Origin: Macrostomum lignano
Taxonomy: Eukaryota
NCBI GenBank assembly: GCA_002269645.1
Contig: NIVC01000359.1
Span: 124,001 to 188,000 of the forward strand
Direction: 5' to 3'
DNA: 64,000 nucleotides
Shown: positions 1 through 64,000 of the stretch, piece after piece
Layout of the letters: each line of letters opens with the position of its first letter
How positions within the stretch are numbered: the stretch's first letter is position 1
Notes under the pieces: generated by a model
What the model saw: only the letters and a program-made list of their open reading frames with translations
What the model was told of the DNA's origin: nothing
Database searches by the model: none
Program-made: the position numbers and the translations under genes

Positions 1-272
1 TGTCTGACACCCTGATTTGGCATCTCTGACACCCTGATTTGGCAGCTCTGACACCCTGATTTGGCAGCTCTGACACCCTGATTTGGCATCTCTGACACCC
101 TGATTTGGCAGCTCTGACACCCTGATTTGGCAGCTGACACCCTGATTTGGCAGCTCTGACACCCTGATTTGGCAGCTCTGACACCCTGATTTGGCAGCTG
201 ACACCCTGATTTGGCAGCTCTGATACCCTGATTTTGCAGCTCTGACACCCTGATTTGACAGCTCTGACACTC
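1..272. repeat. 22-bp minisatellite (TCTGACACCCTGATTTGGCAGC)n, truncated by window start
   Basis: About 12 direct tandem copies with a few 20-bp variants. Confidence 0.95.
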
Positions 273-3200
273 TAATCGTAGTTTGTTACAATGAGAATAA
301 ATATTTCAGTGTTTGAGTTGCCCTGGACCCTACCATCCGGAAGCAACTATCATATCCCAAGGAGCTGCATTGAGGCTGTCTTTTTTTGGACAGCTAATCA
401 ATGAGATCGGGGCGCGACTGTCTGTCATAATAGAAAAATCAGCGATTGAATCATAAAGGAAGTCTCTCTCGTATGCCCGTATCAGTGGCATCACAGATAT
501 AGGCTTGATATTCCTGTAGTCGCAGCTGCAAATCGAATTGCTTGAGCCTGCATGCATTGACAGGGGCAGAAGACGGACAGAGTAATGCCGTCAAAAGGCA
601 AAGCAAAGCCAGGGGCGCACAGACGATGTAGGCGACTTGTGCCTCAAAATATTTGGCTACAGTTCTTACAATTTTGCCACTCTCTTGGCCAGCAGTAGTC
701 GGGGACTAGTTGAGCGCGGGTGCAAAAATTCATATATTTGCAAAGTGCGCGGAAATGGCAAGAAATTGCCCATAGCCGGAGCGATCGACTAACCTACTAC
801 AAAGCTGCATAATTAGCTGGCTGTTGGGCAGTGTCCAGCTTACATATTTATATATTGGCCGATCGGGCCTCATTAGCATAGACTGATGCAGCAGGCCCGG
901 AGGATCGGAGACTACAGCGCTTATTCGATCGATTTTACTTGCTGACCGCGCCAACTTGAGGAGCCATCAAGGCTGTGGTTAGAGATGCCTGAATAAGACG
1001 CCCAAATAACGCCTGCAAATTGCTCTTCAACAGACAGGGTTGTAGAAATGCGATGCCAAGCTTGGCTCAAATAACACTTGGAAATCGAAATCTAGCAGTC
1101 ACAAAGGAAACTACGAGCGTGCTATCCACCTATTTAATCCCTGACGCCAGGGCTACGGCCGGACGCGCCGCTACGTGAATTGCCTGCTGGATGACGCTGG
1201 GGTGATCGGTCAGGCGCACGCTGTTGCTGCCTTCAGAGAGCTCGCGCTGAGGAAACTGATCTGACACCTTTGTGAACTGTACTCTGTTCCCCGGCGGTGT
1301 GCCTTGTTCTTGTTCTTTTTGTGTTAGCCGTGAATTAAGAGTATACTTATAACTTTGACGAAATCGCATGATTTGAAGCCATCTTTGATATATCCTTCAC
1401 AGCGCAATTCAAGATTAGACCCTATAAACAATAAATAACACGACAGAAAGAAAATGAAGTCTGCTTCGATATGCAGCAAAGACATTGATGGGAAACTGTC
1501 GTTTATCCACTAAGATTTTCTAACCATTGTCTAATTGAATAGATGTAGAAGCGATCTGCTTGCCGACACTTTAAATTCGGCTGTGACGAGTAAAAAATTC
1601 ATCGCACAATCTTAGTCCTAAAGAGGGTCCCAGATCCGTCAACAGCTTTCATTTTGAGCATCAAGTGGCATCAGGAGGCTCGGGTGTCCTACAATTCACC
1701 AAGGCAGCTGATGAGGAACCCATTGGCAAGTCAGCAAGTCAGTCAAAGTGTTCCTTCAGAATGGTATAAATGCTTCCGAATCCAAATCGTACCAACATCC
1801 TGACAAATCTCCTGGTAGTCCTGAATTCAGTGCAGATTTTTTAAGGCGTCACTGCATCTCATGGCCTCCCGGATCTGTGCTCATCCTGCAGCGATGTCTA
1901 GCAACCTAGACCAAACTCAGCGAGCAAGTTTTAACAGTGACGCAGCAAGGACCTTGACGAACAAGACAGCTCCTGTCCTGGAACTGTTTCCCTTGTCGTC
2001 TGAATTGAATCAACTTTACAACAATTTTTTCCTGTCGCATGACTCGACACGGAGAGGACAGGGTCAACGATAGGAAAGCATGCAGGCAGCAATTGTCATT
2101 TTCTTCATGCAGGACGCACACCAAAGATACTGCATCCGTAGCCGCAGGCTTTGCACTAATGAATCCGAGGGCTCCAGCAAGGCAGGGACGCATCTGTTAG
2201 CGAAGTCCGATCAGCACCAGAGCAAACACCACGTCAGTAGAGACAGTTGGAAAAACACCAGTCATCCATCCAGGCCTTATCTCTGTGCAGCCAACAGCGC
2301 TATAATAACAGGCTTCTGTCCCACAGTCTCTTTTTCTGTCGCGCTGGTTCGGTTGACTGTTTGCACGCTTCTTGTGTAATTGAAGAATAAGTAAGAGCTT
2401 ATCTACTCGTTATGTAACTTTAAGTATCCGTTGTGTAAATGCACCTTTTAAATGAATTAATTTATGATTTATCCACCTAACATGACTGACAAGCTAAACC
2501 AGGGGTCGGCAAGCTTCATCCTGCGGGATACATGCGGCGGGCGCAGCCTCTCTATCCGGCCCTCGGGTCCTGCTGTTCTCCCCACTTTTTTTTCTCTGTC
2601 TCTCTGCCCATCTCTACTCTTAACTCGCTCCTCTTCTTCTTTGTTCTTTCTCCTCTATCTCTCTGTCCTCTCTCCCCTCTTCTCTCCACTCCCTCCCTTC
2701 TCTAATTTTTGATCTTCCATTCTCTTTCCTTTCCACTCTCATCTGGCCCGCAGCCGATACGGGAGAGGAGAGAGGAAGGGCAGAGAGAGGAACAGGTAAG
2801 GTTGCACAGCGGATCAAAGGAGTGCATGCAGAAAAGGCAGAGCAGCATTAGAGAAGTGGCACTGCCTGCGAGCAGGGGCAGAGGCAAAACGGCGAGCCCG
2901 TAGAGCGCAAATTGATTAAAAATTATTACAAATAAACACAAAAAACAGTTCAGAATTTTCTTATTAACCGAAGCCACCAACAAGCCCCGCAAGAGCCGAA
3001 CCGAGTGCAGCAGTGGGGTGGTACCGGGGCTAGCAACAGGGCAATAAAATATTCAGTTAAGCCTATTCAGTGGCAGGTAAACAATGGCTTGTATTTACAC
3101 AACAAATAGTTAAATAGGCTTTTAACATACGCGAGTTACCTAATAACAAATTAATTACGGAAAGGAGTAAGATTATTAGTGAAATAGCGAGCTCGGGTAC

Positions 3201-3339
3201 TGGCTCCTCCGCAATGTAATTTAATTATTATAATGCAGTACATAACTTTAACATGAGCAGGACAAGGCAAAGTTGTAACTTAATAGAGACTATTAGAGCA
3301 GGTGCAGGGCTCGGAAATGTGGGGAATCTCAAGTTAAGA

Positions 3340-3757
3340 TGTACTCGTAACACTTGGGTTAGTTTCATCATTGTCAGCCTCATTATCAGCCACATTATCA
3401 GTCTCATTGTCAGCCTCATTATCAGCCACATTATCAATCTCATTGTCAATCTTTGTCAACCTCACTATCAACTTCATTATCAACCTCATTATCAGTCTCA
3501 TTATCAACATTATTATTAGCCTCATTATCAACATTATTATCAGCCTCATTATCAACATTATTATCAGCCTCATTATCAACATTATTATCAGCCTCATTAT
3601 CAATCTCATTATCAGCCTCATTATCAATCTCATTATCAGCCTCATTATCAATCTCATTATCAGCCTCATTATCAGCCTCATTATTAATCTCATTATCAGC
3701 CTCATTATTAATCTCATTATCAGCCTCATTATCAGCCTCATTATCAACCTCATTATC
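3340..3757. repeat. 12-bp minisatellite (ATTATCAGCCTC)n in the WDR33 3' UTR, starting at the stop codon
   Basis: Roughly 34 tandem units; the minus-strand unit reads TGA TAA TGA GGC. Confidence 0.93.
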
Positions 3758-6700
3758 GCCAGCCTCCACGATGCTGCTGCTGATAGTGAGGCGGTCTCGG
3801 CCGCATTTGGGGGCCGCCTCCGGCGCCAGGAAATCGCGGCCCGGGGCCCCATGGAGGCCGCCCGCTGGAACCCATCGGGGCGCCGTCCCAGCCGCGCTTC
3901 TGCCCGAGCGGCGGCATCGGCGGCGGCCTCGGGCCGCGGAACTGCGGCTGGGGCGGAAAAGGGTAGCCGCCACGCCGCTGCTGCTGCGGCATCGGCGGCT
4001 CCTCGTAGGACTCGCCCGAATCGCCGTAGGCTCCGTAATTGCCGTAAGAATCGCCTTCGCCTTTGTCTGAGCCGCCGATTCCCCCCTGCTGCGGCGGCTG
4101 GCCTCGGCGGGACTCTGAACGGCGAATGCCGTAGGCGCCCATGGGGCCAGGCGTGGCCGCGTACGGGTTTTCATGGTGTTCTGTGGCGAACAAGATTGGG
4201 TTTTTGACTGACTGAATCTGTCAAGCCATTCTGCAGCAGTCTACCCACTCAATAGGCTCTACCCACCAAGTCTACTCTACCCACCAAGTCTACTCTACCC
4301 ACCAAGTCTACTCTACCCACCAAGTTTACTCTACCCACCAAGTCTACTTTACCCACCAAGTCTACTCTAACCACCAAGTCTACTCTACCCACCAAGTCTA
4401 CTTTACCCACCAAGTCTACTCTACCCACCAAGTCTACTCTACCCACCAAGTCTACTCTACCCACCAAGTCTACTCTACCCACCAAGTTTACTCTACCCAC
4501 CAAGTCTACTCTACCCACCAAGTCTACTCTACCCACCAAGTCTACTCTACCCACCAAGTCTACTCTACCCACGAAGTCTACTCTACCCACCAAGTCTACT
4601 CTACCCACCAAGTCTACTCTACCCACCAAGTCTACTCTACCCACCAAGTCTACTCTACCCACGAAGTCTACTCTACCCACCAAGTCTAGTCTACCCAAGT
4701 CAGTCTGTTCTGCACTTTTAGTTGATTCTACCCACTCAGTCTGCCTTACCATAATCAGTCGATTTCGACTACCTAATCTACTCTCCATCGTTTCACTCTA
4801 CCCCAACTAAGTCTGATCAGTCTATTCTACCCTAATTAGTCTACTCTATCCACAGTCTACTTTACCCACAGTCTACTCTACCCACACACTATTCTACCCT
4901 GAACGGTTTACTTTACTACAGTCTACTCTACCCCCACAGTCTACTTTACACACAGTCTACTCTCTACCCTAACCATTCTACTCTAAGCTCGTACCCTCTC
5001 AATCTACTTTACCAACAGTCTACTCTACCCTAAACGGTCTACTCTACCAGTGTATCCACACTTAATACGACTAGTCCTACAGTGCCTACTCAGCCTACTA
5101 TACAAGCCACGCAGTCCACTCTCTTAGCCACTCTCACAAAGCACTCTACCAGGCTAGCCGCTTCTTACTAGCACTACAAAGCATCCAATCTCAGATGCTG
5201 TTGAGATGTCTCCTACTCTGCTGTCAATCTGCATGCTTAGCAGGCCTCTCACTTGTCTAGTTTCTCATTTCTAAAGCGTGTCACTGTTGAATGATTGCCA
5301 AACCCTGACACTTGGGCAGAGTAAAAAGAATTGCAGCCTGCGCCCTCCTGTCAAATTGCACTAAATAATTCAAAGGCATTGCTGCAATACCTACTTAGGC
5401 AATAGTACAATGCTATTAAATAATTTACAATAGGACTGTAACAATATAAGTATAATCTAGGAAAATTTCTACAACTTCCTGAAATATAGGGGTGATAACT
5501 CTGGCCAGTCCGCGGACAAATTAGTAAATATGAAAAGTACACAACATTCAAACCAATTAAGCAACCGTATTGCGAGAAGTGTCATTAGGAAAATTCGAAA
5601 AACTTTCTCCCCGAGCAAATGGAAAACAATTACAAGTCTTTCCTGTAATGGACTTTATGGTCTGGTAAAATCAATATAGAATAACACTGAATTCATAGAA
5701 AAACTAGTCGGGATGATACTCGGGCATCTGGGGAAGAATGAAGGTTAGGCAACTGGGGAATGAAGGTTAGGCAACTGGGGAATGAAGGTTAGGCAACTAG
5801 GGAATGAAGCTTAGGCAACTGGGGAATGAAGGTTAGGCAACTGGGGAATGAAGCTTAGGCAACTAGGGACTGAAGGTTAGGCAACTAGGGAATGAAGGTT
5901 AGGCAACTGGGGAATGAAGCTTAGGCAACTAGGGAATGAAGGTTAGGCAACTAGGGAATGAAGCTTAGGCAACTAGGGAATGAAGGTTAGGCAACTAGGG
6001 AATGAAGCTTAGGCAACTAGGGAATGAAAGTTAGGCAACTAGGGAATGAAGGTTAGGCAACTAGGGAATGAAGGTTAGGCAACTAGGGAATGAAGCTTAG
6101 GCAACTAGGGAATGAAGGTTAGGCAACTGGGGAATGAAGGTTAGGCAACTAGGGAATGAAGGTTAGGCAACTGGGGAATGAAGGTTAGGCAACTGGGGAA
6201 TGAAGGTTAGGCAACTGGGAAATGAAGTTTAGGCAACTAGGGAATGAAGCTTAGGCAACTAGGGAATGAAGGTTAGGCAACTAGGGAATGAAGCTTAGGC
6301 AACTAGGGAATGAAAGTTAGGCAACTAGTGAATGAAGACGCTGTCGTCTTCAAAGGTGGGACGATGGTTTATATTGTGTCAATTATTGTTTATGGCTATG
6401 ACATCTATTTATTTAACCTAAATTGAGAGCTAAAAAGCCCCCCACGCCCCTGGCATTAGTTAGTCTAGTGGTATAGTGGGGGGCTGGCCGCCCTGGCATT
6501 AGTTAGTCTAAGTGGTATAGTGGGGGGCTGGCCGCCCCCCACGCCCCTGGCATTAGTTAGTCTAGTGGTATAGTGGTATAGTGGGGGCTGGCCGCCCCCA
6601 CGCCCCTGGCATTAGTTAGTCTAGTGGTATAGTGGTATAGTGGGGGGCTAGCCGCCCCCCCACGCCCCTGGCATTTATTAGTCTAGTGGTATAGTGGGGG

Positions 6701-9700
6701 GCTGGCCGCCCCCCACGCCCCTGGCATTTATTAGTCTAGTGGTATAGTGGGGGGCTGGCCGCCCCCCACGCCCCTGGCATTAGTTAGTCTAGTGGTATAG
6801 TGGAGGGCTGGCCGCCCCCACGCCCCTGGCATTAGTTAGTCTAGTGGTATAGTGGGAGGCTGGCCGCCCCCACGCCCTGGCATTAGTTAGTCTTGTGGTA
6901 TAGTGGGGGGCTGGCCGCCCCCCACGCCCCTGGCATTAGTTAGTCTAGTGGTATAGTGGGGGGCTGGCCGCCCCCACGCCCCTGGCATTAGTTAGTCTAA
7001 GTGGTATAGTGGGGGCTGGCCGCCCCCCACGCCCCTGACATTAGTTAGTCTAGTGGTATAGTGGTATAGTGGGGGGCTGGCCGCCCCCACGCCCCTGGCA
7101 TTAGTTAGTCTAGTGGTATAGTAGGGGGCTGGCCGCCCCCACGCCCCTGGCATTAGTTAGTCTAGTGGTATAGTGGGGGCTGGCCGCCCCCCACGCCCCT
7201 GGCATTTATTAGTCTAGTGGTATAGTGGGGGGCTGGCCGCCCCCCACGCCCCTGGCATTAGTTAGTCTAGTGGTATAGTGGGGGCTGGCCGCCCCCACGC
7301 CCCTGGCATTAGTTAGTCTAGTGGTATAGTGGGGGCTGGCCGCCCCCCACGCCCCTGGCATTAGTTAGTCTAAGTGGTATAGTGGGGGCTGGCCGCCCCC
7401 ACGCCCCTGGCATTAGTTAGTCTAGTAGTATAGTGGGGGCTGGCCACCCCCACGCCCCTGGCATTAGTTAGTCTAGTGGTATAGTGGGGGCTGGCCGCCC
7501 CCACGCCCCTGGCATTTATTAGTCTAGTGGTATAGTAGGGGGCTGGCCGCCCCCACGCCCCTGGCATTTATTAGTCTAGTGGTATAGTGGGGGGCTAGCC
7601 GCCCCCCACGCCCCTGGCATTAGTTAGTCTAGTGGTATAGTGGGGGGCTCGCCGCCCCCACGCCCCTGGCATTAGTTAGTCTAGTGGTATAGTGGGGGCT
7701 GGCCGCCCCCACAACCCTGACATTTATTAGTCTAGTGGTATAGTGGGGGCTGGCCGCCCCCCACGCCCCTGGCATTAGTTAGTCTAGTGGTATAGTGGGG
7801 GCTGGCCGCCCCCCACGCCCCTGGCATTAGTTAGTCTAGTGGTATAGTGGGGGTTGGCCGCCCCCACGCCCCTGGCATTAGTTAGTCTAAGTGGTATAGT
7901 GGGGGGCTGGCCGCCCCCACGCCCCTGGCATTAGTTAGTCTAGTGGTATAGTGGGGGCTGGCCGCCCCCACGCCCCTGGCATTAGTTAGTCTAGTGGTAT
8001 AGTGGGGGCTGGCCGCCCCCCACGCCCCTGGCATTTATTAGTCTAGTGGTATAGTGGGGGGCTCGCCGCCCCCACGCCCCTGGCATTAGTTAGTCTAGTG
8101 GTATAGTGGGGGGCTGGCCGCCCCCACGCCCCTGGCATTAGTTAGTCTAGTGGTATAGTGGGGGGCTGGCCGCCCCCCACGCCCCTGGCATTAGTTAGTC
8201 TAGTGGTATAGTGGTATAGTGGGGGCTAGCCGCCCCCCACGCCCCTGGCATTAGTTAGTCTAGTGGTATAGTAGGGGGCTGGCCGCCCCCACGCCCCTGG
8301 CATTAGTTAGTCTAGTGGTATAGTGGGGGGCTGGCCGCCCCCACGCCCCTGGCATTAGTTAGTCTAGTGGTATAGTGGGGGCTGGCCGCCCCCCACGCCC
8401 TGGCATTAGTTAGTCTAGTGGTATAGTGGTATAGTGGGGGGCTAGCCGCCCCCACGCCCCTGGCATTAGTTAGTCTAGTGGTAAAGGGGGCTGGCTCCCC
8501 CACCGCTCCACCACCCCTCGAGAACTTTTCCCACATCTAAACACGTCTTTGTAATATGTTACAACTATATTCTAGCCTTCAAACGACCAGACATCAAATA
8601 CTTGCTTGCCGACATGTATCGTAATATACTTTTTGCACTAACAATCATACGTGCCGCACTAAAAGATTCACTGTTACTCTTTAAATACGTATAAAAAGAA
8701 AAATAAATTTAAATAAATGTAATTTAATTGTATAAAAAACATAATAGTTAGAGAAATAAAAATACTAAAAAACTGTTTGCTCTAAAAGAACTTTAAACTA
8801 AAAATTTTTCGGATCTCTTGGGAATCGAACCCTGCAGCACTCAATTATATGGAAACTAACTCTGCCACTGAGCCACAAATTGCTTACTAAGTTGGCCTAT
8901 TGTACACGTATTTTATATCGAATATCGCTAATAGCAGCCATTTCTACCATTTTTTCTGCTTTTTCATACATTTCTGCTCGTTGCATCGCAACGCTTCTAC
9001 CTAAAAATACGAGTCGCATGTCGTTACAGAGATAACATCAAGGCGCATTCATCCAATGCATTTTCAAATTATGTCAACAAATTTTTCGGCTGCTAGGCGC
9101 CAAAATATTAATTTTCACCTGTTCTGGCAGGTAATCAAACAGGTATTAAGACCTGTTAACCTAAGAATCAGTTTTCAAAACTTATTTAGCTGCATAATGC
9201 ATCCATAGTGCTGTTTTTAGACACCAAACTTGAGTCTCTAGGTCTCGCCAATGCAGAGTTATTAGCAAAAGTATGCTCAAAATTTGCCCAAAAATGGCCT
9301 ACTCAAAATTCGGAGCCAATTTTCTCAAAAATACGAATTTTCCAGCCATATTGGCGTATGACCGGTGTAACTTCAGCTATTCGACTAAACAATATTGAAA
9401 ATGCAGAAAAATCGGTGCGCAAAATTTCTTATTTTTCGACTTCAAAGTTTGTACCCCAAAAGGGCCGTTTTTCAATTAACAGGTAAAAAGTACCTGTTAA
9501 CAGGGGTTTTTTCAGGAGTGTCTTATGTCATTCAAAAGGGCATCCGATGGGCTACAATTTGACACCACATTCGAAAAAATTCGCCCAGTAATAAAAATTT
9601 TTCTTTAACAACATATGCTTTTTTGGTCGAGTCCCCCGGCCTCTTTTTTCCCCGGTTTCCGGGTCACTGCTCCGCACAGGTAGGTCCAAATGCTTAGAAA

Positions 9701-12700
9701 ATTTAGGAAAACAAATTTCCATATGTTTGACACGTTTTGTTAAAATTTCAACACCGTAGCTTAAAACACTTTCTTATTTTTGGAGACTACTTTTTGAAAA
9801 CGTGACCCAAATTTTCAAAAACACTCTTTTTGACCCTTGTAGCCATATAGAGCAGCAATGAATGGCCCAATCAAGCAGATCTCAGCATTTCCGAATAAAA
9901 GACATCCATTTGAGTGATTTGGGTTGAAAAATTGAAAAAATCAAGATTTGCATCTGTATAGGATAAGCCTCTTTAAAGTGCACAAACGGTTTGTACTTTT
10001 AAAGTGCAGATAGGCAGCCATGTCAAAAGTACATTTTAGCCCAAAAAATTATAGCGCATCTAAAAGCCCCAGGTGTTGTTTACATTATGCAGCAGCTCAA
10101 AAGCCGCGCTATTGCGCGTCCTTTTCGCTGCAGTACGGGCAAGGTTGAAAAACATGTACAAAAAATTGGCCGAAAAATTGCATTTTTAAAAATCAGATGC
10201 AGTTTGCTCAAAAATACGAATTTTCCAGCCATATTGGCGTATGACCGGTGAAACTTTAGCTATTCGACTAAACAATATTGAAAATGCAGAAAAATCGGTG
10301 CGCAAAATTTCTTATTTTTCGACTTCAAAGTTTGTACCCCCAAATGGGCCGTTTTTCACTTAACAGGTAAAAAGTACCTGTTAACAGGGGTTTTTTCAGG
10401 AGTGTCTTATGTCATTCAAAAGGGCATCCGATGGGCTACAATTTGACACTACACTCGAAAAAATTCGCCCCATTTTAAAAAAATTTCCTTAACAACGTTT
10501 GATTTTCTGCAGAGCCCCCGGCCTCTTTTTTCCCTGGTTTCCGGGTCACTGCTCAGCACAGGTAGGTCCAATGCTTAGAAAATTCAGGAAAACAAATTTC
10601 CAAATGTTTGACACGTCGTGTTAAAGTCTCAACACCGTAGCATAAAACGCTTCCTTATTTTTGGGGACTACTTTTTGAAAACGTGACCCAATTTTTCGAA
10701 AATGTCGTTTTTAGGCACTCTTTGGCACCTAGGCAGGTTATTGATGGCCCAATCGGCCAAATCTCAATGTTTCCGAATAGAAGACATCCATTTGAGTAAT
10801 TTGGTGTAGAAATATTAAAAAATAAAGTTTTCCATCTCGACGCCATAGGCCTCACAAAAGTGCACTAAAAATTTGTACTTTTAAACAGCAGATAGGCAGC
10901 CATGTGAAAAGTACATTTTAGCCCTAAAAACTATAGCGCATCAAACAGCCCCAGGTGTTATTGACGCTATGAGGCAGCTCAAAGGCCGTGCTATCGCGCG
11001 TCCTTTTCGCTGCGGTGGGCAAAGTTGAAAAAAATGCCGATTTTTCGACCTCAAAAAACACGTTTTTTGCACTTTTACCCTAAAAGTTAAAGTACAATCA
11101 AAAAATCCATTTCTGATCATTGTAGCGTTTGAATGCCCGCGTTTACTGAGCCCACTCGCTAAGCGCTGCCATATTCTCAATCCTTATTTTTTGAGATCAA
11201 AGTTTTTGACAAAGTCGAAAAAACGCAGTTTTTGGTTGCCATGGCAACCAAAACGCGTTGCCATAGCAACCAACTATTGTGCATCCGATAGCGCTAGGTC
11301 TTTGACACATTTTGGCAAAAACTGTTTGTAAATCGGTTGTACCGTTTTTTATTGGCAGCGTTTAAAAGTTGAAAAACGTCATTTTTAGTGTGTCACATCT
11401 GTTGCACATCTTATCAGGGACGATTTCGCAAAAGTAAGCAGTATAGAAAAAAATTCTCGCTTCGCTCGCATTTTTTTCTATACTACTTACTGGCTCATCG
11501 TCCCACAACTAGGGAATGAAGGTTAGGCAACTAGGGAATGAAGGTTAGGCAACTAGTGAATGAAGACGCTGTCGTCTTCAAAGGTGGGACGATGGTTTAT
11601 ATTGTGTCAATTATTGTTTATGGCTATGACATCTATTTATTTAACCTAAATTGAGAGCTAAAAAGCCCCCCACGCCCCTGGCATTAGTTAGTCTAGTGGT
11701 ATAGTGGGGGCTGGCCGCCCTGGCATTAGTTAGTCTAAGTGGTATAGTGGGGGGCTGGCCGCCCCCACGCCCCTGGCATTAGTTAGTCTAGTGGTATAGT
11801 GGTATAGTGGGGGCTGGCCGCCCCCACGCCCCTGGCATTAGTTAGTCTAGTGGTATAGTGGTATAGTGGGGGCTAGCCGCCCCCCACGCCCCTGGCATTT
11901 ATTAGTCTAGTGGTATAGTGGGGGCTGGCCGCCCCCCACGCCCCTGGCATTTATTAGTCTAGTGGTATAGTGGGGGCTGGCCGCCCCCCACGCCCCTGGC
12001 ATTAGTTAGTCTAGTGGTATAGTGGGGGCTGGCCGCCCCCACGCCCCTGGCATTAGTTAGTCTAGTGGTATAGTGGGGCTGGCCGCCCCCACGCCCCTGG
12101 CATTAGTTAGTCTTGTGGTATAGTGGGGGCTGGCCGCCCCCACGCCCCTGGCATTAGTTAGTCTAGTGGTATAGTGGGGGCTGGCCGCCCCCACGCCCCT
12201 GGCATTAGTTAGTCTAAGTGGTATAGTGGGGGGCTGGCCGCCCCCACGCCCCTGACATTAGTTAGTCTAGTGGTATAGTGGTATAGTGGGGGGCTGGCCG
12301 CCCCACGCCCCTGGCATTAGTTAGTCTAGTGGTATAGTAGGGGGCTGGCCGCCCCCCACGCCCCTGGCATTAGTTAGTCTAGTGGTATAGTGGGGGCTGG
12401 CCGCCCCCCACGCCCCTGGCATTTATTAGTCTAGTGGTATAGTGGGGGCTGGCCGCCCCCCACGCCCCTGGCATTAGTTAGTCTAGTGGTATAGTGGGGG
12501 GCTGGCCGCCCCCACGCCCCTGGCATTAGTTAGTCTAGTGGTATAGTGGGGGCTGGCCGCCCCCCACGCCCCTGGCATTAGTTAGTCTAAGTGGTATAGT
12601 GGGGGGCTGGCCGCCCCCACGCCCCTGGCATTAGTTAGTCTAGTAGTATAGTGGGGGCTGGCCACCCCCACGCCCCTGGCATTAGTTAGTCTAGTGGTAT

Positions 12701-15700
12701 AGTGGGGGCTGGCCGCCCCCACGCCCCTGGCATTTATTAGTCTAGTGGTATAGTAGGGGGCTGGCCGCCCCCCACGCCCCTGGCATTTATTAGTCTAGTG
12801 GTATAGTGGGGGGCTAGCCGCCCCCCACGCCCCTGGCATTAGTTAGTCTAGTGGTATAGTGGGGGCTCGCCGCCCCCCACGCCCCTGGCATTAGTTAGTC
12901 TAGTGGTATAGTGGGGGGCTGGCCGCCCCCCACAACCCTGACATTTATTAGTCTAGTGGTATAGTGGGAGGCTGGCCGCCCCCCACGCCCCTGGCATTAG
13001 TTAGTCTAGTGGTATAGTGGGGGCTGGCCGCCCCCACGCCCCTGGCATTAGTTAGTCTAGTGGTATAGTGGGGGTTGGCCGCCCCCCACGCCCCTGGCAT
13101 TAGTTAGTCTAAGTGGTATAGTGGGGGCTGGCCGCCCCCACGCCCCTGGCATTAGTTAGTCTAGTGGTATAGTGGGGGGCTGGCCGCCCCCACGCCCCTG
13201 GCATTAGTTAGTCTAGTGGTATAGTGGGGGCTGGCCGCCCCCACGCCCCTGGCATTTATTAGTCTAGTGGTATAGTGGGGGGCTCGCCGCCCCACGCCCC
13301 TGGCATTAGTTAGTCTAGTGGTATAGTGGGGGGCTGGCCGCCCCCCACGCCCCTGGCATTAGTTAGTCTAGTGGTATAGTGGGGGGCTGGCCGCCCCCAC
13401 GCCCCTGGCATTAGTTAGTCTAGTGGTATAGTGGTATAGTGGGGGCTAGCCGCCCCCCACGCCCCTGGCATTAGTTAGTCTAGTGGTATAGTAGGGGGCT
13501 GGCCGCCCCCACGCCCCTGGCATTAGTTAGTCTAGTGGTATAGTGGGGGGCTGGCCGCCCCCACGCCCCTGGCATTAGTTAGTCTAGTGGTATAGTGGGG
13601 GCTGGCCGCCCCCCACGCCCCTGGCATTAGTTAGTCTAGTGGTATAGTGGTATAGTGGGGGCTAGCCGCCCCCACGCCCCTGGCATTAGTTAGTCTAGTG
13701 GTAAAGGGGGGCTGGCTCCCCCACCGCTCCACCACCCCTCGAGAACTTTTCCCACATCTAAACACGTCTTTGTAATATGTTACAACTATATTCTAGCCTT
13801 CAAACGACCAGACATCAAATACTTGCTTGCCGACATGTATCGTAATATACTTTTTGCACTAACAATCATACGTGCCGCACTAAAAGATTCACTGTTACTC
13901 TTTAAATACGTATAAAAAGAAAAATAAATTTAAATAAATGTAATTTAATTGTATAAAAAACATAATAGTTAGAGAAATAAAAATACTAAAAAACTGTTTG
14001 CTCTAAAAGAACTTTAAACTAAAAATTTTTCGGATCTCTTGGGAATCGAACCCTGCAGCACTCAATTATATGGAAACTAACTCTGCCACTGAGCCACAAA
14101 TTGCTTACTAAGTTGGCCTATTGTACACGTATTTTATATCGAATATCGCTAATAGCAGCCATTTCTACCATTTTTTCTGCTTTTTCATACATTTCTGCTC
14201 GTTGCATCGCAACGCTTCTACCTAAAAATACGAGTCGCATGTCGTTACAGAGATAACATCAAGGCGCATTCATCCAATGCATTTTCAAATTATGTCAACA
14301 AATTTTTCGGCTGCTAGGCGCCAAAATATTAATTTTCACCTGTTCTGGCAGGTAATCAAACAGGTATTAAGACCTGTTAACCTAAGAATCAGTTTTCAAA
14401 ACTTATTTAGCTGCATAATGCATCCATAGTGCTGTTTTTAGACACCAAACTTGAGTCTCTAGGTCTCGCCAATGCAGAGTTATTAGCAAAAGTATGCTCA
14501 AAATTTGCCCAAAAATGGCCTACTCAAAATTCGGAGCCAATTTTCTCAAAAATACGAATTTTCCAGCCATATTGGCGTATGACCGGTGTAACTTCAGCTA
14601 TTCGACTAAACAATATTGAAAATGCAGAAAAATCGGTGCGCAAAATTTCTTATTTTTCGACTTCAAAGTTTGTACCCCAAAAGGGCCGTTTTTCAATTAA
14701 CAGGTAAAAAGTACCTGTTAACAGGGGTTTTTTCAGGAGTGTCTTATGTCATTCAAAAGGGCATCCGATGGGCTACAATTTGACACCACATTCGAAAAAA
14801 TTCGCCCAGTAATAAAAATTTTTCTTTAACAACATATGCTTTTTTGGTCGAGTCCCCCGGCCTCTTTTTTCCCCGGTTTCCGGGTCACTGCTCCGCACAG
14901 GTAGGTCCAAATGCTTAGAAAATTTAGGAAAACAAATTTCCATATGTTTGACACGTTTTGTTAAAATTTCAACACCGTAGCTTAAAACACTTTCTTATTT
15001 TTGGAGACTACTTTTTGAAAACGTGACCCAAATTTTCAAAAACACTCTTTTTGACCCTTGTAGCCATATAGAGCAGCAATGAATGGCCCAATCAAGCAGA
15101 TCTCAGCATTTCCGAATAAAAGACATCCATTTGAGTGATTTGGGTTGAAAAATTGAAAAAATCAAGATTTGCATCTGTATAGGATAAGCCTCTTTAAAGT
15201 GCACAAACGGTTTGTACTTTTAAAGTGCAGATAGGCAGCCATGTCAAAAGTACATTTTAGCCCAAAAAATTATAGCGCATCTAAAAGCCCCAGGTGTTGT
15301 TTACATTATGCAGCAGCTCAAAAGCCGCGCTATTGCGCGTCCTTTTCGCTGCAGTACGGGCAAGGTTGAAAAACATGTACAAAAAATTGGCCGAAAAATT
15401 GCATTTTTAAAAATCAGATGCAGTTTGCTCAAAAATACGAATTTTCCAGCCATATTGGCGTATGACCGGTGAAACTTTAGCTATTCGACTAAACAATATT
15501 GAAAATGCAGAAAAATCGGTGCGCAAAATTTCTTATTTTTCGACTTCAAAGTTTGTACCCCCAAATGGGCCGTTTTTCACTTAACAGGTAAAAAGTACCT
15601 GTTAACAGGGGTTTTTTCAGGAGTGTCTTATGTCATTCAAAAGGGCATCCGATGGGCTACAATTTGACACTACACTCGAAAAAATTCGCCCCATTTTAAA

Positions 15701-18700
15701 AAAATTTCCTTAACAACGTTTGATTTTCTGCAGAGCCCCGGCCTCTTTTTTCCCTGGTTTCCGGGTCACTGCTCAGCACAGGTAGGTCCCAATGCTTAGA
15801 AAATTCAGGAAAACAAATTTCCAAATGTTTGACACGTCGTGTTAAAGTCTCAACACCGTAGCATAAAACGCTTCCTTATTTTTGGGGACTACTTTTTGAA
15901 AACGTGACCCAATTTTTCGAAAATGTCGTTTTTAGGCACTCTTTGGCACCTAGGCAGGTTATTGATGGCCCAATCGGCCAAATCTCAATGTTTCCGAATA
16001 GAAGACATCCATTTGAGTAATTTGGTGTAGAAATATTAAAAAATAAAGTTTTCCATCTCGACGCCATAGGCCTCACAAAAGTGCACTAAAAATTTGTACT
16101 TTTAAACAGCAGATAGGCAGCCATGTGAAAAGTACATTTTAGCCCTAAAAACTATAGCGCATCAAACAGCCCCAGGTGTTATTGACGCTATGAGGCAGCT
16201 CAAAGGCCGTGCTATCGCGCGTCCTTTTCGCTGCGGTGGGGCAAAGTTGAAAAAAATGCCGATTTTTCGACCTCAAAAAACACGTTTTTTGCACTTTTAC
16301 CCTAAAAGTTAAAGTACAATCAAAAAATCCATTTCTGATCATTGTAGCGTTTGAATGCCCGCGTTTACTGAGCCCACTCGCTAAGCGCTGCCATATTCTC
16401 AATCCTTATTTTTTGAGATCAAAGTTTTTGACAAAGTCGAAAAAACGCAGTTTTTGGTTGCCATGGCAACCAAAACGCGTTGCCATAGCAACCAACTATT
16501 GTGCATCCGATAGCGCTAGGTCTTTGACACATTTTGGCAAAAACTGTTTGTAAATCGGTTGTACCGTTTTTTATTGGCAGCGTTTAAAAGTTGAAAAACG
16601 TCATTTTTAGTGTGTCACATCTGTTGCACATCTTATCAGGGACGATTTCGCAAAAGTAAGCAGTATAGAAAAAAATTCTCGCTTCGCTCGCATTTTTTTC
16701 TATACTACTTACTGGCTCATCGTCCCACAACTAGGGAATGAAGGTTAGGCAACTAGGGAATGAAGATTAGGCAACTAGGGAATGAAGCTTAGGCAACTAG
16801 GGAATGAAGGTTAGGCAACTAGGGAATGAAGGTTAGGCAACTAGGGAATGAAGATTAGGCAACTAGGGAATGAAGGTTAGGCAACTAGGGAATGAAGCTT
16901 AGGCAACTGGGGAATGAAGCTTAGGCAACTGGGGAATGAAGGTTAGGCATCTGGGGAAGAATGAAGGTTAGGCAACTAGGGAATGAAATTTAGGCAACTA
17001 GGGAATGAAGCTTAGGCAACTGGGGAATGAAGCTTAGGCAACTAGGGAATGAAGGTTAGGCAACTGGGGAATGAAGCTTAGGCAACTAGGGAATGAAGGT
17101 TAGGCAACTAGGGAATGAAGGTTAGGCAACTAGGGAATGAAGATTAGGCAACTAGGGAATGAAGCTTAGGCAACTAGGGAATGAAGGTTAGGCAACTAGG
17201 GAATGAAGGTTAGGCAACTAGGGAATGAAGATTAGGCAACTAGGGAATGAAGGTTAGGCAACTAGGGAATGAAGCTTAGGCAACTGGGGAATGAAGCTTA
17301 GGCAACTGGGGAATGAAGGTTAGGCATCTGGGGAAGAATGAAGGTTAGGCAACTAGGGAATGAAATTTAGGCAACTAGGGAATGAAGGTTAGGCAACTGG
17401 GGAATGAAGCTTAGGCAACTAGGGAATGAAGGTTAGGCAACTGGGGAATGAAGCTTAGGCAACTAGGGAATGAAGGTTAGGCAACTGGGGAATGAAGGTT
17501 AGGCAACTGGGGAATGAAGCTTAGGCAACTGGGGAATGAAGCTTAGGCAACTGGGGAATGAAACTTCTTGGCCAATTGAGACAAACGGAAGCCAATTAAA
17601 ACAAACGGAAGCCAATTGAGACAAACGAAAGCCAATAAAAACAGACGGAAGCCAATTGAGACAAACGAAAGCCAATTGAGACAAACGGAAGCCAACTGAA
17701 ACAAACGGAAGCCAATTGAGACAAGCGGAAGCCAATTGAGACAAACGGAAGCCAATTGAGACAAACGGAAGCCAATTGAGACAAACGGAAGCCAATTGAG
17801 ACAAACGGAAGCCAATGAGACAAACGGAAGCCAATTGAGACAAACGGAAGTCAATTGAGACAAACGGAAGCCAATTGAGACAAACGGAAGTCAATTGAGA
17901 CAAACGGAAGCCAATTGAGACAAACGGAAGCCAATTGAGACAAACGGAAGCCAATGAGACAAACGGAAGCCAATTGAGACAAACGGAAGCCAATTAAAAC
18001 AAACGGAAGCCAATTGAGACAAACGGAAGCCAGTCACGAAGTTTAAAGACAGGTTGAAAAAAGGGAGCCACTTACGCAGGCTGGCGCCACCCCCCGAATC
18101 GGGGGGTCCCGGCGCGGGAGTGTCAGCCATGGGGATGAACGATTCGTCCTCCAGCTCATCGGCGCCCTCCAAACCCGGCAGGCCGGGCCGGGCCTTCACC
18201 CAGGCTGCCTGGAAACTCTTTGGTATGGCCTTGCTAGCTGGCCGCTTTCTCGGCTGGCGCGGCTCGCCGGACTCTTCGCCGCCGCCAGCCGCGTCGGCCT
18301 CTGCGGCGCTGCTCCGAATGCCCGGGATGTTCTGCGCGGTGCCGTCGCCCAGCGCCGGGATGGCCGATTCGTCATCGTTGGCGCGGACGCCCGGCTTGAA
18401 GCGCAGGTTGGGGCCGACGCGAACGTTTGAAGGAGTTTGCACCGGGCCGTGATGTGCGGCCGCCGCAGGGGCGCCCTTGAAATAGGAGAGGGGAGGGGAG
18501 GGGATTCATTCAATGCGGAGTCTGTCAGCTACATCAAGTGAGGAATGTAAACTTTCCAGGAAATATTCGCATAGATACCTAAATACCAGCTATCAATCGA
18601 TCGTAGGATTCAGCAAAATCAATCACAAACACAATGTCTGTCCGGATAATCAAGCAGAGACACAATGTCTGTCCGGATAATCAAGCAGAGACCCAGTGTC

Positions 18701-21700
18701 TGTCCGGATAATCAAGCAGAGACACAATGTATGTCCGGATAATCAAACAGAGACACAATGCCTATCCGGATAATCAAAGCAGGGACACAATGTCCGACCG
18801 GATAATCAATAAGACACAATGTCTGTTCGGATAATCAAGCAGAGACACAATGTCTGTCAGGATAATCAAGCAGAGACACAATGTCAGTCCGGATAATCAA
18901 GAAGACAATGTCTGTTCGGATAATCAAGCAGAGACACAGTGTCTGTCCGGATAATCAAGAAGACGCAATGTCTGTCAGGAAAATAAATTATTAACAGACA
19001 CACCAGAAGGTTAATCCATCCCGACAGACAACCTACCCCTCCGCCGCCGTGGCCGCCCCGGAAGCTGCCGCCTCCGCCGCCGCGGTAGCCCTGATGAAAA
19101 TGGCCTCCGCGACCGCCGGCCCGTCCCCCACGACCGCCTCTGAAGTTGCCGCCGCCTCCTCCTCGTTGATGATGATGGTGATGATGATCCCGATGGTGGT
19201 GATGCTGCTGCACCTGCTGCCGATGATGTCCGCCAGCCTGCTGTCGATGGTCACGACGGTCGACAACGCCGGTGACAGGGGCTGCGACGGCGCCGCCGGG
19301 CACGACTTTGGGCGCGTCGCGGATCACGTCGCCGGGCCGGTTGCGGCTCCAGAATTTGCTGCGGTTTTTTAGAACGGCAAAAAGTGAGGATTTAGCAACT
19401 TGCTAAATTGTCTACTGCAAGTAATAAAATGAAGTCAATCGATCTCAACAATGGATCTCACGTGGAGAAGTCGTTCGACCCGGTGACAATGATGTGCCCG
19501 AGCGGGTGCCAGGCCAGAGACCAGATCATGTTCTCGTGCGCGTCTTCAACACAGCCGACGTCCGTTCTGGTGCCGACGTTCCAGAACATCATGGCACCGT
19601 CGGCGCCGCCGCTGGCAAACAATGACTCGTACTCTGGGTGCCAGGCAACCCGCATGACGTCCTTCTTGTGCCCACGAAATGTTTGCAAATCCTGGCGCAG
19701 GTTGCGCACGTCAAATAGCTTTATGAGGTTGTCTCTTGAAGCTGTCAGAAACCAATTGCCGTTGCGGTTCCACTGCACGTCTGTGCAAGTGTTCTTGTGC
19801 ACATAGCTGTTGGTGTTAAGTGGCAGTTGGGGCGATTCTCTGGTCTGGTTGGGGGCGATTCTCTGGTCTGGTTGAGGGCGATTCTCTGGTCTGGTTGGGG
19901 GCGATTCTCTGGTCTGGTTGGGGGCGATTCTCTGGTCTGGTTGGAGGCGATTCTCTGGTCTGGTTGAGGGCGATTCTCTGGTTTGGTTGGGGACGATTCT
20001 CTGGTCTGGTTGAGGGCGATTCTCTGGTCTGGTTGGGGGCGATTCTCTGGTCTGGTTGGGGGCGATTCTCTGGTCTGGTTGGGGGCGATTCTCTGGTCTG
20101 GTTGGAGGCGATTCTCTGGTCTGGTTGGGGGCGATTCTCTGGTCTGGTTGGGGGCGATTCTCTAGTCTGGTTGAGGGCGATTCTCTGGTCTGGTTGGGGG
20201 CGATTCTCTAGTCTGGTTGGGGGCGATTCTCTGGTCTGGTTGGGGGCGATTCTGTGGTCGAGTTGGCAGCAAAATCAGCAGACTTTCACTAAAAAAGCTT
20301 ACAGCGTAGTCAAAGATTCGCCACTTTTCGGGTCCCATAACTTAATGGGCTGCTGAGCGTCTTTGCTGCCGGAGATCACCAAGGATTTATGCGGGTGCCA
20401 GGCTACGCTGCGGACATCGGCGCCGTGACCTGTGGAGGGAGGGCAACAGAGGTTACGTATCTCTGACTTTTTCGGCAGATTACTCCCAACCCTGCAATCT
20501 TATTGAATCAATGAGCAGCTAACTCTCACAGCTTCTCAATAACATGCATCTGAACAGCTTCATTGATATCTAAACATCAGCTGAACAACTTCACCGACGC
20601 CTGAACATCTGCACCGACACCTGAACAACTTAATCGCCATCTGAACATCTCTACCGACACTTGAACAACTTCACCGACAGCTGAACAACTTCATCGACAC
20701 CTGAACATCTCCACAGACACCTGAACAATTCCACAGACACCTGAACAATTCCACCGACATCTGAATATCTCCACCGACACCTGAACATCTGCACCGACAT
20801 CTGAACATCTCCACCGACACCTGAACATCTCCACCGACATCTGAACAACTTCATCGACACCTGAACATCTCCACCGACACCTGAACAACTTCACCGACAC
20901 CTGAACATCTCCACAGACACCCGAACAATTCCAACGACACCTGAACATCTCCACCGACACCTGAACATCTCCACCGACACTTGAACAACTTCACCGACAC
21001 CTGAACAACTTCATCGACACCTGAACATCTTCATTTATACCTGAACTACTCTATTGATAGCTGAACTACTTCATTTATACCTGAATTAAGTTAACCAATG
21101 CCTCAACAGCTCTACCGATGCCCGAAACAGAACACCGACATTCGACACACTGTACGAAGCCTCAGAGCTCCGGTGACATTACAATTCAAACTTCCTAAGA
21201 AAATCAATAAAAGGCAACAGCAGGGCAACTCACCTCGAAGCACTCTCTCCTCTCTGCAGCGAACGAAATCCCAAATTCGAACCGTGGCATCGTCCGAACA
21301 GGTGACAAACTTTGTGTCGGTTGGGCAGAAGCTTGCAACGGATTGAAACAAAGAAATGAAAGAAAACTAAAGAAAGAAAACAAACAAACATTTTTCGTAA
21401 TATTATATTTTGTCGTCTATAAGCGTATGGCTATGGCCGGGATAATTCATCGGCTTTATTAATATGATTTATAAATCCTGTCAAAAGTATTATCTAATTT
21501 AAGGCATTGATTTTAGAAAGTAACTTTATTTTAGGAGTCCTTGTGAGAAAATGTAATTAAATTTTATTTTGCCAACGAATCGTCCAGCGAATATCTATTG
21601 ATCTCAAGATGCTGTTAAATTGGCATCTTAGTACCGAGGCTGGGCAAATTCAGGATCAAAATAAATACATTCTTTTTGTTTTAATCTGAGCCGATTTCAC

Positions 21701-24700
21701 ATTTCCATTGAGGGACAATTCAAGGTCGAGGTTAAGGTCGGATTAATGCTTGGGTGTATGCCGGATTAAGGCTTGGATCTATGCCGGATTGAGGGTTGGG
21801 CTGAGACCGGATTAAGGGTTGGGCTGAGACCGGATTGAGGGTTGGGCTGAGACCGGATTAAGGGTTGGGTTGAGACCGGATTGAGGGTTGGGCTGAGACC
21901 GGATTAAGGGTTGGGCTGAGACCGGATTGAGGGTTGGGCTGAGACCGGATTGAGGGTTGGGCTGAGACCGGATTAAGGGTTGGGCTGAGACCGGATTAAG
22001 GGTAGGGCTGAGACCAGATTAAGGGTTGGGCTGAGACCGGATTAAGGGTTGGGTTGAGACCGGATTAAGGGTTGGGCTGAGACCAGATTAAGGGTTGGGC
22101 TGAGACCAGATTAAGGGTTGGGCTGAGACCGGATTAAGGGTTGGGCTGAGACCGGATTAAGGGTTGGGTTGAGACCGGATTAAGGGTTGGGTTGAGACAG
22201 GATTAAGGGTTGGGCTGAGACCGGATTAAGGGTTGGGCTGAGACCGGATTAAGGGTTGGGCTGAGACCGGATTAAGGGTTGGGTTGAGACCGGATTAAGG
22301 GTTGGGTTGAGACAGGATTAAGGGTTGGGCTGAGACCGGATTAAGGGTTGGGCTGAGACCGGATTAAGGGCTGGGTTGAGACCGGATTAAGGGCTGGGTT
22401 GAGACAGGATTAAGGGTTGGGCTGAGACCGGATTAAGGGTTGGGCTGAGACCGGATTAAGGGTTGGGCTGAGACCGGATTAAGGGTCGGATTGAGACCGG
22501 ATTAAGGGTTGGGCTGAGACCGGATTAAGGGTTGGGCTGAGACCGGATTAAGGGTCGGATTGAGACCGGATTAATGGTTGGGCTGAGACCGGATTAAGGG
22601 TTGGGCTGAGACCGGATTAAGGGTCGGATTGAGACCGGATTAAGGGTCGGATTGAGACCGGATTAAGGGTTGGGCTGAGACCGAATTAAGAGTTGGGTTT
22701 AGGCCGGCAAGTTAAGTGATAACAATACCTGGTTGTGATGTCAAGCTTTCAAAGAGTTCATCATGCAACATCACCCAAGCCGACCGCTCGTGCGCTATAA
22801 GCTTGCAATAATGTTACGATAATTGAAAATCACCGAAAAGTGAAGATCAACCAGTCCATAGTTGAGTTTTAATGTTGATTCACTTTCTAAACAGTTCTAA
22901 TATTAATAAAAAATCAATATAGATATATTTGAATAAAGGTGCAATTGACAAAGCATATATTGCAATAAATATGAAATGCTGCATCAATTTTAATATAAAA
23001 AATATGTTCGGGCATCAAGGACGGCATCTAATTATGAATTGTTTATTTTCATTCACGCCCGATGCACTTTCTGTGAGTCACCGACTTTGCCACAATGCTA
23101 AAATAGCACCATTCTATGTTGCAATCAGCTACCGCATGTTCCTCCGTATTTTTATCCAATATATTTATTTTAATTTACGCATAAAAATTATTAAATGCAC
23201 ACCTGCAGCCCCGAATGGGGTCTTTGTGAGCCTGATACATCTTCACATTGTTCATGTTGGCCTGCCAGTACTTCACGTAGCCGGCGTTGTCCGCCGTGAG
23301 CAGCCAGTCCTCGTTGTGCGACCACAGCATGCAGCGGATTGAGGACTCGTGCGCCTGCGGATGAGCAAGTTCGAAATGCCTAATAATTAATGCATTAATG
23401 CGGTTTGGGTGTAGCTATAATGACCAATTGAATGCGTGGCTACCCAATGACCGATTGAATGCGTGGCTACCCAATGACCGATTGAATGCGTGGATACCCA
23501 ATGACCGATTGAATGCGTGGCTACCCAATGACCGATTGAATGCGTGGCTACCCAATGACCGAATGAGGGGTGTGAGAGAGTGACTACCCAATGCCCGAAT
23601 GAGGGGTGTGAGAGAGTGACTACCCAATGACCGAATGAGAGGTGAGAGAGTGACTACCCAATGCCCGAATGAGGGCTGTGAGAGAGTGACTACCCAATGC
23701 CCGAATGAGGGGTGTGAGAGAGTGATTACCCAATGACCGAATGAGGGGTGTGAGAGAGTGACTACCCAATGACCGAATGAGGGCTGTGAGAGAGTGACTA
23801 CCCAATGACCGAATGAGAGGTGAGAGAGTGACTACCCAATGCCCGAATGAGGGCTGTGAGAGAGTGATTACCCAATGACCGAATGAGGGGTGAGAGAGTG
23901 ACTACCCAATGACCGAATGAGAGGTGAGAGAGTGACTACCCAATGACCGAATGAGGGGTGTGAGAGAGTGACTACCCAATGACCGAATGAGAGGTGAGAG
24001 AGTGACTACCCAATGACCGAATGAGGGGTGTGAGTGGCTACCCAATGACCGAATGAGAGGTGTGAGTGTGGCTACCCAATGACAAAATGAGGGGTGAGTG
24101 TGGCTACCCAATGACAAAATGAGGGGTGAGTGTGGCTACCCAATGACCGAATGAGGGGTGAGTGTGGCTACCCAATGACCGAATGAGGGGTGAGTGTGGC
24201 TACCCAATGACCGAATGAGGGGTGAGTGCGGCTACCCAATAAAACTACGACGCAAGAAACCAGAGCTGACAGAGCATTGTACCCAATTATCAACAGTTCT
24301 GCTTACCTGTAAAATTGTCTCAAAATTGAATGTCAATCCGTTCCAAAGCGTGAATTCACCGCTGGCCGCACCAGTAATGAGCCGCCTGCCCTCCGGTGTC
24401 CACTGGAAAACAATGAGTTGATTTATGATTTATAATTCCGAAGCATTTTAAGGAAAGAGACATTTGGATCAGATCATGCTTAGACAACTTACACAAACCG
24501 AGAAAATTGGGCACTTGTTTTTGTTTGTTGAGGTTCGAATGTGCTTAGCGGTGATGCAATTCAACGGGCAATCCAGCATGCCCAGAGGCGGCAGAAGCTG
24601 TAATACAAAATGTCCAATTAAAATAAAATACAAGAATAGATAAAAAATACAGGTTTATAGTAAACAAAGGCAATAGTACCTCTCCATGAAACAGGTAGTC

Positions 24701-25794
24701 CGGTTCAATAAATGGCCTGCTCATTGCGTCTTTGCGGAATAGTCGCTCCTAAAATTAAAATTAATGAATTCCGTTTGTGGCTTAAATTAAAGGTTGAGGT
24801 GAATTTAAGGTATTAAGGATACTGGCACAATCCAATGATCTGAAGGAAACGGCACCGACACAACCTACAGAGTTGAAGGAAACGGCACCGACACAACCTA
24901 CAGAGTTGAAGGAAACGGCACCGACACAACCTACAGAGTTGAAGGAAACGGCACCGACACAACCTAAGGATCTGAAGGAAACGGCACCGACACAACCTAC
25001 AGATTTGAAGGAAACGACACCGATACAACCTACAGATTTGAAGGAAACGACACCGACACAACCAAGGATCTGAAGGAAACGGCACCGACACAACCTAAGG
25101 ATCTGAAGGAAACGGCACCGACACAACCTACAGAGTTGAAGGAAACGGCACCGACACAACCTACAGATTTGAAGGAAACGACACCGACACAACCAAGGAT
25201 CTGAAGGAAACGGCACCGACACAACCTAAGGATCTGAAGGAAACGGCACCGACACAACCTACAGAGTTGAAGGAAACGGCACCGACACAACCTACAGAGT
25301 TGAAGGAAACGGCACCGACACAACCTAAGGATCTGAAGGAAACGGCACCGACACAACCTACAGATTTGAAGGAAACGACACCGACACAACCTACAGATTT
25401 GAAGGAAACGACACCGACACAACCAAGGATCTGAAGGAAACGGCACCGACACAACCTAAGGATCTGAAGGAAACGGCACCGACACAACCTACAGAGTTGA
25501 AGGAAACGGCACCGACACAACCTACAGAGTTGAAGGAAACGGCACCGACACAACCTAAGGATCTGAAGGAAACGGCACTGACACAACCTCAGAAAGTAAA
25601 AGTAAAATACAATAACTATTTCCCAACATAAAAGATAAGTGCTAAGGAGAACTTACAGACAGATACTTAAAACTCGAATGATTATAATCAATCGTTTTTC
25701 TGAACACAGCTTTCTTGGCTCGTTTGCCATCATATCCAGCTGGAATGTGCTCGGAGTCATCCATGCCCATTGCAAAGTTGCGCTCTGAATCCAT
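3753..25794 (-). CDS. WDR33: Pre-mRNA 3'-end processing WD-repeat protein WDR33 (Pfs2 orthologue), 11 exons, about 759 aa
   Basis: Exons in transcription order: 25794-25657, 24748-24680, 24597-24493, 24402-24307, 23354-23203, 21331-21234, 20429-20303, 19806-19462, 19358-19037, 18475-18076, 4180-3753. All junctions are GT..AG and phase-compatible (2280 nt total). Peptides match WDR33: [100 protein letters not shown]. The last exon is assigned on phase match and G/P-rich composition only. Confidence 0.93.
4245..4700. repeat. 18-bp minisatellite (CTACCCACCAAGTCTACT)n with a degenerate tail to about 5100
   Basis: About 25 tandem copies near the acceptor end of WDR33 intron 10. Confidence 0.93.
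5723..6323. repeat. 22-bp minisatellite (GGGAATGAAGGTTAGGCAACTA)n, left part
   Basis: Tandem copies; the same array resumes at 11508-11551 and 16730-17562 around the inserted elements. Confidence 0.95.
6437..8500. repeat. About 51-bp GC-rich internal minisatellite (GCCCCCACGCCCCTGGCATTAGTTAGTCTAGTGGTATAGTGGGGGCTGGCC)n
   Basis: About 40 copies; adjacent units form a GGGGGC-tggcc-GCCCCC hairpin. Confidence 0.95.
8811..8878 (-). other. tRNA-derived (SINE-head-like) segment with Pol III A and B boxes, copy 1
   Basis: Minus strand GTGGCTCAGTGGCA (A box) ... GGGTTCGATTCCC (B box/T-loop); no convincing acceptor or anticodon stems. Confidence 0.55.
9324..11030. repeat. Diverged internal direct duplication of about 880 bp within the Helitron-like element
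   Basis: CTCAAAAATACGAATTTTCCAGCCATATTGGCGTATGACCGGTG begins units at about 9324 and 10207; colinear similarity continues for about 800 bp. Confidence 0.85.
11664..13720. repeat. About 51-bp internal minisatellite, copy 2
   Basis: Same unit and same order of variant units as 6437-8500. Confidence 0.95.
14032..14099 (-). other. tRNA-derived A/B-box segment, copy 2
   Basis: Identical to 8811-8878. Confidence 0.55.
16730..17562. repeat. 22-bp minisatellite (GGGAATGAAGGTTAGGCAACTA)n, right part
   Basis: Tandem copies continuing the array at 5723-6323. Confidence 0.95.
17575..18032. repeat. 20-bp minisatellite (GAAGCCAATTGAGACAAACG)n
   Basis: About 23 copies near the donor end of WDR33 intron 10. 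Confidence 0.95.
18632..18975. repeat. 31-bp minisatellite (CAGAGACACAATGTCTGTCCGGATAATCAAG)n
   Basis: About 11 copies in WDR33 intron 9. Confidence 0.92.
19826..20255. repeat. 23-bp minisatellite (GGGGGCGATTCTCTGGTCTGGTT)n
   Basis: About 18 copies in WDR33 intron 7. Confidence 0.95.
20545..21085. repeat. 20-bp minisatellite (CTGAACATCTCCACCGACAC)n
   Basis: About 26 copies in WDR33 intron 6. Confidence 0.93.
21760..22700. repeat. 23-bp minisatellite (GGATTAAGGGTTGGGCTGAGACC)n
   Basis: About 40 copies in WDR33 intron 5. Confidence 0.95.
23420..24240. repeat. Compound minisatellite with core CTACCCAATGACCGA; unit changes from 27 to 36 to about 32 bp
   Basis: Tandem copies in WDR33 intron 4 with progressive unit change. 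Confidence 0.92.
24835..25590. repeat. 33-bp minisatellite (GAAGGAAACGGCACCGACACAACCTACAGAGTT)n
   Basis: About 23 copies in WDR33 intron 1. Confidence 0.95.
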
Positions 25795-27518
25795 GTTGAT
25801 GCAGTTGTATTGGCAAACTTGGTTGTTTAACTAATTTACTATTGCCTGCTAACAATTTCTATCAGTGTCATAGCTGAAAACAATTGAGCAGTTTTTTAAA
25901 AATATATAGAAACTTTACAGTTTATAATATTTTCCAGTTATTAATTAAAGCCATTTATTTGGTATAGCTCAATTGAAAAAGTTTAAACAAATCTATAAAA
26001 AAGAAAGAAATCAAAGCTACGCATCTTTAAAATAGGCACAACTGTTCCTATAGGCAATAAACCATTAGAAAAGAAATACTTACATAGCTTCAAATAGATA
26101 TAATGTAAGATATATATGTAATGTTTTTTCTTGACTATGGCCTACTACCCAACTATAATATGTGGATAGCATTGACAATTTATGTTAATGCTTGAGTCCT
26201 AAATTCTAAGGACTTGAGAGCTTTGCTCATTTTGAAACTGGCAACATTCATTTTTTTCTACTATCCCAACTATTAAAGAAATAGCTCCAATGGTCTTTTA
26301 AATCTTAGTTAAGTAATATTATTAGATACAAGAACTAGATATGTGAAATACAAGTTCCTATAACCATATTTGTATTTATATGCTTTGTTAAAAAACCTTT
26401 ATATCTATGACTAACTTTCTATAGCTATATCCATAGCTATAGTACTACACTCTCAAATCTATTACATGTAATATGGTATGCTGGAAGAAGTGACCCCCTA
26501 TAAGCCTATTATATTTTCAAATTTATACTAGAAAACAAATTTACTTGTGATATGCCTTTATTATTAATAGATACAATAAAGGATCTTTTTTGTATTGTGA
26601 CAAAAAGGACATTTTTGCATTGCAACAATAAAAGACTTTTTGCATTAGACCTACAACTATAAACAACCCTTTCTTGCAAGTTATGAAATTTCCATCTTTT
26701 GTATTCCAATAGCTATGCCATCCAATAGCTTGGTGCCACAATTTTTAGGAAGATTGGTCCATATCCCAAATATTTTATGTTAACCAATTTTTCATTGCCA
26801 TTGTATACCAGACTTTTCTAGCATATATATAAGATTTGGGTCTGGGGCTATGGACTAGGGACCTATATGAACTCTATTTTTATTAATGACAATACATAAA
26901 GGATTAAAAATATAAAAAAAGAGATATTGGACATAGAAATTAGTTAAGTAATAAGAGTTGGGTTTTCTTTTTTGCCAGAGACAAGGTGCAAAATTGCACC
27001 CTATGCTTACTTTCAGGGTGCAATTGTAAAGCTCAGAGTGCAATTTCTCTTTTTTCTTATTTAAAGGCAGTGGAAATGGGCTTCAATAGAAAAAATGTTA
27101 TGTGACCACACCTACTAAACTACATCCACTTTTCAATTTCAGAGTGCAATTTTAAAATTGCTTCCTAATTAATTTGGCAATAAGCTAATATGGTGACAAC
27201 TGATTTGGCAACAAGTCAATTCTGCGATAGCCAATTTGGCGAATGCTAAAGGTTAAAGAAAGCTACAAAACTTATTGAAATTTAACAAATTATCATTTAT
27301 CCTTGCCATTCAAATAAAGGTAATTTTGTTTTAATCATGCCAAATTATAACATATTTTCATGTAGGTGCATAGGGCCTATACACCCCCTAGCTTGGAGTC
27401 TTGGATTTGGAGTGAGTACATTTTTAAGTCCAGATGGAATAGGGACAACTGTCTCAAAGGCAATCAACCATAAGTTTATATAGTTCATTTGATTAGAAAA
27501 AAATATATATATATATAA

Positions 27519-27698
27519 ATTTACTTGTGCCTGACTTTAATAATCCATGTGTCACAAATTAATGTTGCTGCTGTTTCTTCTAGTATTGCAATATATATAT
27601 TCCGCTTAATATATTAATATATATATTGCAATACTAGAAGAAACAGCAGCAACATTAATTTGTGACACATGGATTATTAAAGTCAGGCACAAGTAAAT
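27519..27698. repeat. Perfect inverted repeat with 83-bp arms and a 14-nt loop
   Basis: 27519-27601 is the exact reverse complement of 27616-27698. Confidence 0.95.
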
Positions 27699-29234
27699 AT
27701 AAGAAAGTAAAACTTATAGTAACAGTATCTATTGAAGTTGTCACTGCAACGATCTAACCTAGTCAAGGTCCTAGTTCATTGTATTATATACCTTATATAC
27801 ATTATATAGGTATATAATGAAAAACAGCCTCTTAGTAGAAAGCATCTGCAAACTTGCTATCTGACAGCTTGCTAAGCTGTGGCCTCAAAATCTAGGCCTA
27901 TGATAATAGCTATAGGTTATGCATAGTGGCACAAGACTAGACAATAGTAAGCAACAAACATTTATACTCAGCAACATTGAAAAGTCGCCACCTTTTATCC
28001 TAGTGAGCCATGTCTTTCGACCAGCATCTATCACCCGGCCAACCACTTTGATATTAAAAATTGCTTGAAATTGAAAAAACAATGGAAACCAAGTGGAAGC
28101 TTTAATCTATCCAATCTTTGCTTACTGCTTTTCCCAATCTCTTGTCACCTAGCCCAGCTTTGTGTTGCATGGCGCAAGTTGTGTCACTCAAAAGTCAATA
28201 CCATCCTGAGCTAAAATCTTCATTATCAATTGTGCACTATCAAAGGTGGCGACTTTTTAATATTGAGTATATTTGTTTTATTATAAGCCTAGTAAAACAA
28301 CAGTCTCAAATCCGAATAAAAATGTGAACTCAAACGCAATGCAACCAAATTACTGCCCTGTTTTAACCAAATTACTGCCCCATCATATGTTGCCAAACTG
28401 ACTAGGCCTATTGCCAAATTGCCTATTGCAAGTCAACCTATTGCCTTGGCCTTATTGCCAAATTAACTGGCTCTGCGCACAAAAATAAACCCAGAATAAG
28501 ACAGTTATTTAAAAAGTATTAGAACCTTATAACAATTTTTTTGGGCAAAAAATGATCATAGACATAGTGCTTGCTGAAAAAGCTCTATCAGGCCTAGGCA
28601 ACAGGAAAAATGCCTTACACTTACAAAATGCCTACAAAATGTTCAAATCAAAATGATAAACACAAAAGTTTTTAACCTTTTTACTTATTACTTTTTAAAA
28701 TTAAGGTGTCTTTCTACTCAGGCAAATAAGATTTATTAAATGGAATAGAAAAAAACTTTGAAAGTCTACATAGTCCGAGAGTCCTTTTTTATTGAAAACA
28801 ATAATAAGAAAAAGGTTAGACGTATCTGAACAGGCTAAGCACATTCTTAATCAATAATCGACATTATAAAGATTCAGTCTTAGATGTGAAGTAAATCCAG
28901 CAATAACGTATTAAGTAAGTAAAAATAACTGAAATAAGTAAACATCGATCTTTGTCGCGTTATGACGATGATGATAATTTTCCGTTTAACGTGTCGAAAA
29001 ATATAGTAAAAACTGCTTTTAAATTTTTATTCACAAATTTTCTTGCTATAACAAAAAACAATCAGGACTTAAAAAGATATAATGCTGAATATAAACTAGA
29101 AACTGTGCACCAATATTCTAATCTGCTAGGAGCACAAACAGGGCAACTCACTTCGCCCTTTTCATTCTTCAATCATTTATTCTTTCACTAGATTTCGAAT
29201 ATTTTTGTCATTTGTGAGCGCCATTCATTTCAAA

Positions 29235-29489
29235 GGGCCTTTTCATATTACCAATTCCAGAACCAGAATCGGTTCGGAATTCCAAGAAAAACAGCAGTAT
29301 AACTATTAAACTCTTTTAATATTTGACTGCCTTAGCAACCTAACTTAGCACAATTTTTCACTTTTGGCGATTGTCAATCAATAATAAAAACTTTATAGCA
29401 CGTATCTCCCTCTAGTTATGGAGACAAAAAGTTATACTTCACAAATTGGTTCTGGTTCTGGAACCAGAGCAAGCAATATGAAAAGGCCC
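29235..29489. mobile_element. 255-bp MITE, PIF/Harbinger (Tourist)-like
   Basis: 15-bp perfect TIR GGGCCTTTTCATATT / AATATGAAAAGGCCC, further internal inverted TTCCAGAACCAGAA, AAA on both flanks (possible 3-bp TSD). Confidence 0.62.
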
Positions 29490-30865
29490 AAAGTGGCGGC
29501 CTTTGGGTTCGCCAAAATATAAAAATTCTACATTTTTATTAATTTTTTATCCTAAATTTTAGTGTGCCTCATTAAGCAATATAATCACTCCCATTATACA
29601 CTGCGCTCTAATCTTCGTTGTGAATTTCATATGCTTTAGAGTAAATTCAAAGGCATTTGTAAAGCAATTGTGTCCACATTGGTTTACGTACGTGTAAAAT
29701 TTTGGCCCAGCAGCGGCGTCGTCGCCATGGATTTTATGGTGGGGGAAAAAGCCATGAATTTTACATGTACATGTAAATTACTCTATTCCTACATGTACAT
29801 CATTTGCCAAACGGTGTAATGGTAGTAGCACTCATTTTTGCGTCGTAGCAGGCAGGCACTCATTTTGGCGTTGCAGGTGTACTTAATTGGCGCCGCAGGC
29901 GCTATATTTTAGCGCCATAAAGCAAAATTTTTGAATTCCAGAACGGGCCACAGGTGTGGTGAGGGAATTATGCATTATGTTGTACTCACGACTCTCAGGA
30001 GGGGTGCGCCTACATACGAATGTCAGAGTACGCGGGCCCGTGCTGGCCTGCGTCATGGCGCGAATGTCCGCACAGGACCCTAAGTCTGGGGCGTCAGGAC
30101 GCACCCAAGTGGCCGGCACACGCGTATAGGGACGCTGTGATGTCGATCACCTTCAGCAGGGCGTCAGGGCGCACGAGCTGGCGTCAACGTACAGCGGGCT
30201 TACGGTTCAGGGTGGTCCCTGGCTGACTACGGCCTAGTCCCCCCTTAGTCGGCGTCAGGACACACGGACTGCCCCTGCTACAGCTCGCCCTTGCGCGTGC
30301 GGTCAATTAATTGCAGCTGAAGTCTGTTCGCGACTGGCAGACCCGACGGTCAATGTTGTTTATTGTTTGTGTTTGTGTGGTAGGGGGGACGGTCCACAGA
30401 TACTATAATAACTAGATAGGCCACTCAGCACATACGCTAACATTCTACTTTCAGTTCAGTAGAAATATAGGCATTTTTCGATTTTTTTCCATAAAATGTG
30501 TAATTTTGGTAAAGAAAAATCGATTAAGATATTTTTTATCCTTTTTAGGAGGATGAGTATGATATATTTGCGATAGTATCGTGAGGAGAATACATAGCAC
30601 AAACAGAAATTACAGCAAACAGTAGCAGATATATGAAAATGAGCAATTCACTTTAATATATACGTTTTAATACATACATTTTAATGCATACTTAGATGAT
30701 AAAAATCATATTAAGTACAAAATAGACGCTGGCAAAAAAACAAAAATGCTATAGAAAGCGCCGAAAATTCTCTTCAAGACGAATTTTGTCAGAAAAATAT
30801 AGAACCAACTAAATTCCGGAATAGCAGCAAACCATCGATGTAAAAAGTATTGTTAATGCAAATAT

Positions 30866-33800
30866 CTAGTTAAATTTCTTGACTTTTCGCAATGCAGAGT
30901 ACTTAGAATGGACATCCGCGCGCATCCTACATCGGCACCAATGGTGTAAACGCAGACGCAAAAATGCTTTAAATAAACGGTCTTGCACTTGTTCGAAATG
31001 CGTTTCACAAGCTGGGAAGGAAATTCCAGATGATACGAGCTACAAATATTTGTTTTACTCGGAATGCAACTTTCGGCTGCACAATGAAGGCTGCTGATTG
31101 AGCGCTGAAGATGGCTTCCATTTTGTTAAAGCTTTGCAGTGCAGTTGGCGAAGGCAGTTTTAGGCCACAGACCGCGTGAGACAGCGTCTTATGCCGTAGA
31201 TGCACTCCAGTAGGATTCGTAGCAGTCAAAACCAACTTGCAGCTCTGGCATTCCAGGACGCCACTCTTATTGAGCACAAAGCCGCCCACATACTCGGTCG
31301 CTTCTTCTAGAATTGAATCATGAGCCGGCTGCTCTTGTTGTATCAATATTTTGGAAATAGTCGCATCACCCCGATCATCAGCCTTTGAATCACTCGCGGC
31401 AGACGTGCTGGTCGTGCTGAGTTCAACAGCTGCACAGTCTGCTGTGACTGCAGCTACACAGCCGTCGTCTTCGCAGTTTCTGGCCGCAGAATCTGGCTGG
31501 GAGAGGCCACTGGCAGCTACAGATCGCAGTGCCCCAAGAAACGCTGCAATCTCAGGCTTTTCGTTGAAGCCATTGCGGCCACGGATGATGCAGAACAGAT
31601 TCTGTAATTCAAGTTTATACATGCATTTTACTTTAAATAAATTTACAACTTTAGATAGTCAGTCAGTCAGTCAGTCAGTCAGTCAGTCAGTCAGTCAGTC
31701 AGTCAGTCAGTCAGTCAGTCAGTCAGTCAGTCAGTCAGTCAGTCAGTCAGTCAGTCAGTCAGTCAGTCAGTCAGTCAGTCAGTCAGTCAGTCAGTCAGTC
31801 AGTCAGTCAGTCAGTCAGTCAGTCAGTCAGTCAGTCAGTCAGTCAGTCAGTCAGTCAGTCAGTCAGTCAGTCAGTCAGTCAGTCAGTCAGTCAGTCAGTC
31901 AGTCAGTCAGTCAGTCAGTCAGTCAGTCAGTCAGTCAGTCAGTCAGTCAGTCAGTCAGTCAGTCAGTCAGTCAGTCAGTCAGTCAGTCAGTCAGTCAGTC
32001 AGTCAGTCAGTCAGTCAGTCAGTCAGTCAGTCAGTCAGTCAGTCAGTCAGTCAGTCAGTCAGTCAGTCAGTCAGTCAGTCAGTGAGTCCTCATTGATTCC
32101 CCCTTGAGCAGTGGCATCTCATTGAATTTGATTCAGTGACTTGAGTCATCTGATTCTGTGACTGATGAGTCATCTGACTCTGTGCGTGCATCAATATGGT
32201 ATATTAGAAGTACATATTTCAGCTAAGTACTATTGCTCTCTGCACCTGTGATTACACTATTTTTACATTTGTAAAATGTTTGATTTAAAGTACGAGTATC
32301 AAGGTAACTCACCTCAACGTGATCCTGTGTTAGTCTTCGCGTGCACACGAACTCGTAGTGCTCATCTTGAATCAACGCTGTGCTGAGCTGTCGTATTGCA
32401 GAAGTCGACAGAATCAATGCTTCTTTGAATTTCATAGTCGCCTTTAGCGACTTTCCGCTGCTAGGAAGGAACTGCCAGCTTCTGATGAAGGCTTCGACGC
32501 TGCGCAACTCGTCAATCTTCTCTGCAAGCGAATTTCGCGTGATCGGCTGCTTAAATCCTTTGTCGAAAATGTGCGTTGAATTCAACAAGTCGAATGCATC
32601 ATTGACTCTCTGCACAAAATCTGCTGTCTGCAAGGCATCGATAGGCAGTTCTTGATGATGCACTAGTGTCTTGATTCCGCTGGCAACCGAGTGACTAAAG
32701 ATCTGAGCGGCTAGGGAGACCTTCATTTTCTGGCCCAATTGAAGGTTGAAGTGCGCATCGCTCAGCCAACTCGCCAGTCTAAGCGATCGGCTGCTGTCCC
32801 TTTCGTAGAAGTCGACTAGGTCTTGCCATCTTGCTTGCTTGTCTCCATCGAAAATGATGTTGTTCTTCATGAGGGCATTGCGCGCATTCTTTAGGCAGTG
32901 CGGGACATCGATAATCACAAATATGGGCTTTTGTGTCACAGGATGGTTTAGAAATGGAGCCGCAGGATTTACCTAAACAAATAAAAAGTTGCAAGGCTTA
33001 AAGTAATCAAAACGTTTACTGGCACAAATAACATTGATTTTTTTATTTTGAAGTTTTAAATCTCGAAACAATAGCAATATAATTTTTAGTGCGAAATAAA
33101 TTTTTAATATATCCAAACTTGAGCATTATTTCCTCTATGCTTTAATATTTATAAGGGATTATATCATTAAAGTACTGAACTCACCAGTTTGCTGAGGTAG
33201 GCCCCATTGTGTAGTTTCTTGGTCAACAACCAGTGCGACAACCCGAACTCCAGCTTCATGGGCAGCGCGAAGGCACTCGTCTATCGCAGACTTAAATCGA
33301 AGCTGACCGAGGGTTCTATGTACTTGATAGTATGCAATTGGTTGCTTCCAGTTGCTCCAGATTCCACGGAGAACAGCAACAACGGCTTCATTTACGGGTC
33401 TCTGAAGATTTTGCTCAAGGTCCTCAGCAGAGTGTTCATCATAGCCTACGACTCGGTCACCATGATGGTCGTAGCGGATGCTGGCTGATAAACTCATGCC
33501 ATCCAAGCAGAGAGTTGCTAGTCGCTGTGGCTCGGGGTCATTAGCAAGCTTTTCATGCAACAGCTTGATCGTTTTTTGGCAGACACCAGGGGATGAAAAG
33601 AACTGCCGGGTTCGCCGCTTCAGCGATGACTCGGATGGAAGTGGAAAATTCCACTTGTTGCGCAGCATTCGGTAGGCAGCTGGGCTCTTGTGGTGCAGCT
33701 GGATAGATTCGGAAATACTTTTCTTTGACCATCGCATTCCACGGGAATCAACAAACTGCTGCTTGATGCTGCTCTGAATCACTCGACTCATTGTCGCACT

Positions 33801-34395
33801 TTTGAATTTTGTTGCTTTTGCCTTGGCGATCTGGTCTTGAAGTCGCTTGATGGTTACGCCCTGTCGGTAGATGCAATCCATGTAGGATTTTTTCCTCTGC
33901 TGAACCGGGACATCGGATAGCTGCAATCTTTTCGGGAAAATGATGGACGAAGCAGATTTTGTCGACCTTTTGCTCCCATTGTAATGGTTTCTCGGCACTT
34001 GTCGAAATGCAGTCAAATCGCTGAAGTTCGGGCGGGTACATATTATCCGCCTCCTCATCCGTTCTCACAACAGATGGTTCCAGGTCTTCTCGAACAAGGC
34101 GAGGCATTACTAGCTCCTTGTCTGGCAAAGCGTTCCATCGCAGGCGAGAAGTTTGGTCATGTCGTTGAAGCTCACAATTATAGGCAGAGTCTGTAAAATG
34201 CTTACTGCATATTCTTAGGCATTTTCTTCTTATTTCATTGAGATCCATGAAGTTGAGCTCTAAGATTTGCTGCCAGCGTTTTGCCACATTGTCGTCGTTT
34301 GGAAAGCGATGAAGGCGAATCGGAATTCCGTCTTTAACTGGCGATGTAACGGAACTCGTACAGCCAGAAGCGCAGCAAAGCCGACTATTTAGCAT
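30866..34395 (-). pseudogene. THAP-domain P-element transposase (THAP9-like), 3 exons, three apparent frameshifts
   Basis: THAP motifs CCASGC..LHRFP..RW..ICSKHF..NALP. Transposase motifs LCLDGMSL, VVDQ, IIDVPHCLKNARN, QKMKVSLAAQIFSHSVA, RRLTQDHVE|NLFCIIRG and FLRLRLHHWC. Exons about 34395-33185, 32972-32313, 31601-30866. Frameshifts near 34000, 33202-33205 and about 31040. Confidence 0.88.
31657..32083. repeat. (AGTC)n microsatellite, about 106 perfect units, in P transposase intron 2
   Basis: Uninterrupted tetranucleotide run. Confidence 0.98.
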
Positions 34396-35409
34396 AGTCA
34401 GCAAATCAATTTTATGTGTAATAAACCACTGAAACGAGGAGATACTCTATGCAGACTCTATTAATAAATCTTATTTTATTGAAGAAATCTTTACAATATC
34501 TTATATTAATAAAGGCAGGCACTTCGAGTCGAGAAAATGAACAGAGCTTGTCTTGTTAATTGTGTTTGCGAAATCTAGTTTGTTTTATAGCATCTGTGGT
34601 GGGCTCTGTGGGTGGGTTAACTGTGGGTGGGCTAGACTGTTGCGATCCTATCTTAATTCTTAATTCCTTACTTCTTATTGGCTCACGTAGCGACCCTATA
34701 ACCCTCCCCACTCCAACTCCGCGCGCCTATATAGATATAACCCTGTACAGTTAACCCCCACCTCTTTTTATTTCCTCCCCAAGCGCTCTCTCGTCCAACT
34801 GCTATATACTCGTACATTTTAGTGGCATTAGTCAATGTACAATCAGCTGAACTCATTAAGTTGTTTACGTCTGCATGCTCCACTCGTAAGCCGCCCACTG
34901 TCGTTTTATATAATATAGCTTATGAATGCTTTACTTGCTACTGAACTGAAAGTAGAAAAACGAAAAACCAAGGACATTTGCCTAAGTGGCCTATCTAGTT
35001 ATTATAGTATCTGTGGGACGGTCTAGAGAAGCGGTAGTCGGCGCGTTCCAGGCCTGCGTTGGAGAGCGCAGAAAACACACGAGCGGGCAGCTACCCGCCC
35101 CAACCGCGCCTTTAAAGGCCACGACCCACCCAGGGTCGGCCCCCACGCCACCCCCGCCCCACCACCAGCCCAGCCACCCACCGGCCAATCACGGCGCAGC
35201 TGGGGGAGGGGCAGCCCGGGGTGAGGGCCAGACAGGGCGGCTCAGCCAACCAGCGCGCAGACAACACAATGGCAGCTAAGCGGCTTAAACCGCTGAGCAT
35301 ATAACACCAAAACAAATACGGCGGTATGCCGCGTGGGGGGGCAGAGGGCAGAGTGCACTTTGGCAGGGCAAGCGCACGGGCACAACAATTAGAATGGTCC
35401 CTCCATATA

Positions 35410-36004
35410 TACTCAGCAACTGTCAAAAGTTCCACCCTCTAAGCGAGATGAATTTTCTTCGTGATGAACGGCACGCGCGAGTCTTCTTATTGCTACTTGA
35501 GTTGACCAGGATAACAATAACGCGCCACCACACCGAGCCGATGCTGTTAGTCAACTAAAAGAACAGCTACAGCTGATTCCCGGTCCCCAGACATGAATCC
35601 CATCAAGCATGTCTCGTGGGACTTTCTAAAACGCAGCATTCGAAAAGAGAATCCACCACAGAATGTTGCGGAGCTGCGTCATGCCATTGACAACGCTTGG
35701 CAGCAGCTTCTCCAGGACTTTCTGCGCCGCCTCATCCTGAGGATGCCCCGCAGAGTCGCCGCACTTCTGTGTGCGAGGGGATCCCACACGCGTTATTAAG
35801 CATCGCAATGCTAACTGCTTATATTGCATAAAAATAAACTTATGATTTTGTGCGACTGACGTTAGATTCGATAAACTTTCCTTTCCTCGCGGCTGCTTAG
35901 TTGCGTAACTTGAGGGTTGAATTGTGATGAGTGAGAAGTTGTCGCAATAAGTGAGAAAATTTTCATCTCGCTTGGAGGGTGGAACTTTTGACTGTTGCTG
36001 AGTA
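35410..36004 (+). mobile_element. Internally deleted Tc1/mariner element
   Basis: About 43-bp TIRs TACTCAGCAACTGTCAAAAGTTCCACCCTCTAAGCGAGATGAA (2 mismatches between ends) flanked by TA; 35593-35799 encodes a Tc1 transposase C-terminus (PDMNPIKHVSWDFLK...MPRRVAALLCARGSHTRY). Confidence 0.85.
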
Positions 36005-36447
36005 TACATGTACGTGTAGCTTTTCTGTACTTGGGGGGAACATGTCACCCCTGTCCATCCCCCCCCCGTGGCGACGCATCTGGTTTGGCCACTTCTGCGC
36101 CTTTGCATCAGCCGTCTACTATAATTTACTGGCTTTTTTGCAGATTATAGTCCGCTTAATTTAATCAAATTAATCAATTAACGCATACTGCACTACGTAG
36201 TTCAAAGAGTATTGAGTATTGAGTACTAGGCGACCTCAATACTCTCTGACGTAGTCGCTTTCAAATTATCGCAGTTTTCAGTCTATGGTCGAACTCGCAT
36301 ATGCTGTTTCCGCGCTAGTCTGTGTTAACAATCAAACTTGACGATTACACCATTCACTTTACAGTTACCTTGAACTAAGAAGCTTTTAAGCTAAAGGAAA
36401 AGCTGATTATTAAAACTGCAACAAAATAGTATATCTGGCTAATCAAT

Positions 36448-37110
36448 ATGCAACAGCCGTGGAACTACAATCTAGGGTTAAGCTTTCAGTGCGGCGACGG
36501 AGCTTACAACGGAGTAGGCTGCGGCGGCAATGAAAACGATGGCTGCGTATCACAGGGAACTCAGCAGTACTCCGCCGACTCCGCGTTGATGTTTCCGCAG
36601 CAGTTCTACGCCAACGATAGCTTCGGCTCTGATCAATATCAGCAGCAGAACCTGCTGGAGCAGTTTCAGCTGCAGCCGCAGCAACAGGAGCAGCAGTTTA
36701 TGTCAGAGATGAATCTGATGACGCCGAATAACTTTATTATGATGCAGCAAGAGCAGCAAGAGCAGCCTGACGATAATGAGCTACTTGGCGATGGCGGCAG
36801 CGGTGGAATGTGCAACGTAATGAGCTGCTGTGGAATGGCACAGTCTGGCGGGTTCGACGGCATGCAGGCAGGTGGCTGGCCGATGCAGATGCCGATGGCG
36901 GCAGGCGACATGCAGTTCGGCATGCAAATGCAGTCTGTCTGTTCGGACGGTGGCGGCTTCAACAGCGGCTCCGGGATGTGTTGTGGCTTTGGCGGCGACA
37001 GTAACGGAGGCAGCTGCAACGGAGGCGAAATGAGCAGCGTCCTGTCCATGCAAGGTTTCGGCGGCTGTAACCCGTGGCAACGACCCGCGGGCATGCTGCC
37101 AGACATCTGA
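36448..37110 (+). CDS. Uncharacterised single-exon Q/G/M/C-rich low-complexity protein, 220 aa
   Basis: ATG to TGA ORF, GC-rich coding-like island between AT-rich flanks, not built from a DNA tandem repeat; no recognisable domain. Confidence 0.6.
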   Translation: MQQPWNYNLGLSFQCGDGAYNGVGCGGNENDGCVSQGTQQYSADSALMFPQQFYANDSFGSDQYQQQNLLEQFQLQPQQQEQQFMSEMNLMTPNNFIMMQQEQQEQPDDNELLGDGGSGGMCNVMSCCGMAQSGGFDGMQAGGWPMQMPMAAGDMQFGMQMQSVCSDGGGFNSGSGMCCGFGGDSNGGSCNGGEMSSVLSMQGFGGCNPWQRPAGMLPDI

Positions 37111-38277
37111 TTGGCTGCAAAACTGACGACACAGTCAGGAACTGCTGGCGCGTCTTATAAAGGAATTATTTATTGTTAAAACTTATCTTTAATTGCGGTG
37201 GCCCCCTAACGAGGGAGGTTGATTTTGTGCTCATTTGCAGAAGGTAGAACAAAACCAAAGATGCCAAACTAAACTTTAACAAACTTATAACCTTTGTCAA
37301 TGCAGATGTCCTCAGAAGTACCAGCACGCATATCTTTTTTAAATACAGAAGTATCGCAAAGTTGCTTTCTCATATGATTGACGTAAAATGTACTAAAACA
37401 TTTATACACTTTTATTACTTTCTTTTTCGCAATCTGAAGGTGTTTTAACTTGTTTTAATATACAGAATTATTACATCAATTGCTAAGAATATAGCTACGA
37501 ACTTGCTTATTTCTTTTTTGCTTTGTTTGTTTGTCTGTTTGATTTGTTTGATTGTTCGTTCGTTCGTTCGTCTGCTTGCTTGTTTGCTAGCATTACAAAG
37601 TGCTGCTGTTATTTAACAGAAATAAATTAGTTATACTCAGTATATTGTAATATTGGTGTACATAGATAGACAAGGATTCAGTCGTAGAGCAAGAGTAATG
37701 TTTGCATAGAACTAAAATGAATATATTTCAATCATACGTAATAGATTATGCCACTCAGAAATAACTACCTTGACATTGTGAGGATGATGAAGCGACATCC
37801 AGAAGAAAGATTCCAATATAGCCCGTACTTGGCTTGGATGCATATACAGTGTATGCGTTATGCACTTATTACAGCTCATATAATAGGTGAAAGTGAGCTA
37901 CAATAATTCAAGGAACCTCTGCGGAGAATTAACAGCTTCGAAAAGATAGTTTACCAAGTTCTAGAGTTCAAGTATATCTTCGTTAAAAAGGCAAAATTTC
38001 AATCCCAGATTTCCTCTTACAAGTACATAGGCAAGCGCTACGTGTAACGTTATTACTCTGCTCCATAATTAATCAGCGTAAGGCCATAATGGCCTTACAT
38101 AACACAGTACGTCAGCTGTTGAATTTAGGGAAAATTCAATTCTCAAATATCGAGCGCAGCTTCTGATTGATGAAGAAGTTAACATGATGAAGGATTTTGA
38201 AATAATCAGACCAGTAAACTTTGGTTAGGAGAGCATATTATAGACTAGAAGCATTTTCAACTCTGTCACACTCTCAG

Positions 38278-40725
38278 TCAGACCTCCGACACCGTGAGAT
38301 CCAAATCCTCAGACAGCTTCTTTTTCTTCCCCTTCTTCTTGCGCTCCGAGGGCCCGTCGACGTCAAGGTTCAGGACCGTGTCATCGGCACCCGGCGCCTC
38401 CACCGGCGTTGCTGCAGCTTTCTTCTTTTTCTTCTTTTTCTTGCCGTCATCGTCGCCAGGCTGAGTGGCCGCTTCTTCTACAACCTCGGCCTCGGCCTCC
38501 GCTTTCTTGCCTTTCTTCTTCTTCGTCGTCTTTTTGGCCGCGTCTTCGGTGACGTCCCAATTGGCTTCAACTGGTGGCGGAGGCGGTGCCGCGTCCTCCG
38601 CTGCCTGCTTCTTTTTGCCTTTTTTCTTTGTCTCCTTCGCGCCAGAGGCCGCTTCGCCCTCGTTAACTATGCTAGTCTTGGCGCGCGTGATGCCCAGCTC
38701 GCGCTCCAGTTCTTGAGCGCGCTCCTCGGCGGGTACGTGGCTGCCACCCTCAGCTTCGGCCGGTTCCTCAGCCGCAATGTCCTGCAGCGTTTTGCGTCGC
38801 TCGAGGCGCTTCTTGGCTAGGCGCTCTTTCAGAATCTGCTCCTGCCGCTCTTTATTTTTGCGCTTTCTGGCAATGAGGGTTGATTTAATAATGAAGTTTT
38901 TTAGTGTTATGTCGAACAATAGTTCAGTCTCACCAACACAAATGTATTTTTCCTACATCCCGTTACATTTCCTATAGAGTAGCACACCAGGCTGCTGAAA
39001 GTCTAGCAACTCCAAATTTTCAAAATGTTCGGGACGTGAACGTTTCAAATTGATTGCATATACGAGCTACATCTGCAAAGTAGGCTTTTGATTCGCATAA
39101 AAAACTGATGCCGATAAATTAAACGGATAAAAAAACATCTTACTGTTCTTCCGCCTCTTGGTTGCTCTCCATCAGTTCCATGGCCTGTGTCTCTTCGTCA
39201 GCTTTCTTTTTTTCTTTACGAGCCTTTCGAGCTTCTTTGCGCGCCTGTAGCGCCTCCTGTTGACGCGCCTTCTCGCCCTGCATCATGTCGTCCATCATCT
39301 TCATTTGCTCCATTAGTTCTTCTTTTTCTTCCTTAACCTTGGCGTCCTCCTCCATCGTGCGCTCCCGCTGCGGCGGAGTCGCGGTGCTCTGCCAACTGGC
39401 CGAGGCCATCGCCGAGGCACCTTCGTCCTCGCCCGGTCGGCTCATCCGCATTCGGTAGGCGGTGCCTGGCCGCGACCCGGAGCTGCTGGCAGTGTAAGGC
39501 CGCTGGTCGAAGTTGCTGGCCTCCGAGCCGACGCGGCGCGCGTACTCGGGCACGTAGGACGCCCCGGCGCCACCCTCTGCATCTTGAGCCGGTAGTTGCG
39601 CCGTTTTTGCACCTCGGTAGTTTTATTTGGCACGTCTCTGCCAACGGCTTTTAGGTAGTCCTGCACAACCTTCTTGTTGTACTCGCTCTCAAAGTGGACC
39701 TTGGTCTGAGCGTCCTCTTCGTCTATGTCGGCGTATTCGAGACTCTCGGCGCCACCGCGTTCTCGCGCTGGTGAGTAATTGATTCGTCGTGGCGGGTCAT
39801 GGTAACTTTTCAATTCTGTTGGAAATACTCCTTCTACACAGGCATTTTGATAAAAAAATAATGCGAGTGTATACTTTTTAATGCATATGTATCGTCGATT
39901 TTGCTTATTTTTAGAACGTGGCAAATCAAATGAAATGATCAGAAAAGGCTGCAAAAAAAGATGGTTTGAATGAACAATGGAAAAACAAGCGCATAGTCAG
40001 CATAGAACAGCTAGCTATACAAGCCTATTTCAAGCAGACACTCATGCATTAGTTGCCATAGTAACCAAGAAGTCGACAGAAATGCCGGAGCGATCTACTT
40101 CCTGTGAGTGGAAAATTTCCTGAAATGGAGCTAGTAAACTCAGATTACTTACCCAAAACCTTTGCGGTAGTTTTCAGCACGTCCTGCTCCTCCTTGATCG
40201 AGTCGCCAACCTCCCGGATGTCCTGACGCGATTTGGCCACAATGTCCAGAAACATTTGCGACTCCTTGTGCATGAGCATCTCGGCCATGCGTATGAACGT
40301 ATTCTACGATGGAATAGAGGATCGGGGGGTTCGATTGCTTTCCATTAACTTGGCTGTGGAGTAGGCCTAATTATTTGGTTCGAAGCTTGAGCAGCTTTTC
40401 TTAGGACAATTCTCCATGCCTCCCGGCCTAGCTCCCGTTAGCAAAAAGTCCATACGTTGATGCGTTGTGGTTTAAGCAAGTCCTTTAAGCATGTCTACTT
40501 CTATTGAAAATTCAAGTATTTACCAATACTCCAGGCGTTTGGGTTAGGGATTTAAATACGATATAGTTGGTGTGGGCGTTTTTTGCCACATTTCGATTTT
40601 GGTACCTTTAACCCTACCTGCATTTCGGGATCCATCGACTCAAGCCTCTCCTTGATCTCCTCTTCCGAGTAGATACGCTTCCGCTGGCGCTCTGGCTCAA
40701 CAGATTTTCTACCAAACAGCGGCAT
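38278..40725 (-). CDS. Uncharacterised lysine/glutamate-rich coiled-coil protein, 4 exons, about 506 aa, one frameshift in exon 3
   Basis: Exons 40725-40618, 40303-40153, 39815-39144, 38866-38278 with GT..AG and matching phases, except that exon 3 is 1 nt short (frame switch at about 39561-39580). Confidence 0.72.
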
Positions 40726-41749
40726 TCTCACTCTGGCGATGTTGGCTTGATACAATTAACTAATGAAAATGCGTAGCACAGACAGCGCTGCAAGATTATA
40801 AATTAAATTGCCACTCCGACAGTTCAATACCTTTGTCTTTTCTAATCCTCTCTTTTCTAGGAGCGCAGGTAAGCCTAAGTCAGAAGCTGCTCCAGTGGGA
40901 GAACAATTGGATAGCAGATTTCGTCCCCTCTGCAAGGGCAGGGGAGCGCGGAGGGGGATGCGGAGAGAGCCGCGTGCTGTGCTGCAGCAGCGCGCAGCTA
41001 GGCAGAGGTTATACTCGTACAGCTTCGGGGGAGAGAGAACCGCGCAAGTACAGTAAAGAAGAACGGAGCAGTGGAGGCAGAAATGCGAGCTATTGATGCC
41101 TAGTCAGGCTCCAAAATGTTTTCAGTAACCATGGAAATGGTCAGTTTGTTGTCTTTCTCTTTCCCTGTCTTCCTCTCTCCTCAACTGCCATGCGGCATGC
41201 TTTTTCCTCGTTTCCAATTTTTATCAGTGCACTCCCACCAATGCAAGCTCTTCCCTAAGTCTGCAATTCTACATGAATTATATAACACTGTACAGCCAGC
41301 ATTCTTACTACTATAGCCCCTAGACCCATGAACAACAGAAAAGCGAGCAAAAGAAATCCAAGTACATTTTTATGCCAATTTGGTTTACAATACGGGAGCG
41401 CAACAAATGGCAAACAACAGTAGCTGTCATTTCCAAAAAATATGAAACAGAAATGAATTAAAATAAACTGAAATATGAAAATATGAGCTTTTATCTCTAT
41501 ATTCACCTGCATGCATATATACTGATTTGTCTCACGTTCAGAAAAAATGATTGGCCAGCCGTTTTTTGGCTCTCTGCAGCTATACTATGAATTTGTGAGC
41601 CAGGACAAGCTCATGCGGGCTCGCAGCTAGTTCGAACTACTTAGTAAATGAACGTGGGAACTGGACAAGACAAAAATCTATGGAAAATTAATTTCATTTA
41701 GTTAGAAGTGTTACTGCTCACACTGCAAGTCTCAATTACATAAATAATA

Positions 41750-42900
41750 TTTCTTAGTTCTTTCAACGAGTTCGTAGAGGAATCGATCGGACTGAAGCTG
41801 CAGCAGAGCTGTCGCTGCGTCTCCCTGTCCCCACTTCTACTGCAGATCGACGTGACACAGTGCGTTGTCCTTGGAGACCTGAACGCGGTTCTGCGTAGGT
41901 TTAAACGGTCGCTGTTCGTGAGGCCACGAGAGAACGGCAACAACTTGAGAGGCCGGGCTAACACGTGCTTCTGCAGGGCTCTCGCAACCTAGGTGGGCTG
42001 CAAGCGGAGGCAACGGAACGTGTCGGAACGTAATATGAAGGCAGGCACAACTGGATCATGAGTTTCTGTGATTTCGTGAGCGGTACCGCGTCGTCAACTG
42101 CCGCTCTATCATGCCATGCCGCTGGCTTTGCAGTTCGATCATCGGCTTTTCATCTGCGAACTTCGTCTTCGCGATCTGCTTTACCGTTTGCCGAAGTGGC
42201 CTGCGGCGCTACTACGCTCGCACCGCGCGCAGGGACGTAGGAACGCATCGCAGGTTTGCAAGCGTCTTTACGAGCTATCACAGCGCTAGGCGGCAACCGA
42301 GGAGGTGCCCAGTGCGCGAACGTGTGCGCTGCAGTTCGATCCGCCGTGGAACTGGCAGACCCGCTGATGCGACGGGCTCATCGCTGGCAGTCCTCTATAG
42401 CTGGCAACGACTCTGAGAATCGACAAACGAAGGAATTAAGCAAGAGAGGCTCCGTTTGAGCAGGCAACCAACCTGATCAAAAGTTTTTGTTTTTTATCTA
42501 CGTCGTGTACTTGTATTTTAGGGGTCGAACTCTAGTCTTTTTACTATTCTTGTACTCGTCAAGTCTCACATATGTCTCTCTCGCCACGTCCTGCAGGGTT
42601 GGTCGACAATTTGAGCGTGCCCAATGCCCCTCCCTGCCGTCGGTCTCCGGCCCTGCAGACACGTGTCGCGCTCAACTGCTACGAGTTTTGTACTTGCTCT
42701 GAAATGGTCTGGCGGTTGCTGCGGTTTTCTTTAGCCAACCTTGCTTTTGAGTCCAGTGCCCTCGCGGTTTTGGCCTTAATTGTTTCGCCGAACCGTCGAA
42801 TTCCCGAGCAAGCGAGCCTTATAACTCGTGTCTGCGATCATGTTTCCTGGCTGTACTACTCCGGCGCTATGACCTCCTTCTTTCAGATTTCTAACGCTTA
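41750..42900 (+). mobile_element. Decayed non-LTR retrotransposon (LINE) AP-endonuclease fragment
   Basis: APE motifs in shifting frames and correct order: CVVLGDLNA, RENGNNL, QLDHEFL, FDHRLFICELRL; multiple stops and frameshifts. Confidence 0.55.
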
Positions 42901-45900
42901 TATAAATTAGTTGTTAGTTGCAGCAAGCAACACGATTCGAATCGGATCCAGACACTGCTCTCTATTGCACGTCACGTAAAAATGCGTGTGGGTATTCTTT
43001 GACGAATATTTCCTGCAGAACTGCCAGCTCAATAATAAATTCTTTGTGTAAATTTATTCTCTGTTAATTTGTGCGTTCATATTCTTTATTACATTTAATG
43101 ATTTAATTTGTCGAAATTTCTTAAAAATGTGTTGTCGCGGTTTCCCATTGCAATGTACATACATTCATTCGGTATAGGTGTTCCTTGCGCCAATAATTGA
43201 AATGGCTTCCTTAAGCTTAAACTCTTGTTTCTCTTCTTCAGTAGTAACTTCGAAAGCAGCTTTGTGCAGGTGACATTTTGTGGCAAAAATTTCGTGAAGC
43301 TGGGACTAAAAATTGCCATTCAGTGTCATATGCACCCGTTGGAGGGTTCTTATGGTAAATTCGTACCTTCGTCCGCAATCCTTCTATCTTGCATCATGAA
43401 GCCTTGATTTTCCAAAAGTCGGACATTATTTTCTGGGAAGACCAAGTGTCATGCTATTATTAACCCGTCACTCGAAGTCAACATGAATACATTTTTCGCG
43501 TCGCATTACAGATCTATGGAATTGTATCCAGCCTTATCCAAAGAAATATCAGTCAAATATCAGTGCCAAAAAGTATCAGTGTCGAAAGTACAAGCGTTAC
43601 CCACTTTTGATTGGTCGGCGTGAAACTGCGCAAGATGACCAGTCCAAGTAGACGGGTCAGTGTGCGAGGCGAAAAATTTTAGTACCGCACGGCTTATTGA
43701 AATAAATTTTACTTTAAACCCAACGAGTCAGTGTGTTTTACTGCATAGTTCGTAGAGAATCTTTAATAAATGTACAACTTCATAGTGGAATCAGCCAAAA
43801 TATGTAAAATCATGCATGCATCTATCTTACAATATATTCACATATAGTTTGAGTTATGCTAATTGATTAATGTCTGGCCGGGTGATCGAAGTCCTGCATG
43901 TCAATTTTCAGCTACAGACAGCAAGCGCGGAGCACTCGAAATCGAATATCAATCTAATACACACTTCCATGTCGCTAGCCGCGTCTCAGCCGCGTCAAAA
44001 TTGTAAACTCATGCCCCAGATGCGGTTGTAGTAAAATCTTATAGACACTTCCATGTCATGTTACACTGTGGTGTGGAGAAAGGAAAACATCAGTTTTTTG
44101 CAAATTATAAAAAAATCCTTTCAATCGCAAGCCCCCCTTTTTTTAGGCTGTTTATCTCGTGGGTGATTTTTTTACTGTAAAAAACATGAATTTTGTGCTT
44201 TAAGGCAGAGATTTTTGTTATATCCAAATATCAATCTTGAATTATCGCTGCGGGAAATCCCTATGTACAAATGACGATATAACAGTGGGCTCGTTGCTCT
44301 AGCCAAATCGTCTTCCTTTAGCGGCTACAACTGTAGTCTTAGCCCTACTGTCCTATCATCCTATGGATGAGAAAAATCTAATGGATTAAACCATTGAGCA
44401 GCCATACCATCATTCATCAATAAGCTCAAAATTCTAGTTTTGCATAGGCCTAATGAATACTAATAGTTCTTAATTATTTTTTCACTTTATTTTTTTGGGC
44501 TATAAAAAGCAGTCAATATGAATAAATAGGCCTAGATAGCTTACATAACCGAGTAGATCCATTTAGTTTAGTCAAAACTAATACGAAAAAGCCAAGAATT
44601 AGGTCTTGGAGTTGGACCTGGACTTTGACTATTTATTAATTTATAAAGGTAAAACAGAAATTAAATCTGCCCTCTAATAAATAAACCATAACTTATAAGC
44701 ATGGCTTCTATACTATTATAAATTTTTCAAGTTTATAAACATTTTATTAGGCTGTAGATAGGGCCTAGGCTAGAGTCCAACTAAGATCTCAATCTCAATC
44801 TCAAAATTTTGAGTCTTGGCTTGGAATTTGAGAGCAGTCAAGTAAGATTGAATTCAATACAAAAAGTATAAAAATATTGTAAAGTTCCAAATAAAAAACA
44901 ATTCATTGCCTAATGCATAATTAGGGCCTAGCACTTTTTGTTTGCAATATATTAATGGCTTTTTCAATTAAAATACATTGACATTGTATTTATACAAAAC
45001 AGATTCAAATACAAGTTATTCTCAAAGGGAAAATTACAAAAAATATAGATTTTTGTGTTTGTGTTTTTTGCAAAAAAAGTTCCAGCACATTGTGCAATCA
45101 AACTATTTTGATAGGATTTGTTCTAACACAGGTATGCTATGATCTTGATTCTTGACTATGGTTCACTTGGCATCCTGGTAAGCCATTGTCACCTTCAACC
45201 TAGGCCTATTTATGTATTTTACAGTGGCATATAGTGACATAGCTAGAGACCTAGAGTTAATGGTAATGGCATATATTTTTATATTACCGCATATATATAT
45301 ATTATTGTAATGGTACATTTGAGCTATTTCTTTTTTATTATTATCTATTTACTTATAAAATAGGCTAAATCTTATATATATCTTTTCATTAGAACTATTC
45401 TTCCTGTACAAATTCACAATTGCAGCTGGATTTCTAATTCTCAATCAATTTATTCTTAATCTTGAATTTTTTATAGAATTCTTGCTTAATCTCACTCAAA
45501 CAAAAATCTGATCTTAGTTGGACTCTAAGATAGGCTTGGATTAGAGTGCAATGCCTTTAATCAAAAATAAACTAGCTTTCTTCCTATTTATTTGTAATCT
45601 GTCAATACCTTTTGATATAATTTTAGCCATTTTATGTTAAATAGGCCTAGTTTTAGGCCTATAGAAAATTAAGTTTATAGCAAAGACAAGGCAAAAAACA
45701 CAAAAATTGCATGTTTAAAACAAAGCTATATTTACAAAAACTATATAAATTAGGGTTTATTTTTGCTTTTAAATTTTTAAATTGAATTTTGCTTTAGGCC
45801 TAGGGCTAGGTTTATGCTAAGTAGTAAAGTAGATAATAAGCCTAGACCCTACTAAACAATAGTATAATTTTTTATCATAGTTAGGACAAGGCCTGTATTT

Positions 45901-46935
45901 TCTAAGGCCTATATCTAGTTCCCAACTTATATCTAATAATATCACTCAACTCAATTAGGACTTAGAAGATAGTTGGAGCTATTGATTTTATAGGGGATAG
46001 GGTAGTAAAAATGAATGTTGGCTATTTCAAAGTAAGGGGAACTTTTAAAATCCTTGGAATTTAGGACTTTAAGCAATAAAGATTTTTAATAGCATATCTA
46101 TGTTGCAGTTGGGTAATAAAGGCTAAAAGTCAAGATGATGTTTTCACTTTCCAAGGGGAGCTCTTAAGTCCTTAGGGTTAGGGATTAAGATTAGGGTTAC
46201 AATAGTGAGAGTTAAATTTAAGAGGAATATTTTCATTTTCAATGTGATTAAGAGCTCTTAAGTCTCTATAATTAAGGACTCAAGCAACAAAGACAATTTT
46301 TTGATATTTTATGCACATTATAGTTGCAATAGTGGAGGCTTAGGTTAAGATAATAAATGAAGCCATCTAGCATGTCACTATCAAAGAAGGCAAGATTGCA
46401 AAGGCTTCTTGGAAACCAACTAATAAGTAGGCCATTGCTCTCACAGAAGATCTCAATAAAAAGGAGAGATTTTGTTACTAAGTTATTTTAAACATTATGA
46501 AGAGATATGTGAAGATAGAAGGAACTCCCAAGCTACTATTGCATATATTGCAAAAAACCTAGTTTATAGATAGATTAATGACTCAATGGTAACAGTAAAT
46601 ATGCCCGACTCTTGCATTATGATGTCTGGTTTGATTCTTTTTATAGCCACAATAATTTTTTTAGCTTTTTCACAAAAATTTAGCCTGGATTATTGTGAAA
46701 TTCACACCTATGAGGGCCAACCCCAGAAGCAAATGATGTAAATTCTTGACAATTAAATAGTCAAAGGGCTGCTGTGCACCCTGTGGCAAGTTTGCAAATC
46801 TCTGTACTGAACTGTATTGTTTCACCTGTATGCACTTACGAGCTTGTTGCAGGACAATGTCACCAAGTGTTGCGCTCTCCCAAATTTTATGCTCATGTAT
46901 TACATAAATATGCACATTTTTTTCCAGCCAGATCA

Positions 46936-49900
46936 ATGCGGCTAACTCAAATTCTATGCTATGCTCAAGGCGTGCGTCCAGGCAGAATTGAGCATTATGA
47001 AAAACTGTCTAGAATTATGTGGAAGGAGAAGGACAGATTTATGAATGTGACTGTGCCCCGGCCAAGGCCAGAGGTGGCTGCCGAGCTAGACAAGCACCAG
47101 CCTGAGGATATGTTCGAGTCGGATCGCTACGAAAAAGAGGTCCTTGCCGCCACTACTGCCGATTTGGATTGGCAGGCTCCCGACTTTTCTGGCTGGCTAT
47201 GGAAAAATCCTCGGTGAGTTTCACTTGGATCTAGTAGCTAATCAGAGATGATACCCCTGGTAGCTAATCAGAGATGATACCCTCCCTGTCTGGTAGCTAA
47301 TCAGAGGTGATACCCTCCCTGTCTGGTAGCTAATCAGAGGTGATACCCTCCCTGTCTGGTAGCTAATCAGAGATGATACCCTCCCTGTCTGGTAGCTAAT
47401 CAGAGATGATACCCTCCCTGTCTGGTAGCTAATCAGAGATGATACCCTCCCTGTCTGGTAGCTAATCAGAGATTATACCCTTCCTGTCTGGTAGCTAATC
47501 AGAGATGATACCCTCCCTGTCTGGTAGCTAATCAGAGATGATACCCTCCCTGTCTGGTAGCTAATCAGAGATGATACCCTCCCTGTCTGGTAGCTAATCA
47601 GAGATGATACCCTCCCTGTCTGGTACCTAATCAGAGATTATACCCTCCCCGTCTGGTACCTAATCAGAGATGATACCCTCCCCGTCTGGTAGCTAATCAG
47701 AGATGATACCCTCCCTGTCTGGTAGCTAATCAGAGATGATACCCTCCCTGTCTGGTAGCTAATCAGAGATGATACCCTCCCTGTCTGGTAGCTAATCAGA
47801 GATGATACCCTCCCTGTCTGGTAGCTAATCAGAGATGATACCCTCCCTGTCTGGTAGCTAATCAGAGATGATACCCTCCCTGTCTGGTAGCTAATCAGAG
47901 ATGATACCCTCTCTGTCTGGTAGCTAATCAGAGATTATACCCTTCCTGTCTGGTAGCTAATCAGAGATGATACCCTCCCTGTCTGGTAGCTAATCAGAGA
48001 TGATACCCTCCCTGTCTGGTAGCTAATCAGAGATGATACCCTCCCTGTCTGGTAGCTAATCAGAGATGATACCCTCCCTGTCTGGTAGCTAATCAGAGAT
48101 GATACCCTCCCCGTCTGGTAGCTAATCAGAGATAATATCCTCCCCGTCTGGTAGCTAATCAGAGATTATACCCTCCCCATCTGGTAGCTAATCAGAGATG
48201 ATATACTCCCCGTCTGGTAGCTAATCAGAGATGATACCCTCCCTGTCTGGTAGCTAATCAGAGATGATACCCTCCCTGTCTGATAGCTAATCAGAGATGA
48301 TAACCTCCCTGTCTGGTAGCTAATCAGATATGATACTCTCCCTGTCTGGTAGCTAATCAGAGATGATACCCTCCCTGTCTGGTAGCTAATCAGAGATGAT
48401 ACCCTCCCTGTCTGGTAGCTAATCAGAGATGATACCCTCTCTGTCTGGTAGCTAATCAGAGATGATACCCTCCCTGTCTGGTAGCTAATCAGAGATGATA
48501 CCCTCCCTGTCTGGTAGCTAATCAGAGATGATACCCTCCCTGTCTGGTAGCTAATCAGAGATGATACCCTCCCTGTCTGGTAGCTAATCAGAGATGATAC
48601 CCTCCCTGTCTGGTAGCTAATCAGAGATCATACCCTCCCCGTCTGGTAGCTAGTTGGGACATGGGACTGATACTCTGATTACTTATTAGCTAATCGGGAA
48701 TGATCCATCAACCCTCCTCACATGATAGATAATCGGATATGATATCCTCATCTCAGAGCTACATACTCATAGCCTTCACCCCCTATACTCTCTCGTAGTC
48801 TAAAGCCCGAATTCTAAGACACGTCGACACCCGATTCTTTGGACTTTCAGCAAGCAAAGCCAGCCTGCCAGACTCTTTAATTGGCGCCAGCGCTGGGAGC
48901 ATCCGGAAGCCCAGGCCTCAGCCCTTACTAAAACTTTAATTAGTAGGCGACTTCCAGAGAACTTATCGGCGAGCCTAGCCAAGCTGACGGAATCCCTAAC
49001 CGAAGCCGACACCGAGGCTCTGCAGCGGGCTTTCATGCACGCGCACCATTGGCACTCGGATGACATCCGACTGCCGCTTCGGCACAATCCTGAGGTTCGG
49101 ATCAGCGAATTTCATGGGGATCGAGGCATTCCCTCGAACTGGGGCATCAGGCTGAACTACTTGACCGCCCCCCCCCCCTGCCATCCTCTCCGCCCTCTAC
49201 CCAGCTATCTGATGGCACTAATTCCACCCTCTAACCCAGCTATCTGATGGAACTACTTCCACCCTCAACCCAGCTATCTGATGGCACCACTTGCGCCCTC
49301 AACCCAGCTATCTGATGGCACCACTTGCGCCCTCAACCCAGCTATCTGATGGCACCACTTGCGCCCTCAACCCAGCTATCTGATGGCACCACTTGCGCCC
49401 TCAACCCAGCTATCTGATGGCACCACTTGCGCCCTTAACCCAGCTATCTGATGGCACCACTTGCGCCCTCTACCCAGCTATCTGATGGCACCACTTCCGC
49501 GCTGCACCCAACTGCATGTATCGTCATTCGCCACTTCATGTCACAACATATCACTAACTATATTACACCGACCCGCCGCCCATGCAGAACAGTGTGTACA
49601 AATTCCGAACGGAGTTTGGCATACCGCCGGATCGCATTGTGCGCCACCTCATGTCCAATTTGTTGCGCTGGACGGCAATTCGGCATCCCAGCTGCGATCG
49701 GCATCTGCTGCGCGACTGCCTGCTGGAGACGGCGTTTCATTGGCGAGGAGTTACCGTGCACTTTCAGGTTGGCGCTGGATAGATTCTCATATGAGAGCCC
49801 TGGATAGATTCTCATTATGAGAGCCCTGGATAGATTCTCATATGAGAGCCCTGGATAGATTCTCATTATGAGAGCCCTGGATAGATTCTCATATGAGAGC

Positions 49901-52221
49901 CCTGGATAGATTCTCATTATGAGAGCCCTGGATAGATTCTCATATGAGAGCCCTGGATAGGTTCTCATTATGAGAGCCCTGGATAGATTCTCATATGAGA
50001 GCCCTGGATAGATTCTCATTATGAGAGCCCTGGATAGATTCTCATATGAGAGCCCTGGATAGGTTCTAATATGAGACCCCTGAATAGATTCTAATATGAG
50101 AGGCCTGGATAGGTTCTAATATGAGAGGCCTGGATAGGTTCTAATATGAGAGCCCTGGATAGATTCTAATATGAGAGGCCTGGATAGGTTCTAATATGAG
50201 AGGCCTGGATAGATTCTAATATGAGATCCCTGGATAGATTCTCATATGAGAGCCCTGGATAGATTCTAATATGAGATTCCTGGATAGGTTCTAATATGAA
50301 ATCCCTGGATAGATTCTAATATGAGACCCCTGGATAGGTTCTAATATGAAATCCCTGGATAGATTCTAATATGAGACCCCTGGATAGATTCTAATATGAG
50401 AGGCCTGGATAGATTCTAACATGACTATCCTAAATAGATTCTCATATAAGAGCCCTGGATCCCCCACAGGAGCGTCGCCCCTTTCACCTGATTGGTCAGC
50501 GGCCTCTAGCTCCGTTTGCCGACAGCCAATCAGTGGAGGCCACCGCGGCCAGCCCTCTGCCCAGCCTGTACCCGCTGAGTCCGCTGATTGATTTGGAGGA
50601 CACGATGCACTATGATACCAGCATATCCAACACGGGACTCGGCGATTCGGACTCTTCGACCAGACTAGGTGGCCATTGTCACCTGGCTGTGGTGCCGTTC
50701 GAGCTGCCCAACCTCTGGTGCAACTTTGACGCGCCCGAGTCCCGACCTATCGGCGTAGATCATCGGGCAGCCGCTGGGGTTGTGAATTGTTTCGGCCAGG
50801 CCGTGGCCCAGGTAAACAGATACTTACAGTAGTTAGACAGGCAAATTTGAAATGTTGGCTTGGCCTAAGACTTTCTCTACTATCAGTTCAGTAGTAAGGA
50901 AGAAATGCGTAAACTATTTTCATGAGTTACGCAATGAAAATATAGCTTTTTGCAGTCAGTTTGAGCTTAAGAGCAGTTCAGTTAATCCAGAGTGCAGAAC
51001 TCTTGCTTGCATGTTGAACTGATCCTGCAACAGGTTCTGTATCTGTGCGAGTGTCAGTAGTGGATCTTCATCAATCTTGTCCACCAGGAACACAGGCAGG
51101 TGCAAGTTTTGGTCCTCTGTCACCACCACAAGGGAACTGACGATTGCGGCATCCAGTGTCTTCTTACCGACGTTTAATTGACAGGGCTGTCTTGACCTTG
51201 GTCTTCGTTCATTTTGCGATATCGACCGGTCGCTCACCCGTTGAAAAAGATACCGTGACAAGAATCGCTAAAATGTCGTCGTAAGCAACTCACTAGTGAC
51301 TCAGCGACTCTAGCGACCTTTTAATGACTCAATCGCGTTTAATACGACAAAGAGGCGACTTTTGCGACACAAGCGCGCGTCACGTCAGTTGTAGAAAATC
51401 GTAAAAGAGTCGCAGAAGAGTCGTCCAAGAATCGTTGCGTTGGCGCTTAGGTTTCTACTAACTCAGTAGGCTGTACTTCAAACACAACTCAGGGACTCTA
51501 CAGCGACTCTGGCACCCCTTACGACTCTACGGCCCCAGAGTCACTAGAGTTGCAGAAAATAAAACACTTCATAGTGATTCTTGGGCGAGTCTTGGACCAC
51601 TTTTTAGAGAGCGACTTTTACCGTGACATCCCATTTGAGAGTCGTTTAGAGTCACTTCTATTTTACCCGTGTCACCTCTGCAACGACTCTGGGGCGCTTC
51701 TTGGTCTAAGTACCGTTTTCATCGGGTTTAGCAGACATGAGAGGACTAAGTTAATGCTCCAAAGATTAAGTCTAGTTGTCTTGAGTGTAGCGCTCTGCCA
51801 CTCTGGATTAAGTCAACTGCTCCTAAGCTCAAGCTATATTGTTTGCTTTGTAAATTTTCGGTTAAGATATGAGTTATAGTGCCAGAAAGAAAAAAGTAAA
51901 AGAAAAAATTTTCTTTCGCAGGCTCGCTGGGAGTTCGGCACTGACAATGTCGACGGTCGCCAACTGCCCCGGCCGGTGGTCACTGCGGCGGTGTGCACCG
52001 ACGGTGTCTATTTTGACTTCGTCTGCTACCAGTTGAACACGCTGGATCTTGACAACGACGATGGGATAAAAAATCTTGCCTGGGTTGACGCCGGCAACCG
52101 TCTGGTGGACAAGCGGGTTCCCGTTGAGGACAAGATTCGATTGTCCACCTACACGGATTTGGATCCCGGCGTCTACGCCAAGCTGCTGGCGCTGTACCGC
52201 TACGGAATGAACCGACTTTAA
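46936..52221 (+). CDS. MRPL37: Mitochondrial ribosomal protein mL37 (MRPL37), 5 exons, about 462 aa
   Basis: Exons 46936-47213, about 48806-49094, 49588-49767, 50470-50811, 51922-52221. Presequence-like start MRLTQILC; ALTKTLISRRLP; LYPLSPLIDLE; TDGVYFDFVCYQLNTLDLDNDDGIKNLAWVD matches the conserved mL37 C-terminus. Exon 2 acceptor is ambiguous. Confidence 0.88.
47236..48652. repeat. 33-bp minisatellite (GTCTGGTAGCTAATCAGAGATGATACCCTCCCT)n
   Basis: About 42 copies in MRPL37 intron 1. Confidence 0.96.
49185..49500. repeat. 34-bp minisatellite (CCCTCAACCCAGCTATCTGATGGCACCACTTGCG)n
   Basis: About 9 copies in MRPL37 intron 2. Confidence 0.92.
49775..50460. repeat. 25/26-bp alternating minisatellite (GAGAGCCCTGGATAGATTCTCAT(T)AT)n
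   Basis: About 27 copies, partly with 51-bp higher-order period, in MRPL37 intron 3. Confidence 0.94.
50956..51261 (-). mobile_element. Possible transposase HTH fragment (Tc1/IS630-like) in MRPL37 intron 4
   Basis: KIDEDPLLTLAQIQNLLQDQFNMQ resembles the paired-like/winged HTH of Tc1-type transposases; no TIRs identified. Confidence 0.25.
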
Positions 52222-52489
52222 TTATTGGGACCGGGGCTCACTGCTCTCGCAGTGTCTCTTAAGTTAACAGGTTAACTGGAGTCCCGATTAGTTCAAGATT
52301 TGCTTTGCATTTTTTCTGGCGTCATCAACTCGTCTATATTTAACGTGTGAGAAATGATATCCAAAATGCCGGGATTAATCATTGAGCCCTAATCAGGAGG
52401 GTTCTTATCTTTGAAAAGCGGCTTCTGCCACAACCCCCGACACTTCATATATCCATTAGGGCTAGGGTTAGGGTTAAGCTTGTCGGAGA

Positions 52490-53500
52490 CATGATTTTTC
52501 GTAAATGTGAAGTGTCGGAGACATGAAGTGTCGGAGATATGCAGTGTCGGAGATATGAAGTGTCGGAGACATGAAGTGTCGGAGATATGCAGTGTCGAAT
52601 ATATGAAGTGTCGGAGACATGAAGTGTCGGAGACATGAAGTGTCGGAGACATGAAGTGTCGAGACGTGAAGTGTCGGAGATATGAAGTGTCGGAGACATG
52701 AAGTGTCGGAGATATGCAGTGTCGAGACATGAAGTGTCGGAGACATGAAGTGTCGGAGATATGAAGTGTCGAAGATATGAAGTGTCGGAGACATGAAGTG
52801 TCGGAGACATGAAGTGTCGAAGATATGAAGTGTCGAAGATATGAAGTGTCGGAGACATGAAGTGTCGGAGACATGAAGTGTCGGAGACATGAAGTGTCGG
52901 AGACGTGAAGTGTCGGAGATATGAAGTGTCGGAGACATGAAGTGTCGAAGATATGAAGTGTCGGAGATATGCAGTGTCGAGACATGAAGTGTCGGAGACA
53001 TGAAGTGTCGGAGATATGAAGTGTCGGAGACATGAAGTGTCGGAGACATGAAGTGTCGAGACGTGAAGTGTCGGAGATATGAAGTGTCGGAGACATGAAG
53101 TGTCGGAGATATGCAGTGTCGAGACATGAAGTGTCGGAGATATGCAGTGTCGAGACATGAAGTGTCGGAGATATGAAGTGTCGAAGATATGAAGTGTCGG
53201 AGACATGAAGTGTCGGAGACATGAAGTGTCGGAGACATGAAGTGTCGGAGACGTGAAGTGTCGGAGACATGAAGTGTCGGAGACATGAAGTGTCGGAGAC
53301 ATGAAGTGTCGGAGACGTGAAGTGTCGGAGATATGAAGTGTCGGAGACATGAAGTGTTGGAGATATGCAGTGTCGAATATATGAAGTGTCGGAGACATGA
53401 AGTGTCGAAGATATGAAGTGTCGAGACATTGTCGAGACATATGAAGTGTCGGAGACATGAAGTGTCAGAGATATGTGAAGTGCTTTCGGAGATATGATAT
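52490..53500. repeat. 16-bp minisatellite (GAAGTGTCGGAGACAT)n with 15-bp variants
   Basis: About 60 copies, preceded by TTAGGGCTAGGGTTAGGGTTA. Confidence 0.95.
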
Positions 53501-54055
53501 TTTAAAGATATGAAAGTTCCCCCCGCCCCCCCCCCTAATCCCGAATTTCATAACCCAGCTAGCTAAATAAATGCTAGAACCACAATCCATTATCTCCCTT
53601 ACCAAAACATTGATCCCAAAGTCTGGGCTAAATACTTTGCCGCTATTTTATTATTATAATAAAATCTTTGATCTGTTTGTAATGTTAGTCTCTTTTGAGA
53701 AATTTAATAACTCACCGTGTCTGTGTTCTGTTTTTTATGCTAGGCAGCTAGATAGAAATATGATTATCAAAATTTGGTATATGATGGTTTATTTCGGATT
53801 TTTTTCTTTATGTTCATAAAGCAGGGGTTGGTAAAAAATTTTAACCTAAGGGGCATATAGAGGATCCAGCTCATGGCTGCTGGCCAGATGAGAGTGCAAT
53901 GGAGACGGAATGGAAGATGAGAGAAGAGGGGAGAGGGGAGAGGCGATGGGAGGGGAGAGGGGAGAGAATATAGCTGAGAAGAGACACAAACTTTGAGCGT
54001 ACCTTTTAGTTTTATAGCGACCACTTTAAATTGCAGCAGTTCAAACAGCGCAGCG

Positions 54056-54271
54056 ATGTCGGCCGTGTTCAACTTTCAATCGTTATTAACTGTGGTACTG
54101 CTGCTCATTTGCACGTGCGCCTATTTCCGGCATTTATTTCCCAGGCTAATTGATCGCTACAAAACCGGACTGTCCGGCATATTCTGGAAGTGCGCCAGAA
54201 TTGGGGAGCGAAAATCGCCATACGTTGCGTGCTGCTGTCTAGTCATGGCCGCTTGTGTGCTGTTCTACTGA
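54056..54271 (+). CDS. TMEM167: Protein kish (TMEM167), 71 aa, intronless
   Basis: [23 protein letters not shown]...[30 protein letters not shown] is the conserved kish family sequence. Confidence 0.95.
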
Positions 54272-54742
54272 CAATTCATCATTAGTTTGTTTTCTCGTAT
54301 TACAAGGAGAAAATGTGCCTTGTCGAATCAGCGGCTAATAATGCTAAATTAATTCCTGAATTGAATTGAATGAAATATGCGCGTTAGCTGCAGTTCTCAA
54401 AGGCAGTTTCTCCACGACTAAAGTTAGTGCAGAGGTAATTTTAATTGATTTTTATGTGCTGCTTATTCCGTGTCTCGCTTCTGTATAAATGATTATTTAT
54501 GGTAAATTTTGTTTGCCCATTGTTTCTAGGAGAATTGGTGTGAAATTTGATTGATAAATAAATGAAAAGAATCTTGACGTAACAGTGTGCAAAATGGTTT
54601 GTGTTGTTAGCTAATCAAAACGGGTTTCTTGAATTGTTTTTTTCTTGTCTTGTCTGCTGAAAACTGGAAAGTGCATCTACGAGCGTAGGGAACAAGTTTT
54701 CATCTCTTTGATCTTTAAAATGATGAGGGTTGAGTCGCATTG

Positions 54743-55351
54743 TCACTCGCAGTAGATCCAGAAGGCAGTCGCGCTAGCTCTGAAGGTTGGCCTCTCTAGC
54801 AAGCCAGTCACAAAGTCGTCAGTGGCGGGGTCGGTCACAGACCGGGATGCCTGCATTAGAATCTGCTCGGATTTCTGCGCGATCGTCACATGAACAATAA
54901 TCTTATAGCGAGGACAGTTGTAGTTGTTTTTCATCCTGCGCTTCACGTCCTCGGAGACCATTTTGGCCAGCTTGGGACACGCCTTCGGATCGTACTTGGA
55001 CTCTCCGAGGAAGAATCTGAGGCTGTTGTCCACGATTTGTTGCACCTCCTTCGGCGGGAACTTCTTAGTCGAGTCCGGCTCTAGGCGGTAGGTGTTCTCC
55101 ATCTTCTTGACGGGTCGGTTGCGTCGGTGCCTCGCCCGGATGTCGCCGATCCGCTTCTTGAGCATCATGAGGGTCGCCAGGCTCGGCTGTTTTGGCCGAG
55201 GCGTCCCGCCGGCCGCTTTTGGCCTAGCCGGTCCTGCTTCATCCGGACCGTCTGGCGACCCTTTGCCAGCGTTTGACGGCTTCAGCTGGCTGGGACTCGG
55301 AGCCGATACGGTAGAGATTCGCTTCTTGCCGCTGTTCATAACTGTTGGCAT
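54743..55351 (-). CDS. Tctex1-domain dynein light chain (TCTEX1D/DYNLT4-5-like), 202 aa, single exon
   Basis: MENTYRLEP..KFPPKEVQQIV..KYDPKACPKLAKMVSEDVK..PRYKIIVHVTIAQK..ASRSVTDPATDDFVT..ASATAFWIYCE is typical of the Tctex-1 family, with a basic N-terminal extension. Confidence 0.9.
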   Translation of the reverse strand: MPTVMNSGKKRISTVSAPSPSQLKPSNAGKGSPDGPDEAGPARPKAAGGTPRPKQPSLATLMMLKKRIGDIRARHRRNRPVKKMENTYRLEPDSTKKFPPKEVQQIVDNSLRFFLGESKYDPKACPKLAKMVSEDVKRRMKNNYNCPRYKIIVHVTIAQKSEQILMQASRSVTDPATDDFVTGLLERPTFRASATAFWIYCE

Positions 55352-58091
55352 CGACTAAACGTAATCTGCAAATTCTGTCGTAGTTGACTTGTCTGTGTGC
55401 CTTTGCTCAGCTTTTAATTTTTCTGCTTCGAAAAAATACCATGGGAACCTGTGGCTCTCCTTACACTACCAGGCGTCGCTCTCCTGCCCAATAGCCGTAT
55501 GCTAAGCGCTGAGTAAACATTTGAAAGCAGTTGGTTGCTCTCTCTACACTCGGTTGCTGCATATTCCTTCTAGAGGCAGGCAACGAAGTTCTATTTGATG
55601 AGACATTGTGTGCAAACAGTGCAGTCTGCTAGCTTTATATTGGTTTGGTAGTAGGTTCAGTCTCAGAGTATGTCAACCAATTTCGTTTAGGTGATAGTAT
55701 AAAAAAATATCCTCAAACTGTCGGCTTACTAACTTCTTGCTTTGGTTTGGATCCGACCTTGAAATTATGAAGATCAATTACGTGGCCAATTGTGTAGCAT
55801 CCCGCTCTAAATTATTTTTAATCATTTTTGTGCCAAAATTAATTCAAACGGTTGGTGGAGTCAACTAGAATATCGCAGTATTTAGAATTTAAAATAAAAT
55901 CAGGTCAAAGTAGGTCCCAGAAAATCAACCCAGGAGCGTCGTCACCCGGGGGAGGGGCAGGGGACATGCCCCCTCAGTAAAAGCTATGGGGGGCATGCCA
56001 ATGCTTTGTCCGCCCACCCCACCTTGAGACCTGTTATGGAAATCAGTAATTTTGCCTTAGGGCAACTGATGGTTTTCGGCCCCTTGTGGGGAAGCCTTCG
56101 GGCCTCAGGTCTCAGAAATAAATCAATTAGAGTCCTGCCCCCCACTCCTGTCAGATGGTCAGCCCCATTGTAGCTTGATCGTGTGGCGAGCAGTCTAGGT
56201 CCTATAGCTAAGAGAGGGACAGCGAGAGACAAGCAGGGAGAATTTTGAAGGTAGAGATCAGCTAATCCGCAGATTAACTAACCCGCTGCCACCAGCCCGT
56301 ACGTCCTGGCTCACCACACCGGAAATTTCGAAATCGGGCTTCCGACTAGAGGGGGCTTAGCGCTTACCTGCCAACTAGTGTCTTTTTGCTGTCAATCTCG
56401 AAGTCATAGCCGATGTAAAGGGACACTGCTGGGACTTGATCGCATTGGCCATGCAGGTACAGAGGGGACTTGTGCAGGGGATTCTTGCAGTGGCGAGACT
56501 ATGGGGTAGCTACATGTACTATTACATTGCTAAATACGAGGAATTGTACTTTTGGCCTTCAACGCGCCAACTAGCCTCTCGTAGCGCTGATGATACACTA
56601 ACTCGAACTTCGGAGACCGCATAATTCATTACCCGAGCCGCTTGGCGAACCTAGAGTGCACAAAGTACATCTCTAGCGCCGAGTTTGCACTATTGGCAAT
56701 TTTGCTCACTGATTTGATAGATTGATCGACTGAGAACCACCTTGCCATTGGTCCACTGTAACCGGCGCCTACTAGCTTAGCTACTCATCTGAGCCATCGG
56801 CGAACAAAGAAATAAAACCGATAAAAATAACTGTCGGATTTAACCTTCTCCTTAAATCACTTCACACTTCAGATTGAATTGGAGTTTTAGACTACTAATA
56901 GTATTATTAAGTGATTTCTGCCTCGATAACAGCACTGCTGAACAAAATGAGCCAATCCCAATCCAGCTACTGAAATAGGGGACAGATAAGGAATCACCCA
57001 ATCAAGCAAGTCTAGGCAGCCTCTCACCCAACCAATCAGAAACTCAACAGCCGGAGACCAGGTAATCCACAGTGACCGAATCGGCTTAGTGCTTCGCAGC
57101 TGTAGGCCCGGGATGATGCTGATGTCACAATCTTTGTAGATAGCTAGCAGGTGATGCTCTTAACTTTGATGTTCACTGCTGATGACCGGGGGAATTCGTC
57201 CTTGATGATGGGGGGAGTCGCAATCCGGGGATCAAGAAACGACGGTCAGGCCAGGGAGAGAGCAAGTTCCTGGCCGGTCACCAGAAAGGGTTTTGCAGGG
57301 TTAGTCCGAGCAGGCCAAAAACACCGGTTTAAATAGCCGCCAAGTGGACCGCAGTTGGTTATAATGGAACACGTCGATTGTCATTGGCTGAGCCGATTTG
57401 TTAAAATGAGCGTCGAATTTTCTGATTGGCTGAGCTTGCTGCATGCTACCCAGAATTACGTGACCGGGAGATCCTATCAGTTCCTTCGGGGCACGTTTAT
57501 GACGAGAATTAAAAAAAATGACATGGCACATCTAACAAAAAATGACCGCTGTGTATCCCAATGGAAACGCGCAAAGTTTTGGCCATGACACAGACTTTGC
57601 AAAAATGACAAATCATGACACTTCCAAATTGCTCGATTTTTGTAAAACTTCCAGCCTCTCTGACAATATATACTGTATATACAGTATTCCGTAGTGTACG
57701 ATCCTTTAAGCCTGTATTGGCGCACAACTGCACATTTGTGCAGTGCTGATAAATACTGTTAGACTAAAATTAACGACTGTAAATACTTAGCAATTTATAC
57801 AATAAACTTTACCATGTAATAAGAAAACAGAGATCTTATATTCATATTAATTTAGTCTAAAATAGAATTAGTATAGCTACTAAAGAAACTCTAAAAATCA
57901 ATTAAGTAGATTGTGTGGAAGGGAAAGTAGAAAGTGAGTTGCAGCATTTAAATTTTAAATTTTGTTGAACATGCAAATAGCTGTATGTTGCAAACATAGA
58001 TGGTTTATTCATATACATCACAATATACTAAATCATTTTATAATCTAAAATGAAAATTCCAAAGTAAGTCTATAATACGTAATACACCGTC

Positions 58092-59060
58092 TGTCATTTT
58101 TGGCACAATGTGCAATAGTCATATTTTACAGCTTGTGCAGCAGTCATTTTTTACACAGCGAGCACTACCAGAAAAGTAGTTAAACGCTACTGCAAGTAAA
58201 ACCAACGGACATCAGAACTTACATTTGAAATAGCCTATAAAAAGGAGGAACTATAATATAGTGTAAATGAAATACTGTCTTTTGTCATTTTTGGCACAAT
58301 GTGCAATCGTCATATTTTACAGCTTGTGCAGCAGTCATTTTTACACAGCGAACACTACCAGAAAAGTAGTTGACGCTACTGCAAGTAAAACAAACGGACA
58401 TCAGAACTTACATTTGAAATAGCCTTTAAAAAGGAGGAACTATAAATATAGTGTAAATGAAATACTGTCTTCTGTCATTTTTGGCACAATGTGCAATCGT
58501 CATATTTTACAGCTTGTGCAGCAGTCTTTTTTACACAGCGAGCACTACCAGAAAAGTAGTTAAACGCTACTGCAAGTAAAACCAACGGACATCAGAACTT
58601 ACATTTGAAATAGCCTATAAAAAGGAGGAACTATAATATAGTGTAAATGAAATACTGTCTTCTGTCATTTTTGGCACAATGTGCAATCGTCATATTTTAC
58701 AGCTTGTGCAGCAGTCATTTTTACACAGCGAGCACTACCAGAAAAGTAGTTGACGCTACTGCAAGTAAAACCAACGGACATCAGAACTTACATTTGAAAT
58801 AGCCTATAAAAAGGGAGGAACTATAATATAGTGTAAATGAAATACTGTCTTCTGTCATTTTTGGCACAATGTGCAATCGTCATATTTTACAGCTTGTGCA
58901 GCAGTCATTTTTACACAGCGAGCACTACCAGAAAAGTAGTTGACGCTACTGCAAGTAAAACCAACGGAAATCAGAACTTACATTTGAAATAGCCAAGGAA
59001 CAACAACATATAGTGTAGATAGAGGATTAGATCTTCTGTCATTTTTGGTACAATGTGCAA
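58092..59060. repeat. 190-bp tandem array (5 units plus partials)
   Basis: Units start TGTCATTTTTGGCACAATGTGCAAT at 58092, 58283, 58473, 58663, 58853 and 59037. Confidence 0.95.
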
Positions 59061-59716
59061 CCGTCAGATTTTAGTGCAATGCAAGTAGTAGCTAGTAAAG
59101 TGCTTTTTGGATCTACTAAGAAGTTAATGCAAGAAATGCAAGAGTAAATAATGTCATTTTTGGCACTATGTGCAATTGTCAGTCGTGTTAGATGTGCAAG
59201 TGCAATCGTCACATTTTTAAGTGATTAATTGAGGCTAGTAGAGCATTTAAATTTAAAGACTATTAGAAAGACATCATGGATGCAATTAGCATGCAGGAAA
59301 GAAAATTCGAGTAATTAATTAGTAACATTATAGATAAAGTGGATAGCGTATATTTAAGATATTTTTAAATTATACAATATAAATATTTTATACTGTTAGA
59401 AACTATTTTTCGAACCTCACTTTTTAGTATCCCAAACTTTGTTTAAATACTATTATTTAACTCATAAATTTTTGGTTCAGTAATATTTCAACTTTTTCCT
59501 TAAGTCTTCCTTAAGTCGGTATAAACGTTAAAGCGCAAATATATATATGCCGTGCAGGGATCTTTCAAATATTTTATTATTTAGCTAAAAATTTAAATTT
59601 CCACAAAAATTTTGTTCTGTTTCAAATATTAATAATTTGAATCTTGAATTATAATAGGAATTGGCGACACAGGAAGTTTGCCTGAGACTTTCGAATTATT
59701 AAAACGTAATATAAAT

Positions 59717-60676
59717 GTAGCGACACATGTAATACAATAGACCCGGATCAGCGCTTAAAATTAGGGACAAAAATGACAATGGTTAAGCATTCAAAGGTAG
59801 CGACACATATAATACAATAGACCCGGATCAACGCTTAAAATTAGCGACAAAAATGACAATGGTTAAGCATTCAAAGGTAGCGACACATATAATACAATAG
59901 ACCCGGATCAGCGCTTAAAATTAGGGACAAAAATGACAATGGTTAAGCATTCAAAGGTAGCGACACATATAATACAATAGACCCGGATCAACGCTTAAAA
60001 TTAGCGACAAAAATGACAATGGTTAAGCATTCAAAGGTAGCGACACATATAATACAATAGACCCGGATCAACGCTTAAAATTAGCGACAAAAATGACAAT
60101 GGTTAAGCATTCAAAGGTAGCGACACATGTAATACAATAGACCCGGATCAGCGCTTAAAATTAGGGACAAAAATGACAATGGTTAAGCATTCAAAGGTAG
60201 CGACACATATAATACAATAGACCCGGATCAACGCTTAAAATTAGCGACAAAAATGACAATGGTTAAGCATTCAAAGGTAGCGACACATATAATACAATAG
60301 ACCCGGATCAGCGCTTAAAATTAGGGACAAAAATGACAATGGTTAAGCATTCAAAGGTAGCGACACATATAATACAATAGACCCGGATCAACGCTTAAAA
60401 TTAGGGACAAAAATGACAATGGTTAAGCATTCAAAGGTAGCGACACATATAATACAATAGACCCGGATCAACGCTTAAAATTAGCGACAAAAATGACAAT
60501 GGTTAAGCATTCAAAGGTAGCGACACATGTAATACAATAGACCCGGATCAGCGCTTAAAATTAGGGACAAAAATGACAATGGTTAAGCATTCAAAGGTAG
60601 CGACACATGTAATACAATAGACCCGGATCAGCGCTAAAAAAAACGACAAAAATGACAAGTTTTAAGCATTTAAAGG
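59717..60676. repeat. 80-bp tandem array (12 units)
   Basis: Unit GTAGCGACACATATAATACAATAGACCCGGATCAGCGCTTAAAATTAGGGACAAAAATGACAATGGTTAAGCATTCAAAG with exact 80-bp spacing; last unit degenerate. Confidence 0.96.
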
Positions 60677-60770
60677 GTGGCAAGTCAACCCTATGTGACT
60701 TGAGCAAGATTCTGCTTGAACTCTAGTCGCGTGATTCATAGTATTTAGTATGATTTCCTCAGATTTATTA

Positions 60771-63700
60771 CTATCCCGCTAGTTCAGATAATAGACTAAA
60801 AGCTATAGTTTTAGATTTTCTTTGCGAGTTGTGCTTAGGACTGTGCTGATTTACAGATTCGGACTGCTGCGCGTCGCTCGCCTGCTGCGCGACGCTCGCC
60901 TGCTGCGCATCGCTCGACTGCTGACCGCCAGGACCTCGTTTCTTCGTCTTCTTCGCCTGCTGCGCATCGCTCGACTGCTGACCACCAGGACCTCGTTTCT
61001 TCGCCTTCTTCGCCTGCTGCGCATCGCTCGACTGCTGACCACCAGGACCTCGTTTCTTCGCCTTCTTCGCCTGCTGCGCATCGCTCGACTGCTGACTGCC
61101 AGGACCTCGTTTCTTCGCCTGCTGCGCATCGCTCGACTGCTGACTGCCAGGACCTCGTTTCTTCGCCTGCTGCGCATCGCTTGACTGCTGACCGCCAGGA
61201 CCTCGTTTCTTCGCCTGCTGACCGCCAGGACCTCGTTTCTTCGCCTGCTGACCGCCAGGACCTCGTTTCTTCGCCTTCTTCGCCTCCTTTGCCTGCTGCG
61301 CGTCGCTCGCCTGCTGACCGCCAGGACCTCGTTTCTTCGCCTTCTTCGCCTCCTTTGCCTGCTGCGCGTCGCTCGCCTGCTGACCGCCAGGACCTCGTTT
61401 CTTCGCCTCCTTTGCCTGCTGCGCGTCGCTCGCTTGCTGCGAAATCGCTAGATCATACAGGTTCCGGGCGACCTCCTCCCCTTTTTTAGCAATTAAGACA
61501 GTCGTTGCTAAATAGCTTTGCTTAGCTGTTGCTTTTGAGTGCAACATTCTCCTGTGCATAAGATCCTGCTCTTCTTCGCTTAGAAGTTCACCACCTTTAG
61601 TCGTAAAAAAGTGACGATAAGTACGGACGTTGACTGTTTTCAAATCATTTAGGATCGGAAACGTTTCTCGAGATTTGCGCAAATAGGTTGAAAAAGAATG
61701 CAGTCCAATGTTCTGAAGCTGACCATAATCAAAAAAGTAATCAGCTGCGACCGCTCCGTTTGCAACACGATTATTTCCATACTCCAATAAAATTTCCTTA
61801 ATATCGATGACTGAAACTTGAATAACACCTAATTTGTCCGTCTTATGATTTAGGATTTCAAACATTGCTTGCGGATCAATATCCAGTTGGCCTTTCCATT
61901 CGAAAAATTGTTCCATTTTGGCATTCGAGACTGCATCGGCGCGGTGAAAGTTTCCTTTGCCAAAAAGAAAATACAGACCAATAAATATCATTTGTTCGCG
62001 AGATCCTGTAGGCTTAGATTCGGCGGCTGCGAAGAAGAAATCGACAACATCAAGGACAGTTTTGAGCTCGCTTACGGTCAGTCTACTTTTGTCCAGCGCA
62101 TATCGACGACGTGACTCGGCAAGTTTCTTGTCCTGTAATCGGGACTTTCCATAACCCTTACAGATGAAAAGGAAAGATTCGAGATCTTTGGTCAACTGAG
62201 CCGTTGAAACGAATTTAGAAAACGAGCTCTTCAGGTACACTCCAAAACGTTTTAGACCTTCAACATATGTCTTCGTTCCATCGGAGCAAGATTGAGACTT
62301 GCTAGTTAAAAACTCGTTAATCCTAGAACGGTGCTTCTCGCGAATAATATCGACCAGACTAGAAACTCCGGTAATAGACATAATTTTTGAAATAGCTCTG
62401 CGTGCTTGTGCCCGCGTCGATTGGGCAAGCCTTCCTCCGGGAAAATTTTTCAGGAAATCTTCGAAATCTTCTAACGATGGAACTAAATTGTCTTTTTCGT
62501 CATCTGGCGTATATTGAGAGCAATGAGAGGTGCTAGATTTTGACTTCCAACTTTGAAGGACATAGTTGGATACATTCGCCGTCTTGATGTCTTTAATGGA
62601 TTCCTTTGCCTCTTCTACGCTCATTTCGTGCCAGTGGGTTAAATGGCTGAAAAGACTGCTTTTTTGAGGAAGGTCACACTTCGGACAAATTATATCAGAA
62701 CTGCAGTTTTCTTCGGCTGCATCAGCGTCATCTTTTGGATTCTCTACACCTTTCGTCAGATGCATTTTGCTTGTCTCTTTCTTTCTTTCAGCATTGAGAC
62801 GATCTTTGGTAAATTTTTTGGTCGCCATTATCAAGCTCTTGCGTCCTTCGGACTGAAGTTTGTCTTTATGAAAATGTTTAAAGTGGTCGGCAAACCTCGA
62901 CTGTTTAATTAGATGAGTTGGGTCTAGATGGCACCAATAGTCATTGCCTGCTCTTTCTGCCGAGGTGGACTTTTTGGTCGTTGACTCTTTAGACGGTAAA
63001 CCGAAACGTTCATTGTTGAATTTGATTAATTCTTTTTTGATTTCGTCAAAGGAGCCGTATAACTCGTAGTTCTGATGATTTCGATCAAAGTGCTGCTTAA
63101 TCCTTGACTCCGTAATCAAATGACTGCTATCAAGATGGCAAACATATTGAATACCTTTTCGAGGTTTGTTACTGGAAATGCTAACGCCAAGATTCTCCAG
63201 TGCACGAAAAGGAGTCTTTTCACTTTTAGTAGACTTTTCCAAATCATCGTCGTCTTCGTCGTCAATAACAATCTGAATTATTTCGTTGGATTCTTCCGAC
63301 AGCCTTGGTTGCAGGACAACTTTATCACTCTTAACAGGACACTCTACCCGTGGCCAGATGTTGTCAGGTGTATCAGCGTCTAAGTCTACATTGCGCGCAT
63401 GACATTGAGGCCAACTTCTGATGGTCTTAAGGCCTTGATGGCCGAAATCCTGTGGTTGCTGGCCAGACTGAGCTGGATTATCTGGGACTTCTAGCACTAC
63501 TGTTCCTTCAACATGCACTCCTTCTGTTCCTTCAACGTGCAATCCTTCTGCTCCTTCAACATGCACTCCTTCTGTTCCTTCAACGTGCAATCCTTCTGTT
63601 CCTTCAACATGCACTCCTTCTGTTCCTTCAACGTGCAATCCTTCTGTTCCTTCAACATGCACTCCTTCTGTTCCTTCAACGTGCAATCCTTCTGTTCCTT

Positions 63701-64000
63701 CAACATGCAATCCTTCTGTTCCTTCAACATGCACTCCTTCTGTTCCTTCAACATGCACTCCTGTTCCTTCAACATGCACTCCTTCTGTTCCTTCAACATG
63801 CACTCCTTCTGTTCCTTCAACATGCAGGTCCTGGCTGTTAGATTTATCCACCAGATGGCTAGACGACTGAGCTGGATTAATTAATTCACCTTGCAGAAAT
63901 AATTCTTCCATTTCATGCATTGTTATAGGAGTATCAGTGAGTAGTTGTAAGAGACTACAACTAGAGGCTCCATTTTCTGGAGGCTCTGAAGGCAGCTCCA
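60771..64000 (-). CDS. Zinc-finger plus tyrosine recombinase (phage-integrase fold) protein of a Crypton-like or virus-derived mobile element; 5' incomplete
   Basis: Intronless frame open to the window edge (at least 1076 codons). Catalytic-like motifs: HRADAV (R 61941-61943), HKT (K 61842-61844), RTYRH (61611-61625), [12 protein letters not shown] (H 61539-61541, Y 61512-61514). C2H2 finger ICPKCD..HLTHWH; internal 24-bp and C-terminal coding repeats. Confidence 0.8.

Follow-up and report, generated by a model that had tools for sequence, protein, structure and literature searches.

What is the long open reading frame that runs off the end of this stretch of Macrostomum lignano DNA, and does it belong to the host or to something that moves within the host genome? 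The stretch, referred to as the window, comprises 64,000 nucleotides, and both the reading frame and the element described here (element A) were located on its source, contig NIVC01000359.1. The frame is threefold longer than the next one in the window (346 aa). Translation of 60771-63998 on the minus strand yields 1076 codons with a stop only at the end, which bears out the claim of a first-pass annotation, made from the sequence alone, that a long intronless frame stays open to the window edge. An in-window ATG at 63918-63920 gives a protein of 1049 aa (60771-63920, minus strand). Beyond the edge it extends to a further ATG (window-equivalent 64074-64076), and in the extended locus the frame amounts to 1117 codons from stop to stop. 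We consider with good confidence that this frame encodes the recombinase of an autonomous, Crypton-like DNA transposon of M. lignano, namely element A.

The order of protein regions proposed in the first-pass annotation, that is, an acidic repeat, three zinc-finger-like motifs, a helical region, a catalytic domain and a basic tail, was recovered in full:

60771 to 64000, minus strand: single intronless open reading frame of element A, intact in both copies of the element
about 63500 to 63830, minus strand: N-terminal acidic repeat of 8 aa (24 bp, 13.8 copies)
62628 to 63140, minus strand: three zinc-finger-like motifs, two CHHC-like and one C2H2-like
63075 to 63140, minus strand: CHHC-like motif 1, C-x5-H-x9-H-x4-H, aa 261-282
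62868 to 62933, minus strand: CHHC-like motif 2, C-x5-H-x9-H-x4-H, aa 330-351
62628 to 62687, minus strand: C2H2-like motif, C-x2-C-x10-H-x3-H, aa 412-431
62088 to 62486, minus strand: helical N-terminal domain, core-binding-like, aa 479-611 (AF2 pLDDT 85)
61452 to 62087, minus strand: catalytic-type domain, aa 612-823 (AF2 pLDDT 86, pTM 0.86)
60864 to 61445, minus strand: C-terminal basic low-complexity repeat, Lys/Arg-rich, aa 826-1019 (57 bp, 9.5 copies at 60896-61439)

The zinc-finger region is matched by the Pfam family zf-U11-48K (E 0.023 in the window protein, 6.7e-5 in one relative) and, weakly, by GTSF1 and BCL11A fingers in PDB sequence and profile searches, and Phage_int_SAM_1 is matched in one relative at E 0.57.

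The frame is embedded in a block of DNA which is found at two places in the genome. The 23.3-kb extended locus of the source contig (L001), which contains the whole of element A, and the locus of the second copy (L010) align by blastn as one block of about 99% identity with sharp boundaries (L001 7203-16586, L010 7187-17691), while the flanks are unrelated and the neighbouring genes differ. Element A totals 9,380 bp (L001 7207-16586), corresponding to window 57488 to window-equivalent 66867/66871, with about 2.9 kb, including the second end, beyond the window; over its two copies it measures about 9.4-10.5 kb. The first-pass annotation had placed the feature at 60771-64000, which covers the gene, but the element starts at 57488 and runs past 64000. 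Over the 3354 nt of the open reading frame the two copies show 0 mismatches and differ by two in-frame repeat indels, and in the left non-coding part 4 of 2747 nt are mismatched; the non-coding DNA common to both copies amounts to 2.7 kb plus 3.3 kb. Furthermore, two redundant contig copies (L011 and L013) represent the same host locus without element A: the DUF1242, Tctex-1 and RING-finger genes are present, the interval is 9.4 kb shorter than in L001, and the L001 flanks adjoin with a 4-bp overlap, a single CCCC. The alignment of copies that the first-pass annotation had proposed thus defined both the ends and the empty sites, and the insertion is very recent.

The anatomy of the element ends and of its non-coding part within the window is as follows:

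57488 to 64000, minus strand: in-window part of element A (blastn of L001 against L010, sharp boundaries, empty sites)
57488 to 57491, no strand: 4-bp boundary repeat, GGGG on the plus strand and CCCC on the element strand
57490 to 57503, plus strand: 14-bp arm GGCACGTTTATGAC, one occurrence in the window
57504 to 57610, no strand: subterminal region with three copies of the element-specific motif AAAATGAC
58090 to 59073, no strand: 190-bp tandem array, 5.2 copies, with AAAATGAC in each unit
59713 to 60676, no strand: 80-bp tandem array, 12.1 copies, with one AAAATGAC per unit

Each copy has CCCC at its two ends, and the empty site has it once; a preference for CCCC as a target would rest on two insertions, because two copies of element A were seen (as of the second element, B, described below). 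A perfect inverted partner of GGCACGTTTATGAC lies outside the window at L001 7211-7224, 8 bp inside the other end, and the 14-bp arms occur exactly twice in the 23.3 kb, in opposite orientation and 8 bp and 2 bp from the boundaries. No TIRs had been visible to the first-pass annotation because the partner end lies outside the window, which holds one arm only (57490-57503); the whole element does possess the inverted 14-bp pair. The repeat search of the 23-kb locus returned no long TIR or LTR, and the arms, which are shorter than its length setting, were detected by the copy-to-copy comparison. With the element ends joined at CCCC, a spacer of 6 bp would separate the two arms. The left junction retains CCTATA, and the right junction retains the target's CCGAAG or CCACGC. 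The 80-bp array begins about 95 bp past the stop codon of the reading frame, and the 190-bp array has more units in the second copy. Reiteration of AAAATGAC is confined to element A, with 26 of its 29 matches in the window falling within 57515-60656, and AAAAATGAC has 31 matches (0.63 expected), all of them within the element. No tRNA or Rfam family was found within the window, and therefore no tRNA-type attachment site.

The assignment of the protein to the recombinases draws on its predicted fold and on the conservation of candidate active-site residues. Using Foldseek, the two-domain AlphaFold model (pLDDT 85) finds XerA as its top PDB match (E 0.012, probability 1.00), with Cre also listed. 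For the catalytic-domain model, the PDB matches with a TM of at least 0.40 are poxvirus topoisomerase IB (0.43-0.48), bacterial topoisomerase IB (0.41-0.42) and a S. aureus integrase (0.40), and no others; the topoisomerase IB matches, at E 0.4-0.75, are not significant. The viral structure library (BFVD) returned nothing informative, its top match being unnamed (E 2.4e-3). Scores are weak overall (E 0.012 to 0.75, TM <0.5), and the predicted fold appears to resemble tyrosine recombinases and type IB topoisomerases only, and these weakly, which is in line with the integrase fold anticipated by the first-pass annotation.

Sequence conservation and spacing point to R660, K693, R769, H794 and Y803 as candidate active-site residues. 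The position of the first His of the HxxR motif is occupied by Arg766 (R-T-Y-R769), a replacement already noticed in the first-pass annotation, and by Thr in five relatives and Ser in one. The Lys, the second Arg, the His and the Tyr are present in all seven relatives that cover them, and the first Arg in nine of ten, the tenth regaining its Arg through splicing. Compared with XerC, XerD, FimB, FimE and IntA of E. coli (read from NC_000913.3), the spacing in the family is 29-33 versus 24-27 from Arg to Lys, 64-76 versus 65-75 from Lys to Arg, 25 versus 23 from Arg to His and 9 versus 9-10 from His to Tyr. Tyr803 lies in the lowest-confidence loop of the catalytic-domain model (residues 186-193, pLDDT <50).

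Sequence-based methods give no link to any recombinase. PF00589, PF12012 and PF11917 gave no match at E up to 10 in any of the 11 family members, and scans of the whole protein and its core against Pfam, NCBIfam and PHROGs found no recombinase. Matches of the Sarcoglycan, Guanylate_kin and Phage_ORF5 type were rejected as repeat noise. Searches of PDB sequences by phmmer and hmmsearch, with the protein and three family profiles, returned zinc-finger and chance matches only; a La-protein match (E 0.0027 from a 4-sequence profile) was regarded as chance. Alignment of the family with the five E. coli recombinases by hhalign was not significant (P 0.28-0.33). The recombinase-like protein is highly divergent and is captured by no curated family.

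A single-sequence protein homologue search found the protein itself only, and an exhaustive search of 1.84 billion representatives yielded ten relatives, from which the family of 11 members, including the window protein, was assembled. Identity is as low as 23-35%, and the five active-site-type residues are retained. Some relatives in other eukaryotes contain canonical GT-AG introns, one or two each, and two of these share a position. Relatives also come from environmental contigs (ERZ23491819, ERZ23498364, ERZ27279858, SRR29257315, SRR25569785, SRR28060605 and Ga0193947). With the four closer sequences as query, a locus search found one JGI metagenome contig, and the IMG/VR contigs contained no relative of the protein. 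A paralogue of 24% identity is the sole open reading frame of a second M. lignano element, B, for which L003 8481-16903 corresponds to L014 7692-15640 at 99.2-99.4%, again with unrelated flanks. Element B has terminal direct repeats of 4-5 bp (CCAT/CCCAT), imperfect inverted arms and a reiterated motif of its own. Literature searches turned up no account of such an element in flatworms or elsewhere. Element A is a recently active Crypton-like DNA transposon with a new recombinase family.

Several other explanations of the locus have to be weighed. Element A could be non-autonomous and depend on an unrelated transposase acting in trans, such as a DDE enzyme making 4-bp target-site duplications, with the reading frame encoding a captured or passenger DNA-binding protein; we regard this as unlikely. 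The 4-bp repeat at both ends, taken alone, is compatible with a 4-bp target-site duplication, an inverted repeat stands close to the ends, and the recombinase assignment comes from weak structural scores without sequence-profile support. However, if CCCC were a target-site duplication, the termini proper would not be inverted, as the arms are set back from the boundaries by 8 bp and 2 bp instead of lying at the very termini as in DDE TIR transposons; both insertions have the same CCCC, and Pfam-type scans find no DDE domain in the element A protein. A passenger protein also fits poorly with the 24% paralogue, which is alone in an element with other ends and the same layout, as predicted by co-evolution of enzyme and ends, and with five active-site-type residues kept at canonical spacing across relatives of 23-35% identity.

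It is very improbable that the frame is a domesticated recombinase-derived host gene (compare the DUF3504 genes ZMYM2-4, QRICH1 and KCTD1) which merely sits in repeat-rich DNA. A model of it is present in the transcriptome-derived annotation, and the shared intron position among relatives in other eukaryotes would suit a host gene. Against this, the gene is missing from two redundant copies of the same locus, which show a clean empty site, and it occurs at an unrelated locus as well, together with the identical non-coding DNA, and so is not single-copy and syntenic. Its candidate catalytic residues are retained, unlike those of domesticated DUF3504 proteins (PMC3212892, PMC13465315). Segmental duplication or assembly redundancy in place of transposition has very little to recommend it: on either side the block stops, to the base, at the inverted 14-bp repeat, both boundaries show the same 4 bp, the copies have unrelated flanks whereas the true redundant copies of the locus are without the block, and element B, unrelated in sequence, behaves likewise. 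That the window holds a fragment of a DIRS/Ngaro-type retrotransposon, a Polinton-like element or an endogenous DNA virus with other genes beyond its edge is barely conceivable, since such elements can encode tyrosine recombinases and the window does cut element A, but the full 9.4-kb element contains no second reading frame of at least 105 aa and, by frame reading and Pfam, no RT, RNase H, capsid or polymerase, and neither the IMG/VR contigs nor the viral structure library point to a virus.

The fuller view of the locus also bears on what the first-pass annotation had put forward. Its absence of RT and RNase H extends to the whole element, no RT adjoins the reading frame, and continuing the contig past 64000 added no capsid, polymerase or RT genes to element A. 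An element of 9.4 kb with one gene does not support its suggestions of a large cargo element or an endogenous DNA virus, and no relative was found in IMG/VR. The Crypton-like DNA transposon that it had also considered is the reading that stands, given that the element has empty sites and 4-bp direct repeats at its termini, occurs in two near-identical copies at loci unrelated to each other, and contains a single recombinase-like frame outside all curated families.

Eukaryotic DNA transposons with tyrosine recombinases are rare and poorly defined, and their ends are usually hard to find. Element A resembles the Cryptons (Goodwin et al. 2003; Kojima and Jurka 2011, PMC3212892) in its single tyrosine-recombinase-type gene without RT and in the lack of LTRs or long TIRs, with terminal repeats of CCCC in A and CCAT/CCCAT in B; elements A and B both encode a recombinase with neither RT nor another transposase. 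At their termini Cryptons carry direct repeats of 4-6 bp, interpreted as the substrate of recombination, and they are presumed to insert via joined ends (PMC3212892). In contrast to Cryptons, the element A protein is missed by the Pfam models for eukaryotic recombinase elements, PF00589 and, for CryptonA, DUF3504, and none of the 11 members shows a DUF3504 or Phage_integrase match. Crypton recombinases are grouped by DUF3504 in the case of CryptonA and by phylogeny in the others. The R-H-R-Y tetrad is incomplete, with Arg, Arg and Tyr present and the His replaced, and the N-terminus bears CHHC-like and C2H2-like zinc fingers rather than, for example, GCR1_C. The element further differs by its perfect 14-bp inverted arm pair just inside the ends, its kilobase-scale tandem arrays with a reiterated 8-9-mer and its intronless reading frame.

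In Cre/loxP, Flp/FRT and XerCD/dif, inverted recombinase-binding arms of 11-14 bp surround a spacer of 6-8 bp (PMC3212892). The element A arms of 14 bp, with a spacer of 6 bp if the ends meet at CCCC, would have the same geometry, and the two-domain model finds its best structural match in XerA. Unlike the lox, FRT and dif sites, however, the element A site exists only as two half-sites at the integrated ends, its targets have just CC/CCCC in common with it, and the protein has no detectable sequence similarity. Integrases of the CTnDOT/NBU1 and Tn916 type use many sites, and very short identity beside one cleavage point is sufficient for them. Because the rest of the overlap is heterologous in these conjugative transposons, one junction keeps the element's overlap and the other the target's, and the left and right junctions of element A, described above, show this pattern. 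These enzymes are bacterial and have canonical active sites.

In structure, the catalytic-domain model comes closest to the type IB topoisomerases of poxviruses and bacteria (TM 0.41-0.48). Their active site is composed of Arg-Lys-Arg-His-Tyr, and a residue other than His takes the place of the first His of HxxR. They are not transposon-encoded, and they lack a zinc-finger or core-binding-like N-terminus of the kind found in the element A protein. The remaining systems are more distant. DIRS, Ngaro and VIPER elements have RT and RNase H and split direct or inverted terminal repeats with an internal complementary region, whereas element A has no RT or RNase H frame or Pfam match and no long terminal repeats. 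Starships combine a DUF3435 'captain' with large cargo, in contrast to the 9.4 kb of element A without a PF11917 match or cargo gene, and the capsid, packaging ATPase or polymerase genes of Polinton-like elements and endogenous DNA viruses are absent from it.

Element A may move as follows. Its protein would cut and rejoin DNA via a 3'-phosphotyrosine link at Tyr803. The two element ends would meet, and the 14-bp arms would then flank the 6-bp spacer, forming a classic arm-spacer-arm core site. In integrases of Bacteroides and Tn916-type conjugative transposons, the rest of the overlap is heterologous; by analogy, exchange with the target may require just CC/CCCC microhomology, the remaining spacer being heterologous. 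The zinc fingers and the basic tail could use the AAAATGAC motifs repeated across the subterminal regions and arrays as accessory binding sites.

We further propose, tentatively and at a confidence that falls a little short of even, that elements A and B may be the founders of a superfamily of eukaryotic DNA transposons with tyrosine recombinases that has so far gone unrecognised and stands apart from Crypton, DIRS/Ngaro and Starship. Such a superfamily would be characterized by a zinc-finger N-terminus and a topoisomerase-IB-like active-site variant without the His in HxxR, would be on the move today in an animal used as a laboratory model, and would offer a complete core site that can be read from its ends. 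We know of no tyrosine-recombinase DNA transposon from animals with an obvious core site. The anatomy of element A is fully readable, including its ends, empty site, crossover microhomology, arm-spacer-arm geometry, accessory-motif arrays and intact gene, and its host is a genetic model flatworm. The family is also a natural case for the drift of a recombinase active site, with Thr, Ser or Arg in place of His in an enzyme which is apparently still in use. Because the family is invisible to curated profiles, and 1.84 billion representatives yielded just ten relatives, such elements are probably missed in repeat annotation or left as 'unclassified'. The genes of the M. lignano elements are currently annotated as ordinary hypothetical proteins.

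The long minus-strand open reading frame (ORF) near the end of the window is almost certainly the sole gene of a recently mobile element, here termed element A.

Features of element A in the window
57488 to about 2.9 kb past the window end: element A, 9,380 bp
57490-57503: 14-bp arm; the other arm lies outside the window
57515-60656: 26 of the 29 matches to AAAATGAC in the whole window
60771-63920 (-): long ORF, 1049 aa counted from the listed ATG

The first-pass annotation had described this ORF as open to the window edge, and translation indeed gives 1076 stop-free codons. In L001, the locus on NIVC01000359.1 extended beyond the window (gene plus 10 kb to either side; window coordinates are 74074 minus those of L001), the stop-to-stop frame reaches 1117 codons. 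It is the longest ORF of the 64-kb window by a threefold margin, and no other ORF of at least 105 aa was found within 10 kb upstream in L001. The proposed architecture was likewise recovered: composition and tandem-repeat analysis delimits an N-terminal acidic repeat (24 bp x 13.8 copies) and a C-terminal basic tail (57 bp x 9.5 copies), and the three zinc-finger-like motifs comprise two of the form C-x5-H-x9-H-x4-H and one of the form C-x2-C-x10-H-x3-H. The deposited model (P0001, 1090 aa) has one 10-aa basic-repeat unit fewer than the genomic ORF (window 60896-61439); the Mlig_3_7 annotation derives from a genome-guided transcriptome (PMC5730564).

The alignment of copies that had been proposed for defining ends and empty sites provided sharp boundaries (L001 and L010) as well as empty sites (L011 and L013). 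The second member of the window protein's 90% cluster, P0014, lies on NIVC01001526.1 (L010). The two loci share one block (L001 7203-16586, L010 7187-17691; about 99% identity) with base-sharp edges, beyond which the flanks show no relationship and the loci have different neighbouring genes. Within this block, the ORF has 0 substitutions over 3354 aligned nt, with two in-frame indels of 9 and 18 nt in its repeats; the upstream non-coding 2.7 kb has 4 mismatches. The two copies measure 9,380 and 10,501 bp, a difference in the copy number of two tandem arrays, with a surplus in L010 of 320 bp in the 80-bp array and 757 bp in the 190-bp array.

The assembly has two more contigs, NIVC01004139.1 (L011) and NIVC01001324.1 (L013), with an identically encoded copy of the DUF1242 gene found at window 54047-54271. 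Each carries the DUF1242, Tctex-1 and RING-finger genes without the long ORF, in an interval 9.4 kb shorter, and the L001 flanks match them at 98-99.9% identity, meeting with a 4-bp overlap. The empty site reads ...ACGA-CCCC-GAAGG..., and the filled site has CCCC on each boundary. Because of these empty sites and the CCCC at both filled boundaries, element A is recognized as an insertion that only one of the host locus's three redundant copies carries, and the insertion is younger than the divergence of these copies. In the DV1 assembly of M. lignano, redundancy is high: 180 Mb lie in blocks of at least 95% identity (PMC5730564). The empty site is polymorphic between the redundant contigs, with CCCC in L011 (13443-13446) and CCC in L013 (about 4219-4221). 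Element A is intergenic, located between Tctex-1 and the RING-finger gene, the latter past the window end; the host neighbours at window 54047-55351 are DUF1242/Kish (+) and Tctex-1 (-), with PDCD9 further down.

Cryptons are recombinase-only DNA transposons without LTRs or long TIRs, and their termini carry 4-6-bp direct repeats, taken as the recombination substrate (PMC3212892, PMC13465315). Element A agrees with them in organisation (a recombinase only, no LTR or long TIR, terminal direct repeats of 4-6 bp), and its organisation, two copies and empty sites support the earlier proposal of an undescribed, Crypton-like integrating element. However, the His of the Crypton R-H-R-Y tetrad is missing from the window protein, and no sequence similarity was detected between this protein and the Pfam families covering eukaryotic recombinase elements. 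Element A has, in addition, zinc fingers, a clear pair of inverted arms and arrays that bear the motif. Readings of the locus as a cargo element, a virus, a retroelement, a host gene or a segmental duplication are each contradicted by the full-length element and the empty sites.

The long ORF probably encodes the tyrosine-recombinase-type enzyme that moves element A. The window protein found nothing relevant among the curated models of Pfam, NCBIfam and PHROGs or, by sequence search, in the PDB, and a word-indexed protein search returned the protein alone. Searched exhaustively, 1.84 billion cluster representatives gave ten relatives (E 4e-36 to 1.6e-4, 23-35% identity). In all of them a CHHC-like and a C2H2-like finger are followed by a helical domain and then a C-terminal domain, and the low-complexity repeats at the termini are unrelated from one member to the next. 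Member-by-member Pfam scans gave zf-U11-48K (E 6.7e-5) and Phage_int_SAM_1 (E 0.57) in one member each, and Phage_integrase, DUF3504 and DUF3435 in none. Family-profile searches found no recombinases among PDB sequences, and hhalign of the family against XerC, XerD, FimB, FimE and IntA (E. coli NC_000913.3) gave no recombinase match.

Structure search, also suggested by the first-pass annotation, returned integrase/topoisomerase IB as the sole fold class, with weak scores. For the AlphaFold2 model of the two-domain core, computed from an 11-sequence alignment (mean pLDDT 85, pTM 0.64), the best PDB match was XerA recombinase over a full-length alignment (E 0.012, probability 1.00, TM 0.32/0.38), with Cre also among the matches. 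When the catalytic domain was modelled by itself (pLDDT 86, pTM 0.86), the top four matches were poxvirus type IB topoisomerases (E 0.4-0.75, TM 0.43-0.48); the only others with TM of at least 0.40 were a Staphylococcus integrase and two bacterial topoisomerases IB, all remaining matches falling below 0.25.

Candidate active-site residues and spacings, window protein family versus five E. coli recombinases
First Arg (R660): kept in 9 of the 10 relatives that reach this column; in the tenth the gene call runs into an intron, and splicing restores the Arg
Lys (K693), predicted beta-hairpin: kept in 7 of 7 relatives
Second Arg (R769): kept in 7 of 7
His (H794), between second Arg and Tyr: kept in 7 of 7
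Tyr (Y803): kept in 7 of 7
Arg to Lys: 29-33 versus 24-27
Lys to Arg: 64-76 versus 65-75
Arg to His: 25 versus 23
His to Tyr: 9 versus 9-10

In the window protein, Arg replaces the first His of the HxxR motif, as had been claimed. At this position (-3 from the second Arg), all five E. coli enzymes have His, and the family has Thr (five), Ser (one) or, in the window protein, Arg. The candidate Tyr lies in the loop of lowest confidence in the catalytic-domain model.

Apart from the M. lignano paralogue P0010, the relatives were found on short contigs in environmental or SRA assemblies, two of them in one sample, and one further relative in a JGI metagenome; their contigs have a GC content of 0.32-0.42, and none was found among IMG/VR viral contigs. 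Three are intronless, and three have one or two canonical GT-AG introns in the catalytic domain, which places them in eukaryotes. In two of them (L005 and L009, from different SRA runs) the intron position is identical, just before the Lys-bearing hairpin, and the called proteins P0003, P0005 and P0007 all end there. P0009 and P0011 are halves of one gene with a canonical GT-AG intron between them (L006 224-1282 and 1721-2482; also L007); the gene call ran into the intron and therefore hid the first catalytic Arg. L006 and L007 are identical contig sequence in two assemblies, ERZ23498364 and ERZ27279858.

In the 23-kb locus there are exactly two occurrences of the 14-mer GGCACGTTTATGAC, oppositely oriented, one arm starting 8 bp inside its boundary and the other stopping 2 bp inside the opposite boundary. 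Since CCCC is common to both ends, joining them at CCCC would leave a 6-bp spacer between the two 14-bp arms. Element A's joined ends would thereby resemble tyrosine-recombinase core sites, whose arm-spacer-arm layout has arms of 11-13 bp and spacers of 6-8 bp (PMC3212892). At the left junction, both copies have the same six bases beside the arm; the right junction has target bases, with only CC in common with those six. Such a pattern is what exchange over a largely heterologous overlap would leave. Host DNA left of the L001 insertion point (L011 about 13400-13450) holds GTCATA...ACGACCCC, which, apart from 5 inserted bases, resembles an element-A arm plus CCCC, and the L010 target (7150-7190) terminates in CTGCCCC; with two sites, this may be chance.

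Element A also carries a reiterated motif, AAAAATGAC. L001 contains 31 occurrences where 0.63 would be expected; every one is inside element A, and the 13.9 kb of flanks have none. The motif is found five times in the left subterminal 270 bp, in each unit of the 80-bp array, in the 190-bp array and in the right subterminal 120 bp. The reiterated motifs may serve as accessory sites of protein binding, with the zinc fingers as plausible binders.

A second M. lignano element, element B, surrounds the paralogue P0010 (PAA91811), which is 24% identical to the window protein, has a body of one 726-aa ORF and belongs to a cluster of three members on three contigs. Element B spans about 8 kb (L003 8481-16903, L014 7692-15640; 99.2-99.4% identity, unrelated flanks) on NIVC01000073.1 (L003) and NIVC01000217.1 (L014), with the paralogues PAA91811 / PAA87763; the L014 copy lies inside the span of a UQ_con gene model.

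Features of element B
Terminal direct repeat: 4-5 bp, CCAT or CCCAT
Inverted arms: imperfect, adjoining the direct repeat
Reiterated 7-mer: CCTGTAA, 12 copies inside, 0 in flanks
Internal tandem array: 451 bp x 7, including the 5' part of the ORF

That a distant paralogue is surrounded by the same arrangement built from different sequences would be predicted of an enzyme co-evolving with its own ends.

Elsewhere in the window, three further regions drew attention.

31005-34404 (-): P-element/THAP9-like transposase over at least three separate ORFs (Pfam TNP-like_RNaseH_N, E 1.3e-27; TNP-like_GBD, E 5.4e-26)
52389-53458: three overlapping long ORFs on one strand in different frames, caused by a 16-bp tandem array (L001 20570-21700); a Pfam Phage_ORF5 match here is repeat noise
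4249-4788 (-): ORF matching the LED repeat below threshold (E 5.1e-15; 56 bits, cutoff 59)
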